Part shown: positions 1 to 64,000 of the stretch, one piece after another
How the letters are laid out: every line of letters starts with the position of its first letter
Numbering within the stretch: position 1 is the stretch's first letter
Assembly (NCBI GenBank): GCA_903868125.1
Contig: CAIPUE010000023.1
Span: 19,977 to 83,976, forward strand
From: an uncultured bacterium
Lineage (GTDB): Bacteria; Cyanobacteriota; Vampirovibrionia; Gastranaerophilales; Gastranaerophilaceae
Direction of reading: 5' to 3'
Length of the DNA stretch: 64,000 bases
Position numbers and translations under genes: made by a program
The notes under the pieces: model-generated
Database searches by the model: none
The model's input: only the letters and a program-made list of their open reading frames with translations
Told to the model about the DNA's origin: nothing

Positions 1-303
1 AGTCTGAAAAATTTAACATTATATCTTGAAACTAAGCTTGGAACTTTTAGATATTCTAGACCAAGCGATGGAAGATCAGGAAAACTTGGTGAAAAAATAG
101 CTTCTGTTTCAATCAAGCATCCGCCCATAAGTTTTGAAATTCAAGTTTCAGACGGAAAAGTTCTGAAGATAGACAAATCTTTCTTTGTAAGTAAAAAAAG
201 AGCCTTAAAAAAATTGGATAAACTTTTGAATTATTTAATAAAACATGTTGACAAGCCTAAGAAAGTTAAACAAATCAAAGCGGATTTGAGTGAAAGTTGG
301 TAA
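1..303 (+). CDS. hypothetical protein, C-terminal fragment (5' end outside window); tandem paralog of 337..816
   Basis: Frame 1 is open from the window edge to TAA at 301-303. The last ~60 aa align with the 337..816 product (K[HY]PP, G[KR].[LT]K[IV], F[VM]S[KR].R.L.[KR]..K.L.Y, [KN]P.KV[KQ]). Confidence 0.5.
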   Translation, partial: SLKNLTLYLETKLGTFRYSRPSDGRSGKLGEKIASVSIKHPPISFEIQVSDGKVLKIDKSFFVSKKRALKKLDKLLNYLIKHVDKPKKVKQIKADLSESW

Positions 304-336
304 AAATCCACAGTTAACGAACACAAGGAGGAATTA

Positions 337-816
337 ATGATAACAGCAATTAATAATTACAGTAGCGTGAATTTTCAAGGTAGACAAGATTATCCGAGAA
401 AATATTTGTCTGAGCCTGCAAAGCAGGTAATGGACATCTTATTAGAAAGAATGGCTCCTGAAGTAACAGTTTCGCCTAATGGTTTGACGTTTTCAGGTAA
501 ATTTTTAACAATGCTTAAGGGGAAATTTGGACAAAAGTTTGAACAACCGCTAAGTGGTTCAAGGGGCGGAACCATTTCGGGGAAATATCCTCCTTTTCAA
601 GTAGAGGTTGATAAAACAGGCAGAATAACAAAGGTAGGGGGACCTTCTTTGTTTGGTTTTAAATTTATGAGTCGAGAACGGATTTTACAAAGAGCAGAAA
701 AAGTTTTAGGATATTTTAGCTCTAATTTTGATAATCCTACAAAAGTTCAAAAAAATAAATTTTACTTGCAAGGATTTACTAAAAAAGGTTGGGAAATTGT
801 CTCTCGTTCCAATTAA
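337..816 (+). CDS. hypothetical protein (small-protein family shared with 1..303 and possibly 13390..13812)
   Basis: 159-aa ORF with ATG preceded by AAGGAGG (325-331). Paralogous to the upstream fragment. I recognise no domain. Confidence 0.6.
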   Translation: MITAINNYSSVNFQGRQDYPRKYLSEPAKQVMDILLERMAPEVTVSPNGLTFSGKFLTMLKGKFGQKFEQPLSGSRGGTISGKYPPFQVEVDKTGRITKVGGPSLFGFKFMSRERILQRAEKVLGYFSSNFDNPTKVQKNKFYLQGFTKKGWEIVSRSN

Positions 817-817
817 T

Positions 818-1069
818 TTATTCTTCTTCTCTTGAAATCAAATCTTCATCTTTCATCGCGAGTTCAAGTAGGGCGTAGGTCATATATGCCCCAAGCGCAA
901 CAGCTTTCGGGTCTAAGTCTGTATTGTTTGCAGCCTCAATAATCGCCGTGTTAATTTCGGGGTTTTCTTCTTTGATATAATGTATCATCTTTTTGCGCCA
1001 TGCGTGAACATCTTGAAAAATTTCTGCAAACGCCAAAGACGAATGTTCTTCTGTAATTATTGGTAACAC
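818..1069 (-). CDS. hypothetical small acidic protein
   Basis: 83-aa ORF. GTG start is preceded by GGAGG (reverse complement of 1074-1078). No recognisable domain. Confidence 0.45.
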   Translation of the reverse strand: MLPIITEEHSSLAFAEIFQDVHAWRKKMIHYIKEENPEINTAIIEAANNTDLDPKAVALGAYMTYALLELAMKDEDLISREEE

Positions 1070-1111
1070 GTTGCCTCCGTTGGGTTGTTTTTGGTTGAAC
1101 AGTTGAAACGA

Positions 1112-1142
1112 AGTAAATGGTAAACAGTAAACGGTAAACGGT
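1112..1142 (+). repeat. heptanucleotide tandem array (AGTAAAT GGTAAAC AGTAAAC GGTAAAC)
   Basis: Read directly from the sequence. Part of composite repeat A (about 1085-1262), between divergent genes. Confidence 0.9.
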
Positions 1143-1176
1143 TTTGTAATTCTTGTTTACTTTTTACTTTTCGGGC

Positions 1177-1224
1177 TTATTGTCGGTGCAGTTAAATCCG
1201 CACCCTACCGTTCACCGTTTACCC
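1177..1224 (-). repeat. GTAG-headed hairpin (REP-like) followed by an inverted heptamer array
   Basis: The reverse complement reads GGTAAACGGTGAACGG-TAGGGTGCGGATTTAACTGCACCGACAATAA. It has the same flanks as the hairpins at 8939-8971 and 19279-19311. Confidence 0.8.
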
Positions 1225-1343
1225 CAAAATCCATACCTCCATACCTCTTGTTTACTCTTTACTCGCTCGTATATCATCTTGTATATTCAAGATTATATAT
1301 CACACCAATGAATTGAGCCAATTTGTTAAGTTTTTTGAAGTTT

Positions 1344-1435
1344 GAGGCTGTGGAAAAATTGGAAATTTTTCTTACGCCTCCTCAGTCCAGTAAAAGCCAA
1401 CCCGCCATGTTACCAAGGCCGTGCTTGGCTTTTAC
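1344..1435 (+). repeat. tandem-hairpin element, copy 1
   Basis: GAGGC..GGAAAAATTGGAAATTTTTCT..GCCTC, followed by an 11-bp perfect stem GTAAAGCCAA-type (GTAAAAGCCAA/TTGGCTTTTAC, 1390-1400/1425-1435). The head is homologous to 7009-7054. Confidence 0.75.
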
Positions 1436-1445
1436 CTCCTTCGCC

Positions 1446-1558
1446 GAGGACACGGAAAATTCTCTCACTCACTTTGTTCCGCCGACAGGCTCACAAGGCT
1501 CGTACCTTGCCTGTTCGCTTTGTCAAAATTGTATATTTTGGAATTATTCCGTGTCCTC
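1446..1558 (+). repeat. 113-bp interspersed repeat, copy A (perfect 12-bp terminal inverted repeat)
   Basis: GAGGACACGGAA (1446-1457) / TTCCGTGTCCTC (1547-1558). The interior is about 90% identical to 22449-22548, and the first 45 nt from ATTCTCTCACTC are identical. Confidence 0.9.
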
Positions 1559-1595
1559 GTTAAACGAATCTTTACATTTGGACTTTTTTAAAAAA

Positions 1596-1958
1596 ATGGT
1601 GTTAAATATTACTATGACTGATGAAATTAATAAAAAAGTTATAAGTATTTTTTCTAAGCATAAAAACTCCCAGCCTATGGAAAACGAAGACAGAGTAAAA
1701 TTCTTTGCGGGGTTTAATTATGTTAAAATTAATAAGGACAATAATGGTAAAAAATTTAACATAGAGCAATTGGAAAAATACGCACAAGGGTGTCATTATA
1801 TTGTCAGAGTTATGAGAAACATCAATAATGAAATTATTTTATACAACTACGATGTGCCCAATAATCAGTTATTTAGGTTCATTAAGGCGTTTGAAAACAA
1901 TACACTAAATGGCGTAATTATTGAGATAGATAAATACTTTCCCGAAGATTTGGCCTAA
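1596..1958 (+). CDS. hypothetical protein
   Basis: The track ORF 1323..1958 is trimmed to the in-frame ATG at 1596, because 1344-1558 is occupied by repeat elements that also occur in non-coding DNA elsewhere. Confidence 0.5.
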   Translation: MVLNITMTDEINKKVISIFSKHKNSQPMENEDRVKFFAGFNYVKINKDNNGKKFNIEQLEKYAQGCHYIVRVMRNINNEIILYNYDVPNNQLFRFIKAFENNTLNGVIIEIDKYFPEDLA

Positions 1959-1971
1959 AATTAATATAAAT

Positions 1972-4900
1972 ATGAAAAATTTTTTTGAAGAATATCACGA
2001 ACTTTTATACAACTGCAATAAACCTTATCAATATGTTGGCGGTGAGTTTTTGTCACGCAATAAAAAATTTGAAGCCGCAAAAGTTACCTTTGCATTCGCT
2101 TTTCCCGACAAGTACGAAATTGGGATAAGTAATCTTGGGCAAAGGGTTCTATATGGAATTGTTAACGATCATCCGGATTTTATGGCGGACAGAATTTATG
2201 CTCCAGAGGCGGATTTTAAAAAGAATTTAATAGAAACAGGAAAAGAGTTTTACTCGCTTGAAAGCAAAACTCCGTTGAAAAACTTTGACTTAATAGGGTT
2301 TTCGCTTCAATATGAAATGTCTTATCCGACTGTACTTGCGATGATGGAGATGGCAAAATTTCCTCATAAATCGAGCGAACGAGGTGAAAACGACCCGATA
2401 ATTCTTGCGGGAGGACCTTGTGTTTATAACCCTTTACCACTTGCAGATTTTATTGATGCTTTTTTAATCGGCGATGGTGAGGAGGTTGTTTTAGAGGTTT
2501 GCGAAGCGATAAAATTTGCCAAGGATAAGGGGCTTTCACGTGAAGAAAAAATCCGAAAAATATCGCAAATAGAGGGCGTTTTCGTACCCGCAATTTCAAC
2601 AAACAAAGTTAAAAAACGACTTGTGCAAATCGGGTACGAAAACGCCCTCAAAGCTTATCCAATACCTTTTTGCTCCTCTGTGCATGACAGGGCGATTGTG
2701 GAAATTCGACGCGGTTGTGGAAGAATGTGCAGGTTTTGTCAGCCGGGGCACGTGAATTTGCCGGTGAGAGAAAGAAGCGCAGAAGATATAATAAAAATTG
2801 CAAAAGAATTAGTCAAAAACACAGGATATGACGAATATTCATTGCTTTCTTTGTCGTCAAACGAATATTCAAATATTAAAGAAGTGATTAAAGAACTTGC
2901 CATTGATTTTGACGATAAAAGAGTTTCCGTTTCACTTCCGAGCCAAAGAATTGACGGTTTTAACCTTGAGCTGGCTAATTTGGTTCAAAGTGTTCGAAAA
3001 TCCACCATGACACTTGCTCCTGAGGCAGGAAGTCAAAGGCTTAGAGATGTTATTAGAAAAAATATAACGGAATCACAGATTTTAGATGCCGTTTTAACAT
3101 TATACGAAAACGGCTGGTCGAAGATTAAATTTTATTTTATCATCGGGCTTCCGACAGAAACGCTCGCCGATGTTGATGAGATGGTCAATTTACTTGAAGA
3201 AATCAAGTATCGGACAAAAACTCTCAAACGCGAAAAAGGGTTAAAACACGGGTTGGATTTGACATGTACACTTTCGATTTTTGTGCCGAAGCCGTTTACG
3301 CCTTTTCAATGGTTTGGGCAGTCGGATTTAAGTGAAGTGACGGAAAGAATTCATTATTTAAAAGATAAGACGAAGCATATAAAAGGGCTTAAAATAAATT
3401 ACCATGAGCAATCAGTATCACAACTCGAGGCGGTTTTGACCCGTGGGGGCACTGAACTTTGTAATTATATCGAAAAACTTTGGCAAAAGGGATGTTATTT
3501 GGATGCTTGGGGGGAACATTTTGACAGGCATGTTTGGCGAGAAACTGCCGAGGAATTGGGAATTTCACTGAAGGACTTGGCGGAAAAAGAGTATTCAACG
3601 GAAGAAAATTTGCCATGGGATTTTATTGATATCGGGGTTGAGAAAGATTGGCTGATTTCTGAATATAAAAGCGCACTTGGAAATATAACAAAACCGTCCT
3701 GCGAAACAGGGTGCGTACAATGCGGCGTTTGCTCGAATTTTAATACGCACAAGGTCTTGGATAAGCCGTATTTGAATAAAAAGGAAAAAGAGAAAAGGGA
3801 AACTGAGGTAGAAAGCCGTTTACCGTTTACCGTTAACCGTTTACCCAACAAATATCGTATTAAATTAACAAAAACAGGCATTCTGCGTTATTTTTCTCAT
3901 CTTGATTGGCAAAATACTTTTCATAAAGCAATAGCTAGAAGCGGTCTGAACGTTGTGTTTTCGCAAGGATTTAATCCCTCGATGAAGGTATCTTTGGGCG
4001 TTGCTCTTCCGCTTTTTGTCGAGAGCGAATGTGAGCTTGTGGATATAGAAATTTATAACGAGCCGATAATCTCCTTGACGGGGAAAGAGCTAGGAGAGTT
4101 CGAAAACGAAGCGGATTTGCGAAAAGCCGCGATTGCCTATTACAAAAAAAATATTCAGGGGATAACAGTTGAACATCCTGTTTTAGGTGGAATTCAGTTT
4201 ACAGGTAGCGGGCTTGCTAAAACTAAAGATGCCAGTGCGGATATTTGTAAATTGCAAATAATATCAAAATTGCTTGAATTGGTTCAAACTGGACTATACG
4301 AAGGTTCATTACCACCGTACAAATCAAATAGTAAATTTAAAAAATATCATTATTTAACAAATAAAATTTTTATTGGTGGGGAAATATTTAAACATAGAAT
4401 AACGATAGGCGAAGATACAAATGGGAATAAATATTACAATATAAATGACATAAAATATAGCCCATCGACATTGACCGGCGTACAACCACCGGGTACCGAT
4501 GAGCTAAAAAAAGGTTCAGAAACTTTTACCAGGTTACAAAACTTGGATGCTAATGAACCTAATAATATTATACAACATTCGAACCCTAATTTCAACCCCT
4601 CCGACGAAAGCGAAATAACCTCGCTCCAACTAAAGTTGGAAAAAATTCTTCCTGAGGGTTGCGAAATAATAAGTATTGTAAAACTCGATAAATCTGCCAA
4701 AGCTATTGATAATACAGTGCAATGGGCTGAATACCAAATTAAGCTTTTTGATGAGACTATTCAAAATTTTGAAAGTTTGCGCTATAATATGGAAAGAGTT
4801 TTGTCTTCTGAAGAAATTTTACTGACGAAGAAAAACAAAAAAGGATTTTTAAAAAGCATAAACATAAAACCCGCCATCAAATCATATAGATTTGGAGGTA

Positions 4901-5058
4901 AAAGTGAGGGAAATTGTTTATTCATAATTTTAAAAACAGGTCAGGGTGGTGACATCCCTGCACTGAGAGCCGATGATTTAATGAAAATCGTCTCGCCTGA
5001 TATTTTATTTGATATTAAACGAATGAAGTTTTTTGATGAAAATATCAATGAAATATGA
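1972..5058 (+). CDS. B12-binding-domain radical SAM protein (TIGR03960-like) fused to a DUF2344/TIGR03936-like radical-SAM-linked domain
   Basis: 1028 aa. Cys triad CGRMCRFC (C-x3-C-x2-C, aa 249-256). The C-terminal KYRIKLTKTGILRYFSHLDW..SQGFNP matches DUF2344. The gene lies directly upstream of RNase E/G, the usual neighbourhood for this family. Confidence 0.85.
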   Translation: MKNFFEEYHELLYNCNKPYQYVGGEFLSRNKKFEAAKVTFAFAFPDKYEIGISNLGQRVLYGIVNDHPDFMADRIYAPEADFKKNLIETGKEFYSLESKTPLKNFDLIGFSLQYEMSYPTVLAMMEMAKFPHKSSERGENDPIILAGGPCVYNPLPLADFIDAFLIGDGEEVVLEVCEAIKFAKDKGLSREEKIRKISQIEGVFVPAISTNKVKKRLVQIGYENALKAYPIPFCSSVHDRAIVEIRRGCGRMCRFCQPGHVNLPVRERSAEDIIKIAKELVKNTGYDEYSLLSLSSNEYSNIKEVIKELAIDFDDKRVSVSLPSQRIDGFNLELANLVQSVRKSTMTLAPEAGSQRLRDVIRKNITESQILDAVLTLYENGWSKIKFYFIIGLPTETLADVDEMVNLLEEIKYRTKTLKREKGLKHGLDLTCTLSIFVPKPFTPFQWFGQSDLSEVTERIHYLKDKTKHIKGLKINYHEQSVSQLEAVLTRGGTELCNYIEKLWQKGCYLDAWGEHFDRHVWRETAEELGISLKDLAEKEYSTEENLPWDFIDIGVEKDWLISEYKSALGNITKPSCETGCVQCGVCSNFNTHKVLDKPYLNKKEKEKRETEVESRLPFTVNRLPNKYRIKLTKTGILRYFSHLDWQNTFHKAIARSGLNVVFSQGFNPSMKVSLGVALPLFVESECELVDIEIYNEPIISLTGKELGEFENEADLRKAAIAYYKKNIQGITVEHPVLGGIQFTGSGLAKTKDASADICKLQIISKLLELVQTGLYEGSLPPYKSNSKFKKYHYLTNKIFIGGEIFKHRITIGEDTNGNKYYNINDIKYSPSTLTGVQPPGTDELKKGSETFTRLQNLDANEPNNIIQHSNPNFNPSDESEITSLQLKLEKILPEGCEIISIVKLDKSAKAIDNTVQWAEYQIKLFDETIQNFESLRYNMERVLSSEEILLTKKNKKGFLKSINIKPAIKSYRFGGKSEGNCLFIILKTGQGGDIPALRADDLMKIVSPDILFDIKRMKFFDENINEI
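3816..3846 (-). repeat. inverted heptamer array inside a CDS (translated as RLPFTVNRLP)
   Basis: CCGTTTACCGTTTACCGTTAACCGTTTACCC within 1972..5058. Confidence 0.9.
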
Positions 5059-5167
5059 TTTTAAAAAGAGTTTGAAGACATTTGCAAGTTAAAATACTTG
5101 CGAGAAAGCGCGAGCGTACAGAGGCTAAGAGCCGTTTAATGCAAGCGAGAAAGAAAAAAGGATTTTT

Positions 5168-7000
5168 ATGGAAAAAACAGGAAAAAAGATTATTATCGCA
5201 GAACGCGATAATATTGCTGCGATTATGGAAGGAAAAAAAGTCTCGGAATTTTTTGTTCACAGAGGTGACATTTTATTGGGCGATATTTATTTAGCGAAAG
5301 TCGAAAATATTCTACCAAGTATCGAAGCGGCATTTGTTGACGTTGGGGTCGATAAAATGGGGTTTTTACACGCACAAGATGTTGTCGGAAAAGGTGCGCT
5401 TAAAGATAAGCTTTCACCAAAACAAAAATTAGTGGTTCAGGTTGTGAAAGAACCGACAGGACACAAAGGGCCGAGAGTTACAACAGAAATAAGTCTGCCG
5501 GGAAGATTTTTGGTACTTATCCCGAACGAAACGGGGATTAACGTAAGCAGAAAAATAGATAGCGTTAAGGAAAAAGCCCGTTTAAAATCAATTGTAAACT
5601 TGCTAAAACCTGTAGGCGTAGGGGTTATTGTAAGAACCGAAGCTGCAGGTCAATCAGAGGCGGATATTCAGGAAGATTTGGAAGTATTGTTGGAAAAATG
5701 GAATAATATTGTAACTTCTGCTGATAGTTTAACCGCTCCGGCTTTGATTTCCAGAGATCAGGATCTTTTATACAGGGTCTTGAGAGAAGCTTGTACCGAC
5801 GATATTTCAGAAATTGTTGTCGACACCGTTTTCGCTATGAACAGAGTCCAACAGTTGCTTCAAAACTGGCATATGAGCCGAAATATTGAGGTTTCTTTGT
5901 ATAAGGGTACAGAACCGCTTTTGATTGCAACAGATGTTTATAAAGAAATTAAAACAGCACTTCAAACAAAGGTTAATTTACCTTCAGGCGGTTATTTGTA
6001 CATTCAAACAACCGAAGCCCTCAGCGTAATTGACGTGAACAGCGGTAAATTTACAAGCTCCGCAACTCAGGATGAAACTATTTTAAGAACGAATAAAGAA
6101 GCTATACACGAAATAGCAAGACAGTTACGTCTAAGAAATATTGGCGGGATGATTATCGTCGATTTTATTGATATGACTTCGCGCGTTGATAAATTAACAA
6201 TTTTGGAAGAATTTGAACTTGCGCTTGAACCTGATAAATCAAAACCTCAAATCGGGCAACTTTCTGATTTGGGACTTGTAGAGCTTACAAGGCACAGACA
6301 GGGGCAAAGTTTGTCTGAACTTTTTACAAAAAAATGTCCTCATTGTCAAGGAAACGGCTATGTGATGGAAGATTTTAAATTTGCTTCACCTACCGCAGAA
6401 GGCGAATATCGAGCAAAGGCAGCTAAATTAAAGCTTCCGGTGAGTAATTTCAAGAAAAACACTCCGATTAATAATTTCAAAAAAGAATTTAACACTCAAC
6501 AAAATGAAGCGCAGGGCGAAACTGAAACCGAAATTGTTGGTGAAAATAGTCTGCAATTACAGGAGAATAGAAACCGTAACAATAACAACAGACGAAATAA
6601 ATTCAATCGGAACAAAAACAGAGACAGATTCCCGATAGAAAATCAGGAACAAATAGGGGTTCAACCTGCCGGAGAAAGACCTGTTTTTGAGGGTAGACCA
6701 CAAGCCGTACTTCAACCTTTGGAAGAAAGACCTGTTTTTGAAAGTAGACCACAAGCCGTGGCTCAACCTGTTGAAGTAAAGCCAGCAGTTGAGATAAAGC
6801 CTCAATTTGAACAAAAACCGTTAATTCAATCGCCTCCGATAACGGAAATTAAAACGTCTGAATCAACGCAAATTGTCCAAGAAAATACGACTGAAGAAAA
6901 ACCTAAAAAAGCTATCAGAAGACCAAACAGAAATACTTCAAAGAGAGTTAAAGCAACGAATACTGAGGTGAAGAATGAAGAAGCACCCGACGCTTTATAA
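5168..7000 (+). CDS. rne: ribonuclease E/G family endoribonuclease
   Basis: 610 aa. S1 domain (GDIYLAKVENILPSIEAAFVDVG), catalytic core, Zn-link CPHCQGNGYV. Low-complexity N/R/P/Q-rich C-terminal tail. Confidence 0.9.
   Translation: MEKTGKKIIIAERDNIAAIMEGKKVSEFFVHRGDILLGDIYLAKVENILPSIEAAFVDVGVDKMGFLHAQDVVGKGALKDKLSPKQKLVVQVVKEPTGHKGPRVTTEISLPGRFLVLIPNETGINVSRKIDSVKEKARLKSIVNLLKPVGVGVIVRTEAAGQSEADIQEDLEVLLEKWNNIVTSADSLTAPALISRDQDLLYRVLREACTDDISEIVVDTVFAMNRVQQLLQNWHMSRNIEVSLYKGTEPLLIATDVYKEIKTALQTKVNLPSGGYLYIQTTEALSVIDVNSGKFTSSATQDETILRTNKEAIHEIARQLRLRNIGGMIIVDFIDMTSRVDKLTILEEFELALEPDKSKPQIGQLSDLGLVELTRHRQGQSLSELFTKKCPHCQGNGYVMEDFKFASPTAEGEYRAKAAKLKLPVSNFKKNTPINNFKKEFNTQQNEAQGETETEIVGENSLQLQENRNRNNNNRRNKFNRNKNRDRFPIENQEQIGVQPAGERPVFEGRPQAVLQPLEERPVFESRPQAVAQPVEVKPAVEIKPQFEQKPLIQSPPITEIKTSESTQIVQENTTEEKPKKAIRRPNRNTSKRVKATNTEVKNEEAPDAL
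6674..6775 (+). repeat. 51-bp x2 in-frame tandem repeat in the RNase E/G tail
   Basis: ERPVFEGRPQAVLQPLE / ERPVFESRPQAVAQPVE. The units start at 6674 and 6725. Confidence 0.9.
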
Positions 7001-7008
7001 TTTAATAG

Positions 7009-7102
7009 AGCTTGCGGAAAAATTAGGAATTTTTCTCGCAAGCTCCCTTGTCCGGCTCGCACCCGTACCACCGGCTATCCCGCAGCTGGTACGGGTGCGA
7101 GC
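7009..7102 (+). repeat. tandem-hairpin element, copy 2 (GC-rich 16-bp perfect stem)
   Basis: AGCTTGCGGAAAAATTAGGAATTTTTCTCGCAAGCT, then GCTCGCACCCGTACCA (7055-7070) / TGGTACGGGTGCGAGC (7087-7102). It begins 9 nt after the rne stop. Confidence 0.85.
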
Positions 7103-7118
7103 ACTTCCAAGGTCGGAC

Positions 7119-7463
7119 TTGAAAAATCTCAAAAAACTGTCATTTTTTGGATTTTTCCGCGTCCTCATATTTATTTTGGCAATATTTTTAGCCCTTGTTT
7201 TTACAGGGGTTGAATGTTATGCCGCAGGAGCCGTAGCGAAATCTTTACAAGCAGAAGCTACGCATGGTATTTTTAAGTTTTTTATGGCAATGTTGGGAGT
7301 TTTAATATCATCTTTGGCAATTTTTGCAGGGTTAAAATTTTATAAAAAATTTATGTTGAAAAATAATTCAAAATTTGATAATATTGATTACGACAAAACT
7401 CTTGATAGTCCGCGAGATTTTAAAGAGGTTATTAATTTATTTTTGGATAAAACGGAGAAATAA
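7119..7463 (+). CDS. small membrane protein (two predicted TM helices), hypothetical
   Basis: The track ORF 6975..7463 is trimmed to the in-frame TTG at 7119, because 7009-7102 is a GC-rich tandem-hairpin repeat. The remaining part has two hydrophobic helices. The start is uncertain. Confidence 0.35.
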   Translation: MKNLKKLSFFGFFRVLIFILAIFLALVFTGVECYAAGAVAKSLQAEATHGIFKFFMAMLGVLISSLAIFAGLKFYKKFMLKNNSKFDNIDYDKTLDSPRDFKEVINLFLDKTEK

Positions 7464-7484
7464 TTTTTTTACGAAAGGGTTTTT

Positions 7485-8888
7485 ATGAAAATTGCGCTGA
7501 TTCCGATAGATAATCGACCCGTTTGTTACAATTTGGCGCAAGAAATAGCAAATATAGACAATGGTTTGGAACTTTTTTTACCTGACAGAAAACTTTTAGG
7601 CTCACTTCGTTCAATTGCGGATATTGAGGGGATTTTGAATTGGCTTACAAATCTTGAAAATGTAGATGCAATCATTGTTTCACTTGATACCATTGCTTAT
7701 GGGGGTTTAATCTCATCAAGAAGAAGCAAAGACAATCTTAACGAAATTAAAATCAGAGTAGAAAAATTTAAGGATAAATTCAAAGGGAAAGTTTATGCTT
7801 TTTCAAGTATAATGCGGATTTCTAATAACAACATCAATGAAGAGGAAAAAAAATATTGGGACAATTTCGGTACAAAAATATTTGAATATTCTTATAATTT
7901 TCACAAAGAAGGCATTGATAAAAGTGATATTCCTGATAAAATTTTAACCGATTATCTTGCTACAAGACAAAGAAATTTTCAAACAAACAAAATGTATCTC
8001 GGCTGGCTTGAGGAAGGAATATTTGATACGCTTGTATTTTCAAAAGATGATTGTGCGGAATTTGGGCTTAATGTCTTGGAATCTGAAATTTTAGACAGAA
8101 TAATTAAAGAAAAAAATCTCCCTGCATTTGTAAAAACCGGTGCGGACGAAATTCCTTTGACGCTTATGGCACGCGCAATTACTGATTGGAAGTGTAAAGG
8201 TTGTGAGGCGCCAAAAATTTCTGCGAAATTTTTGGCGCCTCAACATAAAGATTTAATTTCTCATTACGAAGATATTTCTATCGAAAAAAGTGTTCAGGCA
8301 CAAATTGAACTTGCAGGTTGGAAGTTGGCAAACGAGCAAGAGTCAGATATAGTCTTAGTTGTGAACAACTTTGAACAAAATCAGGGCGAAATTGTTATGA
8401 ATATTAAAACAAAGCCTTTCAGTGAAAAGTTTGAATTCCCCCAAAAGCCTTTTATGATAGCGGATGTAAGATTTGCAAACGGGTCTGATAACAAATTTGT
8501 TGCTAAAATATTAAAAAAACAGATAGATTTTGAAAATTTTTACGGGTACAGCGCTTGGAATACAAGTGCAAACAGCTTAGGTAGTTTAATTTGTGCCGGT
8601 ATTGTGAGGTTTTTGGCTCAAGATTTTAACGAAGAAGCGTTTAAAAAACTCCAGATGGTAAGATTTTTGGATGATTGGACTTATCAGGCGAATGTTAGGC
8701 AGGGGCTAAGGGGTAAACGGGAAACGGTAAACGGTAAACGGAATGAGCCAAGACCTGATGTCAGGAAGTTAAAAAAGCTTATGCTTCCTTATGAAAAAAA
8801 GTTGCAAAAGATTTTTGGGATAAAACCTGAAATAAAATATCAATTCCCATGGAAACGATTTTTTGAAGTGGAAATCGGGGTTAAGTGA
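7485..8888 (+). CDS. DUF4127 family protein
   Basis: 467 aa. The N-terminus MKIALIPIDNRPVCYN...DAIIVSLDTIAYGGLISSR matches the DUF4127 pattern (IPLDERPCN ... D.L.YGGL..SR). Confidence 0.7.
   Translation: MKIALIPIDNRPVCYNLAQEIANIDNGLELFLPDRKLLGSLRSIADIEGILNWLTNLENVDAIIVSLDTIAYGGLISSRRSKDNLNEIKIRVEKFKDKFKGKVYAFSSIMRISNNNINEEEKKYWDNFGTKIFEYSYNFHKEGIDKSDIPDKILTDYLATRQRNFQTNKMYLGWLEEGIFDTLVFSKDDCAEFGLNVLESEILDRIIKEKNLPAFVKTGADEIPLTLMARAITDWKCKGCEAPKISAKFLAPQHKDLISHYEDISIEKSVQAQIELAGWKLANEQESDIVLVVNNFEQNQGEIVMNIKTKPFSEKFEFPQKPFMIADVRFANGSDNKFVAKILKKQIDFENFYGYSAWNTSANSLGSLICAGIVRFLAQDFNEEAFKKLQMVRFLDDWTYQANVRQGLRGKRETVNGKRNEPRPDVRKLKKLMLPYEKKLQKIFGIKPEIKYQFPWKRFFEVEIGVK
8711..8741 (+). repeat. heptamer array inside a CDS (translated as GKRETVNGKRN)
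   Basis: GGGTAAACGGGAAACGGTAAACGGTAAACGG within 7485..8888. Confidence 0.9.
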
Positions 8889-8890
8889 GT

Positions 8891-9048
8891 GGACGGGTGA
8901 ACGGTAAACAGTGAACGGTAAACGGCGAGGTCGTTAAAGTAGGGTGGGTTCCCTAACCCACCGACAATAAACGCAGAGGAAGCAAAAAGCAAAAAGTAAG
9001 CAAGAACCGCAAAGCTGTTAAACTCTTCGACTATTCAACTGTTCGACT
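8891..9048 (+). repeat. composite intergenic repeat B (heptamers, GTAG hairpin, AAGTAAGCAAGAAC box, octamer array)
   Basis: Heptamers 8891-8925. GTAGGGTGGGTTCCCTAACCCACCGACAATAAA at 8939-8971. Box at 8994-9007. CTCTTCGA CTATTCAA CTGTTCGA at 9023-9048. Confidence 0.9.
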
Positions 9049-9061
9049 AAAAAGGCAGACA

Positions 9062-9616
9062 ATGAGCAATATAGACATACTAATACTGGCAATAGCACTT
9101 TCGATTGACGCATGCGTTGTGTCATTTTCTAACGGGTTGGTTTTTGCGCAAAATAAGCGTATTAATTCTCTTATGCTTGCTTCTTCTGTTGGTTTTTTTC
9201 AATTTTTAATGCCTGTTATCGGCTTTTTTTTGGCACAAAGTGTTAACAAATACGTTGAACCTTATGACCATTGGATTGTGTTTGGAATTTTTGTTTTGTT
9301 GGGAGCAAAGTTTATCAAGGATTCTTTCAAAACGGAAAAAGAGGAAAAACTCAATTGCTATCTTTGTTTCAGCTATATAATGCTTGTATCTGTTGCAACA
9401 AGTATTGACGCATTAGGGGCAGGGGTTTCGATTGCGTTTACGGGAACGAAAATTTTATTTCCGGCACTCGTAATCGGGGTGGTTACCTTTTTTAATTCAC
9501 TTTTGGGATTTTGGGGCGGACATTTATTCAAAAAATTCCCGACGAGGAATTTAGAAATCTCGGGTGGACTAATTTTAATCGGACTTGCGTTTAAGATTTT
9601 GTTTGAGAGTTTTTAA
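9062..9616 (+). CDS. mntP: manganese efflux pump MntP (two DUF204 repeats)
   Basis: 184 aa, about 6 TM helices. The repeated motifs LAIALSIDACVVSF and VATSIDALGAGVSIAF are typical of MntP. Confidence 0.8.
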   Translation: MSNIDILILAIALSIDACVVSFSNGLVFAQNKRINSLMLASSVGFFQFLMPVIGFFLAQSVNKYVEPYDHWIVFGIFVLLGAKFIKDSFKTEKEEKLNCYLCFSYIMLVSVATSIDALGAGVSIAFTGTKILFPALVIGVVTFFNSLLGFWGGHLFKKFPTRNLEISGGLILIGLAFKILFESF

Positions 9617-9649
9617 TATCGATTTTTGGGGTGAGAAGAGCAAGTTTAG

Positions 9650-10171
9650 TTAATTCTTAAGCACGCCCCAAGCTCTAATCCTGCCACGTTCGTATTTGAC
9701 CAAATAATATTCACCCTCAACATCATATTCAAGTGTTGCATTCGTGTAAATTTCAGGTTCCTCAGCCATTTTCCCCTCTCTTATAAGCTTTTTGTTCTGC
9801 TTTTCTTTTTTTGTCTGCTCTTTTTGAGATTTTCTTAAAGATTTTTTGTCCATTGGCTGAGTCGCTTGCATTTGATTTTTATCCTCTTCAAGTTTAAATA
9901 CGGGAAATGTCGCAATAATTTTTTGACTTTGGGTTAAAATCAAAATTTGTCTGTCTTCGGACAAAAGAAGTTCATAATACCCCGGCATGATTGCGTTTCC
10001 ATCCAAATCATAAATAGGATTTATAATCATTAAATTAGGCTGGTCAGATGATTTGGGGCCATATTTTGAAAATGATTTATAGCTATCGTTAATCCCCGCA
10101 GGATAAATATAAGGTCCTCTTGCGGGCAGAAGTTCTTCTATGGTCTTAACTTGTGCGATTTCAATTCCCAT
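9650..10171 (-). CDS. hypothetical protein
   Basis: 173-aa ORF with ATG start, downstream of rnpA on the same strand. K/E-rich central segment. No recognisable domain. Confidence 0.5.
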   Translation of the reverse strand: MGIEIAQVKTIEELLPARGPYIYPAGINDSYKSFSKYGPKSSDQPNLMIINPIYDLDGNAIMPGYYELLLSEDRQILILTQSQKIIATFPVFKLEEDKNQMQATQPMDKKSLRKSQKEQTKKEKQNKKLIREGKMAEEPEIYTNATLEYDVEGEYYLVKYERGRIRAWGVLKN

Positions 10172-10181
10172 TTCGGCTAGT

Positions 10182-10541
10182 TTATCCTCTTATATTAGTC
10201 AATAAGTTATAAATTATTTCTTTCATTTTTGAAAAATCATGTTCTAATGCACGTTCAAATCCCACAAAAATAAAGGAAAGATATTGTTGTGATTTAGGGA
10301 TTTTTTCTTCTTTTAATAATAATCTATAACTTTCTCTCATCAGGCGTTTTAGGCGATTTCTTTTAACCGCGCGTTTGTGAGTTTTTTTACTTACAACAAA
10401 TCCGGCTTTGGTTGTGAATGAGGAATCGGTTTTCTTCTTGCCGACCCATAAAACCACCCCCGCAATACAGTAAGAGTGTTTTATTCTGTATGTAGCATTA
10501 AATGCCGATTTCTTTTGTAATCTGAATTGTTTTTTAAGCAT
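10182..10541 (-). CDS. rnpA: ribonuclease P protein component
   Basis: MLKKQFRLQKKSAFNATYR... followed by a basic KRAVKRNRLKRLMRE motif. It lies downstream of rpmH. The track ORF is trimmed to the ATG at 10541. Confidence 0.85.
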   Translation of the reverse strand: MLKKQFRLQKKSAFNATYRIKHSYCIAGVVLWVGKKKTDSSFTTKAGFVVSKKTHKRAVKRNRLKRLMRESYRLLLKEEKIPKSQQYLSFIFVGFERALEHDFSKMKEIIYNLLTNIRG

Positions 10542-10619
10542 ATTCAAATATTCGCATAAAAAATGCGCCATGTCCAACGGATTCGGCGCATTTTTAAATA
10601 CTGAAACTTTATTATGGAA

Positions 10620-10772
10620 TTAAGCTCTTTTGCTTCCTGACACAGCAAGTTTATGGCGACCTCTTGCTCTGCGTCTGTTTAAAACAGCTTGTCCACCGGG
10701 GGTTGACATTCTCGCTCTAAACCCGCTTACTCTTTGTCTTTTTATTTTTGTTCCTTCTAGTGTGCGTCTCAT
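10620..10772 (-). CDS. rpmH: 50S ribosomal protein L34
   Basis: [47 protein letters not shown] at 10772 with AAGGAGAA upstream. The rest of track ORF 10620..11054 is not coding. Confidence 0.9.
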
Positions 10773-10806
10773 TTCAAAATTCTCCTTTTTGTTATATAGT
10801 ATATTG

Positions 10807-10835
10807 ATAATATTACAGAAATACTTAATAGTCAA
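10807..10835 (-). promoter_or_regulatory. candidate sigma-70 promoter of rpmH-rnpA
   Basis: On the minus strand: TTGACT (10835-10830), 17-nt spacer, TATTAT (10812-10807), about 35 nt upstream of the rpmH ATG. Confidence 0.4.
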
Positions 10836-10863
10836 TGGCAAATAGGAAAGAAGGTTAATTAAT

Positions 10864-11688
10864 ATGAACGAAACAGAAATAAAATCAGGCTTCAAATTAG
10901 GATTTATTGGGTGCGGTAAAATGGCAAGCGCAATAATCAAAGGTGTTTTGGATTCAAAATTTTTAAAGCATGATGATATTTCAGCATCAGAAATTAATAA
11001 TGAACTTGCGGCTTGGAAAAAAATGGAGTTGAATATTGAAGTTTTTACGGACAATAATATTATCGCTAAAAATTCTAATATAATTTTTCTTGCAACAAAG
11101 CCTCATTTTATAAAAGATGTTTTAAAAGAAATCAAAGGAGAATTAACAAAAAATAAATTAATTGTTTCAATTGCTGCTGGAGTGAGCACAAAAACTATTG
11201 AAGATGCTATCGGTAAGGATATTGCGGTGATTCGGGTAATGCCAAACGCTCCGGCTATGATAATGGAGGGTATGAGCGGTATTGTTAAAGGTAAATTTGC
11301 ATCAGACGCCAACGTGGAATTTGTTCAAGAACTTTTGTCCAAAATAGGAAAATGTATTGTGCTGGAGGAAGATAAAATTGACGTATTAACGGCGATTTCA
11401 GGTTCAGGTCCTGCGTTTTTTTATCAGATAATCAATGAAATGGCACTTGCAGGAGAAAAATTGGGACTGGATTATGAAAAATCAATTATTTTGGCAGCTC
11501 AAACAGCAATAGGTTCAGCAAAATTAATGCTTCAAAGTGACCTTTCGCCTGAAGAATTAGTCAAAAGTGTCGCAACAAAGGGCGGGTGTACTGAAGTCGG
11601 AATTGATTTTATGAATAATCAAAATACTGAAAAATTATTTTTTGAGCTGATTAAACATACCGCCGAAAAGGCAAAAGCTTTGGGATAA
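10864..11688 (+). CDS. proC: pyrroline-5-carboxylate reductase
   Basis: 274 aa. Rossmann motif [12 protein letters not shown], and a C-terminal dimerisation region with the [17 protein letters not shown] motif. Confidence 0.9.
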
Positions 11689-11714
11689 CTTTTAAACTTT
11701 TTGACTTCTTAACC

Positions 11715-11750
11715 AAAAAGGCTTTGATTTTTAAATCAAAGCCTTTTTTA
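11715..11750. terminator. bidirectional intrinsic terminator between proC and 11772..12851
   Basis: AAAGGCTTTGATTT / AAATCAAAGCCTTT hairpin, with a T-run 3' of the stem on the + strand and an A-run 5' of it (a T-run on the - strand). Confidence 0.7.
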
Positions 11751-11771
11751 TATTAATGAAAGGAATTTTAT

Positions 11772-12851
11772 TTATGCTTTCTTCTGTGTTTCCGCAGTTT
11801 TTTCAGCATCTGTCGCTACAGGTGCAGGAGGTGCTGTTGTTGCGGGTGTCGGAGCAGGGATGTCAGCAACCTGTGCTAACTTTTCCAATGCCTTTGTCGC
11901 CGCTTGCTGAACATTTGCATCCTGATCTTTCTTAGCAACCGTAAACAAAGTTGTTAAGTCTTGTTTGTATTCAGGACGTTGAATATAGCTCAAGGCATCA
12001 ATCCCCGAAGCTCTTACCATTGGGTTCGGATTTGTTTTAACCTGTTCCACAATGCCAGCGGCACCCGGAAGTTCAGTTAAAGGAACAACTGTATTGTTTA
12101 TTTTTTCTATCTCTGAGCCGTACAATTTTTGTAAAATCGCCACGGTGTAAATTGAGTATTGTTTGTTTCTTTCAGCTTGTTCCATTGGAGTGATTTTATT
12201 TGCTTCCGCTGTTTCGGCTTCGGTCACTGTTTTACCACCCATAATTTTTTCTCTGATTTGAAGTTGTTGAGGAGTAGGACCTTCTAATTTTGTTGTATCT
12301 TTACTCATTATTCCCAACAATGTGTCAATGATTTTTACATCCAACAATTCAGTGGCTTTGTCAGGTGAATTTTGCGACATATCAGCGATTGATTCCATTG
12401 CTTTAGCCTGTACTTCATAATCAGGACTTGTTAACTTTGTTATAAATTCATTTAAATCAATTTTAGGAGTTACAACTTCCGGTGCTTTAACTTCCACTTG
12501 TTGCGCAGGAGCAGGTGCTACAGGTGCCGGCGCTGCAACAGGGACAACCGCCGCTTGATTAATACTCGGTTGAATTATTACCGGTGGTGGAACTGGCGGT
12601 ACTTCTTGTACTGCAGGAGGTGAACTTACCTGCTGAGGCTCTTGTTGTGGTTTATAAATTGATTGTTGAGGCATTTCGTAAACCTGAGCTTGAGGATAAG
12701 CATAAATCGGTGCAGTTACTGGTGCCGAAGCAGGAGCTTGTGAACCTGGAGTATTGACTTGAGGGTTGTGAATATCAATTTTTACAGCATTATAATTCGG
12801 TTGTGGAGCTGTTTGACATTGTGTGGCTTGTGTTAGTGGGACTTGCATCAT
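11772..12851 (-). CDS. P/Q/A-rich protein with C-terminal HEAT-like repeats, hypothetical
   Basis: Low-complexity Pro/Gln/Ala N-terminal half. The C-terminal half has HEAT/PBS-lyase-like helical repeats (..ASGIDALSYI..DANVQQAATKALEKL). The start is set to ATG 12851 rather than the upstream TTG. Confidence 0.5.
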   Translation of the reverse strand: MMQVPLTQATQCQTAPQPNYNAVKIDIHNPQVNTPGSQAPASAPVTAPIYAYPQAQVYEMPQQSIYKPQQEPQQVSSPPAVQEVPPVPPPVIIQPSINQAAVVPVAAPAPVAPAPAQQVEVKAPEVVTPKIDLNEFITKLTSPDYEVQAKAMESIADMSQNSPDKATELLDVKIIDTLLGIMSKDTTKLEGPTPQQLQIREKIMGGKTVTEAETAEANKITPMEQAERNKQYSIYTVAILQKLYGSEIEKINNTVVPLTELPGAAGIVEQVKTNPNPMVRASGIDALSYIQRPEYKQDLTTLFTVAKKDQDANVQQAATKALEKLAQVADIPAPTPATTAPPAPVATDAEKTAETQKKA

Positions 12852-13224
12852 TTTTTTTCCTTTCAAAAAATAACTCTATTATTTACATTCTACTATTTAA
12901 ATAACCGTGAAGAATATAAGTTGCTAGTTTAAACTTTTTTTTTAATAATTTGTAACATTTCATTTTGGGAAATGCCTTGGATGGCTATAGGTTGGGGGTT
13001 TTCATTCAATTAAATATTTTGATTTTAAATAATGTTTGTTATAGAAAAATAAATTAATTTATGTAAATATACAAAAATTATATGTTATGTGTATATTGAA
13101 TTGGGGTATATGTTTAATATAACCAATCTCTTTTTCTTTATTTTCTCCTCCACTCCTTTATCCAATCTAAAGTTTTTAGCCGTTCATACGGCTATTTTTA
13201 TGCGTAGAAATCTCGCATAAATAG

Positions 13225-13327
13225 AGCCCACTGCACAAGTATAGAAAATTTGTTTTGACTGCTTTCTCCGAAATCTTTGATTTCGAGAGAAATGTCCCTA
13301 TGCGGGTTCTTAATTGTGCAGTGGGCT
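13225..13327. mobile_element. MITE-like element, copy 1 (14-bp perfect TIR, 7-bp flanking direct repeat)
   Basis: AGCCCACTGCACAA (13225-13238) / TTGTGCAGTGGGCT (13314-13327). TAAATAG is present on both flanks (13218-13224, 13328-13334). Internal hairpin CTCCGAAATC/GATTTCGAGAG. Confidence 0.8.
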
Positions 13328-13389
13328 TAAATAGTTAAAAAGCTTTTTTACTTTGTGACATTCATATATTGTTCAAAGCAGGTAATTTA

Positions 13390-13812
13390 TCAAATACCAA
13401 TGGCGTTATCGGATGCTTCTTGCAGACGTTTAATTAAATCCTGTTGAAAGTTGTTTTGCTGTAATGTTTTAATAATATCATTCGAAGTGCCTTGAGCAAT
13501 GGTAAATTCACCTTTAATGTTGGGTTTTGAATATTTCATTACTAAAATAATTTTTTCTAAGCGGGTTTTTCTTGAAATGAAACTAAACTCGTCAAAAACT
13601 ATGCTACCTTCTGGATTAGAAAAAGCCTGTTCAAAGGCGAATTTACTATTTTTCAAGGCGTTAGATACTTCTGATATTGCTTTATCCAGAGGCATTACCT
13701 TAGTAAATTCATCTAATCTGTGGCTTTTAAAAGCAGGATTAGCATGTGCATTATTTGTTTGCCTAAGCTTATAAGAATTGCCATGTTCGTAAGGGGTAAT
13801 TTTTATAATCAT
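13390..13812 (-). CDS. hypothetical small protein; candidate partner (antitoxin/immunity) of the upstream RSH-like gene
   Basis: 140 aa. ATG at 13812 lies 8 nt after GGAGG (13821-13825). It is 68 nt downstream of 13896..15503 on the same strand. The FISRKTRLEKIILVMKY segment resembles FMSRERILQRAEKVLGY in the 337..816 product. Confidence 0.55.
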   Translation of the reverse strand: MIIKITPYEHGNSYKLRQTNNAHANPAFKSHRLDEFTKVMPLDKAISEVSNALKNSKFAFEQAFSNPEGSIVFDEFSFISRKTRLEKIILVMKYSKPNIKGEFTIAQGTSNDIIKTLQQNNFQQDLIKRLQEASDNAIGI

Positions 13813-13895
13813 TTTTAGAACCTCCAAGCTTTGTAATTATAATAACAAAAACAAAATAATAAAAAAGTTGCTAGTGAGCTTAATAAAGCTTAATG

Positions 13896-15503
13896 TTAAT
13901 TGGATAAATTTTCAACCCCTGTAGCAAAAGCTACTTGTGATTTCAAATTGAAAGGAAGTTTAATAGAACCCGGAGCTAAGCTTTTAGCTTGTTTATATGC
14001 AACTTCCAAATTTTCTACACTCAAAATAGGATTTGTTCCGTCTGGCAGAGTTGGTTTTGTAGCTGATTTACCAAATTCTTTCGCTTGTGCGTAAACGAAT
14101 CTGTTATATATGTATTTTTCGTATTCTATAAATTGTTCTTCGTCCAATTTCTTGATAGCTTTTTGAATTCTAGCCAAAATAATACCTATCTGATTATTCC
14201 CCTTTGCAATATCTTTTCCCTCTCTTAAATCGTAAGGAATGTGTTCAATCTTTGCAAGATCATGAACATGTTCTCCTCTGATTTGAAGTTCAATTATGGC
14301 ACCGTTTTTAGACCTAATATTCATTTGAGTAGCGGTATAGCCCGAATGCTTTTCGGTAAACACACATTCCATAGTACCTGAAATATCCTGTATCTTTCTA
14401 ACTTGTGCTTCTGAGAAATAAAACTCGGTACTTCCTCCAAAATTACTGTTTGCCCCTCTGTAATTTTTAACTTTAAGTATTTCAATATCACCTTTTTTGA
14501 TTGCATTCACTAATGAGGTAACAATTTTGTTAATGCTCCTAGGGCTTACATCATTAAGGGTTAATCTTGCGCCATATAAATCTTGAACTTTATCTTTTAC
14601 TAAATCTTTATTTCTTGTAATTTCTTTTTTTTCAGCCAATAATTTTGATATTTTTATTTGTTTTATTTCATCTGAAAAATCGGCACAATTTTTAACTTTT
14701 TTAATCTTATGGTTGAGGTCTATAGTTCTTTCTTTAACCAATTTTTCGTATATAGAAAGTTCACATTTTGAACGACCCTTTAAAGAAGTTCTAAATTCTT
14801 CTGGCAGGGCTTCTTTGACTGCGTTAAAAGATTCTTCAAAATGCTCCTGTCCTTCTTTAAACAATTCATTGCTAAATTTTCTTAAGCTTCTTGGTTGAGT
14901 TACAAATTTCAATGCGTTATTTAAATTTGCTCTATAGTAGCCGGATTTAAAAACATCAAAGCTTTCTGTCGCAAGACTTTTTGAAGAATTAAAACATTTT
15001 TGTGTCGCAGTTAAAAAATTGAGTCCGTCTGTTTTGATATTAGCTTGTTTTAGAGAGCTTTTTGCTCCCATCATTGATAAGCCGATAGTGGAGGTTGCTC
15101 CGCCAATATCATAAAATGCTTTTTCAACATCATCATTGTTTTTAGCTTTTATTATTTTATAAACTCCATTACCTGCTTGAATTGCGCCCATACCGATGCC
15201 TGCTGCCACCAATATAGGTGCCGCGGCACCTCCGGTTGCCGCAAGCAATATCATGCTTCCTGCAATCATCCCTGCCCCGATGGCAATGTTCTTGGGACTG
15301 GAAAACATGCTTGTAATTGGAGAAATTAAACCTTTTCCAAAATTTTTCATTGCTTCTGATGTGCTGAATTTTCCATCTTTAGATTTATCTAATTTGTCCT
15401 TAGAAAAATTAATATTTGCATTACAAACAGCTACATTTTCAGTTTTTTTATCCTGATATTTTGTATAACCGTTATGTGACAATTTTTCAATATATAAACT
15501 CAA
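13896..15503 (-). CDS. membrane-anchored RelA/SpoT (RSH)-like nucleotidyltransferase domain protein (toxSAS-like candidate)
   Basis: 535 aa. TTG start with a GAGGG SD. Gly/Ala-rich hydrophobic segments at aa ~72-115. The C-terminal half carries RSH synthetase motifs in order: GRSKCELSIYEKLVKE, QDLYGARLTL, KVKNYRG, HSGYTATQMNI, IIELQIRGEHVHDLAKIEHIPYD. Confidence 0.6.
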   Translation of the reverse strand: MSLYIEKLSHNGYTKYQDKKTENVAVCNANINFSKDKLDKSKDGKFSTSEAMKNFGKGLISPITSMFSSPKNIAIGAGMIAGSMILLAATGGAAAPILVAAGIGMGAIQAGNGVYKIIKAKNNDDVEKAFYDIGGATSTIGLSMMGAKSSLKQANIKTDGLNFLTATQKCFNSSKSLATESFDVFKSGYYRANLNNALKFVTQPRSLRKFSNELFKEGQEHFEESFNAVKEALPEEFRTSLKGRSKCELSIYEKLVKERTIDLNHKIKKVKNCADFSDEIKQIKISKLLAEKKEITRNKDLVKDKVQDLYGARLTLNDVSPRSINKIVTSLVNAIKKGDIEILKVKNYRGANSNFGGSTEFYFSEAQVRKIQDISGTMECVFTEKHSGYTATQMNIRSKNGAIIELQIRGEHVHDLAKIEHIPYDLREGKDIAKGNNQIGIILARIQKAIKKLDEEQFIEYEKYIYNRFVYAQAKEFGKSATKPTLPDGTNPILSVENLEVAYKQAKSLAPGSIKLPFNLKSQVAFATGVENLSN

Positions 15504-15564
15504 AAATGACCCTCGAAATAAAATATCCTTATTAATTTAAAAACATTTTCTTTCGAAAAATTGC

Positions 15565-16026
15565 CTATAAAAGCGCCTTAATAACTATTTTCTTTACATA
15601 ACTCGGAGATTTTGTTGCTATAGACGGTTTATGGGCATCGTTGGGGAATAAAATCAGAAATTCTTTTGCTTTTATTTGTACAAATTCAGGCATGCAATTT
15701 GTATTTGGAGACAGAAAAACAATATCCTTATTTTCATCATAATTTGTACTTTCTGAAAAATTTTCTATCCCCAAAACCCCGATTTGTTCTTCACCTTTCA
15801 CGATATATTGAATATCAATATATTTTTTGTGGGCTTCAAATTGTCCTTCAGCAATTGGTTTTGATAAATAATCTTGAACTATTGCGAAAACTTCATTACC
15901 CGAAATTTTATATTTTCCATTTGCAAGTACAGAAAAATCCGTGTCGGCAAGATATTCTAACCCGAGTTTTATATGTTCTGATAAATCAGAATAATTCTTT
16001 GCATTTTTAATATTGTCTTTTATCAC
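15565..16026 (-). CDS. YhcH/YjgK/YiaL family (DUF386) protein
   Basis: 153 aa. GKYKISGNEVFAIVQDY...FEAHKKYIDIQYIVKGEEQIG...FLILFPNDAHKP matches the family pattern. Confidence 0.7.
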   Translation of the reverse strand: MIKDNIKNAKNYSDLSEHIKLGLEYLADTDFSVLANGKYKISGNEVFAIVQDYLSKPIAEGQFEAHKKYIDIQYIVKGEEQIGVLGIENFSESTNYDENKDIVFLSPNTNCMPEFVQIKAKEFLILFPNDAHKPSIATKSPSYVKKIVIKALL

Positions 16027-16048
16027 GGGTTTATTTTATCATAAAGTC

Positions 16049-16315
16049 ATGGAAAAAAAATACTATATTTATGTAATTTTAACAGCAGACAAAACTTTTT
16101 ACTGTGGGTACACCGATGATGTTGAAAAACGCTTTGAGGTTCACAAGTCAGGGAAAGGTGCAAAATATACCCGTTCGCATAAGCCTTTAAAAATAGTTTA
16201 TACGGCATGCTTTGATACAAAATCGGAAGCGATGAAAGAAGAATGTCGCATAAAAAGTTTAAGTAGAATTGATAAAATGGAGTTTATAAAGAAATTTGGA
16301 AATTATCAGGAATAA
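16049..16315 (+). CDS. GIY-YIG nuclease superfamily protein (UPF0213/YhbQ-like)
   Basis: YYIYVILTADKTFYCGYTDDVEKRFEVHKSGKGAKYTR is a GIY-YIG signature. The track ORF is trimmed to ATG 16049. Confidence 0.75.
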   Translation: MEKKYYIYVILTADKTFYCGYTDDVEKRFEVHKSGKGAKYTRSHKPLKIVYTACFDTKSEAMKEECRIKSLSRIDKMEFIKKFGNYQE

Positions 16316-16430
16316 AAAATCTTGATTTTTTCAAAAAACTTAACATAATTTTTTCAAAATACTTGTAAATATCTTTTCTTTGAGATATGTTGTAAATAGC
16401 GCTAGTAATTTAAGATAAGGAAATAAAAAA

Positions 16431-16622
16431 ATGTCCAGAGAATGTGAAATATGCGGCAAAACGCCCTTGAAAGCAGCGAAATTAACTTTTTCGCACAAGC
16501 AGAACGTACACCGTCAAGCACCTAACTTGCAGTCAGTTAAAGCTAACTTAAACGGTACAGTTAAAAGAATTAAAGTTTGTACTTCTTGCATTAAAGCCGG
16601 AAAAGTTCAAAAAGCGGTTTAA
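16431..16622 (+). CDS. rpmB: 50S ribosomal protein L28
   Basis: 63 aa. MSRECEICGKTPLKAAKLTFSHKQNVHRQAPNLQ is typical of L28. A hairpin terminator follows. Confidence 0.9.
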   Translation: MSRECEICGKTPLKAAKLTFSHKQNVHRQAPNLQSVKANLNGTVKRIKVCTSCIKAGKVQKAV

Positions 16623-16641
16623 TTTAATTAATTAATTTTAA

Positions 16642-16674
16642 GGCCGGACAGAAAATTTTGTCCGGTCTTTTATA
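16642..16674 (+). terminator. intrinsic terminator after rpmB
   Basis: CCGGACA (16644-16650) / TGTCCGG (16659-16665), followed by TCTTTTAT. Confidence 0.65.
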
Positions 16675-16751
16675 ATTTTACTTAATATTTAGTAAAATTA
16701 TTCTAATGTTTGTAATATAATTTAAACAATAATTATGTAGGAGGATAAAAT

Positions 16752-17645
16752 ATGCCGAAACGTTATGATGCAGGTGAAGTAATAACTGCAATGGTTACAC
16801 CTTTTAACAAAAATAAGGAAATTGATTACGATAAAGTCGAAGAATTGGCAAAATATCTTGTTGCAAATGGCTCCGATGCAATTTTGGTTGCAGGAACAAC
16901 AGGCGAAAGCCCGACTTTAACTCATGAAGAAGAACTTGAGTTGCTTTCAACCGTAAAAAGAGCTGTCGCAAATAAAGCAAAAATTGTTATGGGAACAGGT
17001 TCAAATTCAACCGAAACAGCTCTCAAAATGACGAAATTAGCTCAAAAAGAGGGTGCAGACGCAATTCTTTCGGTCGTTCCTTATTACAATAAGCCATCGC
17101 AAGCGGGTATGTTTGCTCACTTTTCAGCAGTGGCTGAAAGTACTACTTTACCGATAATCTTATATAACATTCCATCAAGAACAGGGGTTAACATGGCGGT
17201 TGAAACAATTGCAAAACTTGCAAATAAATATTCGAATATTGTTGCATTGAAGCAAAGTTTTGGGGATATGGATTTTATTTCGGAGTTGAAACTTGCTTGT
17301 CCTGAAGATTTTATGATTTATTCAGGCGATGACAGTCTAACATTGCCGATGATGGCGTTGGGGGCAGATGGCATAATTTCGGTTGCTTCGCATATTGTGG
17401 GTAATGAGATTAAGTCTATGATACACAATTTTAAGTCAGGACAGTTGCATGCCGCAAAAAATATGCACTTAAAGCTTTACCCGATTTTCAAAAAAATATT
17501 TATGGCTCCAAATCCTGTTCCTGTAAAATCCGCACTCGCAAAACAAGGGATAATAAATGATTACGTAAGACTTCCACTTGTTCAGCTTAATGAAGAAGAA
17601 AGAGCAGAATTATATAGTGTTTTGGATTCTTTCAACAAGGATTAG
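16752..17645 (+). CDS. dapA: 4-hydroxy-tetrahydrodipicolinate synthase
   Basis: 297 aa. TAMVTPF, GTTGESPTL, YYNKPSQ and ILYNIPSRTG motifs. Confidence 0.9.
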   Translation: MPKRYDAGEVITAMVTPFNKNKEIDYDKVEELAKYLVANGSDAILVAGTTGESPTLTHEEELELLSTVKRAVANKAKIVMGTGSNSTETALKMTKLAQKEGADAILSVVPYYNKPSQAGMFAHFSAVAESTTLPIILYNIPSRTGVNMAVETIAKLANKYSNIVALKQSFGDMDFISELKLACPEDFMIYSGDDSLTLPMMALGADGIISVASHIVGNEIKSMIHNFKSGQLHAAKNMHLKLYPIFKKIFMAPNPVPVKSALAKQGIINDYVRLPLVQLNEEERAELYSVLDSFNKD

Positions 17646-17701
17646 CCTAAGTGGGTTATTTGTTTTAGCAAGTTTTTGGTAAAATGAGATTGGGTAAAAA
17701 A

Positions 17702-17802
17702 GGTAAAGGGTGAACGGTGAACGGTGAACGGTAAACAGTAAACGGTGAACGGCGGCAACAAGCAAGATGTGTAAAACTGTTCAACTGTTCGACTATTCAA
17801 CC
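17702..17802 (+). repeat. composite intergenic repeat C (7 heptamers plus an octamer array)
   Basis: GGTAAAG GGTGAAC GGTGAAC GGTGAAC GGTAAAC AGTAAAC GGTGAAC at 17702-17752. CTGTTCAA CTGTTCGA CTATTCAA at 17777-17802. Confidence 0.9.
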
Positions 17803-17912
17803 AATAGCGAGTGCATAAAGGCTAGTAAGCCAGCATTTCGAAAAAATAAAGTAGTAGTTCTAAAAAGCAAGTAAAGGCGCCAACAATAAAAGTGGGTGTT
17901 ATGGTGTAAAAG

Positions 17913-19220
17913 ATGAAGAATAAGAAGGCAATGTTTTGGGCGATTGTGTTGATAGTGGTGGTTTGTGCCGGCATTATTGTTGTTAAGCCTACAAAGTTAG
18001 GATTGGATTTAGTAGGAGGTTCAAGGCTTGTGCTTGAGGCTCAAACTACTGATACGGTTGCAAAAATTACTCCTGAAATGATGGATAGTTTAAGATTTGC
18101 GATTGAAAACCGTGTAAACAAATTGGGCGTTGCAGAAACTGTTGTTCAGCAGACCGGCGATAAAAGGCTTTTGGTGGAAATCCCGAATGTTTCTGACTTA
18201 TCTAAGGCAAAAGAATTTTTGGGTGAGACTGCGGCATTGGAGTTCAAAAAAGAAGGAACGCCGATTAATGGTCAACCTGTGTGGCTAAGTACGGGATTAA
18301 GCGGAAAAGATTTGAGCAAGGCACTTTTAAACACATCTCAAAATGGTCAGTGGGTGGTTGATTTACAATTTAATGATAAGGGAACAAGAAAATTTGCAGA
18401 TTTGACACAAAAACTTGTAGGCAAACCGATGGCTATATTTTTTAACGGAGAAATGCAGTCTGCACCAGTGATAAGAGAAGCAATTATCGGCGGAAACGCT
18501 CAAATTTCGGGTGGCGACAATGGGTTTCAATACGAAGAAGCTAAAAAAATGGTTGATTTATTAAATGCCGGAGCTTTACCTGTTCCAGCTAAAATTATTG
18601 AAGAAAACACTGTTGGTCCGACTTTGGGGGCTGATAGTATTGCAAAATCTAAAACGGCTGGAATTATCGGGCTTGGGATTGTTATGTTATTTATGATTGC
18701 GTTCTACAAATTACCCGGACTGATTGCGGATATAGCGTTGATTTGTTACAGCATAATTTTGTTTGCGTTATTTAAAACAATTCCTGTCACGCTTACTCTT
18801 GCAGGTATTGCCGGATTTATTCTAAGTATAGGGATGGCGGTTGACGCGAATATATTAATTTTTGAAAGAACAAAAGAAGAATTGAAAGCCGGTAGGACAT
18901 TGTTTACTGCAATAAATGCGGGGTTTGACAGAGCGTTTACAAGTATTTTTGATTCAAACATGTCAACAATTATTACCTGCATAATTCTTTATATGCTTGG
19001 AACTAGTGTTGTAAAAGGGTTTGCACTTACTTTGGCTTTAGGGGTCATTGTTTCAATGTTTAGTGCGATTACAATTACAAAAAACATTATGCACCTTGCA
19101 TTCGGAACAGGTGAGCTTAAATATCCTCAATTATTTGGATTAAAAAAGGAAGAAATCGGAAAAGCATTTGAGGTAAAAGAAACAAAACGTGAAAAAGCAA
19201 AATTCGGAGTATTAGATTAG
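17913..19220 (+). CDS. secD: protein translocase subunit SecD
   Basis: 435 aa. LGLDLVGGSRLVLEA, periplasmic domain, C-terminal 6-TM bundle (GIAGFILSIGMAVDANILIFER). Confidence 0.9.
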   Translation: MKNKKAMFWAIVLIVVVCAGIIVVKPTKLGLDLVGGSRLVLEAQTTDTVAKITPEMMDSLRFAIENRVNKLGVAETVVQQTGDKRLLVEIPNVSDLSKAKEFLGETAALEFKKEGTPINGQPVWLSTGLSGKDLSKALLNTSQNGQWVVDLQFNDKGTRKFADLTQKLVGKPMAIFFNGEMQSAPVIREAIIGGNAQISGGDNGFQYEEAKKMVDLLNAGALPVPAKIIEENTVGPTLGADSIAKSKTAGIIGLGIVMLFMIAFYKLPGLIADIALICYSIILFALFKTIPVTLTLAGIAGFILSIGMAVDANILIFERTKEELKAGRTLFTAINAGFDRAFTSIFDSNMSTIITCIILYMLGTSVVKGFALTLALGVIVSMFSAITITKNIMHLAFGTGELKYPQLFGLKKEEIGKAFEVKETKREKAKFGVLD

Positions 19221-19311
19221 GTAAACGGTAAACGGTAAACGGTAAACGGTGAACGGCAAGAAGTTCCAAGGCATTCAAGTAGGTCGGGCTTTCCAGCCCG
19301 ACGACATAAAA
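19220..19311 (+). repeat. composite intergenic repeat D in the secD-secF spacer (5 heptamers plus a GTAG hairpin)
   Basis: (GGTAAAC)x4 GGTGAAC starts at the last base of the secD stop codon. GTAGGTCGGGCTTTCCAGCCCGACGACATAAAA at 19279-19311. Confidence 0.9.
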
Positions 19312-19352
19312 ACAATAAGCACTTTCAATTATTCGGCTAAAAAGGAGATAAA

Positions 19353-20330
19353 ATGGCAAGTACAGAAACAATCGGTAAAAAACCTTTAATAGATATAGTA
19401 AAATACAGATTTTGGTGGTTCGCATTGTCGACCGTTCTTATTATTCCGGGGATTGTGGCGATGATTTATTCAAGCGTGATTTATCCAAACCATGCGCCGT
19501 TAAAAGTCGGTATTGATTATACAGGCGGAACAATTTTGCAATATTCCGTCAACCAACCGGTCAGTGGCAATGAGATAACACAGACAAGGGAGGCTCTCGA
19601 GGCGAAAGGGATTGAAAACCCGTTTTTACAGATAATTAATGTTAATCCTGAGAGCGCGAAAAATAATAAAATAAAATCAATTATCTCTGTAAGAACAAAA
19701 TTTATCGGAGAACAGGATACTCAAGCACTTAATAATGTTTCGAGTGTAATAAACGCCGAATATCCTAATTCGCAACTTATTCAAGTAAGTTCAATAGGTC
19801 CAACCTTGGGCGCAGAACTTTTCAAAAACGCTCTATTTGCACTTGCTTTGGCATCTTTGGGAATAGTTATTTATTTGACAATAAGATTTCAACTGGATTT
19901 TGCGATTGCGGCAATTTTGGCATTATTTCATGACGCGTTGTTTGTTGTGGGGTGTTTTTCAATTTTCGGGCTTTTATTCAATGTCCAGATTGATGGGCTT
20001 TTTATAACAGCAATCCTTACTGTTATAGGGTTTTCTGTACATGATACAATCGTTGTTTTTGATAGAATCAGAGAGAATTTAAGATACTATTCAAAGAAAA
20101 TGTCGTTCGGTGAAATCGTAAACGTCAGCATAAACCAGACTTTTGTAAGAAGTATTAATACTTCTATGACTACTTTGATAACCTTAACTGCTCTGTACTT
20201 TTTTGGCGGGGTAACAACCAGAGATTTTGTTTTGGCAATGATTTTGGGTATCGCAATTGGAACATATTCAAGTATTTTCTTTGCGAGTATGGCGATAGAT
20301 GTTTGGCGTGAATACAAAGCAAAAAAGTGA
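19353..20330 (+). CDS. secF: protein translocase subunit SecF
   Basis: 325 aa. GIDYTGGT motif and 6-TM domain (HDALFVVG...GFSVHDTIVVFDRIRE). Confidence 0.9.
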   Translation: MASTETIGKKPLIDIVKYRFWWFALSTVLIIPGIVAMIYSSVIYPNHAPLKVGIDYTGGTILQYSVNQPVSGNEITQTREALEAKGIENPFLQIINVNPESAKNNKIKSIISVRTKFIGEQDTQALNNVSSVINAEYPNSQLIQVSSIGPTLGAELFKNALFALALASLGIVIYLTIRFQLDFAIAAILALFHDALFVVGCFSIFGLLFNVQIDGLFITAILTVIGFSVHDTIVVFDRIRENLRYYSKKMSFGEIVNVSINQTFVRSINTSMTTLITLTALYFFGGVTTRDFVLAMILGIAIGTYSSIFFASMAIDVWREYKAKK

Positions 20331-20382
20331 AAGGTTTAAAGGTTGAGATGGTTGAAAAGCCGAAAAGTCGAATAGTTTTGCA

Positions 20383-20419
20383 GTTCTTGCTTTACTTCTC
20401 ACTTTTCACCTCTCACCTC
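20383..20419 (-). repeat. composite repeat E (inverted AAGTAAAGCAAGAAC box plus GGTGAGA-type heptamers)
   Basis: The reverse complement reads GAGGTGAGAGGTGAAAAGTGAGAAGTAAAGCAAGAAC. It lies between secF and the MFS gene. Confidence 0.85.
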
Positions 20420-20426
20420 AATAATT

Positions 20427-21770
20427 ATGGAATTAGAAAAAAAAGAATCTATATTTGAAAAAGCCCGAGGTTATTCGGCACTGTTTGCGAACCGTGATTT
20501 TTGCATGTTGTGGTTGGCGCAGATTTTTTCGCAATTTGCGGACAGAATAATTTTTGTTGTGTTTGTAACCATAATCGCAATCAATTTTGACCCGAGCGGA
20601 AAATCAACGAGTTTGCAAAGTTGGCTTTATATCGCATTTACAATCCCTGCAATACTTCTTACGGCGATTGCAGGGGTATTTATTGATATTTGGAATAAAA
20701 AAATAGTCATGATAATTACAAATATTCTTCGAGGCTCCATTATTCTGCTTTTGCCGTTTTTTGACAAAACGCTTATGTCCCTTTATGTTTTAGCTTTTGC
20801 GCTTTCAGCCGTAACCCAGTTTTTTGTGCCTGCGGAGGCTTCAATTATCCCTTCGGTGGCTAATAAATACCAATTAATGACCGCAAATTCGCTTTTTGCA
20901 ACGACGATGATGGGGTCGCTGATTTTTGGGTTTGCTCTTGGGGATCCTATGATAAACATTTTCGGGATTGATTATGTCCATTTAGGAATCGGGCTTTTCT
21001 TTTTCCTTTCGGCTTTTTGCCTGATTTTTGTAAGATATAAACCTGTGGCAAAAATTACGGGAGCTAAAACGAACTTTTGGGCGGATATGAAAGAGGGCTT
21101 AGTTTATATAAAAGGTGCGCCGATAGTGCGTTCTGCTATGTTAAAACTGGCGGCATTGTTTTCTATAATTGTTATGTTGTCAATCATGTCAATCGGGTTA
21201 AGCCAAAAATATCTTTATCCTAATAATCCAGCGATGGGTGCACAAAAGTTTGCTTATATCGTAGTTTTTTGTGGAATAGGCATGGTCTTTGGAGCTTTTT
21301 TGGTCGGTCAGCGCTTTAGAAAGGTTGAAAAACATCTTTTGGTTTATATAGGAATTTTTACTTGTGGGTTATCGTTGTTAATGTTTTCACTATTGCCTCT
21401 AATCCCTCAATTAAGTGTTTTTCACTTTAAAACAAGGTCTGTATTGATTTTTTACTTGGAGCAGTTTGATTTGACTTATCCGATGTTGTACAGCTATGTT
21501 ACGGCTGTTCTAATAGGTATTTCTACAGCATTTGTCGCAATTCCTACCCAAACAATTTTGCATACCGAGATTGACCCGCAGGTTAGGGGAAAAGTGTTCG
21601 GGATTTTGTTTACGCTTTTGAGCACGGCATCGGCATTTCCTGTTTTGGTTGCGGCTTGGGGTGCTGAAATGGTCGGCGTTGCCAAGATGATTTTCCTAAT
21701 CGCTTTTCCTGTCTTGATTTTTGGGGTTTATAAGCTGATTACCTATCGCAGACGGTTTTTGATAAGTTGA
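20427..21770 (+). CDS. MFS transporter
   Basis: 447 aa, about 12 TM helices. The N-terminal NRDFCMLWLAQIFSQFADRI is typical of the MFS_3/EntS-like group. Confidence 0.75.
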   Translation: MELEKKESIFEKARGYSALFANRDFCMLWLAQIFSQFADRIIFVVFVTIIAINFDPSGKSTSLQSWLYIAFTIPAILLTAIAGVFIDIWNKKIVMIITNILRGSIILLLPFFDKTLMSLYVLAFALSAVTQFFVPAEASIIPSVANKYQLMTANSLFATTMMGSLIFGFALGDPMINIFGIDYVHLGIGLFFFLSAFCLIFVRYKPVAKITGAKTNFWADMKEGLVYIKGAPIVRSAMLKLAALFSIIVMLSIMSIGLSQKYLYPNNPAMGAQKFAYIVVFCGIGMVFGAFLVGQRFRKVEKHLLVYIGIFTCGLSLLMFSLLPLIPQLSVFHFKTRSVLIFYLEQFDLTYPMLYSYVTAVLIGISTAFVAIPTQTILHTEIDPQVRGKVFGILFTLLSTASAFPVLVAAWGAEMVGVAKMIFLIAFPVLIFGVYKLITYRRRFLIS

Positions 21771-21850
21771 GACCACTGCACAATTAAGAACCCGCATAGG
21801 GACATTTCTCTCGAAATCAAAGATTTCGGAGAAAGCAGTCAAAACAAATT
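21771..21850. mobile_element. MITE-like element, copy 2 (inverted relative to copy 1; far end degenerate)
   Basis: GACCACTGCACAATTAAGAACCCGCATAGGGACATTTCTCTCGAAATCAAAGATTTCGGAGAAAGCAGTCAAAACAAATT is the reverse complement of 13248-13325. It starts 1 nt after the MFS stop codon. Confidence 0.85.
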
Positions 21851-21863
21851 AATTTTATCTGCC

Positions 21864-22340
21864 TTACCAACTTGTGCCCACTCCAACGGCCATCGGTTCT
21901 GGATTAATTTTTTTTGCCGGCTTAAAATTTTTAAAGAGCTCTTGCAAATATTGTGAAGGTTTTGCCCTAGTACTTGGAGAAATAGAGATTTTTGCTTTTT
22001 TCATTATATTAGGATTTGTTAATTGCTCCAAAAATGTATCAATTATTAATGGTAAACATCCATATCGTCCATTTGTTGCTCCCAATATAACGCACGCACC
22101 TGTTTTATTTTGAAAAAAAATATCGCAATGTCCTCCTTCACTCTTAGAGCTAGAGCATATTTCAACAAGGCTGTAAGTCCCAGGCTTCCCTTTTTTGAAG
22201 GTGGTTGAAAAAACACCATCAGGTAAAGGCAACCTAAAAGATACATAACGAGCCTTTTTGGCTTCCTCCGAAAGATTTGTAAAAATAGTTGTCATTACGT
22301 TTGATATTTTGGGATATGGATTAATCCTTTGTGCGTACAT
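21864..22340 (-). CDS. hypothetical protein
   Basis: 158-aa ORF with no recognised domain. The last codons abut or overlap the degenerate end of MITE copy 2. Confidence 0.45.
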   Translation of the reverse strand: MYAQRINPYPKISNVMTTIFTNLSEEAKKARYVSFRLPLPDGVFSTTFKKGKPGTYSLVEICSSSKSEGGHCDIFFQNKTGACVILGATNGRYGCLPLIIDTFLEQLTNPNIMKKAKISISPSTRAKPSQYLQELFKNFKPAKKINPEPMAVGVGTSW

Positions 22341-22436
22341 CTGCCCTCCTGCCTTTTTATTTTTTTGGTTTATTATGATTTATTTTTTCATGACTTTCAA
22401 GTATTTTTGTTATAATTGTAGTATTTCTTAATATAA

Positions 22437-22548
22437 GAGGCTTATAAGATTCTCTCACTCACTTTGTTCCGCCGACAGGCTCACAAGGCTCGTGCTTTGA
22501 CTGTTCGCTTTATCAAAATTGTATATTTTTGAATTATTCAGCGTCCTC
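22437..22548 (+). repeat. 113-bp interspersed repeat, copy B
   Basis: See 1446..1558. The left TIR is degenerate. It lies 125 nt upstream of the 22673 start. Confidence 0.9.
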
Positions 22549-22672
22549 TAATTAAAAATTATCCTCTCCTCTATTTGTAGTATTTCTTAACAATTTGGAA
22601 TATTTTTGGGCGTTGTGTAATCTTATATAATGTAAGCAATTTTGGACAGGATAGCGAGAGGAAAAATTAAGA

Positions 22673-25363
22673 ATGAAGCTTTTTGAGAAGAAGAATGTTA
22701 TTAGGATAGATGCAGATGATTTAAGAGATGCCAAACTGTCATCGATGGGTTTTATTGATGATAATACCCAAAAACGTGTGTTTATTGATATTCTTGGTGC
22801 AAGATTAGCCATGAAGATGCTTTTTGAAAAGAAAATTCAAGCAAGTAATCTATACAGTCTTTACACAATTCATAATGTTATTGAAGAACTTGATATAGCC
22901 GATATTTATTTTCAGGGAATAAAAATGGATGTTCGTTTGGTTTTTAACAGCGAAGAAATATTTATCCCGAAATCTCACTTTGAATACGGCTTATTACCTG
23001 ATTTGTACCTCGTTTTAGAGCTAAAAGAAGATTTATCTTCAGCAGATTTTATAGGATTTTTTGAACCTAAAATATTGAATCAACAAAATGCTAATAAAGA
23101 TTTTTACTTCCATGAGGCTGATAGATTAAATGACCCTAGTAATCTTAAGACCTTTTTAGAAGATTTTATAGTCGAAAACAATTTTGATATACCTGAAGAT
23201 AATATTGAAAATACAAAAGAATTATTTTTGTCATTGGTTGATAAAGAAATTTCTAAAAATGATAAACACTTTTTGTTTGAACAATTGGCAAAAAGTTCTT
23301 CGCTAAGAGAACAGGTCGTGGAATTCGAAAATTTTGAACTTATTTCAAGAGAAGCTGCGAAAAATGAAGACATGTTTAAAGATGGGGTTTTAGATATTGT
23401 CGGAGCTCAAAAAATATTTGATGAGATTGTGGATGATGAAGAATTTGGCCTGTTTGCTGCCGAGCTTGATAATGAATCTTTTGACACAGACAAAACAAGT
23501 CAATTAGCAGCAGAGATTGCTATTGGAGGTGCTATCGCGGGTGGCGTTGTTAATTTAGCTGCCGCAGGATTGGAATTAGAAGCTGCACTTGCCCAAAATA
23601 GCGTGGATAATTTGGCTGCCGGCATTGAATTGGGAGCTGAAATTGTTAAGGAAGGAACTGAATTTGTTTCCGAAACCGTAAATTTGGGAAGCGAAATTTT
23701 TGAACCGGAAGCGGAAAATATTCAATCTGAAATTGAGGATATGGCGTTATTGGAATATAGCTTATTTGGAGATATTGAGACACAAACTGAAGGATTTGAG
23801 GAATTACCTGAATTCGAACTCTTAGAGGATTCGTTGGAGACTTTTAATGATAATTTGCAGACAGAAGAACAATATTTTGATACGACAGAAAATGAAGAAC
23901 AAGAATCAAGTCAAAGCGAAGAAGTTTTGGAAGTAAATGATGTTGATTTAAACATGTTGGATGGAACGGATGAAAATTTTCAAAATGAGGCTATAGATGA
24001 CGTAGATTCTTTCGATTCGTCTTTATTTCAAAATGAAGAAATTGAACAAGAAGAAATTCCGCAGGAGTTTAAGGACTTGGGTGAGTTGGAAGAAACCCAA
24101 CAATTTAAAGCCGAAGAAGTTTTGGAATTAAATGCTTTTGATTTAAACATGTTAGATGGAATGGATGAGAATTTTCAAAGTGAGGCTATAGATGACGTAG
24201 ATTCTTTCGATTCGTCTTTATTTCAAAATGAAGAAATTGAGCAAGAATTTAAGGAGTTGGATGAATCGGAAGAAAACAAACAACTCGAATCCGATGGCGA
24301 AACAAATGTTTTACAAAGATTGAGGCAGTTAGAACAAGAAGAACAAGAAGAAATATTAGATGAAGATGAAGATGAAGTTCAAGAAAAGCCTGACGAATTT
24401 CTCTTTCAGGTTGACGAATTTTTAAAAGATGTAGAATTTTCTGATGAACAGAAAGAATTTTTAGAGGATAGCTTGTTTGATACTATTGATGAAACCGAAA
24501 CAATAAATCCATCACAACTTCCTGAAATAAATTATGTCGAGCATGAAGCATTTGATGATTTTGAGCAGGATATTAAATCTTCCGGAGATGATAAAGATCT
24601 GCTAAAGGTTTTGTTTGAAAAAGAAATGAACAAAAATGTTGAAATGTCGGCATTAGAGAATGAAGTAAATGAAACAAAGTATTTTGGAACTCCAATCTAT
24701 AAAAACAAAAAAATGATTATAGCGGCTTCTGTTGCCAGTGTTGTTCTTGCATCTTTGGTAATCGGCACAGGTGTTTTCCATAATAAAAATAATGAAACGA
24801 AATTTGCCAATAACGCCACTACTGCCCCAATATCAGCAGAAGGACAAGCTTTAAGCGGATTACAGCAAGAAAATGCCGCGAATTCGGGTTTAGGTCAACA
24901 AATGCCTGAACAAGCGACAGATTCAACCTTGCAACAACCAATTCAGGGTGAATATCAACAAGCTGATGCAAGCCGAGATATGGGCAAAGCGGTTTCTGAC
25001 GCATTTTTATCTGAACCGGTAAATGCAAGTATTTCAAAAGTAGCTTGGGAAGTCCCTGAAGATATTGCTTATAATGATACTTTTAGAAAATATTTGCAGA
25101 TAGCCGGCAAAAATTTGAAATTAAATCTTCAAAATGATTTGTTGCTTGCGACAGAGATGGCTTATTCTAACAAGGTTATAGTCGATTTAGTAATAAAAAA
25201 TGACGGTTCTTTGCAATCCGAAGAAATTGCAGCTTCGAGTGGTTCAAAGCAAATTGATAAGATAGTGTTACAAAGTGTTAAAGAAACTTTAAAATACTTA
25301 AAAATGCCTTCCAGTGAGCTTAGTGGCGGTTCTGCAACTGCTACCCTTATCATTAACTTTTAA
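22673..25363 (+). CDS. DUF1822-like N-terminal domain / long acidic repeat region / single TM / TonB_C-like C-terminal domain protein (anti-sigma-like architecture)
   Basis: 896 aa. The N-terminal ~160 aa fit the DUF1822 pattern (RVFIDILGARLAMKML; IADIYFQG.KMDVRLV...IFIPKSHFEYGLLPDLYLVLELKEDLSSADFIGFF). D/E-rich middle region with a 65-aa duplication. TM helix MIIAASVASVVLASLVIGTGVF. The C-terminal VIVDLVIKNDGSLQSEEIAASSGSKQIDKIVLQSVKETLKYLKMP resembles TonB_C. Confidence 0.5.
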   Translation: MKLFEKKNVIRIDADDLRDAKLSSMGFIDDNTQKRVFIDILGARLAMKMLFEKKIQASNLYSLYTIHNVIEELDIADIYFQGIKMDVRLVFNSEEIFIPKSHFEYGLLPDLYLVLELKEDLSSADFIGFFEPKILNQQNANKDFYFHEADRLNDPSNLKTFLEDFIVENNFDIPEDNIENTKELFLSLVDKEISKNDKHFLFEQLAKSSSLREQVVEFENFELISREAAKNEDMFKDGVLDIVGAQKIFDEIVDDEEFGLFAAELDNESFDTDKTSQLAAEIAIGGAIAGGVVNLAAAGLELEAALAQNSVDNLAAGIELGAEIVKEGTEFVSETVNLGSEIFEPEAENIQSEIEDMALLEYSLFGDIETQTEGFEELPEFELLEDSLETFNDNLQTEEQYFDTTENEEQESSQSEEVLEVNDVDLNMLDGTDENFQNEAIDDVDSFDSSLFQNEEIEQEEIPQEFKDLGELEETQQFKAEEVLELNAFDLNMLDGMDENFQSEAIDDVDSFDSSLFQNEEIEQEFKELDESEENKQLESDGETNVLQRLRQLEQEEQEEILDEDEDEVQEKPDEFLFQVDEFLKDVEFSDEQKEFLEDSLFDTIDETETINPSQLPEINYVEHEAFDDFEQDIKSSGDDKDLLKVLFEKEMNKNVEMSALENEVNETKYFGTPIYKNKKMIIAASVASVVLASLVIGTGVFHNKNNETKFANNATTAPISAEGQALSGLQQENAANSGLGQQMPEQATDSTLQQPIQGEYQQADASRDMGKAVSDAFLSEPVNASISKVAWEVPEDIAYNDTFRKYLQIAGKNLKLNLQNDLLLATEMAYSNKVIVDLVIKNDGSLQSEEIAASSGSKQIDKIVLQSVKETLKYLKMPSSELSGGSATATLIINF
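23918..24248 (+). repeat. 195-bp (65-aa) in-frame duplication in the acidic region of 22673..25363
   Basis: EEVLE[VL]N..DLNMLDG.DENFQ.EAIDDVDSFDSSLFQNEEIEQE occurs twice. The copies start at 23918 and 24113. Confidence 0.9.
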
Positions 25364-25414
25364 ATATGCTATACTTAAAAGTAAGATAGTTTTATCATTG
25401 AGAAAGTTAAGGAA

Positions 25415-25990
25415 GTGGAATTAGAGCAAGAAAAAATTGATTTAATAAAAAAAATAATTCTTTCAGACAAAAAATATCCGGATAATGAAGATTTGTTTGA
25501 AGATTTTTTTAATGAAACTTACAAGCGGTCTTTTCTTATAATAAATACCGTTAAGAATGAAGTTTCTTTACAAACTTATCTTAAAAAGATAGCGACTACG
25601 TCGATTATTAACGTACTAAAAGACACAGGTAGAGTTAGAAGAACCAGAGAAGGTTTTATAGCAACCGAAGAAAAATTTATTGAAGAGGCGGCACTTCTAC
25701 CAAATACCAAATATTCCAATGTACACATAAATTACGACTTAGTTGACTTGAGCGATGGACCGGAAGAAGTTGTAATCAAAAAAGAAACTCTGCAGACTTT
25801 AATTGATGCAGTGGCTATTGCCCATACAAATAATCCTGCCAAACAATATATGCAGTTATATCAGCTCCGTTATGTTAAAGGGTTGAAGCAAAAACAAATT
25901 GCGCAAGAACTTAATTTGTCTCAATCGGAAGTTTCTAAGCGTTTATTAGAATTGGTAGAAGAAGTTAAAAAAGCATTTAATAAAATTTAA
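25415..25990 (+). CDS. divergent sigma-70 family (ECF-like) RNA polymerase sigma factor
   Basis: 191 aa, GTG start. Region-2-like LFEDFFNETYKRSF...LQTYLKKIATTSIINVLKD. Region-4 HTH LRYVKGLKQKQIAQELNLSQSEVSKRLLELVEEV. Confidence 0.5.
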   Translation: MELEQEKIDLIKKIILSDKKYPDNEDLFEDFFNETYKRSFLIINTVKNEVSLQTYLKKIATTSIINVLKDTGRVRRTREGFIATEEKFIEEAALLPNTKYSNVHINYDLVDLSDGPEEVVIKKETLQTLIDAVAIAHTNNPAKQYMQLYQLRYVKGLKQKQIAQELNLSQSEVSKRLLELVEEVKKAFNKI

Positions 25991-26012
25991 CTTTGAGTTG
26001 TGGGTAAAAGTT

Positions 26013-29000
26013 ATGATATGTCCCAAATGTAAAAAACAAATATCTGAAAAAACATTAAAGTGTAACCATTGTGGCGCTAAAATCGCTATTTTTTGCAAAA
26101 ATTGCCGTACTTATAATTCAATTTATAACTTGAATTGCACACATTGTGAAACCCCCCTTTTGAAAATTTGTCCGTCATGCAAAAGTGTAAATTTCCCAAA
26201 TGCTAAAATTTGCAGAAAATGCGGGCATGGATTTGATGGTGCAGGCAAGAAGGAAGATGAAATAGAAAAACGTGAACAGGAGTTAGAAGATTGTTCACCC
26301 GTTTATTCCTGCGCACATTCGCCTGAAATACCTTCCTCTATTCAAGCCAATGAGCCAAAAATTCAATCCACCAACTCTTCAACCATTAATTACGACACGG
26401 AGTTACATTCTCAACAAAAAGCAAAAGAACTCCTTCTTGAAGGACTTTTATCAATTGACAAAAAAATAATATCTTTGAGCGGACAAAAAGGGGTTGGAAA
26501 ATCAATTGTTTTAAAATCTGCAATCCATGAACTTAAAGAATACGGAATAACTTGGCTTTTGGGAGAATGTTCCGCCACAACTCAACTCAGTCCCTGCGGG
26601 CTTATTCAAGACATTTTGCTCATGTTTTTCAATATCTCAAATTTTTGTTCGGATGGACCTCAGCTTAAAAAAGAATCCCAAAAATTTTTTCAAACAGAAT
26701 TTCCAACTTTGACCAATGAAGAAATTTTTAGTCTTTTAAATCTTTTATATCCGACAAATACTGATTATTTTGAAAATATTCTTAAAAATAAAGAAAAAAC
26801 TTTTACGTTTTTAAAAAAAGTTTTTAAAACTATTATTGAAAGAAATAAAACAGTATTGGTTATAGAAAATTTTGAGTTGATTGACGGGTTTTCCTACGAG
26901 TTTTTACATAATTTATTAAATGTTGAATTTACCACAAAGTCCTTGAAGTTTTTATTGACTTACGATGAAATAAGACCGGCTAGAGGATATTTGTATAATG
27001 AAAAATTCAACAATCCATCTTATCTTGATATTTCACTAAACACTTTTGATAAGAACCAGATGAATTCATTTATAGACCAATATTTTTGTCAAGATAAATG
27101 TCCTCAACCCATAAAAGACAAACTATTTAGTGCCTCCGAGGGAAATCCCGCGATTTTGGAACAATTGGTGAGCTTATTAATGGATTTTAAAACCAGAAAT
27201 AACTCGTTTGAAATAAATGTGCCATTAACATTTGAAGATACTATTAAAATGCGTTTAGATTTTCTAAAAGAAAATCCTACAGCATACAAAATCCTATCGG
27301 CAGCATGTGTTCAAGGAATAAAATTTTCCCCCGCCATTATAAATCAAATTTTTAAACTTGAAGAAATTGAATTTCAAGGGATATTAAATCTTTTGCAAGA
27401 ATTAAATTTTATTATACAAGTCAATGAATACTCTTATTCTTTTAAAAACTCTACGCTTTGGTCAGAGATTTTTAAGGTTATAAAGAAAGATGAAAATTTT
27501 GCTTTTTTCAATAATAATTTATTTTCGGTTTATTCCGGCTATACCCTTTCATCAAATTCAATAATGGCAGTGATTGCCCAAAATCTTGGACAAGATTTGA
27601 CTGCCCTGAACTTTTGGACAGAGAATACTAAATTAGCCTCCTATATAGGGGATACAAACCTTTACGCAATAGCTCAAAAACAATGCTTAATTCTTATCGA
27701 AAATTTGGAAAATTCTGAGAATTCTCTTATAAAAAATAATATTTATGAAAGATTAGGTAAATTACTTTCAAAATCGAACCCTAAAGAGGCTATAGAGTAT
27801 TTACCCAATGCTATTTTAAATGCAAAAAATCTTCAAAATACTATAAAAGAAATTGAACTTACCGGATATTTAGCCAATTGTTGCATAAATTTGGGTAACT
27901 ATTACGGAACAATCGAATGTATAAATTCTGCGATAGCAAAACTTGATAATAGTTTTGAGCTTGAAGTGGCGATGTTAAAATCAAGAAAGACGGATGCACT
28001 TTTAAATATAGGAAATAGCGGTGAGATAATTAATCTTATAGATAATGAAATCCTGCCTGTTTTCGATAAATATCTCAATGCAAAACCACATAAAAATATA
28101 TCTATAAAATCTCTTTATATAGCGTGGTTGGATACTTATTTGGCACTTGCAAATGCTTTGATTTTCCAAGGCAATAGTCGTTCTTTTGAAGTTTTATCAA
28201 CATTATTTGAACTTTTACAAAAAAATAATTTTAATAATAAATTATTTATTTGTAAAGTCAAACTTGCCCTTGCTTTTGCAAACACAATAAAGGGTGATAT
28301 TGAGGCTTCTGAGGAAATATTAAGCGAAATTATCAAGGTTTATAAAACAGATATTATGGATAATGAAGCAATTTCTCGTTGGAACTTGATAAATATATTA
28401 AATAATTTTATACACAAAAAATACAGTGGAATTAAGGAAGAATTATTTCAGGTTGTGACTTTTGCAAATAATATTAATGACAATTTTACCAAAAATATTT
28501 TAAAAACATTGCTTGGAAAATTATTTAAAGATGAGGAAAATGCAAAGCATGCACTTGAAATTTATGAAGAGCAAATAACTTATTTTTCAAAAGAAAAAAA
28601 TGCTATTGGAGCTCTTGTAACATGGTATTTAATCGCCGAAGCAAATCTGATAACAGAAGGGCCCGAAAAGTGTCTTGAAGTAGCACAAAAGGCGTTAAAT
28701 GTGGCTCAAAGCACTAAAATAAACAATTATTATCTTATCATTTTGTATAATAAGGTAATTGCTGAAGCGTACATGACTCAGGCAGAATATGAATTAGCTA
28801 AGGTTCATCTTGAAAAAGCCATTTTAATCGCAAGAAAATTTGAGTTGTCCAATCTTTTGGCAGATCTTTACCTGTTATATGGGAAATATCTTCAAGATAT
28901 TGCACTTGTAAAGACAGATGTACAGTTTGATTGTGTTTCAGCGGCATCGAAAATGTATAAAAAGGCAACATTAATATCTAAAGAGATAAAAAATAACTAT

Positions 29001-29081
29001 TTGTTGGCAAAAATTGAAAAATCAAAAAATATTCTAAATTCATTTTGCCAACTTAACGGCATAACGCTAAAAGAAGAATAA
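26013..29081 (+). CDS. triple zinc-ribbon / STAND-type P-loop ATPase (AAA_16-like) / TPR-repeat protein
   Basis: Three CxxC..CxxC ribbons (CPKCKK..CNHCG; CKNCRT..CTHCE; CPSCKS..CRKCG). Walker A GQKGVGKS and Walker B VLVIENFELID. The ~550-aa C-terminal region is helical and TPR-like. The start is set to ATG 26013. Confidence 0.65.
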   Translation: MICPKCKKQISEKTLKCNHCGAKIAIFCKNCRTYNSIYNLNCTHCETPLLKICPSCKSVNFPNAKICRKCGHGFDGAGKKEDEIEKREQELEDCSPVYSCAHSPEIPSSIQANEPKIQSTNSSTINYDTELHSQQKAKELLLEGLLSIDKKIISLSGQKGVGKSIVLKSAIHELKEYGITWLLGECSATTQLSPCGLIQDILLMFFNISNFCSDGPQLKKESQKFFQTEFPTLTNEEIFSLLNLLYPTNTDYFENILKNKEKTFTFLKKVFKTIIERNKTVLVIENFELIDGFSYEFLHNLLNVEFTTKSLKFLLTYDEIRPARGYLYNEKFNNPSYLDISLNTFDKNQMNSFIDQYFCQDKCPQPIKDKLFSASEGNPAILEQLVSLLMDFKTRNNSFEINVPLTFEDTIKMRLDFLKENPTAYKILSAACVQGIKFSPAIINQIFKLEEIEFQGILNLLQELNFIIQVNEYSYSFKNSTLWSEIFKVIKKDENFAFFNNNLFSVYSGYTLSSNSIMAVIAQNLGQDLTALNFWTENTKLASYIGDTNLYAIAQKQCLILIENLENSENSLIKNNIYERLGKLLSKSNPKEAIEYLPNAILNAKNLQNTIKEIELTGYLANCCINLGNYYGTIECINSAIAKLDNSFELEVAMLKSRKTDALLNIGNSGEIINLIDNEILPVFDKYLNAKPHKNISIKSLYIAWLDTYLALANALIFQGNSRSFEVLSTLFELLQKNNFNNKLFICKVKLALAFANTIKGDIEASEEILSEIIKVYKTDIMDNEAISRWNLINILNNFIHKKYSGIKEELFQVVTFANNINDNFTKNILKTLLGKLFKDEENAKHALEIYEEQITYFSKEKNAIGALVTWYLIAEANLITEGPEKCLEVAQKALNVAQSTKINNYYLIILYNKVIAEAYMTQAEYELAKVHLEKAILIARKFELSNLLADLYLLYGKYLQDIALVKTDVQFDCVSAASKMYKKATLISKEIKNNYLLAKIEKSKNILNSFCQLNGITLKEE

Positions 29082-29228
29082 AAAATAAAATTGAACAATT
29101 AGTTAAACTGCTTTTTTACTGTTTGTCTGCTTGCATTAGTCTCAAATTGCGTAAGTAGTTTTGCGGACTGTTATTTTTTTAAAAGTACTCCATAATAAAA
29201 AAGTGAATAAAAAGGGAGGAAATTATAA

Positions 29229-29591
29229 ATGCCATTTACTATCAATGAAGAATCTTTGTTAATAAAGGGAAGAAAAGGTGATACTGCGTCTTTTACCTTT
29301 AATTTCAATCAAGATATTTCAGCATATACGATTAATTTTTATGTGAAAAAGAATATTAATGCAACAGAAACGGTTATTGAAAAAACATATCCAAATCCTA
29401 CAAGTAACGCCATTACAGTTCATTTAACAACAGAAGATACGGAAAAATTAACCGCACAAGCAAATTCTTATTCAACATATTATTGGGGGTTAAAGATAAA
29501 TAACGGTAACGAATTTGCACAAACGATTATCCCCGTAGAATTTAAAACTCCGCCTATGATGTATATTTATCCTGAAATAGGAGGAATTTAA
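29229..29591 (+). CDS. phage-like hypothetical protein (Ig-like/BppU-N-like, low confidence)
   Basis: 120 aa. Strong GGGAGGA SD. Tightly coupled (1-nt gap) to the tail-fibre-like ORF that follows. Confidence 0.4.
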   Translation: MPFTINEESLLIKGRKGDTASFTFNFNQDISAYTINFYVKKNINATETVIEKTYPNPTSNAITVHLTTEDTEKLTAQANSYSTYYWGLKINNGNEFAQTIIPVEFKTPPMMYIYPEIGGI

Positions 29592-29592
29592 T

Positions 29593-30309
29593 ATGACAGA
29601 AGAAAGTATCGTAACCGTAACGAACAATCCAAATCCGACAATCGAGCTTGAAATAATTTCTTACACAAATGATGTTAATGTAGGTTTTTCGGAATCAATT
29701 GAATCTGCGTTTGCGGTTCACAATACCGATGCAGAGGCTCATTATAATATTTTAACCGAGATGAAAAATGGACTGGAAGCGGACATTAGTTTAAAAGCTG
29801 ATGCTACAGCAATTCCTACAAAAACATCCCAGCTTTTAAATGACAGTAATTTTGCCATCACTTCGCAAATCCCTACTATTCCGACAGCATTGAGCTCTTT
29901 TACCAATGATACAAATTATGTAAATTCAACCCAAATGTCCAGTTCATTGAGTACAAGGGCTGATACAGATTTAAGTAATATAAACAAATCAAATGCACTG
30001 CTTAATCTTGGATTTCAAAGATACGATAGTGGCTGGTTTGCAGTATCTGCAAATACTACATACACAAAAACCCATGGGCTTGGTACTTCTAATATAAAAT
30101 ATATTGTATTAATAGCAGATAATTCAAGCGGAACAAATCAAAGGCCGGCAGTTTATTTCTTTGTCATTGGAGTAGGTGGGTATGCCTGGGCACCATTCGG
30201 ATTAAACTCAACCACTATAAGCTTGCATACATATAGCACCGTTGGACTTAGTATTCTGGGTACCGATGTAACATCGGGATATTATAGAATTTTAGCGGAG
30301 GTAGTATAA
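29593..30309 (+). CDS. phage tail fibre-like protein
   Basis: 238 aa. VHNTDAEAHYNIL, plus the repeated TSQLLNDSNF / LSSFTNDTNY motifs (the SQL.ND.gY repeat typical of phage tail fibres). Beta-rich C-terminal domain. Confidence 0.55.
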   Translation: MTEESIVTVTNNPNPTIELEIISYTNDVNVGFSESIESAFAVHNTDAEAHYNILTEMKNGLEADISLKADATAIPTKTSQLLNDSNFAITSQIPTIPTALSSFTNDTNYVNSTQMSSSLSTRADTDLSNINKSNALLNLGFQRYDSGWFAVSANTTYTKTHGLGTSNIKYIVLIADNSSGTNQRPAVYFFVIGVGGYAWAPFGLNSTTISLHTYSTVGLSILGTDVTSGYYRILAEVV

Positions 30310-30650
30310 TGAAACGATATTTTAATTTAATTGACACTACAGATAACAACTATTGTGATGTAATAGATTCATCTTATATGATAGAAATTCCGGATGACGG
30401 AAAACCTTATGGGCTTATTAATAGCGAATTAATGGATATTTCAGAAACGGATGAATACAAATTAAAAATTAAAACATTGGAAAATAATATAAAGAAAGCA
30501 AGTTTACAGGCTCAAATTACTGAACTGGATTTAAAAAGCATAAGAGCGCTCAGGGAAGGTGGATTTAAAGATGAAACGACCGGACAAACTTGGGTTGACT
30601 TTTATACGAATCAAATTCAGGCACTAAGAAATGAAATAGCTACCTTATAA
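30309..30650 (+). CDS. phage-like hypothetical protein (possible tail-fibre assembly/XkdW-like)
   Basis: 113 aa. The start overlaps the stop of the tail-fibre-like gene (TAATG). Coiled-coil segment. Confidence 0.35.
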   Translation: MKRYFNLIDTTDNNYCDVIDSSYMIEIPDDGKPYGLINSELMDISETDEYKLKIKTLENNIKKASLQAQITELDLKSIRALREGGFKDETTGQTWVDFYTNQIQALRNEIATL

Positions 30651-30745
30651 TATGAATGGGTATTATAAGGATAAAACGGTTTTAATGAACTTTTCCTTTG
30701 TTTCCCTACGCAACCATATAACCTAAAGTATGCTAAAATATCATT

Positions 30746-31354
30746 ATGAGTAATTTGAGCAATGATGTTGAAAACTTAAAGACTAAGTATAGAGAAATTT
30801 TTTCTCGGACGATTGAAGAGTTTAACCAGCGGGTTGAAAAAATAAAACCGCAGGAATTTTTAAAATTTTTAAACGAAGATATTTTGAAAGAAATTTATGA
30901 ACAGAAGTTGAAAATTTTAGAAAGTAGAAAAAAAATTTCTTGCACAGGCTGTGCTGCTTGTTGTAAATTGGCTTGCAGTGAGTTTTCTTATGATGAATTG
31001 AAACAAAAAGCGCAGAACGGTGATAATTTTGCAACACAATTTATAAGTGTTTTCGTCCCGTATGATACCGAAGTCGAGGCTGAAAAAATTTATCCTGAGT
31101 ATTTTGAATTATTAAAAAACAAAGCGGAAGACGAAAAAGTTTATTTTTATCACTGTCCGAAAGTTACAGAAGATAATCGTTGCCCCGATTATGAAAATCG
31201 TCCTCAGATATGTCGGGATTTTCCTGATAATCCTATCGGGTTTTTGCCAAAAACCTGCGGGTATACAAAATGGAAAGAAGAAGTGGAAGAACAGTCTCTA
31301 AAGCTTCATTCTTTGCTGGAAATAATAGAGTTTTATAAAAGCAAAATATCTTAG
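30746..31354 (+). CDS. YkgJ family cysteine-cluster (putative Zn/Fe-chelating, UPF0153) protein
   Basis: 202 aa. CTGCAACCKLAC (CxxCxxCC) plus the distal CPDYENRPQICRDFP motif. Confidence 0.65.
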   Translation: MSNLSNDVENLKTKYREIFSRTIEEFNQRVEKIKPQEFLKFLNEDILKEIYEQKLKILESRKKISCTGCAACCKLACSEFSYDELKQKAQNGDNFATQFISVFVPYDTEVEAEKIYPEYFELLKNKAEDEKVYFYHCPKVTEDNRCPDYENRPQICRDFPDNPIGFLPKTCGYTKWKEEVEEQSLKLHSLLEIIEFYKSKIS

Positions 31355-31402
31355 CGGGACTTTTTTTATTAGATTTATAATTTTTTAAAATCACATTATT
31401 AA

Positions 31403-31451
31403 GACCACTGCACAAGTATATTTTTGTAAAAAATGGACTTGTGCATTAGTC
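31403..31451. mobile_element. miniature/degenerate copy of the CCACTGCACAA element
   Basis: GACCACTGCACAAGTATA ... ACTTGTGCATTAGTC. This is the TIR pair with only ~20 nt between the arms. Confidence 0.55.
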
Positions 31452-31526
31452 TCTTATTTGTGGTACTATTTAGTTTAAAAGTGGAAACGAGGAACGAAAA
31501 AGTAAGATAATTTTTAGGAGTGCAAA

Positions 31527-32519
31527 ATGTTAAATGATAAAACGATTTTAATAACAGGTGGTACCGGCTCTTTCGGAAAAATGTTTACCAAAACTATATT
31601 AAAAAATCATCCTGAAATTAAAAAGATAATTATTTATTCAAGAGACGAATATAAACAGTTTGTAATGCAGAATATGCCTGAATTTAAACCTCATTATGAT
31701 AAAATGAGATATTTTATTGGAGATGTTCGAGACAAGGAGAGATTATATAGAGCGTTAGAGGGTGTTGATTATGTAATCCATGCGGCTGCACTTAAACAAG
31801 TTCCTGCTTGTGAATATAACCCTTTTGAAGCTGTAAAAACAAATATTATGGGCGCTCAAAATGTTATTGACGCTTGCTTGGATAAGGGCGTAAAAAGAGT
31901 TGTGGCTCTGTCAACCGATAAAGCCTGTGCTCCGATAAATCTTTACGGTGCGACAAAATTATGCTCGGATAAATTATTTATAGCCGGAAACGCTTATGCA
32001 GGATTTAAAGACACAAAATTTGCAGTAGTAAGATATGGAAACGTTGCCGGTTCAAGAGGTTCTGTAATCCCGTTTTTTCAAAAATTAATCAACGAGGGTG
32101 CAAAAGAGCTTCCTATAACCGATATGAATATGACAAGATTTTGGCTAAAGCTTGAAAGTGCCGTTCAAATGGTACTTGACGCCTTAGAAAATATGAATGG
32201 CGGAGAATTGTACGTCAAGAAAATTCCGTCCATGCTTATGCCTGATTTAGCAAAAGCTATGGCACCCGACTTAAAAATTAAAGAAGTGGGAATTCGTCCC
32301 GGCGAAAAAATTCACGAACAAATGATTACAAGAGAAGATGCAAGAAATACTCTCGAATTTGATGATTATTACATTATTTTACCTGATATTGATTTAGAAA
32401 ATATTACGCACAAGTATTCTCAAGGAAAACCTGTTGCCCCTGATTTTGAATATCACAGTGGAAACAACGATAGATGGCTTTCTGTTGAAGATATGAAAAA
32501 ATTAATAAGCGAGATTTAA
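31527..32519 (+). CDS. pseB: UDP-N-acetylglucosamine 4,6-dehydratase (inverting)
   Basis: 330 aa. ILITGGTGSFG, YSRDEYKQ, and Y..xK in GATKLCSDKLF. It is the first gene of the Pse operon. Confidence 0.85.
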   Translation: MLNDKTILITGGTGSFGKMFTKTILKNHPEIKKIIIYSRDEYKQFVMQNMPEFKPHYDKMRYFIGDVRDKERLYRALEGVDYVIHAAALKQVPACEYNPFEAVKTNIMGAQNVIDACLDKGVKRVVALSTDKACAPINLYGATKLCSDKLFIAGNAYAGFKDTKFAVVRYGNVAGSRGSVIPFFQKLINEGAKELPITDMNMTRFWLKLESAVQMVLDALENMNGGELYVKKIPSMLMPDLAKAMAPDLKIKEVGIRPGEKIHEQMITREDARNTLEFDDYYIILPDIDLENITHKYSQGKPVAPDFEYHSGNNDRWLSVEDMKKLISEI

Positions 32520-32522
32520 AAT

Positions 32523-33623
32523 ATGAAAAAATATACTTACGGTAAACAATCACTTAGTTTTAGTGATTTTTATAATGTCTTATCTACATTAAAATCACCT
32601 TTTTTAACCTGTGGACCAAAAGTAAAAGAATTTGAACAGGCGATTTGCGATTATACAGGAGCAAAGTATTGCGTTAGTGTTTCAAGCGCTACGGCGGGAC
32701 TTCATTTGGCAATGCTTGCAATAGGTATTGCAAAAGGGGATGAAGTTATAACATCGCCAAACACTTTTTTAGCGAGTTCTAATTGTGTGTTGTATGCGGG
32801 TGGAACAGTTAAATTTGCTGATATCGAACTTGAGACGGCAAATATTAATCCGGCAGAAATTGAAAAACAAATTACGGACAAAACAAAGGCGATTATACCT
32901 GTTCATTTTGCTGGGCAAAGTTGTGATATGGAAAAAATTCACGAAATTGCTACGAAAAATAATCTTTTCATTGTTGAAGATGCTGCTCATGCAATTGGTT
33001 CTGACTACAAAGATACTAAAGTCGGTTGTTGTAAGTATTCTGATATGACTATTTTTTCTTTTCATCCCGTAAAAACTATCACCACAGGCGAGGGTGGTGC
33101 AATAACCACTAATAACAAAGAACTGTACGAAAAATTATTGGCACTTCGTTCTCACGGGATGCATAAAGACGCTAAAATGGCGACAACATGGGAATATGAA
33201 ATGCGCGAATTGGGATTTAATTACAGATTGACAGATATCCAAGCGGCTTTGGGTATTTCACAATTAAAAAAGCTTGATAAATTCAAAAAACGCCGCAGGG
33301 AAATTGTTGAATATTACAATAAGCATTTGGGTTTGCCAAATTTAATCGAAAAGGATTTTTCTAATGCCTGTTTTCACTTATATCCTGTAATGGTTAGAAA
33401 CAGAGAAGAATTTTACCACAAAGCAAAAACGGTTGGTTTAAATTTGCAGGTGCATTATATTCCTGTTCATACTCAACCTTATTATAAAAATTTGGGATTT
33501 AATGAGGGCGACTATCCGAGTGCTGAAATTTATTATAAAAAATGTATTTCACTTCCGCTTTATCCGACTTTAAGTGATAGAGATTTGAAAGAAATTGTTA
33601 AAAGAATAAAGGATATTTTATGA
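32523..33623 (+). CDS. pseC: UDP-4-amino-4,6-dideoxy-N-acetyl-beta-L-altrosamine transaminase (DegT/DnrJ/EryC1 family)
   Basis: 366 aa. YGKQSL..., PLP-Lys region FSFHPVKTITTGEGG. It lies adjacent to pseB. Confidence 0.8.
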   Translation: MKKYTYGKQSLSFSDFYNVLSTLKSPFLTCGPKVKEFEQAICDYTGAKYCVSVSSATAGLHLAMLAIGIAKGDEVITSPNTFLASSNCVLYAGGTVKFADIELETANINPAEIEKQITDKTKAIIPVHFAGQSCDMEKIHEIATKNNLFIVEDAAHAIGSDYKDTKVGCCKYSDMTIFSFHPVKTITTGEGGAITTNNKELYEKLLALRSHGMHKDAKMATTWEYEMRELGFNYRLTDIQAALGISQLKKLDKFKKRRREIVEYYNKHLGLPNLIEKDFSNACFHLYPVMVRNREEFYHKAKTVGLNLQVHYIPVHTQPYYKNLGFNEGDYPSAEIYYKKCISLPLYPTLSDRDLKEIVKRIKDIL

Positions 33624-34375
33624 ATTTAGGCTTAAAGCTTTGGAGTAATAATACTGACGCTTACCTTGAAGAAGCCAAAAGGCTTTATAAGCAGGAGTGG
33701 TTTGATTATATAGAGCTTTATGTGGTCCCTGACACTCTTGAAACAATCGATAAATGGAAAAAACTAAATATTCCGTTCACTCTTCATGCTCCACATTTTG
33801 TTCACGAAGTTAATCTTGCCGATGTTACAAAAGAAGAATATAATATCAAAATTTTCAAACAGGTTAAGGAATTTTTTGATGAATTAAACGCCGGCTACGT
33901 GGTTGTGCATTCGGGCATAGAAGGCGATATTGATGAAACAATAAGGCAACTGGATATTATTCAACCCCCAAAAATGCTGATAGAAAATAAACCGTTTGTT
34001 GCGCCTTTGCGCGACAACAGAATTTGTCGCGGGGCGATGATTGAAGAAATTTCTAAAATTGTTGAAAAAATCGGATGCGGATTTTGTTTGGACGTAGGAC
34101 ACGCTATTTGTACAGCGAATACCTTAAAAATTGAACCTTACGACTTTATCAGGCAATTCAATGAACTGAATCCTATTTGTTATCATATGAGTGACAATTT
34201 TATCGACAGCGAACTTGATAAACATTTACATTTCGGGGCTGGAAATTATGATTTAAAGAGAATATTTGATATAATTGATACAGAAAAAAATATTGCGATT
34301 GAAACAAATAAGGGCAGCAAAGAAAATTTGAACGATTTTATTGAGGATGTAAAATTTCTTAAAAATGTGATATAA
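33620..34375 (+). CDS. xylose isomerase-like TIM-barrel (sugar phosphate isomerase/epimerase family) protein
   Basis: 251 aa. The pattern FTLHAP...VVVHSG...IENKP...CLDVGHA is typical of AP-endonuclease-2/xylose-isomerase-like barrels. Confidence 0.5.
   Translation: MNLGLKLWSNNTDAYLEEAKRLYKQEWFDYIELYVVPDTLETIDKWKKLNIPFTLHAPHFVHEVNLADVTKEEYNIKIFKQVKEFFDELNAGYVVVHSGIEGDIDETIRQLDIIQPPKMLIENKPFVAPLRDNRICRGAMIEEISKIVEKIGCGFCLDVGHAICTANTLKIEPYDFIRQFNELNPICYHMSDNFIDSELDKHLHFGAGNYDLKRIFDIIDTEKNIAIETNKGSKENLNDFIEDVKFLKNVI
34334..34355 (+). repeat. left copy of the 22-bp exact direct repeat flanking the MNT-HEPN cassette
   Basis: GATTTTATTGAGGATGTAAAAT, identical to 35089-35110. Confidence 0.95.
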
Positions 34376-34399
34376 TTACCTGAAAAGGAAAGACTTTAT

Positions 34400-34702
34400 A
34401 TGAAAAATGCCAAATTAATTGCAAAAAAATTAAGAGCTAAATTAAGAGAATATAATGATTTTGTAGGACTTTATTTGTATGGTTCTCAAATCACTCAAGA
34501 AGCTCGCGCTGACAGCGATATAGATATTGTTGCTATTTTTGAAAATGTAAAGGATGATTATGATGATATTATTCTAAAAGCTTGGGATATAGAAATAAAA
34601 AACAATGTTATAATAGATTTCCATCCATTTTCACTAAAACAATTAGACTTGGATCCATTTTATTTTAATGAAGTAAAAAAAGGTATATATTATGCAAGAT
34701 GA
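34400..34702 (+). CDS. nucleotidyltransferase-domain protein (MNT-type antitoxin candidate)
   Basis: 100 aa. GLYLYGSQITQEARADSDIDIV matches the minimal NTase motif G-S-x(n)-D-x-D. It overlaps the next ORF by 11 nt. Confidence 0.75.
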   Translation: MKNAKLIAKKLRAKLREYNDFVGLYLYGSQITQEARADSDIDIVAIFENVKDDYDDIILKAWDIEIKNNVIIDFHPFSLKQLDLDPFYFNEVKKGIYYAR

Positions 34703-35087
34703 AAATAAAATTTTGCTCGGGAATTGGCTTAACAAAAGTGATACGGCATTAGATGATACTAAAAAGAATATTGAAATAAATTCGCTAGAAACAGCTCAAA
34801 ACAGACTTTATTATGCAATTTTCTATGCGGTTAGTGCGTTAGCTAAATCAGAGGGTTTTATCACGGCTAAACACGGGCAACTTTTAGGGTGGTTTAATCA
34901 GAATTATGTAAATACAAATAAAATTGATAAAAATATAGCTAAAATTTACAGGCTTTCATTCGAAAATAGACAAAAATCGGATTATACTTTTTTTTATATT
35001 CCTAAAAAAGAAAAGTTGGAACAAGATGTATTAGAGGCAAGTATTTTTATAGCCGAAATTAAAAAAATATTAACAGAAAAATCTTGA
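34692..35087 (+). CDS. HEPN domain protein (toxin candidate of the MNT-HEPN pair)
   Basis: 131 aa, helical. NRLYYAIFYAVSALA ... ENRQKSDY is a PF05168-type R..x.DY motif. I see no canonical R-x4-6-H. Confidence 0.7.
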   Translation: MQDENKILLGNWLNKSDTALDDTKKNIEINSLETAQNRLYYAIFYAVSALAKSEGFITAKHGQLLGWFNQNYVNTNKIDKNIAKIYRLSFENRQKSDYTFFYIPKKEKLEQDVLEASIFIAEIKKILTEKS

Positions 35088-35088
35088 T

Positions 35089-35110
35089 GATTTTATTGAG
35101 GATGTAAAAT
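35089..35110 (+). repeat. right copy of the 22-bp exact direct repeat flanking the MNT-HEPN cassette
   Basis: GATTTTATTGAGGATGTAAAAT. It overlaps the pseH-like ATG (35109). Confidence 0.95.
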
Positions 35111-35561
35111 GGCTGAAGAATTTAAGATAGAGCTTGCTAAAATTGAGGATATGAAAAATGTTTTTGATTTATCTAATGACGAATTGGTAAGGCAAAATTC
35201 ATTTAATCAGGAAAAAATAAACTGGGACAATCATCAAGCTTGGTTTCAGAATAAAATTAATGATGAAAATTGCATTTTTTATAGTGTAAAAAGTTTTGAA
35301 AATGATTTTGTAGGATATGTTAGACTTGATAATGAAAATGATGAATGGATTTTAACGATTCATTTAAACCAAAATTATAGAGGAAAAGGGTTAGGAGCCA
35401 AAATATTGAATAAGGTTATTGAAATTAATAAAACTAAAAAAATAATTGCATTTGTAAAAGAAAAAAATCTGTCTTCTTATCATAGTTTTATTAAAGTCGG
35501 ATTTAAATTGAGAAAATTAATTAATAAAAACTCTGAAAAAACATACGAATTGGAGAATTAA
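35109..35561 (+). CDS. pseH: GNAT N-acetyltransferase, PseH-like
   Basis: 150 aa. WDNHQAWF, and GNAT motif A QNYRGKGLGAKIL. Located within the Pse operon. Confidence 0.6.
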   Translation: MAEEFKIELAKIEDMKNVFDLSNDELVRQNSFNQEKINWDNHQAWFQNKINDENCIFYSVKSFENDFVGYVRLDNENDEWILTIHLNQNYRGKGLGAKILNKVIEINKTKKIIAFVKEKNLSSYHSFIKVGFKLRKLINKNSEKTYELEN

Positions 35562-36229
35562 TGAATATAATTGCTATAAGTAACGACATGTATAATAATT
35601 CCGATTTATTTAGGATAGCTAACGTGACTTTTATTAAAGATAAAAGGGATTTAACTTATGAAAATTTAAAACAAATTAATCCCCAATATATATTTTTCCC
35701 TCACTGGTCTTATATTATTCCTAAAGAAATTTATGAAAATTTTGAATGTATAATCTTTCATATGACAGATTTACCTTTTGGCAGAGGCGGAAGCCCCTTG
35801 CAAAATTTAATTGAACGGGGGATATATCAAACAAAAATTTCTGCAATCAGGTGTGTTAAAGAACTTGATGCAGGGGATGTGTATTTTAAAAAAGATTTTT
35901 CTATAAAAACAGGTTCTGCCCATGAAATTTACAAAGATGGCGCGAAAATTATCTCAGAAATGATTGATGAGATAATTAAAACAAATCCCATTCCCCAAAA
36001 ACAAGAAGGTGAAATCGTTGAATTCAAAAGAAGAACCCCCGAAATGAGTAATATTCAGAACCTAAAAGATATAAACAAAATTTACGATTACATAAGAATG
36101 CTTGATGCACCTAATTATCCAAAGGCGTTTTTGGAATATGAAAAAGTTAAATACGAATTTTTTGATGCTAAAATTGAAGACGGAAAATTATTTGCAAAAG
36201 CGGAAATAAAGGTGAAAGATGAACAATAA
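35561..36229 (+). CDS. formyltransferase family protein (Fmt N-terminal-domain-like)
   Basis: 222 aa. IIFHMTDLPFGRGGSPLQNLIERG resembles the H-x-S-L-L-P-x-x-R-G formyltransferase motif. Confidence 0.55.
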   Translation: MNIIAISNDMYNNSDLFRIANVTFIKDKRDLTYENLKQINPQYIFFPHWSYIIPKEIYENFECIIFHMTDLPFGRGGSPLQNLIERGIYQTKISAIRCVKELDAGDVYFKKDFSIKTGSAHEIYKDGAKIISEMIDEIIKTNPIPQKQEGEIVEFKRRTPEMSNIQNLKDINKIYDYIRMLDAPNYPKAFLEYEKVKYEFFDAKIEDGKLFAKAEIKVKDEQ

Positions 36230-36899
36230 AAAGATTTTAATAGTAGCGGCTCATCCTGACGATGAGGTTTTAGGATGTTTTGCAACGGTCGCAAAATTTA
36301 TTAAGCAAGGTTATGACGCCTATACTTTAATTCTAAGCGGAGGCAAAACCTCTCGCGGAAAGGTCGATGAAAACGAACTTCATCTGCTTCAAGAAGAGAT
36401 GAAAAGCGCGAACGATTTTATTGGAATCAAAAAAGTTTTTATTGCGAATTTTCCTGATAACGCTTTTGATAGTGTATCTTTACTTGAGATAGTTAAAGAA
36501 ATTGAAAAAGTCAAAAATGAAATCAAGCCGGAAATCATATTTACTCATCACTTTGGGGATATGAACATTGACCATCAAATAACACATCAGGCAGTTTTAA
36601 CCGCGACCAGACCCATGAATGATGAATGTGTAAAAACGATTTATTCAATGGAAGTGCCATCTTCTACGGAATGGAACTCTTTTTCAGCTCAAACGGCGTT
36701 TATTCCAAACGTGTTTTTTGAAGTCGAAGATACAATTGATTTAAAGATTGAAGCAATGGCAAAATATAAATCTGAATTACGAGAATATCCGCATCCTCGT
36801 TCTTTGCAACATCTCAAAGAACTTGCAAAGGCAAACGGCACAAAAGTCGGACTCAATTACAGTGAAAATTTTATGCTGATAAGGAATGTAAATGTCTAA
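36219..36899 (+). CDS. PIG-L/LmbE family deacetylase
   Basis: 226 aa. ILIVAAHPDDEVLGC and HHFGDMNIDH motifs. Confidence 0.75.
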   Translation: MNNKKILIVAAHPDDEVLGCFATVAKFIKQGYDAYTLILSGGKTSRGKVDENELHLLQEEMKSANDFIGIKKVFIANFPDNAFDSVSLLEIVKEIEKVKNEIKPEIIFTHHFGDMNIDHQITHQAVLTATRPMNDECVKTIYSMEVPSSTEWNSFSAQTAFIPNVFFEVEDTIDLKIEAMAKYKSELREYPHPRSLQHLKELAKANGTKVGLNYSENFMLIRNVNV

Positions 36900-37920
36900 A
36901 TTTTTTCAAAAACCATTTATAATTGCCGAGATGTCGGGAAATCACAACCAATCGCTTGAAAGAGCTCTGACAATAGTTGAGGCAGCGGCGAGTTGCGGTG
37001 TGGACGCACTCAAAATTCAAACTTATACGCCTGATACTATGACAATTGATTGCAACAGTTCTGATTTTGTAATCCAAGATGAAAATTCTCTTTGGGATGG
37101 CGAGAAACTTTATGATTTGTACAAAAAGGCGGCAACGCCTTATGAGTGGCATAAATCGATTTTTGATAAATGCAAAGAGCTTGGAATTATTGGGTTTTCA
37201 ACTCCTTTTGATTTATCGAGTGTAGATTTTTTGGAAAGCTTAGATTGTCCGATTTATAAAATTGCAAGCTTTGAAAACGGCGATATTCCTTTGTTAAAAA
37301 GAATTGCTCAAACTCAAAAACCGGTGATAATGTCTTTGGGGATGATAGGACTTGAAGAAACAAAAGAAGCTATTGATACGCTAATGAATAACGGTTGCGA
37401 GGATTTGACTCTTTTGAAATGTACCTCAAGCTATCCTGCGAGCGTCGAAAATTCGAATTTATTAACCATTCCTGATTTACAAAAACATTTTCCAAACTGC
37501 AAAATCGGGCTTTCCGATCATACTCTTGGAATTGGGACTGCTATTGCCGGTGTTTCATTAGGTGCTTGTGTCATTGAAAAACACTTCACTTTGTCTCGAG
37601 CCGATGGTGGTGTTGACAGTGCGTTTTCAATGGAGCCTCAGGAGATGAAACAGTTGGTTGAAGAGTGCCATAACGCATATAAAGCTTTAGGCAAAGTGAA
37701 TTATGAACTGAGTGAGAGCGAAAAAAATTCGCTGAAATTCAGACGCTCTTTGTATGTCGTAAAAGATATTAAAAAAGGTGAAAAATTCACTTCTGAGAAT
37801 ATCCGCTCTATTCGCCCCGGATACGGACTTCATCCAAGATATTTCGAGGAAATTTTGGGAAAAGCGGCGAAAAAAGATTTGTGTTTTGGAGCTCCGCTCA
37901 AAATGGGGGATTTTGAATGA
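36892..37920 (+). CDS. pseI: pseudaminic acid synthase (NeuB family)
   Basis: 342 aa. FIIAEMSGNHNQSLERA, with a C-terminal SAF domain (RRSLYVVKDIKKGEKFT..NIRSIRPG). Confidence 0.85.
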   Translation: MSKFFQKPFIIAEMSGNHNQSLERALTIVEAAASCGVDALKIQTYTPDTMTIDCNSSDFVIQDENSLWDGEKLYDLYKKAATPYEWHKSIFDKCKELGIIGFSTPFDLSSVDFLESLDCPIYKIASFENGDIPLLKRIAQTQKPVIMSLGMIGLEETKEAIDTLMNNGCEDLTLLKCTSSYPASVENSNLLTIPDLQKHFPNCKIGLSDHTLGIGTAIAGVSLGACVIEKHFTLSRADGGVDSAFSMEPQEMKQLVEECHNAYKALGKVNYELSESEKNSLKFRRSLYVVKDIKKGEKFTSENIRSIRPGYGLHPRYFEEILGKAAKKDLCFGAPLKMGDFE

Positions 37921-38609
37921 AAAATATCGCAATAATTCCAGCCAGAGGCGGAAGTAAAAGAATCCCGAGAAAAAATATTAAAGATTTTTTTGGTAAACCC
38001 ATAATCGCTTATTCTATCGAAGCTGCCATTAAAAGTGGAGTATTTGATGAAATTATGGTTTCAACGGATGATGTTGAAATTGCCGAAATTGCAAAAAAAT
38101 ATGGTGCAAAAGTTCCTTTTTTCAGAAGTCTTGAACTGTCTAATGATATGGCAATGACTGCACCTGTTTTAATTAATGCTTTAGAAGAATACAAAAAAAT
38201 AGGTCAAGAGTTTGATTATGGTTGCTGCATATATCCTTGCGCCCCTTTTATTGATTCCAATAAGCTTAAAAGCGGGCTTGAAACAATGCTTAATAAAAAA
38301 GCAACCTCGGCAATACCTGTGGTAAAATATTCTTATCCTATTCAAAGGGCTTTGACAATCAAGGATGGAACTCTTTCAATGATTTTGCCTGAGAATATGA
38401 ATGTCCGTTCGCAAGATTTGGAACCAACCTATCATGATGTCGGGCAATATTACTGGTTTGAGATTGAAAGTTTTATAAAAAATCCTGTTTTATTCTCAAA
38501 AAATACTGTCGCAATAATTACTCCTGAAAGTGAAGTTCAAGATATTGATACGGAAGATGATTGGGAAATAGCAGAGATGAAGTATAAAATATTAAATAGG
38601 TTGATATAA
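37917..38609 (+). CDS. pseF: pseudaminic acid cytidylyltransferase
   Basis: 230 aa. IAIIPARGGSKRIPRKNIKDF..GKPIIAYSI is a CMP-sugar synthetase signature. Confidence 0.8.
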   Translation: MKNIAIIPARGGSKRIPRKNIKDFFGKPIIAYSIEAAIKSGVFDEIMVSTDDVEIAEIAKKYGAKVPFFRSLELSNDMAMTAPVLINALEEYKKIGQEFDYGCCIYPCAPFIDSNKLKSGLETMLNKKATSAIPVVKYSYPIQRALTIKDGTLSMILPENMNVRSQDLEPTYHDVGQYYWFEIESFIKNPVLFSKNTVAIITPESEVQDIDTEDDWEIAEMKYKILNRLI

Positions 38610-38637
38610 TACAAATAAATTTAAGAGGGCTTTTAAG

Positions 38638-39249
38638 ATGATATTTAAAACAGAACAAGAAAAGTTTTGGGCAACTACATTCGGTGATGAATATATAAAC
38701 AGAAACGATGATTTACAAATTATCGCAGGAAATATTAATTTATTTTCAAAAATACTTGCCAGAACAACAGGGGTTAAATCGGTAATTGAATTTGGCTCAA
38801 ATATCGGAAACAATCTCAAAGCTATAAAGGCTTTAGTCCCTGATAGTAAGCTTTCTGCTATCGAAATAAACCAAAAAGCAGTCGAAGTTTTAAAAGAACA
38901 AGATGTTAAAATATACGCACAATCAATTTTGGATTTTGAACCTGATTCTAAATGGGATTTAGCTTTCATTAAGGGGGTTTTGATTCATATTAACCCTGAT
39001 GAATTACAAAATGTTTATGAAAAATTATATAATAGTTCTAAAAAATATATTTTGGTTGCCGAATATTATAATCCTTCACCTGTTACAATCCCATACAGAG
39101 GACATTCTGACCGATTATTCAAAAGGGATTTCGCTGGAGAGATAATGGATAAGTATACTGATTTGAAATTGGTTGACTACGGATTCAGCTACCGCCGTGA
39201 CAATAACTTCCCGCAAGATGACATCACTTGGTTCTTGCTAGAAAAATAA
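38638..39249 (+). CDS. pseudaminic acid biosynthesis-associated methylase (TIGR03587-like)
   Basis: 203 aa. EQEKFWATTFGDEYINRN and the SAM-binding VIEFGSNIGNNL. Confidence 0.7.
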   Translation: MIFKTEQEKFWATTFGDEYINRNDDLQIIAGNINLFSKILARTTGVKSVIEFGSNIGNNLKAIKALVPDSKLSAIEINQKAVEVLKEQDVKIYAQSILDFEPDSKWDLAFIKGVLIHINPDELQNVYEKLYNSSKKYILVAEYYNPSPVTIPYRGHSDRLFKRDFAGEIMDKYTDLKLVDYGFSYRRDNNFPQDDITWFLLEK

Positions 39250-39264
39250 TATTGGAGAGATAGA

Positions 39265-40449
39265 ATGAAATATTGTAAAAGATGTGTAATGCCTGATACT
39301 AAACCTGACTTATATCTTGATAATGAGGGTGTTTGTAACGCTTGCAGAAGCTATGAAAAAAGAGCAGAAGTTGATTGGGAAGCCAGAAGAAAAGAATTAA
39401 ATATTATTCTTGATAAATATCGTTCAAAAGACGGCAGTAATTGGGATTGCATTATCCCTGTCAGCGGGGGCAAAGATAGTACCTACCAAGCTATTAAAAT
39501 GAAGCAATTAGGCATGAATCCTTTGTGCGTAACGTCTACAACTTGCCATTTGAGTGAACTTGGAAGAAGAAATATTGAGAATTTAAAAAGATTAGGATTT
39601 GATTATGTTGAGATGTCGCCTAATCCGCAAATACGAAAAAAACTTAATCGAATTGGATTAACTCAAGTCGGGGATATTTCATGGCCGGAACATGTGGGCA
39701 TTTTTACAATTCCAGTTAAGGCTGCTGTACAATATAACGTCCCTTTACTTATTTGGGGTGAAAATTCGCAAAATGAATTTGGCGGGCCTGCTGCCGCAAC
39801 TGAAAATAACGTTCTTGACAGAAGATGGTTAGAAGAGTTTGGCGGATTATTAGGGCTTAGGGTAACTGACTTAATCGGACTTGAAGGATTAGAAGCAAAG
39901 CATTTAATTCCTTATTCTTATCCAACGGATGAGGATTTGCAAAGAGTTGGGGTTACAGGATTGTTCTTAGGGCATTATATACCATGGGATGGTGTTTCAA
40001 ACGCATTGATTTCACAGGCACATGGGTTTGAATGTTTCCCCCATGCCGTAGAGAGCAATTTTTTAAATTATGAAAATGTAGACAATTATCAAACAGGTAT
40101 ACATGATTATTTCAAATTTTTAAAATTTGGTTTTGGGCGAGGAACGGATTTAGCTTGTCTGCATTTAAGACGAGGCAGACTATCAAGGGCAGATGCTGTA
40201 GATATCGTAAGAAGATGCGACGGAAAATTTCCTTGGGTTTATCTTGGGAAACCTATTGAGGAAATTTTAGCACATATCGATATGACCCTTGATGAATTTA
40301 TCAAAATATGTGACCAGTTTACAAATAAAAAAATATTTAAAACTGATGCAAGGGGTAATCTTATAAAAGACAAAGACGGAAATTTGATTAAACTTCAATA
40401 TCCTGAAATAGCTGAAAGTGACCAAGTATTAGTGAAAGGTGCTTATTAA
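39265..40449 (+). CDS. N-acetyl sugar amidotransferase (PP-loop; WbuX/PseA-like)
   Basis: 394 aa. N-terminal CKRCVMP..CNAC zinc ribbon and PP-loop IPVSGGKDS. Confidence 0.8.
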   Translation: MKYCKRCVMPDTKPDLYLDNEGVCNACRSYEKRAEVDWEARRKELNIILDKYRSKDGSNWDCIIPVSGGKDSTYQAIKMKQLGMNPLCVTSTTCHLSELGRRNIENLKRLGFDYVEMSPNPQIRKKLNRIGLTQVGDISWPEHVGIFTIPVKAAVQYNVPLLIWGENSQNEFGGPAAATENNVLDRRWLEEFGGLLGLRVTDLIGLEGLEAKHLIPYSYPTDEDLQRVGVTGLFLGHYIPWDGVSNALISQAHGFECFPHAVESNFLNYENVDNYQTGIHDYFKFLKFGFGRGTDLACLHLRRGRLSRADAVDIVRRCDGKFPWVYLGKPIEEILAHIDMTLDEFIKICDQFTNKKIFKTDARGNLIKDKDGNLIKLQYPEIAESDQVLVKGAY

Positions 40450-40454
40450 AGCGT

Positions 40455-41066
40455 ATGTCTATAGTTATAATTGATTATGGAATGAGCAACTTGGGTTCAA
40501 TACGGCGGGCGATGGAAGAATGTGGCGCGGATGTTTTGGTATCAAACAATCCGGAAGACTTGAAAATATCTGATAAAATTATTTTGCCGGGCGTTGGTGC
40601 TTTTGGCGATGGAATGAAAAATCTTAATAATCAAGGTTGGACAAAAATAATAAGAGAAGAAGTTTTAGAAAATAAAATTCCGATTCTCGGAATTTGTCTT
40701 GGGATGCAATTGCTTGCTACAAAAGGTCATGAGGGCGGTGAATTTGACGGATTAAATCTTATTGAGGGTGAAGTTGTTAAATTTACTTCTTTAGATGATG
40801 AAAGAATCCCGCATGTCGGGTGGAATGAAATTGTAAAAACTAAAGAAAGTCCTATTTTTGAAGGGATAGAAGACGGTTCGGATTTTTATTTTGTGCACAG
40901 TTATCATTTCAAAGCCAAAAACAAAGAAGATGTAATTGCGACAACTTCTTATTGCGGTGAATTTGCTTCTGCAATAAACAAAAACAATATTTTTGGCACA
41001 CAATTTCATCCCGAAAAAAGCATACCTGTCGGATTTCAGGTTTTGAAAAACTTTATAAATTTATGA
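40455..41066 (+). CDS. HisH-like glutamine amidotransferase (WbuY-like)
   Basis: 203 aa. LPGVGAFG, GICLGMQLL (catalytic Cys), FHPEKS. Confidence 0.8.
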   Translation: MSIVIIDYGMSNLGSIRRAMEECGADVLVSNNPEDLKISDKIILPGVGAFGDGMKNLNNQGWTKIIREEVLENKIPILGICLGMQLLATKGHEGGEFDGLNLIEGEVVKFTSLDDERIPHVGWNEIVKTKESPIFEGIEDGSDFYFVHSYHFKAKNKEDVIATTSYCGEFASAINKNNIFGTQFHPEKSIPVGFQVLKNFINL

Positions 41067-41076
41067 GGAATACAAA

Positions 41077-41835
41077 TTGTTAAAAACTCGGATAATACCT
41101 ACATTATTATGGAAAAATATCGGGCTGGTTAAAGGAATAGGTTTTGATAGCTGGAGAATAGTCGGCACGGTTTTACCAGCCATTAAGGTATATAATACAA
41201 GGCAGGTGGATGAGCTTATAATTGTTGATATTTTGGCTACAAGGGAAAATTCAGAACTTGATTTGCGAGCATTAGAAGATTTTTCTGCTGAATGTTTTGT
41301 GCCTTTGACAGTTGGGGGCGGAATAAAGAATATTGATGATGTTAGAAAAATCCTCTGTGCAGGAGCTGACAAGGTATGCATAAACAGTGCTTTGTTTGAA
41401 ACACCTGAATTGGTTAGTGAAATAGCTAAAAAATTTGGGACTCAATGTGTAGTAGGCAGTATTGACGCAAAAAAAGTTAACGGGAAATATGAATGTTTTA
41501 GCCATAGCGGTACAAAATCGACAGGAAAAGAAGTTGTTGAGTGGGCGAAATATTTAGAAAGCTTAGGGGCGGGGGAAATTTTAATTACATCCATTGAAAA
41601 AGACGGAACAATGGAAGGTTATGATTTGGAATTAATCAAAAAAGTTACTGAGGCCGTTAAGATCCCAGTGATAGCATCGGGCGGTGCGGGTAATTACGAA
41701 GATATGTATAACGCATTAGATAAAGCTAAAGCGTCTGCCGTGGCAGCAGCCAGTATATTCCACTTCACGCAACAAACGCCATTGGAAGCCAAAAGATATC
41801 TTTCATCAAAAGGGATTGCCGTACGTAAAGGATAA
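41077..41835 (+). CDS. HisF-like cyclase subunit (WbuZ-like)
   Basis: 252 aa. TTG start 6 nt after GAGGA. RIIPTLL, VGGGIKN, GADKVCINSA, ASGGAGN. Confidence 0.8.
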   Translation: MLKTRIIPTLLWKNIGLVKGIGFDSWRIVGTVLPAIKVYNTRQVDELIIVDILATRENSELDLRALEDFSAECFVPLTVGGGIKNIDDVRKILCAGADKVCINSALFETPELVSEIAKKFGTQCVVGSIDAKKVNGKYECFSHSGTKSTGKEVVEWAKYLESLGAGEILITSIEKDGTMEGYDLELIKKVTEAVKIPVIASGGAGNYEDMYNALDKAKASAVAAASIFHFTQQTPLEAKRYLSSKGIAVRKG

Positions 41836-41916
41836 AATATATAATTTGACTATAAATACAATTTTGGTTACTATTTATATAAGTTGAGTTTAAAAGATTA
41901 GAGAAAAGAGGGTTTT

Positions 41917-42978
41917 GTGAAAAATAAAACAGAAGTTAATAAATGTACTTATGAACTTGATACAGAAGATAGAATTTTAGAATATGATGCAAAAAGAGCG
42001 TTTGGCTGGGAAAAAGAATATAAAATTTATCGTGATGCTTGGCACAATAACCCAAAAAATCTTGATGCAGGCATGTATCCGCTAAATGTAGATTTAGAAA
42101 TGACTGCTATATGTAATTTGAAATGTCCTATGTGCTTTTTGCAATCTCCAAATATGGAAGAAATTAAGGGCGAAAGATTAATTAATCCGGATTTATTTAA
42201 AAAAATTGTTGATGAAATGGCAGAAGCGAATATTCCTGCACTAAGGCTTAACTTCAGGGGCGAACCTACATTACATCCTAATTTTATAGAGCTTATTAAA
42301 TATGCGAAAGAAAAAGGAATCAAAGAAATTTGCATGAATACAAATGGAAGCAAATTAAATCCTGAATTTTTTGAACAGATGGCTCCTTATCTTGACTGGA
42401 TAGTCGTTTCAATTGATGGACTTGACGAAACGTACGAAAAAATCAGAAAACCCATAAAATTCAATTCTTTGTTAGAAAATCTATCCAAAACTATTGAGAT
42501 TAAGAAAAAATTAAACTTAAAACGTCCGGTTATAAAAGCTCAAACAATTTGGACGGCAATAGAGCATGACCCCGAGGCATATTATAATAGATTGGCTCCG
42601 CATGTTGATTTAGTTGGCTATAGCCCCACTTATAATTATGATGAAGCTTATGGAACTTATGACTCTTCTTTGTATGAAAATAAAGAAGAATTCGCATGCC
42701 CGACATTATATCAAAGACTTTTAATCTTATCTAACGGGAAATCTGTATTATGCTGTACAGATTCAAATTCTAAATGTATAGTCGGAGACGCAAATACCCA
42801 AACAATAAAAGAAATATGGAATGGTAAAGTCCTTTCCAATATAAGAAAGTTGCACGAGAATGGTAATTATGACCAAGTCGCTCTTTGTAAAACTTGTTGT
42901 AATTCCAGAAAAATGGAAGACTTAAAGACAATCTCCATAAATAATAGAAATGTAACAATTAAAAATTATAAAGAATAA
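41917..42978 (+). CDS. radical SAM/SPASM domain protein
   Basis: 353 aa, GTG start. CNLKCPMC (C-x3-C-x2-C). Cys-rich C-terminal region (CPTLYQ..LCCTDSNSKC..CKTCC). Confidence 0.75.
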   Translation: MKNKTEVNKCTYELDTEDRILEYDAKRAFGWEKEYKIYRDAWHNNPKNLDAGMYPLNVDLEMTAICNLKCPMCFLQSPNMEEIKGERLINPDLFKKIVDEMAEANIPALRLNFRGEPTLHPNFIELIKYAKEKGIKEICMNTNGSKLNPEFFEQMAPYLDWIVVSIDGLDETYEKIRKPIKFNSLLENLSKTIEIKKKLNLKRPVIKAQTIWTAIEHDPEAYYNRLAPHVDLVGYSPTYNYDEAYGTYDSSLYENKEEFACPTLYQRLLILSNGKSVLCCTDSNSKCIVGDANTQTIKEIWNGKVLSNIRKLHENGNYDQVALCKTCCNSRKMEDLKTISINNRNVTIKNYKE

Positions 42979-43006
42979 TCCGCAATGCCAGACTGCAGAT
43001 TATTCT
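42972..43006. terminator. hairpin between convergent genes (candidate bidirectional terminator)
   Basis: AGAATAATCCGCA ... TGCAGATTATTCT, a ~13-bp stem with one mismatch. It overlaps the TAA of 41917..42978. Confidence 0.5.
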
Positions 43007-43014
43007 AATTTATT

Positions 43015-44835
43015 TTAGTAATTATATATAAAGCGGGGTTTTGTATTACCGTATTCATTACGAATATCCTTAACGTAAAGCGAATATTTGTCTCCCGTTT
43101 CAATTAATTCGAGTCTCTTTTCGATTTCTTTAAGATACAATTTGTCGTCTCTGAAGTTTTTATTTTTGACAATAACAAACGTCGGTCCGCCTTTATATTC
43201 TAGAAGTCTATCAAGTTCCTTAAAGTCAGGATTTGTTACAAAATTCACTTTATCTTGATATTCAATCATCACACTGGGTTTGACCGCAAAATCAAAAGGA
43301 ATCAATTGAGAGCTATTATTTGGTCTTATGCTTATCAATGAATATTTTACGAGTTCATTCTCTCCTGTAGCATATACGAAATTAAAAATTTGAGATACTG
43401 ACAACGACACAATAAAAATCATCGTGAGAATATAGGCTGAGAAGATTGACAATGCTCTTTTAGTGTTTAACCTTAAAACCATCAATATAGATAATAAATA
43501 AAGTGTTACGATTGTTATTTGTTTAAAAGGGTCCATTGCATATTGCAAATCAGAAGGTAAAAAATAATAAGCGATAGATGCTCCCATTGCTGCTAAAATA
43601 AAAATAGTCGCAAATGTTTGAGTTGCAATTGAAATAGCATTTTTGTGTTCGTTTTTTTCATCGCTAATCCACCAATAATAACCTGTTAGCAGGGCTGCGG
43701 CAGGGAACAGAGGTAGAATATAAGTCGGCAATTTTGTGCTGGAAGTACTAAACACCAAGAATATTACCAAAAAGTATATTGAAGTAAATAAAATTAATTT
43801 TTGTTCATTTGTCGTAACCTCAAGTAACGCCAATGTTTTTTCTTTTATTTTGCCTTCAGTGGTTTTAAATTTTTCTGCCAATTTTTTACATCCATCGATT
43901 AAAAATGCTATAAATGAAAACGTCCAAGGCAAAAATCCAAGTAAAAATACAGGGACAAAATACAGAAATGGTCTTTCTCTTCCGAGGCTTTCAGAACCCA
44001 TCAAGCGACCAAAATGGTGAAGTAAAAAATATTCTTTAATGAATTGGTATCCATATTCTTTATACATTGCCAAATGCCAAGGCATTGCGATTAATAAAAA
44101 TATAATAATACCGGGCAAAATATTTACCGGTTTAAAAATATCTTTTACCGTTTTCGTAATGAGATTATAGATAAAAATAATTGTAATAGGTATTGCCAGC
44201 GCCAGAATACCTTTTGCCAAAAACCCTAAGCCGACAAACGTATAAAAAAGCCACCAGTATATTTTTTTATTTTTGTCTTCACAGAAATGGGTCAAGAAAG
44301 CTAAATAAATTGCACTTGTCATAAAAACGGTTAAAACCATATCAATTATCGCCACATGTGACAAGAGTAGGAAAAATACGCTAGACAGTAGTATTAGTGC
44401 GCTAATTATACCAAACTTTCTTGATATAATTCTTTTACCGATATAATAAGTAAAAAATACGATGAACGCTGAAAGTAATGCGATTGGTAATCTTACCGCC
44501 AATGTGCTAAATTCTCCGAAGATTTTTATAGACAAACCCACAATCCAAAAATACAAAGGAGGTTTTTCCAGAAAAGGCACCGCATTAAGCTTTAAGGAAT
44601 TCCAATCAAGTGAATGGATTAAATCCCTCGCCATAACTGCGTATCTCGTTTCATCAACATCCATTAGAGGATAGAAATTCAACCCAACGAAAAGAAAAAT
44701 GACGCAAGCGACTGCTAAAAGAGATAAACAGAATATTTCAGGATGGGCGTTAATCATTTTTAAACCTTTGTCTTTAAGCGACGCAGCAAAACCATCTTCT
44801 ATATTTGTAGAAAATTTTTGTAAAATCTTTTTCAT
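43015..44835 (-). CDS. ArnT/PMT-like (GT39/GT83) membrane glycosyltransferase
   Basis: About 606 aa and multi-TM. The first loop MDVDETRYAVMARDL matches the D-E-x-R-Y glycosyltransferase-C motif. ATG at 44835 lies 5 nt after GGAG. Confidence 0.7.
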   Translation of the reverse strand: MKKILQKFSTNIEDGFAASLKDKGLKMINAHPEIFCLSLLAVACVIFLFVGLNFYPLMDVDETRYAVMARDLIHSLDWNSLKLNAVPFLEKPPLYFWIVGLSIKIFGEFSTLAVRLPIALLSAFIVFFTYYIGKRIISRKFGIISALILLSSVFFLLLSHVAIIDMVLTVFMTSAIYLAFLTHFCEDKNKKIYWWLFYTFVGLGFLAKGILALAIPITIIFIYNLITKTVKDIFKPVNILPGIIIFLLIAMPWHLAMYKEYGYQFIKEYFLLHHFGRLMGSESLGRERPFLYFVPVFLLGFLPWTFSFIAFLIDGCKKLAEKFKTTEGKIKEKTLALLEVTTNEQKLILFTSIYFLVIFLVFSTSSTKLPTYILPLFPAAALLTGYYWWISDEKNEHKNAISIATQTFATIFILAAMGASIAYYFLPSDLQYAMDPFKQITIVTLYLLSILMVLRLNTKRALSIFSAYILTMIFIVSLSVSQIFNFVYATGENELVKYSLISIRPNNSSQLIPFDFAVKPSVMIEYQDKVNFVTNPDFKELDRLLEYKGGPTFVIVKNKNFRDDKLYLKEIEKRLELIETGDKYSLYVKDIRNEYGNTKPRFIYNY

Positions 44836-44924
44836 AAATACTCCTTTTAAGCTCACTATTTTTTTTTCTATGTTACCATTTAATTAGGTATAGCTTATCA
44901 CATTAAGGATGTTTTTGCAAGATT

Positions 44925-45758
44925 ATGAAGTTTTTATTTAAATTAAATTTTACGATGATAGCGTTTATTTTTATGCTTATGCAGTGTGTTTATGCAACAG
45001 AAGTAAAATTCGTTCAAATTACGGACTCACATTTTTCGGCTGTCGGCAAGGATTATTCTCAAAGAGAGGTGGCAAAATCTGAGGGGGTGCTGGAAAAAAC
45101 AATCAAGGATATAAATTCCGTTTCAGGAGTTGATTTTGTGGTTTTTACCGGTGATAATGTCGACACTGCAAATGTATCTGATTTGAAAACATTTTTAACG
45201 ATTGCAAACCAACTTTCAGTTCCATATTATGTTGTAATCGGAAATCACGAGGTTTTTAAATCTCAAAATTTAGATAAAAAAGAATATATGAAAACAGTTC
45301 GCAAATATTCAAAAAATTGTAGACCTCGAAGTGCAAACTATGTTTTTAAAGAAAAAGGGTTAACGTTTATAGTTGTTGACGGTGCAAAAGAAATTATCCC
45401 CGGACCTGCCGGATATTATAAAAAAGATTCTTTAACTTGGTTTGATAAAAAATTAACAAAATATCAGGACGAAAAAGTCGTTGTCTTTCAGCATTTTCCG
45501 ATAGTCGCACCTTATTATAATCGTACTCATACAACTTATAATGTCAAAGATTATGAGACAGTATTGAAAAAGCATACGAATGTTATCGCGATTTTTTCGG
45601 GGCACTACCATGCTAACGGAGAAACAAATAAAGACGGAATTTATCATGTGAGTACCCCCGCATTAATTGAACAACCTCACAATTATAAAATAGTTGAAAT
45701 TTCTATAAAAAATAAAAAAGACTATCAAATTTATACTCAACTAAGGCATGCTGAATGA
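44925..45758 (+). CDS. secreted metallophosphoesterase (calcineurin-like)
   Basis: 277 aa with a signal peptide. Motifs ITDSHF, TGDNVD, GNHE, and HF..GHYH. Confidence 0.75.
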   Translation: MKFLFKLNFTMIAFIFMLMQCVYATEVKFVQITDSHFSAVGKDYSQREVAKSEGVLEKTIKDINSVSGVDFVVFTGDNVDTANVSDLKTFLTIANQLSVPYYVVIGNHEVFKSQNLDKKEYMKTVRKYSKNCRPRSANYVFKEKGLTFIVVDGAKEIIPGPAGYYKKDSLTWFDKKLTKYQDEKVVVFQHFPIVAPYYNRTHTTYNVKDYETVLKKHTNVIAIFSGHYHANGETNKDGIYHVSTPALIEQPHNYKIVEISIKNKKDYQIYTQLRHAE

Positions 45759-45799
45759 ATGTCGCAAAAAGCCTCTTTTCTATGGCTGAGCAGTTATTC

Positions 45800-46672
45800 T
45801 TAAATTTGGTACTTATTTTTCTCAAAAAACATTATGTTTATTAACGAAAATATCATGACAATTATTAACAGCACAACCGCCATTGCCGATGCGTAGCCTA
45901 AATCCAAGTTCTCAAACGCGCGTTCATAAATATAATAAACAATCGTTTTACTTGAACTCAATGGTCCTCCCTTTGTCATAACATAAATTTCTGCAAAAAC
46001 TTTCATCTCAGAAATTGCGCTGATTGTCGAAACAAGTGCAATGGTGGGCATTATGTGAGGGATTGTTACCGTCAAGTGTTTTTTTAATGGTGTTGCGCCG
46101 TCAATATCGCACGCTTCATAAAGCTCTTTAGGCACACTCATCAACGCCGCAAGATAAATCATCATATAATAGCCGATTCCTTTCCAAATCGTTACCACTA
46201 TTACGGAAATCAATGCAAATCTTGTATCGGTGAGCCATCCTATGGGTGCAAAACCTAAACTGCCTATTACATAATTTAAAATCCCCTGCTCCGCGTACAA
46301 CCATTTGAAAGCAATTGCAGCGACGACAATTGACACAATTACGGGGAGATAAATCAAAATTTTGTATAAAGTCATTCCTCTCATTTTTTGGTTAATCAAA
46401 ATCGCCAAAAATAAAGGAATAATTGCCAAAATCGGCACTGCGATAAATAAATACACAAAAGTATTGAATAAAACCTTATAAAAAATCGGAGCCTGCATCA
46501 ATTTTATGTAATTTTGAAGCCCTACATAAGTCGGATGATAAATGCTCGTCGAATAGTCTTGAAAGCTTAATATAATTGTTTGAAAAAACGGGATGAAAAA
46601 AAACACCAATAAAATCAATCCCGCCGGAATTAAAAATAAATATGGAACATAACTTTTGTAATATTTGAACAT
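45800..46672 (-). CDS. carbohydrate ABC transporter permease (MalF/UgpA-like), orphan
   Basis: 290 aa, 6 TM helices. EAA-loop region ELYEACDIDGATPLKKHLTVTIP. Confidence 0.75.
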   Translation of the reverse strand: MFKYYKSYVPYLFLIPAGLILLVFFFIPFFQTIILSFQDYSTSIYHPTYVGLQNYIKLMQAPIFYKVLFNTFVYLFIAVPILAIIPLFLAILINQKMRGMTLYKILIYLPVIVSIVVAAIAFKWLYAEQGILNYVIGSLGFAPIGWLTDTRFALISVIVVTIWKGIGYYMMIYLAALMSVPKELYEACDIDGATPLKKHLTVTIPHIMPTIALVSTISAISEMKVFAEIYVMTKGGPLSSSKTIVYYIYERAFENLDLGYASAMAVVLLIIVMIFSLINIMFFEKNKYQI

Positions 46673-46727
46673 TGTTGAGGTCTCTTATTTTGTGCTCGTT
46701 TTCCTTTATTATCGCACTTTTTATCCT

Positions 46728-48452
46728 CTATTTTGTCATCTGTTTATTGGAGATTTCTTTTGAGCGTAATTTTCTGTGATAAGTTATTGCAAATCTGTGT
46801 GCTTCATCTCTTATCCGTTGGAATAAAAATAAGGCAGAAGAATTTTTAGGCAACATTACCGGTTCAGATTTTCGTGGTAAGAAAATTTCTTCCTCTCGCT
46901 TCGCTAAGCTGACAAAATCAATCCCTAAGTCAGGGTTTGGGATTGCCGCGTCGTTCGCTTCGCTCACTCCTCGCAATGACGTATCAGAAAGCTCTTTGAC
47001 AATCTGCATAACGCTCGACAACTGTCCCTTGCCTCCGTCGATTATTATTAAATCCGGTTTTTCCCAATTCGCTTCGCCTAATCGTTTTAACCTGCGGGTC
47101 AAAACCTCTTTCATTGAAAGAAAGTCATCAGGCTTGCCTTCGGCAAGCCGAATTCTAAACTTTTTGTAGGCAGATTTTTTACTCAAACCGTTAACAAAGG
47201 TCACCATTGAAGCAACCGTATTTGTTCCTTGAATATGAGAAATATCGTAACATTCTATTCGGTGTGGAAAATTATTCAGTTTTAATTTTTCTGCCAAAAA
47301 CGCCCCGATTTCGTTAAAATCATCGCGGATTTTGGACATTTTCTCCAGTTTTGCGTTATTTAAAACAACGGTTGCATTTTTATCCGCCAATGCCTGCAAC
47401 TCCTCGCCCTGTTTACCTTTTGCGTAATTAATCCTGATTTTTTTCTTGGATAAAATCTCCAACCACTCCTGATAAACTTCTTTGTCTCCCAACGCTTCCA
47501 GCTCGCGAGAAACAATTTTGTCGGGGAATTCGAGCGAAAGATTGCTGTAATATTCTTTAAAAAATGTTTCGAAAAACTCTACCCTATCAGCATCTTCGAC
47601 AAAATAGGTAAAATCTTTTTTGTCAATCAATCTTCCTTCTCGAATCATCAAGATTACAATCGCAAAAACTCCTTCATCTGCTCTCAAGGAGATTACATCC
47701 TCGTTCAACTTGGTATTTTCATACACAACCTTCTGCCGCTCAAGGGTTTTCTTCAAATCGACATAACTGTCTCTAAGTCTTGCCGCTTTTTCATATTGTT
47801 GAGATTTGGAATATTCTTGAATTTGGGTTAGCAAATATTTCAAAAGCTCGCTTTGTTTTCCCTGTAAAAAAAGCTCGACTTTTTCGATAAGTTTTTTATA
47901 TTCTTCGGATGAAACAAGCCCCTGACAAGGTGCAAGGCAGCGACCTATCTGATAATAAAGACAAGGTCTTGTTTTGAATTTCGGGGTTTTACATTGCTTT
48001 AGCGGGAAAATCTTCTTTAAAAAATCCAATGTCGAATACATCGCTCTGACATCCGTGTAAGGTCCGTAATATCGACCTTTTTCGAGATTTTTGTTCTTTT
48101 TTCTTGTTACCACAATCCTCGGAAAATCTTCGTTGGTCACCAAAAAATAAGGGTATTTTTTATCGTCTTTCAGCAAAATATTGTATTTTGGCTGGTGTTT
48201 TTTTATTAAGTGAGATTCAAGAATTAACGCTTCAACCTCGGAATTTGTAATAATATATTCTAAATTTTCAATCTGTGGTACAAGCACATTTAATTTTGCA
48301 CTGCCATGGTTTTTATTGAAATAACTTTTTACCCTATTTTTTAGGTTTTTAGCCTTACCGACATAAATTATTTCGCCGTTTATATCGTGGTACAAATAGC
48401 ACCCCGATAAGCTCGGAAGAAGTTTTAGTTTTTCGCTTAAATTCTTATTCAT
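46728..48452 (-). CDS. uvrC: excinuclease ABC subunit C (lacking the C-terminal HhH2 domain)
   Basis: 574 aa. GIY-YIG (GCYLYHD..GEIIYVGKAKNLKNRVKSY), UVR domain (QQYEKAARLRD), RNase-H-like endonuclease domain (IIIDGGKGQ...EAHRFAITYHRKLR). Confidence 0.85.
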   Translation of the reverse strand: MNKNLSEKLKLLPSLSGCYLYHDINGEIIYVGKAKNLKNRVKSYFNKNHGSAKLNVLVPQIENLEYIITNSEVEALILESHLIKKHQPKYNILLKDDKKYPYFLVTNEDFPRIVVTRKKNKNLEKGRYYGPYTDVRAMYSTLDFLKKIFPLKQCKTPKFKTRPCLYYQIGRCLAPCQGLVSSEEYKKLIEKVELFLQGKQSELLKYLLTQIQEYSKSQQYEKAARLRDSYVDLKKTLERQKVVYENTKLNEDVISLRADEGVFAIVILMIREGRLIDKKDFTYFVEDADRVEFFETFFKEYYSNLSLEFPDKIVSRELEALGDKEVYQEWLEILSKKKIRINYAKGKQGEELQALADKNATVVLNNAKLEKMSKIRDDFNEIGAFLAEKLKLNNFPHRIECYDISHIQGTNTVASMVTFVNGLSKKSAYKKFRIRLAEGKPDDFLSMKEVLTRRLKRLGEANWEKPDLIIIDGGKGQLSSVMQIVKELSDTSLRGVSEANDAAIPNPDLGIDFVSLAKREEEIFLPRKSEPVMLPKNSSALFLFQRIRDEAHRFAITYHRKLRSKEISNKQMTK

Positions 48453-48789
48453 TAATTTGAATTATATCATGTTTTGCAATATTTTTAGCAGAAATTTGAC
48501 CACATTTAAGTTCTATAACATACGAAGAATTGAAATGAATCGGCAAAATTCGCCAAGGTTTTACATTTTCATACAAAGCGATAATTTCATCATTTGTTCC
48601 CACAAATAAAACGTCAATTGAAAACTGCATAAAAAACGTATGAATAGAATTACAAGGCTTAATCATTAATCCCTCAGATTTCGAAATCATCTTTTGGGGT
48701 ATAAGCCCCAATGTCCTAGTAATAAAGGATTTTGCGAGTTTTACGTCATCCGCTATTAAATTATTTTGTGTAGAATTGTAAATTTTCAT
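48445..48789 (-). CDS. DUF192 domain protein
   Basis: LAKSFITRTLGL..GLMIKPCNSIHTFFMQFSIDVLFV..VKPWRI fits DUF192/COG1430. The track ORF is trimmed to ATG 48789. Confidence 0.65.
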   Translation of the reverse strand: MKIYNSTQNNLIADDVKLAKSFITRTLGLIPQKMISKSEGLMIKPCNSIHTFFMQFSIDVLFVGTNDEIIALYENVKPWRILPIHFNSSYVIELKCGQISAKNIAKHDIIQINE

Positions 48790-48874
48790 GTGCTTACTCA
48801 CTTTAAATTTGCTAAAACATTTGCTATAATATAAAACGTATATCATAAGTATATTATCATAAAAGGAAGGCATC

Positions 48875-49153
48875 ATGATTCTTGAGTATAAAGTAAACGA
48901 AATGCATGTTCAAGCCGCTTGGCTGAAAACTCTTTATGATTTAATAGACGAATTAAATTGCAAGTGCAAAACTTATATTGAAGAATCTTACAATCAAACT
49001 TATAAACATTTTTCTCGTATGCGGATAATAGAAGTATACGGCTCTGATACAATGTTAGGTTGGCTAAAATTACGTATGGAACGATATTTGTATTTTATTT
49101 CAACACACGAATCTAAAAATATTTATTCAGAAATGCACGAGGCTGCCGAGTAG
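48875..49153 (+). CDS. hypothetical protein
   Basis: 92-aa ORF with no recognised domain. Confidence 0.35.
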   Translation: MILEYKVNEMHVQAAWLKTLYDLIDELNCKCKTYIEESYNQTYKHFSRMRIIEVYGSDTMLGWLKLRMERYLYFISTHESKNIYSEMHEAAE

Positions 49154-49186
49154 GGCTATAAGGGGAATGTTTTGAGCTTTGCACAG

Positions 49187-49220
49187 TCTCTTTACTCTTC
49201 ACCGTTTACCGTTTACCCGT
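49187..49220 (-). repeat. inverted heptamer array between convergent genes
   Basis: TCTCTTTACTCTTCACCGTTTACCGTTTACCCGTT, ending 1 nt before the speH stop codon. Confidence 0.85.
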
Positions 49221-49221
49221 T

Positions 49222-49644
49222 CTAAAACTGCGTACTCAATTCAAAAGGTGTTTGTGCAACTGTCAAAGTTTCTTCGTCAATAATTCCACGCTTTAATTCT
49301 GTGAAAGAAGCGTTTTTTGAGTTGAACATTTTTTTCAAATATGCGTAAGAAATTTTGGGATCGCACTTGTCTCCGCAGGTAAATAAATCTACAGCAGCAT
49401 AACCTAATTCGGGCCATGTATGTATTGCAAGATGACTTTCAGCTATAATAACAACTCCGCTCACTCCGTAAGGGTTAAACATATGAAAACATTTCTGAAC
49501 AATAGTTGCACCACATTCCAGCGCGGCTTCTATCATCAATTTTTCAACTAGTGAAACGTTGTTTAAGATATTTGGGTCGCATTCAAAAAATTCAGCTAAA
49601 ACGTGTTGACCCAAATGTACTTGTTGTTTTCCGTTTTTGCTCAT
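49222..49644 (-). CDS. speH: S-adenosylmethionine decarboxylase proenzyme (class 1, SpeH/SpeD type)
   Basis: LGQHVLAEFFEC, self-cleavage site VVIIAESHLAIHTWPE, DLFTCG. The start is ambiguous: ATG 49644 or TTG 49671. Confidence 0.85.
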   Translation of the reverse strand: MSKNGKQQVHLGQHVLAEFFECDPNILNNVSLVEKLMIEAALECGATIVQKCFHMFNPYGVSGVVIIAESHLAIHTWPELGYAAVDLFTCGDKCDPKISYAYLKKMFNSKNASFTELKRGIIDEETLTVAQTPFELSTQF

Positions 49645-49908
49645 ACTGGTAAAAGGTGAAGTTATTTCCAATTCATGTGCCTCCTTATGGTGTGTGCGTA
49701 CAAACCTAATTTTTAGTGACAATTTAAATATTACAATAAAAAACAAAAAAAAAGTAATTATTGCTCTATTTTTAAAAAAATCTTTATAATTTTTAACAAG
49801 AATATACCCCAAAACGAGCTATATTAGCTCGTTTAAATAATGTATTTTGTTAACTTTTATTAATCTTTATTAATTTACAATTTTATCATTTTATTATAAA
49901 ATCGGGTT

Positions 49909-50604
49909 ATGAATAAAATTTTGGTTATAGATGATGAACAAGCCATAAACGAATTGATTAAAATAAACCTTGAGCTGGTCGGCTACAGGGTAATTCAGGC
50001 ATTAGACGGCATAAAAGGCTTTGCTCTGGCGAAGCAGGAGCTGCCTAACGCAATTATTTTGGATGTTATGATGCCCGAGGTTGACGGTTATACGGTTGCA
50101 CAAAGAATCAGGCAAAACCCTTTGACAAAAAATATTCCTATCCTGATGTTGACCGCACTTTCTCAACTCAAGGACAAGGTTAGAGGTTTCGATATAGGTA
50201 TAGATGATTATCTGGTCAAACCGTTTGAGATGGAGGAATTAAAGGTTCGGATAAGGGCTATTTTGAAACGTTCAAATCAAATCCCCGAATCTGTTGCGAT
50301 TAAAGAACTTCTTAGCGTAAAAGAGATTACGCTTTTGCCTGAAACTTATTCGGTAAAAATCAACGAAAGTATGGCAAAATTAACTCCGATTGAGTTTGAG
50401 ATTTTTAACTTGCTGTTCCAAAATCACGGTAATATGGTTTCATCCGCAAAATTATTAAACGATATTTGGGGATATTCACCTGACGATGAAATCGAAACAA
50501 TTCGGGTTCATATCAGACATTTAAGAACAAAAATCGAAAAAATCTCTAACGGCAAAAAATATATCCAAACGATTTATGGCGGGGGATATAAACTTGAACT
50601 TTAA
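49909..50604 (+). CDS. OmpR-family response regulator (receiver + winged helix)
   Basis: 231 aa. ILVIDDE, ILDVMMPEVDG, DDYLVKPF. The C-terminal IRVHIRHLRTKIE..YIQTIYGGGYKL is a winged-helix signature. Confidence 0.85.
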   Translation: MNKILVIDDEQAINELIKINLELVGYRVIQALDGIKGFALAKQELPNAIILDVMMPEVDGYTVAQRIRQNPLTKNIPILMLTALSQLKDKVRGFDIGIDDYLVKPFEMEELKVRIRAILKRSNQIPESVAIKELLSVKEITLLPETYSVKINESMAKLTPIEFEIFNLLFQNHGNMVSSAKLLNDIWGYSPDDEIETIRVHIRHLRTKIEKISNGKKYIQTIYGGGYKLEL

Positions 50605-50810
50605 AATGTGGATAGCGAATATAATACGGGGAAGTTCAAAACTCTCAAATATTGGTTTGCTAACCCAACGGCAATAAATCAATTATGCTTTTATCGCAAC
50701 TCGGTATTAGTGTTTAACCATGGTTCTTGCGAAAAGTCCATGAAATTTTGATATAGCTGGATAGAATACATCACAAAAGGCTAGAAGTCAGTAAAATAGA
50801 TGCCCTAGTC

Positions 50811-50947
50811 CTCCTCGCCCCTTGAGGGAAATTCTTGGGGAGGGGTGAAACACGCATGCTTCCACGCGAAACCCCTCACCCGACTTTCTAACACTCGCGG
50901 GCTTCCGCTCGTGCGGAAAGTCGCCCTCTCCCTCAAGGGGAGAGGGG
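50811..50947 (+). other. GC-rich nested-palindrome element upstream of kup (candidate structured RNA or REP/MITE core)
   Basis: Three nested stems: CCCCTTGAGGGA (50818-50829) / TCCCTCAAGGGG (50929-50940); GAGGGGT (50840-50846) / ACCCCTC (50871-50877); CGACTTTC (50881-50888) / GAAAGTCG (50916-50923). Confidence 0.7.
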
Positions 50948-51085
50948 TAGAACGCTTGTTGTGTCTGGCTTTTAGCTTTGTATATAGGCTGACATTTAAT
51001 CATATTAGTATTTCACGCATTTTTCGGAAGAACCGTTAACCATTTAATGCTTGATTTTTAGTATTTATATTATACAGTTGTAATC

Positions 51086-52897
51086 ATGCACGAACAAAAA
51101 ACATCAATAAAAAATATAATACAGGCAATGGGATTGGTATTTGGAGATATCGGAACAAGCCCGATTTATACCTTTACCGTAATATTTTTGACTACAAAAG
51201 TAACGGCAACAAACGTTGTCGGAGTTTTGTCTTTAATCATCTGGACACTTTTGTTGATTGTAACCGCACAGTACACTTGGCTTGCAATGAGTTTAAGCAA
51301 AAGAGGCGAAGGTGGAACAATCGTACTCAATGAGATTTTAAGAAAACTTTTAAAAAATTCTCGTCCGATAGTTTTTTTCTCGTTTCTTACATATTTGGGG
51401 ATTTCACTTTTAATCGGCGATAGCGTTATAACCCCTTCGATAAGTATCTTGTCCGCGGTTGAAGGGTTGAGATTAATTCATCCTTTACATAATATTCCAC
51501 AAGCTTTGATTTTGGTGATTACGTTAGTAATTGCCATTTCTCTTTTTGCAATCCAAAAGAAAGGGATAGAAAAAATAACTAAGGTTTTTGGTGTAATTAT
51601 GCTTATATGGTTTTTGGCGTTAGGAACTTCGGGGCTTGCTTCAATTTGGCACCACCCGTTAGTTTTGGGAGCATTTAACCCTCTAAACGGTATCAAATTC
51701 GTTGTACACAACGGTTTGGGCGGGTTTTTTGTGTTATCTGAGGTGTTCCTATGTGCAACAGGTGCCGAAGCCCTTTATGCTGATATGGGGCATCTGGGCA
51801 GAAAGCCTATTACCGGTGCTTGGGGGTTTGTACTTTGCGTATTAATACTTAATTATTTAGGACAGGGTTCATTTTTAATCAGACATCCGGAAGAAACTAA
51901 TATTCTTTTTTCAATGGTTTTGTCTCAGGCTAAGATTTTATATATTCCGTTTTTATTGGTAAGTATTCTGGCAACAATTATAGCTTCTCAGGCGATGATT
52001 AGCGGGCTTTTTGCAGTTATTTATCAGGGGATAAACACAAGAATTTTACCTTTGTTTAAGGTATCCTACACTTCCGAAAAAATTAATTCTCAGATTTATA
52101 TTGCAACAGCAAATTGGTTTTTGTTGTTTTTCGTAGTTTTAGTTATCTTAATATTTAAAGAATCTTCTAAACTTGCGTCTGCCTACGGGTTGGCGGTTAG
52201 CGGGACTTTTACGATTACAGCGGTTATGATGGGAACGATTTTCTTTTTAAGAAAAAGATACTTTCATCTGTTGATAACAATCGGGTTATTTTTCGTAGAC
52301 TTTTCTTACCTAATGGCTACCTGCACAAAAATCCCGACGGGTGCTTACTGGTCGATTATAATTGCATCAATACCTCTTTCGTTGATAATCTTGTACCTCA
52401 AAGGGCAGGAAGCTATGTATAAATCGATTGTATTGATGGATAAGGATACATTTTTAGAGCAGTATAAAAAAACTTATTCAAGTGTTAATAAAATCGAAGG
52501 TAAAGCGTTGTTTTTTGCGAGAGGGATTGAAAAAGTTCCGCCTTATATTGTTCAAACTCTTTTTACTAATAATATTATTTATACAGAAAATATTTTTATA
52601 CAAATAAATAAAGCGAGTGAGGCGTTTGGCTTGCACTATGATTTGACTCAGGTGGCAGAAGGTTTGAACATACTGAAAATTGATGTGGGTTATATGGAAG
52701 TTTTTAGGCTGGAAAAAGTATTGAAAGCTTTGGATATAGAAGAAAAGGCTATCTTTTACGGGGTAGAAGATATTGAAACGAATAATTTCTTCTGGCATAT
52801 TTTCTCTATAATCAAAAAAGTTACCCCAACGTTTGTAAGTTTTTACAAGTTGCCGGTTCACAAAATCCATGGTGTAATTACGCAGATAACTTTATAA
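51086..52897 (+). CDS. kup: KUP/HAK/KT potassium uptake protein
   Basis: 603 aa. LVFGDIGTSPIY signature, about 12 TM helices plus a cytoplasmic C-terminal domain. Confidence 0.9.
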   Translation: MHEQKTSIKNIIQAMGLVFGDIGTSPIYTFTVIFLTTKVTATNVVGVLSLIIWTLLLIVTAQYTWLAMSLSKRGEGGTIVLNEILRKLLKNSRPIVFFSFLTYLGISLLIGDSVITPSISILSAVEGLRLIHPLHNIPQALILVITLVIAISLFAIQKKGIEKITKVFGVIMLIWFLALGTSGLASIWHHPLVLGAFNPLNGIKFVVHNGLGGFFVLSEVFLCATGAEALYADMGHLGRKPITGAWGFVLCVLILNYLGQGSFLIRHPEETNILFSMVLSQAKILYIPFLLVSILATIIASQAMISGLFAVIYQGINTRILPLFKVSYTSEKINSQIYIATANWFLLFFVVLVILIFKESSKLASAYGLAVSGTFTITAVMMGTIFFLRKRYFHLLITIGLFFVDFSYLMATCTKIPTGAYWSIIIASIPLSLIILYLKGQEAMYKSIVLMDKDTFLEQYKKTYSSVNKIEGKALFFARGIEKVPPYIVQTLFTNNIIYTENIFIQINKASEAFGLHYDLTQVAEGLNILKIDVGYMEVFRLEKVLKALDIEEKAIFYGVEDIETNNFFWHIFSIIKKVTPTFVSFYKLPVHKIHGVITQITL

Positions 52898-52900
52898 GAT

Positions 52901-53260
52901 TTATTTAGGTTTATAAACTCCGACAAATTGAATCTTATACCAAGGAATATCTATATTACCGTTTTCATTGCGAATTATAACGCCCCACATATCCTTTATT
53001 ATTATTTTGCCTGAGTATCTCGCAGTCGGTTCTTTTTTAAGCAGTTTCAATCTAATGTCAACATAATCGTTAAAAACAGGAGAGGCTTCTTCGCGAGTAA
53101 AAGTATATAAATTGCCATCTTTTTTGTATTCAACAAACCCGTCACACACTGTTTCAATTCTGCAAGGAATTATTGTTCCTTTTGCGTCTATTATTTCATC
53201 CGCAAAAACGAGAGATTGCAGCATAAATAAACAACAAACCGCTAAAATTATCTTTTTCAT
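52901..53260 (-). CDS. secreted hypothetical protein
   Basis: 119 aa with an N-terminal signal peptide (MKKIILAVCCLFMLQSLVFA). No recognised domain. Confidence 0.5.
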   Translation of the reverse strand: MKKIILAVCCLFMLQSLVFADEIIDAKGTIIPCRIETVCDGFVEYKKDGNLYTFTREEASPVFNDYVDIRLKLLKKEPTARYSGKIIIKDMWGVIIRNENGNIDIPWYKIQFVGVYKPK

Positions 53261-53303
53261 AAAGTATCCTTAATTAATTAACAGTGATATTGTACCTTAA
53301 ATT

Positions 53304-55604
53304 TTACAAAATATCTATAGGGTCAACATCAATCGTAAGCTTAATATCTTTTGGCATGGTAATTTGGTTTATAAATTTTGAGATGAACGCATGTCCTTTT
53401 TCTTCCAGCTTATTTTTAATAATAATTTGAAAACGATGCATGCCCTTAATTTTTTCAATGACGCAAGTCGATGGACCAAGCACGATTAGTCGTTCTGAAA
53501 TTCCCTGTTTATCTATAATTGTGTTCAGTCTCATTGTTATTTCCTGCGCGGATTTTTCTGCTCTAAAATTATTTTCTGAGCTTAAAATTATCCTAACAAC
53601 CTGACTGAAAGGCGGATAATCAAATTCTTCTCTCGATTGGATTTCTGTTTGATAAAAATCGCCGTAATTTTGTTGTTTCGCGCTTTCAAGCGCATAAAAA
53701 TCGGGGTTGTAAGTCTGAAAAATAACGCTGCCAGAAAATTCTCCTCTGCCCGAGCGTCCCGCAACTTGGGTTAAAAGTTGAAACCCTCTTTCTGACGCTC
53801 TAAAATCAGGCAAATTAAAACTGGCGTCCGCCGCAATTACCCCGACAAGTGTAACATTAGGGTTATCAAGCCCTTTTGCAATCATCTGGGTTCCAATTAG
53901 AATATCAATTTCACCCTGCTGAAATTTGTCTAAAAGGTCAATGTGAGCATTCTTTTTGGTCAAAATATCGCTGTCAATTCTTTCAATCTTTACATCTTTG
54001 AACAATTCTTTTATCAAAATTTCGATTTTTTGTGTACCTGCACCCGAATTTCTTAACGCATCACTTCCGCATTTTAAACAAGTTTCGGGAAACGATTTTG
54101 TTCTGTTGCAATAGTGGCATTTCAAAGTTGCACTTTCACTGTGCCAAATCATAGGGATAGAGCAGTCTTCACATTCGATTACATCGCCACATGCCTGACA
54201 TTGAGTGTATGTCGAAAATCCCCTGCGATTTATCAGCAAAATCACCTGCTGACCTTTTTCCAATGTTTCTTCAATAGCTTTTTGCAGTTGAACAGAAATT
54301 ATCCCGCGATAAGCCTGTTTTGAGTTATTTTGCATATTTATTACTGAAGTTTTTGCCACAGGAACATTATTAAATCTGTTTGGAAGTTCAAACAAATTTT
54401 TTGAATTAACAGCTCGGTAATAAGTTGCGACATCAGGAGTTGCACTTCCTAAAAGAAGCGGACAATTGTGGAATTGAGCCAATTTTTGCGCAACGGTTCT
54501 TGCATCGTATCTTGGGTTCGGATTGGTCTGCTTGTAGGCGTTTTCGTGTTCTTCATCAATGATTATAAGTCCGATATTTTTTAACGGTGCAAACACTGCA
54601 GAGCGGGCTCCTGCAAGAATTTTTATCTCATCTTTGTATAATTTTTGCCAAACATCATATCTTTCGCCCTCTGAAATACTGCTGTGCCAAATTGCAACGT
54701 CTTTTGTGCCGAATTTCTTTGCCAAACGTTTTGTAAGCTGGGATGCCAAAGCGATTTCAGGTGCCAAAAATAAAATATTTTTACCCGACTTAATTGTGTC
54801 ATCAATCAGCTTAAAATAGACTTCGGTCTTACCCGACGCGGTTACACCGTGTAAGAGTGAGGGGTGAGAGGTGAGAGGTGAGGAGTTTTGCGGGTCTTGT
54901 TCATCTTTTTCCTTTTTCCTTTTTACTTTTTCCCTTATTTCCAAATAAATTTTTTCTTGATCGCCGGAAAGCTCGTACAAATCTTCCTTTTCAATTATAT
55001 GTAAGTTTTCAAGCGGGTTTCTGTAAATTTCTTCGTCTAAAACCCTTACACAACCTAACGCTTCAAGCTTATTAATCGTCGCTCGCGTTGTCTTTGCCTG
55101 TTTCTCAAACTCGATTAGGGGCATCTTACCCTGTTTTTGGAGAATTTCGAGGATTTCAAGCTGACGTTTCTTTGCGCCCTCAAAAGACAAAAATTCCACC
55201 GATTTTTCGGTTTTTGCGTTTTTATCAATTAATTTTAAAGGAATTGCCATGTTTAAAACTGTCACAAAATCTGAACAATAGTAATTCGCCACCCATTCGA
55301 GCAATTTCAAATATTCAAGTGTAAAAAGCGGAGTTTCGTCTAAGATTTTATTTATTTTTTTCGCTTTGATTTCAGCCGCCAAATAATTAGAAAACCCTAC
55401 CACAAAAGCATTAATCAGCCCTTGTCTTCCGAATGGGACTGAAATTGCCTGACCTATTTGGATTTTCGCTTTCATTTCATCAGGGATTATGTAGCTGAAA
55501 GTTTTTACGCCAAGCCCTTTTATGTTAACAAGAGCAAGGGCGTATTTATTCAACACGCCCGAAGTCTGTTCTATTTGCTGATTTTCGTTAAGCTTCTTGC
55601 TCAT
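53304..55604 (-). CDS. priA: primosomal protein N' (replication restart helicase PriA)
   Basis: Walker A GVTASGKTEVY, DEEH box, Cys-rich insertion (CQACGDVIECEDC..CHYCN..CLKCGS). The start is taken as ATG 55604; the TTG at 55607 is the alternative. Confidence 0.9.
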   Translation of the reverse strand: MSKKLNENQQIEQTSGVLNKYALALVNIKGLGVKTFSYIIPDEMKAKIQIGQAISVPFGRQGLINAFVVGFSNYLAAEIKAKKINKILDETPLFTLEYLKLLEWVANYYCSDFVTVLNMAIPLKLIDKNAKTEKSVEFLSFEGAKKRQLEILEILQKQGKMPLIEFEKQAKTTRATINKLEALGCVRVLDEEIYRNPLENLHIIEKEDLYELSGDQEKIYLEIREKVKRKKEKDEQDPQNSSPLTSHPSLLHGVTASGKTEVYFKLIDDTIKSGKNILFLAPEIALASQLTKRLAKKFGTKDVAIWHSSISEGERYDVWQKLYKDEIKILAGARSAVFAPLKNIGLIIIDEEHENAYKQTNPNPRYDARTVAQKLAQFHNCPLLLGSATPDVATYYRAVNSKNLFELPNRFNNVPVAKTSVINMQNNSKQAYRGIISVQLQKAIEETLEKGQQVILLINRRGFSTYTQCQACGDVIECEDCSIPMIWHSESATLKCHYCNRTKSFPETCLKCGSDALRNSGAGTQKIEILIKELFKDVKIERIDSDILTKKNAHIDLLDKFQQGEIDILIGTQMIAKGLDNPNVTLVGVIAADASFNLPDFRASERGFQLLTQVAGRSGRGEFSGSVIFQTYNPDFYALESAKQQNYGDFYQTEIQSREEFDYPPFSQVVRIILSSENNFRAEKSAQEITMRLNTIIDKQGISERLIVLGPSTCVIEKIKGMHRFQIIIKNKLEEKGHAFISKFINQITMPKDIKLTIDVDPIDIL
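54851..54884 (+). repeat. GGTGAGR heptamer array inside priA (translated on the minus strand as SSPLTSHPSLL)
   Basis: GTAAGAGTGAGGGGTGAGAGGTGAGAGGTGAGGA. Confidence 0.9.
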
Positions 55605-55836
55605 CAACGCTCATAAATTCTTTCATTGCTTCTTCTACCGCATCTTTAAGGATTTCGATATTTTCCGGCGCACAGGTTACTCCTTTTTTCGTCGGAAGCC
55701 ATGTTGCACCGTCATCTGTCGTGTAAAAAATTCTCAAATCGAGGTAACTTTTTCCCTTATATTCGTTAATCGAAATTTGCAATTGTTCAGTCGCACTTCT
55801 TGGGATTGTAGCTATCATTTTTGGTTCTTGTGCCAT
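55588..55836 (-). CDS. PC4/YdbC-family ssDNA-binding-like protein
   Basis: 82 aa. ...EQLQISINEYKGKSYLDLRIFYTTDDG.WLPTKKGVT fits the bacterial PC4 (p15)-like fold family. It overlaps priA by 17 nt. Confidence 0.6.
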   Translation of the reverse strand: MAQEPKMIATIPRSATEQLQISINEYKGKSYLDLRIFYTTDDGATWLPTKKGVTCAPENIEILKDAVEEAMKEFMSVDEQEA

Positions 55837-55906
55837 TGTTTTCTCTCCTGTTTATTTTAAATACAAAAAAATTATAGCACAAAAAGAAGACCACTTCGAG
55901 CTCTGT

Positions 55907-58417
55907 TTAATTTCCTACCAGCATTTTATCTAACATTGCTCTGTAAAACTCTGTGTTAATGTTTAGTTTTTGTCCTATATCCAAGAGAATTAATACAAAT
56001 TTTTTGTCCGAAGAATTATTCGCTTCAGATTGTTTAGATTGTTTCATATTTTCAATAATATCTCCAAGTTCATGGAATATTTTTGTAAAATAAATATTTT
56101 GTGCCTCGGCAATGTCAATATGTAACTCCAATTTTTCGATGTTATCAAAAAGTTCTAATGTTGCCTCCGCTTGTTGAATTTCCAAACTCTGCGCAAGTCG
56201 TAAAATGTTTTGAGAAATTTTTTGGCTAAATGTTTTATTAGTCGGTGTTTTATCAATTTCTATCCCAATTTTTTTGGTCTCAAAATTTATATCCATAGCC
56301 TGTTGAAGAATATTACTATCCAAAAACCCTTTTGAATTAATGATTAAATCATTAAACTGTTTGCTCAAAGTATATCCCGCCGAGATTTTAAATTCGTCAG
56401 GGATGCTAAGCCCCAAGCTTTGCATATGATAAATTGAACTTTTGCCCTCAGTGTACATTTCCTGATACATTTGAGCAAATTTATTCATTTTTCCTTGAAG
56501 CATAACTTGAAGAATTTTTCTTCTTTCTTCGATAAAAATATCTTTAAGCGTAAAATACTCACGCCCGAAATATTCGTCCAACGCCCTGATAATCTCTGTT
56601 AAAGGATTCAGCATAAAGACTCTGAACAGTTCTTTTTGAATGTTTACATATTCGCCGTCATCACTGAATTCTTTTATTGCACAGTGGAAATCTCCGCCAG
56701 AATATTGAACCAGAGCAAACATAACATTGGATTTTTGTAACGTAATTTGAGATTGGATTTCTATGTGTCCCACAACAAATTTTGCCGTTCCTTTTTGAAC
56801 TTTTTTATAAGAATGTTTTTTAATTTTGTAACAGTAAACATCCTCTTCATCTTCAAGATCTTTATAAAGTGACGATATTGCCCATAAACTCGCCATCTGT
56901 TTGATGGTAACAATTGAGGGCTTGACGAATTTTACAAAAATATCTTTTCCTGTCCCAAATTCAGGGAAATTACTTTTTGCTTCAGATAAAAGTTCCAAAA
57001 AATGTTTTTCCAAATCTTTTTTGCTGAAAATTTGCGCTAACTGCATTGCACGTGCTGCGTATTTTAAAATTTGAGTGGTTTCAATTCCAGAAATTTCGGA
57101 GAAAAACCATCCGCAACTTGTGTACATTAACATCGCCTGACGCTGAATTTCAAGCAGTTCCATTGCTTTAACTTTTTGTTCTTCGGATAAATGAGCGACA
57201 AAATTTTCTTTCTGAAAATTTTTAATCGTCAATTCGTTTCTGTCCAAGATTACGTCAATATAATTATTTCTGGCTTTCCAAGGATTTTTCAAATAAGTTT
57301 TACCTTCTTTTTCAAAGATTATAACCAATTCGTCTCTCAAGTAATCAAGGGCTTCTCTAAGCGGTTTACGCCATTTTTGGTTCCATCCCGGATGCCCGCC
57401 TGTTGAGCACCCGCAGTCTTCTTTCCATCTGCCTACCCCATGGAAACAACTCCAAGAAGATGACTGTTTTATGTCGACTTCCGTCTGACTTGGATGTTTG
57501 TCTAAATATTGAGCATAATTAACGAGTGTAAAGCCTTCTTCTTTTGCACGAACTCTCAGAACGTAAGAAAGAGCCATGTCTCCGAATTTGGTATGATGAC
57601 CGTAGCTTTCGCCGTCTGTTGCAATATTTATAAGTTGTGTATAATTTCTGTTGTCAGAAATCCCTTCTTTTAATCTTCGGATAAATTTGTTTCCGTCTTT
57701 TAAAATTTCGTCAAATGCAACGGATTTTGAAATCGCGCCGTCATAAAAAAATAAATCTATATATTTTTCCGGCGCAGATTTGATATAATACCGATAAGCT
57801 CTTGCAGGGTCGATATTCCCCCAACTCACGTCAGTCCACTCTTTATCGCCGATTTTTCTGAATTTTAAAGCCTGATAAGGCGATAAAATTGTGTATTTAA
57901 TGCCGTTTTCAACCAGAATTTCAAGCGTTTCATCATCCACAGCGGTTTCAGCAAGCCACATCCCCTCGGGTTGTCGTCCAAACCTCGTTTCAAAATCTCT
58001 TATTCCCCATATAACCTGCGTTTGTTTATCTTTTTTGTTAGCCAAAGGCATTATCATGTGGTTATAAACTTGCGCTATCGCGTTTCCATGCCCGTCATGT
58101 TCTTGAACGCTTTCGATATCTGCTTTTATAATCCGCTCATATGCTAAAGGGGCGTATTCTTCCATCCATGAAAGCAAAGTAGGTCCAAAATTAAAACTCA
58201 TAGAAGTATAATTGTTCACCACTTCCAAAATTTTATTTCGGTTGTCAACGATTTTTGAAACAGAATTGGGATTATAACATTCCCCGTTTATTCTTTCATT
58301 CCAATCGTGAAAAGGCGAAGCACTATCTTGTAATTCAATAGATTCAAGCCATGGGTTTTCTCTGGGCGGTTGGTAAAAATGCCCGTGTATTGTTAAAAAA
58401 ACTTCTTTTTGACTCAT
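55907..58417 (-). CDS. glycoside hydrolase family 57 protein with DUF3536-like C-terminal region
   Basis: 836 aa. The N-terminal HGHFYQPPRENPW is a GH57 hallmark. Long helical C-terminal extension. Confidence 0.8.
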   Translation of the reverse strand: MSQKEVFLTIHGHFYQPPRENPWLESIELQDSASPFHDWNERINGECYNPNSVSKIVDNRNKILEVVNNYTSMSFNFGPTLLSWMEEYAPLAYERIIKADIESVQEHDGHGNAIAQVYNHMIMPLANKKDKQTQVIWGIRDFETRFGRQPEGMWLAETAVDDETLEILVENGIKYTILSPYQALKFRKIGDKEWTDVSWGNIDPARAYRYYIKSAPEKYIDLFFYDGAISKSVAFDEILKDGNKFIRRLKEGISDNRNYTQLINIATDGESYGHHTKFGDMALSYVLRVRAKEEGFTLVNYAQYLDKHPSQTEVDIKQSSSWSCFHGVGRWKEDCGCSTGGHPGWNQKWRKPLREALDYLRDELVIIFEKEGKTYLKNPWKARNNYIDVILDRNELTIKNFQKENFVAHLSEEQKVKAMELLEIQRQAMLMYTSCGWFFSEISGIETTQILKYAARAMQLAQIFSKKDLEKHFLELLSEAKSNFPEFGTGKDIFVKFVKPSIVTIKQMASLWAISSLYKDLEDEEDVYCYKIKKHSYKKVQKGTAKFVVGHIEIQSQITLQKSNVMFALVQYSGGDFHCAIKEFSDDGEYVNIQKELFRVFMLNPLTEIIRALDEYFGREYFTLKDIFIEERRKILQVMLQGKMNKFAQMYQEMYTEGKSSIYHMQSLGLSIPDEFKISAGYTLSKQFNDLIINSKGFLDSNILQQAMDINFETKKIGIEIDKTPTNKTFSQKISQNILRLAQSLEIQQAEATLELFDNIEKLELHIDIAEAQNIYFTKIFHELGDIIENMKQSKQSEANNSSDKKFVLILLDIGQKLNINTEFYRAMLDKMLVGN

Positions 58418-58478
58418 TCCTAAACTCCAAAAACTTAGCGCTCATCATTATTTTACACTATAGTTTTAAAAATTACCT

Positions 58479-59003
58479 CTATTTTTTGGGTGAATTTTCT
58501 TCTTTTGGTTGTTGATTTAGTACAGTGAATTTCTCTACACTAATCCAAGCATCGCCAAGCGCATCAGAAAAAACGATCCCGCTGTATTCGATTTCATCAC
58601 CTGTTTTTAAATCAATATATTTTTCGGCTACGTCCCTTTCAAGAAAATTTTTCATTTCGGAGAGAGGAACCGTATGATTTATAACATCGTCTCTTTTAAT
58701 CAAAAAAGTAATATATTTATCGGAACTTCTGTAAGCAGGCTTGTAATCCAATCCTAAGGTAGAAAATTTATCGAATTTTGCTCTGATTGTAACACGTTTA
58801 TTCAAGTATTTTGTCGGATGTAGAACTATATCAAGCGAATTTGCCGGTTGATAAACTTTTTCAGGTGCGCTCACGGCTGTTTTTTGAATAGCAGCAGGTG
58901 TTTTCAGCGGAGTTTTTACCACCGCATTTGTGCTTAATCCAAAACTTACGGAGATTGTGATTAACAGTAACGCTAATTTCATTTTATTCTTAATATTGTT
59001 CAT
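58479..59003 (-). CDS. secreted hypothetical protein
   Basis: 174 aa with a signal peptide (LALLLITISVSFGLSTNA). No recognised domain. Confidence 0.5.
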   Translation of the reverse strand: MNNIKNKMKLALLLITISVSFGLSTNAVVKTPLKTPAAIQKTAVSAPEKVYQPANSLDIVLHPTKYLNKRVTIRAKFDKFSTLGLDYKPAYRSSDKYITFLIKRDDVINHTVPLSEMKNFLERDVAEKYIDLKTGDEIEYSGIVFSDALGDAWISVEKFTVLNQQPKEENSPKK

Positions 59004-59104
59004 ATTTGCCTCTTTTCTTTTTCTTTAGTTTATATTGTAGCACAAGAAAACCAAAAAGTTATTGTCAAGCTTTCTAGTCTTTTGGGCCAAATAAAAAAGC
59101 CACT

Positions 59105-60745
59105 CTAAAATCTTGAATTAAAGAAATTAGTTAAAATAATCGGGATAAATTTCGCTGGAAGCGCGCTAAAATCAAATACGAATTCATTTATTCCGATTTT
59201 TATCAGGTTGTCCACTTCGTCAAATCTCTCGAGGATTTTATCTTCAAACATGTGCATTCTGCAAAACCCGTCGACGGTAAACGGGAAAATTTTCTTTAAC
59301 GAAGGGTCTTTTAGGGCATATTCACCCTTGTGACATGGAGCTTTGCAGGATAATCTTGAGATAATGGCAGAATCGTTGTTTAATGGGCAAAGCCCGAGGC
59401 TTGGCACTCTTACGCTCCCTGCAATTGTATATTTTTTAGTTTCTATAGTATTTTTTATCTTTTTAATCGTTTCTTCCACATTGCGAAATGTCGTAAAATC
59501 AACAGTGTTAATAGGGTGAAGATTATTGAGACAATTAATCGACATACTGTTTAAAAGATTTATCCCTTGACCGAGTTCAATTGGTATTTTACTGAGTTCG
59601 GGGTCATTTATTACCGCCCAAAAATAACCGATATTGTTTATAATCAAAGAATTTGGTACAGGTTCTTCTAAGCAAAGATTTTTTACGTATTCGTAAACCC
59701 TGTCAAAATCCCTTTCAATAAGAATTCTTGGGGTTGAAAGTTGGAGTTTGATGTTTTGGTCGTAACAAAACTTTTTAACATCTTTAATTATTTCATTAAA
59801 ACTGCTTTTTGCTAAATCTACAGTAGAGAGAATTTCCCCGTATTCTATTGAATTTATAGGGTTAAATCCGAGTTTTTGGATAAATTTCTTAATCGGCTTG
59901 AATTGCTCTAGGCTTGAAAGTCTTAGATTTAGTTTAAAATTTTCTTCTTTTTTATAGTCTATATCTTTTTTAAATCGAGTTTTTTTAATCTCCCAATCGA
60001 ATTTTTGAATATTTCTGCTGAATTTAAAATCTTTTCCCTGAGCGCTGAGCATCTCGCCTGAAAAATGGTTTGTTTTGTAAACACTTTTTCTTAGATGCTT
60101 AAATGGAAGTTTTTGATTTTTGAACATTTTAGGTTTTTCGAGGATTTTTTCTACAAGTTGAATTCCTTCCAAAATTTCCTCGGAAGAATTAAATTTACCT
60201 TTGATAACGACACTGTCAATCGCTTTGAGTTTTTTAATCTCCTCCGCACACCAAGGAAGATTGTCGGAATCGATTGCAAGTGGCAGATTTGTGTATTTTT
60301 TGATTTTGGCAATGTTTTTCAGATAAACTTCTTCGGTTATAATTACTTCATCCACCTTGTGAAAAGTGTTTACAAAATCAATCCCCGAAAGGTTATGGAT
60401 GTCAAAATATGAGTCGATTATTATTCGAAAAGGAAGCGAGAAAATTTTTATTGCCTCTAAAATAGCAAAATTATTTATAAAAATACCGTCTATTTTTGTG
60501 GTTTTAAGAAATTTTATCATTTTTTTTATTTCAGTTAAATCCTCTTCTGAAATATCATGTTTAAAGTTTATATAAATCTTAGAATTATTTTGGTGTGCAG
60601 CTTGAATAAAATCATTTATATAGTTGAAATTGTTGTTTAAAAATTTGTTATAATAGACGTAGAAATCCCGACATTTTGTAAATGGGAGAAAGGATTCAAT
60701 ATCCTCAGGTTTTTTTATTGGTGCAACTATTAAAATATCTTTCAT
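59105..60745 (-). CDS. hypothetical protein, possibly a divergent peptidase-U32-family-like TIM barrel
   Basis: 546 aa. The N-terminal pattern (ILIVAPIKKPEDIESF..KIYINF..IDGIFINNFAILE..RIIIDSYF) is reminiscent of the U32 family. C-terminal Cys cluster. No canonical U32 signature seen. Confidence 0.3.
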   Translation of the reverse strand: MKDILIVAPIKKPEDIESFLPFTKCRDFYVYYNKFLNNNFNYINDFIQAAHQNNSKIYINFKHDISEEDLTEIKKMIKFLKTTKIDGIFINNFAILEAIKIFSLPFRIIIDSYFDIHNLSGIDFVNTFHKVDEVIITEEVYLKNIAKIKKYTNLPLAIDSDNLPWCAEEIKKLKAIDSVVIKGKFNSSEEILEGIQLVEKILEKPKMFKNQKLPFKHLRKSVYKTNHFSGEMLSAQGKDFKFSRNIQKFDWEIKKTRFKKDIDYKKEENFKLNLRLSSLEQFKPIKKFIQKLGFNPINSIEYGEILSTVDLAKSSFNEIIKDVKKFCYDQNIKLQLSTPRILIERDFDRVYEYVKNLCLEEPVPNSLIINNIGYFWAVINDPELSKIPIELGQGINLLNSMSINCLNNLHPINTVDFTTFRNVEETIKKIKNTIETKKYTIAGSVRVPSLGLCPLNNDSAIISRLSCKAPCHKGEYALKDPSLKKIFPFTVDGFCRMHMFEDKILERFDEVDNLIKIGINEFVFDFSALPAKFIPIILTNFFNSRF

Positions 60746-61071
60746 GAAGAATATTGTACAATTTTTTCTTAAAAAAAGAAATGTTTTGTTAACAAAAGTA
60801 ATGCCTTTTGCACAAACATATTAAAAATGTTAAAATGCCAATGAGGTTAGGTTCGTTTATTGTTGACTTAAATTTGAATAAAATACATCAAATAAAGGAT
60901 ACTTTATATAAAGGTCAATTATACAATTAAGCAAAAGAGTTTTCTTCTGGGGGGATATGGAGATGGTTGAAAAACCAGAAAACAACGAAGAAAAGCAACC
61001 GGAGGAAAAGAAAAAGCAAAAGTTTATTTTTGCTCAAAATAAGAAAAAAACTTGAAATTAGGATATAAAGA

Positions 61072-61935
61072 ATGGTTAGCGGACAAAAAAAAGATTCAAG
61101 AGTTAAGAAAAAGGGAAAGCTTGGTTTTGCAAAAAATAAAAAACAAGCTGCCTTGGCACTGGCTATTTTGGTACTTTTTTTTGCAAATTCTATTTATATG
61201 GGTGTTAAATATTTGATGGAAAAAAATGCTCAACAAAACTCTACACAGGCGAATAATACAATTGGACAACAGCAGCAAAATCTTGAAAGTTTGACTAATA
61301 TGTCTCAAGGTGGTGCCGTTGAAGATGGTCAAAATCAAAATTTATCACAAGATGCTAATGATATTTATTCTCAAACCTTGAATTCTAAAGCACAGCAGAA
61401 CGGACAGAATTTAACAACGTCTCAAGGAACAGATGAAGATATTGAAATTATTGCTAAAAAATCTGCTTCTCCGAAAAGCGAGAAAATGGTTTTAATCACA
61501 GTGGCAAGTTCAGGCCGCTCAAATCCATTTTTGCCGGCGAATGAAAATCTGCTTCCTGAATCTTTGTCTTATCTGACTACACCTCCTGAAACACTTCCTA
61601 AAGATACAGATACAAGTAAGATTATGACTACAACGATATCAGGTATTTTGTACGATAAATATAGCCCTTCTGCTATAATAAATATAGAGGGAACTGATTA
61701 TTTGGTCAAAGTTGGTGATATTATAAATCATTACCAAGTTTTATCGATAGATAAAATTCAGGTTATTGTCAAATTGGGACAAAATGTCTATAAAGCTGGA
61801 GTTGGCGAGCTTTTATCGCAAACCGGTTTGGAACAAAATAATATTGCAAATTTAGATAAAAATAACGTTGCAAATTTAAACAAAAAATTCGGTGGGAATA
61901 CTATTCCAATAAATGTTAAGAAAAAAGGTTATTAA
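61072..61935 (+). CDS. PilP-like pilus/secretin-associated protein (hypothetical)
   Basis: 287 aa. One TM helix, a Q/N-rich linker, and a C-terminal beta domain (ISGILYDKYSPSAIINIEGTDYLVKVGDIINHYQVLSIDKIQVIV). It lies directly upstream of the secretin gene. Confidence 0.45.
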   Translation: MVSGQKKDSRVKKKGKLGFAKNKKQAALALAILVLFFANSIYMGVKYLMEKNAQQNSTQANNTIGQQQQNLESLTNMSQGGAVEDGQNQNLSQDANDIYSQTLNSKAQQNGQNLTTSQGTDEDIEIIAKKSASPKSEKMVLITVASSGRSNPFLPANENLLPESLSYLTTPPETLPKDTDTSKIMTTTISGILYDKYSPSAIINIEGTDYLVKVGDIINHYQVLSIDKIQVIVKLGQNVYKAGVGELLSQTGLEQNNIANLDKNNVANLNKKFGGNTIPINVKKKGY

Positions 61936-61949
61936 CCGGGAGCAATCAA

Positions 61950-63875
61950 ATGATAATTAAAAGAATGAAAAAAGTTTTATCAAGTATAGTTTTAGCAATA
62001 TGCTTGCTTGTTTATACCGCGCCTATCGGTTTATGCATCTCAGGATTTCCGATTATTGATGCTCGGATAAACAAACCTCTTTTGAGGGATACGGCTAAGA
62101 CTTCGGCACTTAAATTGGAGGGTGATATTTCCATTACAAAGGGAAATCCCAAAATTAATTTGAGCTTAAGGGATTCAGATGTTAAACAAGTTTTGAGAAT
62201 GTTAGCTGATAAAGCGGGCTTAAATATCATTTTTCATGCGTCGGTAGTTGGTGGTACTTCTACTTCTTCATCAAGTGGTATATCAGGAAGCGTTTCCAGT
62301 TCTGGTAGCACAGTAGGAACCATCACCATGGATTTGGTAAATGTACCCTTGAATGATGCATTTAAATTAGTAATGCAGGTAACGGGATTAACTTATTTTA
62401 TGGATAAAAACACTATGATTGTTACTTCTGCAGAGGCAGCAAAAACCCTTAACATGGCAAAACAGGAAATAAGCGTTATACCTGTAAAATATATAAATGC
62501 TTTGCAATTAGCTAATTTTTTAAATAAAAACATTTTTTCTATAAATAAACCGGGGCTTTCCAATGGTAATATAGCAATTGTTAATCCAGGAGAAAATGAA
62601 ATTTTAATCTTCGGTACTGAAAATGATGCTAAAATGGCAAGAAAAATAGTAGCTCAATTTGATGTTAAGCCAAGAGAGGAATCTTTCGTTGTAAACCATA
62701 CAACTCCAGCTGAAATGGCTCAGGCAGTATGTCAAACATTAATAGGAAAAGATTTTGGGAGCCCCGGCTCCAGCAGCTCAGGTGGGTCTTCCACAGGAGG
62801 TGTCACAAGTACTTCTGGGAGTACTTCAGGAAGTGCTTCCGGAAGCGGCTTAACATTAGGAGGACAAACAATTGCATGCACTGTAGAGACAAGCTTGTCC
62901 AGCGACAATCTTGAATCAATGAAAATGAAAAACATGATAATTTCATACTTCCCTCAAAGAGGAATTCTCAATGTTATTGGAGGTTCAATTCAACAATTAG
63001 AAATGATTAGAGATTTTATTGTGAAAAACGATAAAAAACAGCCTCAAGCTTATTTAGAACTTTCTATAATAGAATTAAATGAAACGGGTAGTAGGGAATT
63101 CGATAACACTTGGCAGGTATGGAGTAAATATTTCTCAGGAACTTTTGATGGAGCATCAACAAAAACAAGCCCTCTGTACCCTCAGTTTCTTTCAGAAGGT
63201 CAAGGTTATACTGTTGTAGACTCGGCGGCAAACAAATTCGCTAAATTATATGATGTTGCAACGTTCTCAGGAGTGCCTACTATAACTTATGCGATGAATT
63301 ATATTATTTCAAATAATAAGGGGCGTGTGCTTGCAAATCCGAGAATTATGATTACGAATGGAGAAACTTCTACAATAGATTTATCATCGGATTATGTAAA
63401 ATCAGTAACCTCGCAAGTTCTCGCAACTGGCGGTATGGCAGGGGCGACTCAAAAAACTTATGAAATTGGTAGTGATGAAGGTATAAAGGTATCAATTGTT
63501 CCTTTTATAAGTCCTGATGGTTATGTAACTTTGAATATTAATCCGACCTACTCAACAATAAAGGAAAAAGTTTATGCGCCGAGTACTACGGGTACCGGTA
63601 CGGATTTGGCTGCAACGTTATTGCAAAGAAGAAATTTGGATTTAAAAAATGTTAGGATAAAGGATGGTGAAACTCTTGTAATTGGCGGAATGATGAGGGA
63701 AAATGAAACAAAAACTGTGTCCAAAATTCCTGTTTTAGGAGATCTTCCGGGTGCTGGGGTTTTCTTTAGAAATTCTGTTTCCTCAAAAGAAAAACAAGAA
63801 CTCGTTATAATGATTACTCCTAAAATTATCAAGGATTCAGAAGATTTAGTTAAAAATACGGATGTGACTTTATAG
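61950..63875 (+). CDS. pilQ: type IV pilus / type II secretion secretin (PilQ/GspD family)
   Basis: 641 aa. Signal peptide, N domains, and secretin core (LANPRIMITNGETSTIDL ... IPVLGDLPGAGVFFRN...ELVIMITPKII). Confidence 0.8.
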   Translation: MIIKRMKKVLSSIVLAICLLVYTAPIGLCISGFPIIDARINKPLLRDTAKTSALKLEGDISITKGNPKINLSLRDSDVKQVLRMLADKAGLNIIFHASVVGGTSTSSSSGISGSVSSSGSTVGTITMDLVNVPLNDAFKLVMQVTGLTYFMDKNTMIVTSAEAAKTLNMAKQEISVIPVKYINALQLANFLNKNIFSINKPGLSNGNIAIVNPGENEILIFGTENDAKMARKIVAQFDVKPREESFVVNHTTPAEMAQAVCQTLIGKDFGSPGSSSSGGSSTGGVTSTSGSTSGSASGSGLTLGGQTIACTVETSLSSDNLESMKMKNMIISYFPQRGILNVIGGSIQQLEMIRDFIVKNDKKQPQAYLELSIIELNETGSREFDNTWQVWSKYFSGTFDGASTKTSPLYPQFLSEGQGYTVVDSAANKFAKLYDVATFSGVPTITYAMNYIISNNKGRVLANPRIMITNGETSTIDLSSDYVKSVTSQVLATGGMAGATQKTYEIGSDEGIKVSIVPFISPDGYVTLNINPTYSTIKEKVYAPSTTGTGTDLAATLLQRRNLDLKNVRIKDGETLVIGGMMRENETKTVSKIPVLGDLPGAGVFFRNSVSSKEKQELVIMITPKIIKDSEDLVKNTDVTL

Positions 63876-63877
63876 AA

Positions 63878-64000
63878 ATGAATGATGTTTTAAATAAATT
63901 AAAAAATAGTATTAATAAAGATTTAATTCTTAAATTTGATGAACATTTATTGGAACAAATGAAGTTTGTTCCAATAAATGTTCATCAAAACTTTGCATAT
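63878..64000 (+). CDS. hypothetical protein, N-terminal fragment (possibly a GspE/PilB-type ATPase, judged by position only)
   Basis: ATG lies 3 nt after the pilQ stop. The frame is open to the window end (MNDVLNKLKNSINKDLILKFDEHLLEQMKFVPINV...). Confidence 0.3.
   Translation, partial: MNDVLNKLKNSINKDLILKFDEHLLEQMKFVPINVHQNFAY

Follow-up and report, generated by a model that had tools for sequence, protein, structure and literature searches.

An old insertion at the overlap of two genes best accounts for the minimal nucleotidyltransferase (MNT) and HEPN genes found in the pseudaminic acid (Pse) biosynthesis operon of the window, by which we mean the whole 64,000-nt stretch of DNA analyzed here. 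According to this reading, to which we assign a probability of about 0.75, the MNT–HEPN cassette was inserted co-directionally where a TIM-barrel gene overlapped a GNAT acetyltransferase gene, about 51 nt of the junction were duplicated, and the two inserted genes form a probable toxin–antitoxin (TA) or abortive-infection pair. The locus is a clear and well-documented example of a known process, and not a new kind of element. The features concerned are listed in Table 1.

Table 1. Features of the cassette, its junctions and the neighboring genes (positions in the window).
Feature	Position	Strand	Remarks
TIM-barrel gene, xylose isomerase-like (PF01261)	33620..34375	+	final 17 codons form the left repeat copy
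Left junction copy	34325..34375	+	functional TIM-barrel 3' end, ..ENLNDFIEDVKFLKNVI*
Left 22-mer	34334..34355	+	codes DFIEDVK
Diverged tail of left copy	34356..34375	+	13/20 identical to native tail; stop at native position
Extended -10-like element TGATATAAT	34368..34376	+	overlaps TIM stop codon; candidate cassette promoter
MNT, minimal nucleotidyltransferase, 100 aa	34400..34702	+	putative antitoxin; Pfam PF18765/PF01909
HEPN, AF0298/UPF0332 type, 131 aa	34692..35087	+	putative RNase toxin; PF05168, residues 11-123
Right junction copy	35080..35130	+	non-coding relic of native TIM 3' end, NLDDFIEDVKWLKNLR*
Right 22-mer	35089..35110	+	includes GAGGA (35098-35102) and first two bases of GNAT ATG
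GNAT acetyltransferase	35109..35561	+	Acetyltransf_3 type; PseH-like, below PseH cut-off

The duplicated junction

The host locus encodes PseB, PseC, PseI and PseF (535, 471, 515 and 316 bits, all above their equivalog cut-offs), together with a Pse-associated methylase, WbuX, HisH and a WbuZ-like protein, while no PseG was recognized among the proteins scanned in it. Homologues of the TIM-barrel protein (n = 687) lay in Pse loci wherever their context was inspected. No exact record of the window's own TIM protein was found in the contig index, and a search of the genome collection gave only two distant TIM relatives, neither of them informative on the junction. No Rfam match was obtained in the interval 31000-38000.

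The preliminary description had reported an exact 22-bp direct repeat around overlapping MNT and HEPN genes. Both observations hold: the 22-mer GATTTTATTGAGGATGTAAAAT occurs exactly at the two places given in Table 1 and nowhere else in the window with up to three mismatches allowed, and gene calls and Pfam agree on the two genes between its copies. A chance origin was rejected, the expectation for such a pair being 0 (a match in 0 of 100 dinucleotide-preserving shuffles). Around this core, a repeat search delimited 52 nt with 79% identity (34323-34374 against 35078-35129). Read in the TIM-barrel frame, the left copy gives SKENLNDFIEDVKFLKNVI* and the right copy *QKNLDDFIEDVKWLKNLR*, and the stop falls at the identical position in both; the translations given earlier are correct.

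The two copies play different parts in the present operon. The right one carries the HEPN stop, the GNAT ribosome-binding site and, in agreement with the earlier claim, the ATG of the GNAT gene; it overlaps the HEPN 3' end, so that the last HEPN codons and the stop codon (35085-35087) are encoded by the relic. The left copy has lost the GNAT ATG from its tail (AAAATGG has become AAAATTT). When both were compared with a consensus built from five empty sites, identity was 47/51 for the right copy and 40/51 for the left; by this comparison, it is the right, non-coding copy that is native-like. Between the two copies, identity is 22/22 in the 22-mer and falls abruptly to 12/20 from 34355/34356. 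The left tail still matches the native TIM tail in fixed register at 13/20 positions in the window and at 14/20 in the relative L009 (P ~1.6e-3 to 4e-4, an empirical value for a random 20-mer in fixed register).

Comparison with cassette-free relatives supplied the unoccupied state of the junction. An ancestral TIM/pseH overlap, and a single junction copy at empty sites, had been predicted, and exactly this was found in the Pse loci L004, L008, L015 and L016, where one copy is present and the TIM-barrel and GNAT genes overlap by 22 nt. A further empty site, L003, has the same junction sequence with a GNAT ORF cut to 40 aa. L003 carries the 22-mer unchanged and L008 carries it with a 1-nt difference. 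Close TIM homologues mostly end ...DFIEDVKWLKNLK*, as in the right copy; among 117 clusters of TIM homologues, 54 have the W-type tail, with the GNAT ATG inside it, and only 2 the F-type tail. Because of these single-copy, overlapping empty sites and the ends of the TIM homologues, insertion of a cassette with duplication of the overlapping junction, leaving both genes intact, is the best reading of the sequences. The duplication followed by divergence that was proposed earlier is thus supported, but its length is at least 51 nt rather than about 42 bp.

Age and history of the insertion

The junctions of the window recur in the Pse loci L009 and L010, and the insertion is probably also common to an ENA contig that has the window's gene order, known from gene order alone. 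In L009, the 22-mer matches the empty-site consensus at 19/22 positions in the left copy and 20/22 in the right; the differences are at different positions, so the copies are not identical to each other. All comparisons between loci show synonymous sites close to saturation, and the insertion in L009 and L010 shows about 80% nucleotide identity. Given the same junctions in these loci and the near-saturated synonymous sites, we judge the insertion to be ancient and not fresh. The exact identity of the 22-mer reflects constraint, not recency, since the sequence codes DFIEDVK and also carries the ribosome-binding site and ATG of the GNAT gene. The footprint of TA mobility seen in the preliminary description accordingly survives as an insertion, but as an ancient one common to L009 and L010.

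The presence of the cassette is discordant with the TIM tree. On a rough single-gene NJ tree of 117 TIM clusters, a single gain with vertical inheritance thereafter would require no fewer than 10 precise losses, and a single old insertion therefore cannot be the whole history. It is possible, and we advance it tentatively, that the cassette moves by recombination as a unit flanked by its repeats, with presence and absence reflecting repeated loss and lateral gain rather than one vertical history. Recombination between the junction copies would then excise the cassette precisely and restore the intact overlap, and homologous recombination of the Campbell type at the almost invariant 22-mer would bring excised or transformed DNA back into other Pse loci. 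Besides the number of losses, the wide separation of two filled loci among empty ones on the tree is in favor of such exchange, and so is the position of the 22-mer among the best-conserved junction stretches across the compared loci. For the flanking genes of the window, identity is also higher with two empty loci, L008 and L005, than with the filled locus L009 (in this order: PseB 90, 88 and 82%; PseC 91, 89 and 87%; TIM 85, 83 and 72%; PseI 89, 89 and 83%). All filled loci, moreover, have the left tail and the upstream portion of the relic in common, and immediately beyond these the sequence is specific to each lineage. Against this stands the cassette itself: NG86 pS appeared slightly lower in it, but with codon usage allowed for its excess codon identity is similar to that of the flanks, and a synonymous-site identity no higher than theirs gives no sign of a cassette younger than the loci. 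Three filled loci with DNA and a single-gene NJ tree are the basis of the comparison, and no excision product or circle was observed.

The left tail and a second junction

The element TGATATAAT precedes every MNT-first cassette inspected (the window, L009, L010, L014, L015 and L016), and its counterpart in L011-13 is TGCTATAAT. Its recurrence is consistent with a function as the cassette promoter; a two-hexamer promoter scan did not list it because it has no good -35. No terminator-like site was found in or beside the cassette.

The same element leads to a second junction of the TIM-barrel gene. In L015 and L016, an MntA-HepT pair of the canonical type is located at the PseC/TIM junction. The HepT proteins of L014 and L015 have the motif RN(I/V)IIH and belong to the Pfam HepT-like family, with HepT as their best NCBIfam match at 43-47 bits, below the 60-bit cut-off. 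The MntA at this junction is unrelated to the MNT of the window (~30% identity). In L015, the sequence before MntA is nevertheless about 25/28 identical to the left tail, as counted by eye; in L016 the resemblance is weaker. Since so similar a sequence precedes an unrelated cassette, there is some doubt as to where the last 20 nt of the left copy came from.

If the left tail was part of a shared cassette 5' region, the duplication would shrink to about 31 nt, made up of AATCTTGAT and the 22-mer, and the last six TIM codons and stop, FLKNVI*, would come from the 5' promoter region of the cassette. That region would have been attached just after the 22-mer by homeology-guided joining, favored by its likeness to the native tail. 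We regard this shorter duplication as rather unlikely, although two observations suggest it: TTTATYAASAATATGATATAATTA...AAAAGGA is also found upstream of MntA in L015 and L016, directly after the PseC stop, and the identity of the two copies breaks off sharply at the end of the 22-mer. The match of 13-14/20 to the native tail in fixed register, together with a stop that falls on the same codon, argues for a true duplicate, as does the non-Pse relative of the cassette, L011, which shares the -10 core only, without the extended region. As there is no relationship between the two MNT families, either model has to invoke a secondary exchange of this 5' region, and its presence at the PseC/TIM junction therefore does not discriminate between them.

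With MNT–HEPN at the TIM/GNAT junction and MntA-HepT at the PseC/TIM junction, the overlap junctions flanking the TIM-barrel gene could conceivably be recurrent landing pads for MNT/HEPN cassettes, an idea that we consider doubtful. The junction, duplicated and almost invariant, and the shared 5' promoter and ribosome-binding-site region of about 45 nt would serve as portable homology, by which cassettes would excise precisely, swap partners and spread among surface-glycan loci through ordinary homologous recombination.

The MNT and HEPN proteins

The two genes overlap by 11 nt, and MNT is directly 5' of HEPN in L009, L010 and L011 as well. The catalytic signature GS...DxD is present in MNT, and LYLYGS...SDIDIV is kept in the window and in these three loci. 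HEPN is assigned by Pfam to PF05168 alone (36.3 bits, gathering cut-off 22 bits), and an NCBIfam search of it that included HepT gave no match. The motif R-x4-6-H is absent, with RQKSDY at that place. As a PF05168 protein of the AF0298 type without Rx4-6H, this HEPN is not a curated HepT/MntA member. In AF0298-type HEPN proteins, the motif Arg is kept, the His is absent and a second conserved His is N-terminal (Anantharaman et al. 2013, PMC3710099). Correspondingly, R38, H61, D97 and Y98 are each invariant in 63 of 63 homologues of the HEPN, and R93 in 62 of 63.

Structural matches point in the same direction. By phmmer (E ~1e-5), HEPN matches PDB 9xbd_A and 2hsb and MNT matches chain E of 9xbd, so that the two proteins correspond to the two chains of one complex, and in the alignments H61 stands opposite the His of 9xbd_A and 2hsb; a literature search found no paper on 9xbd/9xbc. 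PADLOC returned candidate systems only (PDC-S09 for MNT and, weakly, PDC-M05B for HEPN). Both genes are under purifying selection, with dN/dS of 0.07-0.12 for MNT and 0.12-0.14 for HEPN. A cassette relative whose HEPN is 74% identical adjoins AbiEi/AbiEii outside any Pse locus. No relative was found in viral contigs, and a metagenome scan with the HEPN alignment, for which weak N-terminal patterns were used, yielded none. The names carried by some HEPN and HepT homologues and by L001 point to bacteria of the Melainabacteria/Gastranaerophilales type. The names "toxin-antitoxin" and "pseH-like" given earlier express family resemblance only: MNT reaches 31.3 of the 60 bits required for NCBIfam MntA (NF047752), HEPN has no equivalog match, and the GNAT protein scores 34.9 bits against a PseH cut-off of 93.1. 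Toxicity of HEPN and its neutralization by MNT are predicted functions, and the stabilization of the locus by addiction that was suggested earlier is likewise hypothetical. For a neutralization by (oligo)AMPylation of a tyrosine, the candidate residue would be the invariant Y98, beside R93 and D97.

A different role would be that of a domesticated accessory of the sugar pathway, such as a two-subunit nucleotidyltransferase resembling KNTase, with a pathway intermediate or a protein as its substrate. The pair is intact under purifying selection in several Pse loci, is co-directional and embedded in the operon without terminators, and has a HEPN lacking the canonical RNase motif; HEPN domains have also been exapted as substrate-binding subunits of nucleotidyltransferases (PMC3710099). 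This role is nonetheless improbable. The pair is rare and patchy in Pse loci (2 of 117 TIM clusters), and its close relative is found beside AbiE genes, outside any sugar locus. Its architecture, with MNT first and overlapping ORFs, is typical of TA systems, the alternative H/R catalytic pair is kept in the family, and a HepT/MntA pair of the canonical type is present at the neighboring junction in other loci.

Discussion

Considering these results, we propose the following history. The MNT–HEPN module would have entered the Pse operon long ago, in the direction of the operon, at the 22-nt overlap of the TIM-barrel 3' end and the GNAT 5' end, most likely via illegitimate, microhomology-assisted recombination, and the insertion would have carried the junction duplication of about 51 nt. 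The TIM-barrel and GNAT genes stay intact only under this type of event. The left copy would complete the TIM-barrel gene, whereas the right copy would be a non-coding relic that gives GNAT its GAGGA and ATG and, incidentally, HEPN its last codons and stop. Later, the left tail would have lost the superfluous GNAT ATG. The element TGATATAAT, about 25 nt before MNT, is probably the module's own promoter, and read-through from the operon into the module is also probable since there is no terminator. The module probably works as a HEPN/MNT toxin–antitoxin or abortive-infection pair, in which HEPN would be an RNase using the alternative R93/H61 site of the AF0298-type family, and MNT would neutralize it by binding it and/or nucleotidylylating it, perhaps on the invariant Y98.

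The closest functional parallel is the Type VII HepT/MntA system (Shewanella SO_3166/SO_3165, PMC7641770, PMC4621449; Legionella HEPN-MNT, PMC11586414), in which the nucleotidyltransferase gene likewise comes first and the genes overlap. The cassette shares with it the GS...DxD signature of MNT and a conserved tyrosine near the arginine motif, and the likely logic is the same, namely an RNase toxin neutralized by a nucleotidyltransferase partner. It differs in that its HEPN belongs to PF05168 and not to DUF86/PF01934, with RQKSDY replacing Rx4-6H, and in that its proteins are under the NCBIfam equivalog cut-offs. The resemblance to HEPN-T AF0298 of A. fulgidus (PDB 2hsb, UPF0332) is closer in the motif: the cassette HEPN keeps the R, is without the H and has H61, and an MNT gene is directly upstream. 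Sequence identity to 2hsb and 9xbd is low.

The cassette also resembles TA insertions described in operons and islands (Makarova et al. 2009, PMC2701414), being a small, patchy, two-gene selfish or defense module with a GC content below that of the neighboring core genes and with relatives in a defense-island context. Unlike these, it is located at an overlapping gene junction, where the 51-nt footprint is unusually legible, with the native copy kept as a relic, and can be set beside several empty sites. We found no paper linking TA modules with pseudaminic acid loci.

Direct repeats also flank the genes inserted by transposons, as target-site duplications, and those of integron cassettes, but here about 51 nt of host coding sequence are repeated rather than a short stretch of fixed length. 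A recent transposon, integron or site-specific insertion, with the 22-bp repeat as a fresh target-site duplication, is hardly credible: the 22/22 identity of the copies, which would suggest it, is equally exact in the empty site L003, L009 and L010 share the old junctions, only MNT and HEPN lie between the repeats, the cassette neither contains nor adjoins a transposase or integrase ORF, and a repeat search found no flanking inverted repeat. An integron cassette was rejected as well, since the interval from the HEPN stop to the GNAT ATG, 21 nt of wholly TIM-derived sequence, leaves no room for attC and contains no imperfect palindrome, and no integrase is present among the neighboring genes.

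The locus shows clearly how a densely packed operon can take up a selfish or defense module and stay undamaged. Where genes overlap, the insertions that survive are those that duplicate the overlap, and here the native relic still directs translation of the gene that follows. Nor is an exact direct repeat a safe guide to age, as constraint from coding and from a ribosome-binding site has held the identity of the copies past synonymous saturation. If confirmed, the wider pattern would be of more interest: MNT/HEPN cassettes of two kinds, one at each junction of the TIM-barrel gene, and a nuclease element within that gene, all in a surface-sugar locus. This pattern hints, as a hypothesis, at a link between glycan loci and conflict systems. 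Should the flanking junctions indeed act as landing pads, a recombinase-free cassette system would be embedded in a pathway that is likely to produce a phage receptor.

Gene order and the repeat at the cassette borders

The window is an ordinary bacterial chromosome, and the layout given in the preliminary description, with a two-gene MNT-HEPN cassette between the TIM-barrel gene and the GNAT gene of the Pse (pseudaminic-acid) operon, matches our annotation. Across the locus (33620-36899), no gene was recognised as PseG or as a true PseH equivalog; the genes between PseC and PseI instead encode the TIM-barrel protein, a GNAT that scores below the PseH cut-off, a formyltransferase-like protein and a PIG-L deacetylase. 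Such a gene set points to a variant biosynthetic route or a modified form of pseudaminic acid. Lying 5' of the Pse locus are genes for an 896-aa protein that carries a TonB C-terminal domain (22673-25363) and a 1027-aa STAND-like NTPase with double zinc ribbon, AAA_22/AAA_16 and TPR domains (25998-29081).

Features of the cassette and its surroundings (window positions unless a locus is named)
Feature	Position	Remark
PseB, then PseC	5' of TIM-barrel gene	
TIM-barrel protein (PF01261)	33620-34375	
52-nt repeat, left	34323-34374	
Exact 22-mer, left	34334-34355	
TG(A/C)TATAAT element	34368-34376	overlaps TIM stop
MNT	34400-34702	
HEPN	34692-35087	11-nt overlap with MNT
52-nt repeat, right	35078-35129	
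Exact 22-mer, right	35089-35110	
GNAT	35109-35561	
Formyltransferase-like gene, PIG-L deacetylase, PseI, PseF	3' of GNAT	
Pse-associated methylase, WbuX, HisH, WbuZ-like protein, radical SAM enzyme	farther downstream	
MntA-HepT pair	L015:4410-5032; L016:4714-5333	canonical type, Rx4H present

The exact 22-bp direct repeat reported to bracket MNT and HEPN (GATTTTATTGAGGATGTAAAAT) is present on both sides, and no further copy with up to 3 mismatches was found elsewhere in the window (0/100 shuffles gave a match). Its extent had been understated, as the 22-mer is only the core of a 52-nt repeat at 79% identity. Read in the TIM-barrel frame, the left copy gives SKENLNDFIEDVKFLKNVI followed by a stop and the right copy gives QKNLDDFIEDVKWLKNLR between two stops, the final stop position being identical in both; from this reading and the longer repeat, the right copy reaches past the 22-mer upstream into the end of the HEPN ORF, whose stop codon (35085-35087) lies inside it. 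The right copy also supplies GAGGA (35098-35102) and the GNAT ATG, and the diverged tail of the left copy has lost that ATG (AAAATGG to AAAATTT) and has a stop codon at the native position. A minimal start-stop ORF, ATGTAA, occurs inside GAGGATGTAAAAT in both copies (34346-34351 and 35101-35106), in the right copy just 5' of the GNAT ATG.

Empty sites and polarity of the two copies

It had been proposed that the cassette entered an overlapping TIM-barrel/GNAT junction and duplicated it, and that cassette-free loci would have a single copy. Such empty sites exist: as read from the contigs, four related loci (L004, L008, L015 and L016) have no cassette at TIM/GNAT, a single junction copy and a 22-nt overlap of the two genes, and the downstream gene order of the window is also found in L008. 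In a fifth, L003, the junction sequence is as in the other empty sites, but the GNAT ORF is truncated to 40 aa. The observation is confirmed, and its core interpretation is supported by the very comparison that the preliminary description had proposed.

Against the consensus of the five empty junctions, the right copy (35080-35130) is identical at 47/51 positions and the left copy at 40/51, which, on sequence comparison, identifies the right copy as the native TIM 3' end, stranded as a relic, and the left copy as the sequence that now completes the TIM-barrel gene. TIM-barrel protein homologues numbered 687, and in the 117 TIM clusters compared, the right-copy type of C-terminus (...VKW[LI]K..) occurred in 54 and the left-copy type (F[LI]KN[VM]I) in only 2. 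Other neighbourhoods were also seen: in L003 (3938-5616), the truncated GNAT ORF is followed by ORFs without a Pfam match; in L005-L007, the TIM-barrel gene ends in ..GRNTNG and a methyltransferase takes the place of GNAT; and in the ENA contig ERZ27297709, NeuB directly follows MNT-HEPN, with no GNAT.

A different cassette, consisting of MntA and a HepT with RNVIIH, lies between PseC and the TIM-barrel gene in L015 and L016, where the TIM/GNAT junction is empty. The best NCBIfam matches of this pair are MntA and HepT, at 47-51 bits and below the 60-bit cut-off. The pair and the unrelated MNT-HEPN cassette of the window have a ~45-nt 5' region in common. Accordingly, the final 20 nt of the left copy may belong to a 5' region shared by cassettes, and not to a diverged duplicate: despite an MntA only ~30% identical to the window MNT, the L015 stretch that begins just past the PseC stop and reaches the ribosome-binding site (AATTTATTAACAATATGATATAATTAAC..AAAAAGGA) is ~25/28 identical, by eye, to the TIM tail and 5' UTR of the filled locus L009, with a weaker match in L016. 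However, the left tail matches the native tail at 13-14/20 positions in fixed register, with the stop at the same place (P ~1e-3 or less), the non-Pse relative in L011 has only the -10 core in common, and, the two MNTs being unrelated, a secondary exchange of the 5' region is needed under either model. We favour a diverged duplicate by roughly two to one, and at least 31 nt were duplicated under either reading. In L016, the TIM start is preceded by what seems to be a remnant of the PseC end (AAAGAATATCTAATGA vs native AAAGGATATTTTATGA), which suggests that a junction-preserving logic may also apply at the PseC/TIM site.

Age of the insertion

Arrangement and junctions as in the window were found in two further filled loci, L009 and L010, and an ENA contig agrees with them at the level of gene order. 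In L009, the TIM-barrel gene, 72% identical to that of the window, ends in FIKNMI; MNT, HEPN, the relic NLNDFIEDMKWLKNLI between stops, and GNAT come next, in this order. MNT and HEPN are 76-89% identical among filled loci, with dN/dS of 0.07-0.14, and are therefore both maintained by selection, while synonymous sites are near saturation between all loci, the closest empty one included, so that the insertion event is old. In the left copy the 22-mer encodes DFIEDVK, and in the right copy it holds the translation-initiation region of GNAT. The empty L003 has exactly this 22-mer and L008 a version with 1 nt changed; in L009 the two copies are not identical, matching the empty-site consensus at 19/22 and 20/22 with mismatches at different positions. 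Therefore, the exact identity in the window is best explained by constraint and is no sign of recency; chance or gene conversion may have contributed.

Nature of the cassette

MNT, which carries the GS...DxD signature, matches PF18765/PF01909, HEPN matches PF05168 above threshold, and the two match different chains of a HEPN-nucleotidyltransferase complex (PDB 9xbd); HEPN also matches AF0298 (2hsb). The Rx4-6H motif is absent from HEPN. Among its homologues (n = 63), R38, H61, D97 and Y98 never vary, and R93 is retained in 62/63. Anantharaman et al. (PMC3710099) describe the AF0298-type HEPN-T family as lacking the motif His and having, N-terminal to the motif, an alternative His that is conserved; the residue pattern of the window HEPN is of this type. 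Neither protein attains the curated type VII HepT/MntA thresholds, and the cassette was therefore classed as an MNT-associated HEPN-T pair and not as a HepT/MntA member. Its mode of action is probably that of a HEPN/MNT toxin-antitoxin. A relative with 74% HEPN identity adjoins AbiEi/AbiEii outside any sugar locus (L011-L013), which argues for a generic conflict module over a pathway enzyme. In L011 (3709-6509) and L012, this relative is accompanied by AbiEi, an AbiEii split into two ORFs (90 + 196 aa) and a DUF4143 protein, surroundings that constitute a small defence/TA island.

The GC content of the cassette is 0.26-0.29 vs 0.34 in the core Pse genes, a weak signal because the adjoining GNAT is equally AT-rich. 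No terminator-like site or Rfam element was found at the cassette. The sequence TG(A/C)TATAAT, a candidate promoter, occurs 7-37 nt 5' of the start codon in every MNT-first cassette examined (~24 nt in both the window and L009). In the L011/L012 copy, only 7 nt separate the -10-like TGCTATAAT from the ATG of MNT, and the transcript may therefore lack a leader.

Route of insertion and history

No transposase, integrase or flanking inverted repeat was found in or beside the cassette, and the space is too small for an attC site. Given that no recombinase was seen, the cassette probably entered by illegitimate recombination with staggered joints, followed by filtering by selection. Since the TIM-barrel and GNAT genes overlapped, with the ribosome-binding site of the latter inside the former, both would stay functional only after an insertion that duplicates at least the stretch from ribosome-binding site to stop. 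The right joint lies directly after the HEPN codons for ..EIKKIL, HEPN homologues end at the equivalent of ..EIKKIL plus 0-6 variable residues, and in both the window and L009 the HEPN ORF terminates within the relic, where a 1-nt indel places the two ends in different frames.

The flanking genes of the window are closer to those of the empty loci L008 and L005 than to those of the filled L009, and a single gain with vertical descent needs at least 10 precise losses on the NJ tree. Recombination between the direct repeats would remove the cassette precisely and restore the overlap, and the conserved 22-mer could let it re-enter other loci by homologous recombination. The synonymous-site comparison did not separate cassette age from flank age. 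The contig L014 (ENA ERZ4223863; 1,089 bp, coverage 2.9) is 100% identical at 398-931 to window 34323-34856, a match that begins precisely at the left border of the 52-nt repeat. The end of an MntA and a HepT gene lie upstream; HepT is joined directly to this border, where the joint shows 8-9 nt of microhomology, and its stop falls inside the TIM-tail fragment. Downstream, unrelated higher-GC sequence interrupts HEPN at codon 56. The contig represents either a genuine variant, with cassettes at both junctions and the TIM-barrel gene deleted, or an assembly/amplification chimera.

The TIM-barrel gene itself carries another insertion in L008 (5352-5814, inside gene 5001-6218) and, at the same position, in L015 (gene 5044-6249), and also in proteins P0003, P0023 and P0053. 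It adds ~150 aa in frame, with DUF559 (PF04480) and MTES_1575 (PF18741) nuclease domains, between the equivalents of window TIM residues 117 and 118, and its ends are GC-rich and hairpin-like (CCCTCCCCTTGAGGGAGGG ... CCTCTCCCTCGAGGGG) in an otherwise AT-rich gene. It resembles a discrete mobile element that the protein tolerates as an insert, and it may be more novel than the MNT-HEPN insertion.

For the MNT-HEPN cassette, toxin-antitoxin function, promoter and mode of spread are inferences. Rather than a new class of element, it is an old insertion of a module of known kind, whose footprint is unusually legible.

Follow-up and report, generated by a model that had tools for sequence, protein, structure and literature searches.

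A GC-rich island upstream of kup in a gut Melainabacterium is probably selfish repeat DNA, a recent MITE carrying a palindromic doublet related to the arms of DUF559 cassettes

MITEs such as Nezha of cyanobacteria and Correia/NEMIS of Neisseria have TIRs, a target-site duplication (TSD) of fixed length and many copies, lack coding capacity, and are present in some genomes and absent from their close relatives. Vsr-like homing endonuclease genes (EDxHD, I-Bth0305I) and inteins are reportedly selfish inserts with a small nuclease gene of restriction-enzyme or Vsr-like fold; they are said to sit in frame in essential genes, with filled and empty sites in close genomes. REPIN-RAYT systems (Bertels and Rainey 2011, PMC3116915) and BIME mosaics combine GC-rich short palindromes, arranged as inverted doublets and dispersed between genes, with a low- or single-copy nuclease gene flanked by the repeats. 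Rickettsia palindromic elements and the small dispersed repeats of cyanobacteria (Elhai et al. 2008, cited in PMC3116915) are reported to be tiny palindromes that nest in one another and are tolerated in frame inside protein-coding genes. Finally, the Rfam family whalefall-1 (RF01762) has been interpreted as an sRNA (Weinberg et al. 2010, PMC2864571). Here we describe a locus that shares features with each of these. We consider, with a probability of roughly 0.8, that it is selfish repeat DNA: a recent MITE carrying a doublet of a palindromic module, here called U, which also forms the inverted arms of small cassettes encoding a DUF559 protein. The MITE is like the described ones in all the properties listed above and differs in that its core is a separate, far more widespread palindromic module. 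From the Rickettsia and cyanobacterial repeats, U differs in sequence family and host clade and in being physically linked to a candidate enzyme.

The window analysed is a stretch of 64,000 nt (GenBank assembly GCA_903868125.1, contig CAIPUE010000023.1, forward-strand positions 19,977 to 83,976) from an uncultured member of the Gastranaerophilaceae, whose genome (G000; 1.89 Mb) has a mean GC content of 0.349. Genome G027, used for comparison, belongs to the same genus. A 481-nt spacer separates a response regulator gene from kup, and the identities that an earlier note had given to both neighbours agree with Pfam, the Kup protein matching K_trans at E = 1e-144. The features of the spacer and its neighbours are as follows.

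49909-50604, plus strand: OmpR-type response regulator gene, the upstream neighbour (Pfam Response_reg and Trans_reg_C)
50713-50721, no strand: left TSD copy, TTTAACCAT, single in the sister species; perfect 9-bp TSDs occur elsewhere
50722-51034, plus strand: non-autonomous MITE of sub-family 1, 313 bp, recognised by its TIRs, TSD, further copies and an empty site in relatives
50722-50746, plus strand: left TIR, GGTTCTTGCGAAAAGTCCATGAAAT, from a pattern search with at most 3 mismatches
50807-50918, no strand: 112-nt block missing from the copy on contig C5, bounded by the direct repeat AGTC (50807-50810 and 50919-50922) in the alignment
51010-51034, minus strand: right TIR, reverse complement GGTTCTTCCGAAAAATGCGTGAAAT, with the same ends elsewhere in the genome
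51035-51043, no strand: right TSD copy, GTTAACCAT, identical to the left copy at 8 of 9 positions
51086-52897, plus strand: kup, K+ uptake transporter gene (Pfam K_trans and K_trans_C), starting 51 bp past the MITE end

The earlier note had described a GC-rich island at 50811-50947 and offered two explanations for it, a structured RNA and a mobile element. The island itself is confirmed, with 58-62% GC against about 35%; in 100-nt windows, the GC content is 0.58-0.62 over 50800-50949 and 0.26-0.35 in the flanks. All of the proposed pairings are present in the sequence: a closing stem (CCCCTTGAGGGA at 50818-50829, TCCCTCAAGGGG at 50929-50940), a first internal hairpin (GAGGGGT at 50840-50846, ACCCCTC at 50871-50877), a second one (CGACTTTC at 50881-50888, GAAAGTCG at 50916-50923) and an outer imperfect inverted repeat (GGTTCTTGCGAAAA at 50722-50735, TTTTCGGAAGAACC at 51021-51034). 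The three-way-junction-like fold is also the minimum-energy prediction for 50800-50960, at -76.9 kcal/mol compared with -55.3 ± 4.4 kcal/mol for 200 dinucleotide shuffles, none of which was as stable (z = -4.88).

The comparison with relatives supports the mobile element, now defined as a MITE whose imperfect TIRs measure 25 bp and whose target-site duplication is 9 bp long. In the sister species (L031), Kup is 98% identical and the flanks of the spacer are 95-98% identical, and the site is empty: it holds one TSD copy, reads GTGTTTAACCAT joined directly to TTAATGC (in the spacer sequence across the site, GTGTTTAACCAT joined to TTAATGCTTG), and lacks everything that corresponds to 50722-51034. 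The same empty site is found on contig C146 of G027. The ORFs of the 313-bp element have no Pfam match. Further copies of sub-family 1 lie in the window's genome at C5:11597-11797 (TSD ATGTTAATG) and C18:57301-57551 (TSD TAATTGAAA), both with perfect 9-bp duplications, and contigs C40, C6 and C23 bear partial copies at their ends. Sub-family 2 shares the left TIR and has a different interior, which includes a GTAG-type REP hairpin; its copies are flanked by the 9-bp duplications GCATAGAGT, ATTTCATGT and AAGATAAAA. The 313-bp MITE transposed into the spacer after the split from the sister species. The last 51 bp ahead of the start codon of kup are preserved by the target duplication, and a strong hairpin now lies in the spacer that follows the response regulator gene.

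Near-identical MITE copies differ in the island. The C5 copy has arms near-identical to those in the window and lacks the 112 nt at 50807-50918, the C18 copy lacks 61 nt (50810-50870), and the G027 copy holds a complete head-to-head pair of U modules. The MITE thus carries the island as a passenger that varies from copy to copy. At least three further MITE-like frames of the window's genome (the C58, C59/C49 and C2 types) contain U as well, and each of them is absent from the orthologous site in G027.

With at most 3 mismatches allowed, the MITE terminus has 15 ends in the window's genome, 18 in G027 and 11 in a third genome, G023, and none in the 58 other relatives of the 61 searched. A BLAST match in G076 was rejected as a chance similarity within coding sequence. 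The 11 termini of G023 do not differ in sequence and run into an ORF (MDINKILKLRQFKAFNLDVENEKVLIYGE...) of which the N-terminal 29 residues, not enough for a classification, were recovered, and every contig ends about 125 nt inside the element. The identical termini and the contig breaks resemble a high-copy autonomous element that was left out of the metagenome bin. A terminus search of three genomes, 401 genomes of the family and metagenome contigs did not recover the interior of such an element, the metagenome contig scan giving a single sub-family 2 MITE. The window's MITE may have been moved in trans by the transposase of the element seen only as these 11 termini.

The other explanation of the earlier note, a cis-acting structured RNA such as a c-di-AMP or K+ riboswitch or leader in the kup 5' UTR, draws on the location of the island, which lies some 140 nt ahead of the start codon on the same strand as kup, on its very stable fold (z = -4.9), and on two weak promoter-like sites in the left arm of the MITE (50740-50767 and 50770-50797) that could transcribe through it. 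However, cmscan against Rfam 15 gave no family at gathering score in 50300-51400, and the c-di-AMP model (ydaO/kimA, RF00379) had no match there even at E ≤ 10 with permissive filters; the sole notable match at the locus was a sub-threshold one to whalefall-1 on the minus strand (19.5 bits). No family reached its gathering score in 13 and 19 other copies or at the kup loci of 10 relatives, where model R1 (described below) likewise found no U directly upstream of kup. The position upstream of kup is not conserved, as the empty site of the sister species and these 10 relatives show. The note had also held that copies in unrelated contexts would mark a repeat and not a riboswitch, and the window's genome contains about 20 matches to U, in both orientations and with unrelated flanks. 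Together with the C5 copy, a MITE without the island, these results refute a conserved riboswitch, leaving at most an accidental effect on kup mRNA, and the chance that the island acts as a structured kup leader at all seems negligible. Any effect on kup expression would be incidental.

At the centre of the MITE, the island resolves into a palindromic module of about 75 nt (U) and a truncated inverted copy of it, arranged head-to-head around a 24-nt spacer.

50810-50846, minus strand: truncated inverted U, in which hairpin C is degenerate, hairpin B survives as a remnant and GGGGAGGGGT is present, recognised by comparison with the complete doublets of C58, C17 and L042
50847-50870, plus strand: spacer with a small hairpin (CGC..GCG), from the fold and from homologous spacers in the C17, C48, C58 and L042 doublets
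50871-50947, plus strand: complete U (model R1, 86.9 bits, E = 5e-16; covariation)

The complete U consists of a terminal motif (ACCCCTCACCC, 50871-50881), hairpin B (50882-50922; about 2 x 18 nt) and hairpin C (50924-50947), which has the form CCCTCTCCC-NCAA-GGGGNGAGGG, and the truncated copy gives a weak R1 match on the minus strand (50817-50846, 13.7 bits). The loop of hairpin C is GCAA, of the GNRA type, in about half of the copies; such loops, taken with the strong covariation described below, would also fit an RNA. This anatomy accounts for the three-way junction. Its closing stem is the pairing of the two hairpin C copies of the doublet and hence a by-product of inversion, the first internal hairpin is formed by two facing terminal motifs (GGGGAGGGGT and ACCCCTC), and the second is hairpin B.

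A covariance model (R1) built from 28 ORF-less copies of U has 20 matches in the window's genome. In a phylum-wide sample of 401 genomes, U was found in 77, and 76 of these belong to 20 genera of the Gastranaerophilaceae. Many of the positive genomes hold at least 12 copies, many of them at contig ends. The flanks of U are unrelated between loci and genera, and within one genome U is embedded in differing longer repeats. Shorter versions of 37 nt, without hairpin B, lie in frame in a FolC-like Mur ligase gene of the window's genome, conserved in G027, and in an aspartase/fumarase-type lyase gene of a relative. The SPLEGEG-like translation to which the earlier note had drawn attention as typical of GC-rich palindromic repeats was indeed found in frame inside genes of relatives. 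U in turn hosts still smaller elements: hairpin C can contain X, of about 60 nt, and the 43-nt element Y can separate hairpin C from hairpin B. Both differ between the two sister genomes. No simple target duplication was found for U, X or Y.

Covariation was examined on 100 copies of U, 77 of them distinct. Compensatory changes occur in 12 of 18 pairs, and 98.4% of the pair cells are paired. Double changes fill 152 cells, compared with 34.7 ± 4.7 in shuffled alignments (none of 500 reaching the observed value) and 7-16 in slid controls. G·U pairs occupy only 3 of 1343 pair cells. Such almost purely Watson-Crick covariation would be unusual for a functional RNA and points to U being a DNA palindrome. 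If U were instead a small RNA gene or an RNA-level element whose copies are expressed, for example as stabilisers or terminators, the covariation of hairpin B, the GCAA loops in about half of hairpins C and sub-threshold matches of seven copies to whalefall-1, all on the same relative strand of a family classed as RNA (Weinberg et al., PMC2864571), would fit. The near absence of G·U pairs, the occurrence of copies in both orientations relative to genes, their translation in frame within genes, their role as inverted arms of protein-coding cassettes (see below) and the lack of a T-tract after the hairpins all argue against it, and we regard an RNA-level role as quite unlikely. The orientation of U relative to neighbouring genes follows no consistent pattern, which leaves a leader or terminator role without support.

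The matches of the seven copies of U to whalefall-1 (RF01762) span the whole model and fall in every case on the strand with the order hairpin C, hairpin B, GGGTGAGGGG; the window copy scores 19.5 bits and copies of six relatives score 17.8-23.8 bits. Since the gathering score is 37, U is not a member of the family by the Rfam criterion. The E-values, 0.04-6 over 4227 families, would be far beyond chance for one given family. In U and whalefall-1 alike, the same strand carries, in the same order, a hairpin whose stem is CUCUCC/GGAGAG, another hairpin that covaries and a GGGUGAGG tail. On the other hand, hairpin B has about double the length in U, and the pairs in the whalefall-1 seed are tail-to-tail whereas the window doublet is head-to-head. 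In that seed, 12 of 16 sequences form six pairs, each of two inverted copies that share a contig and are separated by 33-57 nt. This is a doublet architecture, and whalefall-1 may accordingly be an ORF-less DNA repeat of the U-like kind and not an sRNA.

The inverted doublets of U also resemble REPINs, the window's genome contains two RAYT-like genes, and nested mini-insertions without target duplication occur, so that mobilisation of U as a REP/REPIN-type element by a RAYT (a Y1 HUH transposase) was considered. U lacks the GTAG head, however, and the GTAG hairpins that flank both RAYT genes (on C29 and C15) differ from it in sequence; true GTAG-REP/RAYT pairs coexist with U, separately, in the same genome. 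No U lies within 1.5 kb of any of 9 RAYT loci, and three genomes with at least 12 copies of U (G443, G221 and G441) have no Y1_Tnp. A RAYT was therefore rejected as the mobiliser of U, an origin that we regard as highly improbable. The enzyme associated with U is of another type, a predicted DUF559 endonuclease of the Vsr / PD-(D/E)XK fold.

Genes of this family (PF04480) are present in 9 of 10 U-bearing genomes, with 1-7 genes each and three in G027. At 12 DUF559 loci in 8 genomes, the gene is bracketed by an inverted pair of U modules about 30-100 nt from the ORF; the R1 matches abutting these 12 genes are paired, inverted and score 22-60 bits. Both arms reach E ≤ 0.01 at only these 12 of about 25 full-length DUF559 loci. 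Nine of the 12 have the order U, gene, reverse-complement U; the other three, among them both intact G027 copies, have reverse-complement U, gene, U, the same order as in the window doublet. A stand-alone cassette measures about 520 bp, with perfect arms of about 70 nt, some 20 nt with TATAAT and an ORF of 112-125 amino acids, and DUF559 is the sole protein that these U-armed cassettes of about 0.5 kb encode. The protein matches PDB 3HRL, an 'endonuclease-like protein', at E = 1e-27, and the motifs ...YIVDF...IELDGGQH... are kept in every cassette copy. In our survey of the literature on DUF559, mobile cassettes were not described.

Several cassettes lie in frame within host genes. In three genera the host gene encodes PriA, and the cassette separates the 3' DNA-binding part from Walker A; other cassettes interrupt a UvrD-type helicase, within its N-terminal domain, and an IspE-like GHMP kinase. 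The arms of these cassettes encode linker peptides (PSPQPSPTRGEG ... SPSPLVGEGRVRG). At two loci, full cassettes of 411 and 453 nt in G027 correspond to a solo hairpin C in G000, at C32:68020-68041 in the uvrD-like gene and at C15:~106924-106960. PF04480 itself has no match in the entire window's genome, and the tie of the window copy to the cassettes rests on the homology of the arms and not on a local gene. Given this and its 24-nt spacer, the window doublet is an ORF-less relative of the cassette and not a cassette. The U subtype of the window has at least 17 copies at 97% identity in G027, which has DUF559 genes, and 3-4 copies in G000, which has none.

U arms might also lie beside DUF559 genes by coincidence, if the genes land in or near abundant repeats and U spreads by other means; IS elements are known to target REPs, according to Tobes and Pareja (2006) as cited in PMC3116915, and G000 holds its 20 copies of U without any DUF559 gene. 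Such chance association would hardly place symmetric inverted arms directly against the ORF at 12 loci in 8 genomes, keep the arms perfect over 70 nt (as in L180 and L166), repeat the same in-frame architecture in different host genes or give precise pairs of filled and solo-hairpin-C alleles, and we consider it improbable.

Taking U as an element physically tied to DUF559, a homing-like cycle can be envisaged. The DUF559 nuclease would cut at solo hairpin C or doublet sites, and the cassette would be copied in by repair, while ORF-less doublets would be relics or unfilled targets that travel as MITE cargo. The doublet in the window could then be either an ORF-less cassette derivative or an unfilled cassette target, moving only as a passenger of its MITE. 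This cycle recalls Vsr-like homing endonucleases and inteins in its small nuclease gene carried as a selfish insert, in its in-frame insertion in essential genes (priA and uvrD-like) and in the filled and empty alleles of close genomes. The DUF559 cassette differs from them, however, in having no intron or Hint/intein domain and in its long palindromic arms, which are translated as linkers, and its 'empty' allele is a solo hairpin C, not clean host sequence. More tentatively, and with the odds somewhat against it, U, solo hairpin C and DUF559 could together make up an undescribed selfish class, in which a 'palindrome-homing' endonuclease cassette of the PD-(D/E)XK fold copies itself into dispersed solo-palindrome sites, including in-frame sites in priA, uvrD-like and ispE-like genes, and ORF-less doublets, whalefall-1 among them, are non-autonomous relics.

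At the level of the locus, the riboswitch reading is corrected: kup is not preceded by a new riboswitch, and the spacer holds ordinary selfish DNA. In these genomes, most GC-rich islands within AT-rich intergenic DNA are mobile palindromes, and the comparison suggests that the Rfam 'RNA' family whalefall-1 is a DNA repeat. For the gut Melainabacteria, U is a family-wide repeat, present in at least 76 genomes of 20 genera, that is tied to a small gene for a predicted DUF559 nuclease. The cassette loci provide clean pairs of filled and empty alleles, and genes of replication and repair tolerate the cassettes with the reading frame kept. If the palindrome-homing reading is true, DUF559, a widespread orphan family, would gain a function.

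The 313-bp MITE upstream of kup (window 50722-51034) has a second dispersed repeat close by on its left, at window 50650-50707, with the sequence GGTTTGCTAACCCAACGGCAATAAATCAATTATGC... and further copies on at least eight other contigs. Of this repeat, 34 nt (50650-50683) are missing in the sister species. Another MITE copy, on contig C18 of the same genome (G000), lies about 70 nt downstream of the gene for RNase P RNA (L002:995-1343, 225 bits). In a relative, G023, the terminal inverted repeat (TIR) of the MITE was found at 11 sites with identical termini, as at L076 (C99:35516-35642). All 11 termini run on into an open reading frame beginning MDINKILKLRQFKAFNLDVENEKVLIYGE, and every contig stops about 125 nt in. 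The termini probably represent an autonomous element that is absent from the bin.

Outside the window, G000 has two RAYT-like genes, and a different REP hairpin with a GTAG head flanks each of them:

C29:57105-57446, RAYT-like Y1 transposase gene with hairpin GTAGGTCGGGCTTTCCAGCCCGAC in its flanks
C15:146433-146801, RAYT-like Y1 transposase gene with hairpin GTAGGGTGCGGATTTAACCGCACC in its flanks

The GTAGGTCGGGCTTTCCAGCCCGAC type is also present within sub-family 2 of the MITE, the set of copies with a different interior.

Repeat-derived sequence is also translated within host genes. In the window, priA (minus strand) carries an in-frame insert, SSPLTSHPSLL, directly before the Walker A motif of PriA (54851-54884), and its DNA includes CCTCTCA CCTCTCA CCCCTCAC. 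The same region of PriA, from the 3' DNA-binding part to Walker A, holds in-frame DUF559 cassettes flanked by U, the palindromic module of about 75 nt, in three other genera. Outside the window, the reading frame of a FolC-like Mur ligase gene runs through a 37-nt U that lacks hairpin B (G000:C14:5444-5480; translated as LPPPPRERTEVRG), and this U is kept at the same site in the sister genome G027. At L155 (G058:C3:93779-95140), a single open frame comprises an IspE-like kinase and two DUF559 copies, the first upstream of the kinase and the second inside it; U arms (E <= 0.01) surround the second copy only.

U without hairpin B is likewise the cargo of a 126-bp MITE-like element outside the window (G000:C2:82245-82375; TIR beginning GGTACCTCTAAAAAC), whose insertion point falls precisely at a start codon and which duplicates TCATG; this site is empty in G027. 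Two mini-elements are nested in U without target duplication: X, of about 60 nt, is located within hairpin C, and Y, of 43 nt, separates hairpin C from hairpin B. They differ between G000 (C13:~4157-4193 and C15:143913-144026) and G027 (L064 and L062).

The architecture of U resembles that of whalefall-1 (RF01762), a motif published as RNA. In its seed alignment (PMC2864571, supplementary file 175), 12 of the 16 sequences form six pairs in inverted orientation, the two partners of each pair being on one contig and 33-57 nt apart. This arrangement suggests that whalefall-1 is not an sRNA gene but a DNA repeat of REPIN-like type.
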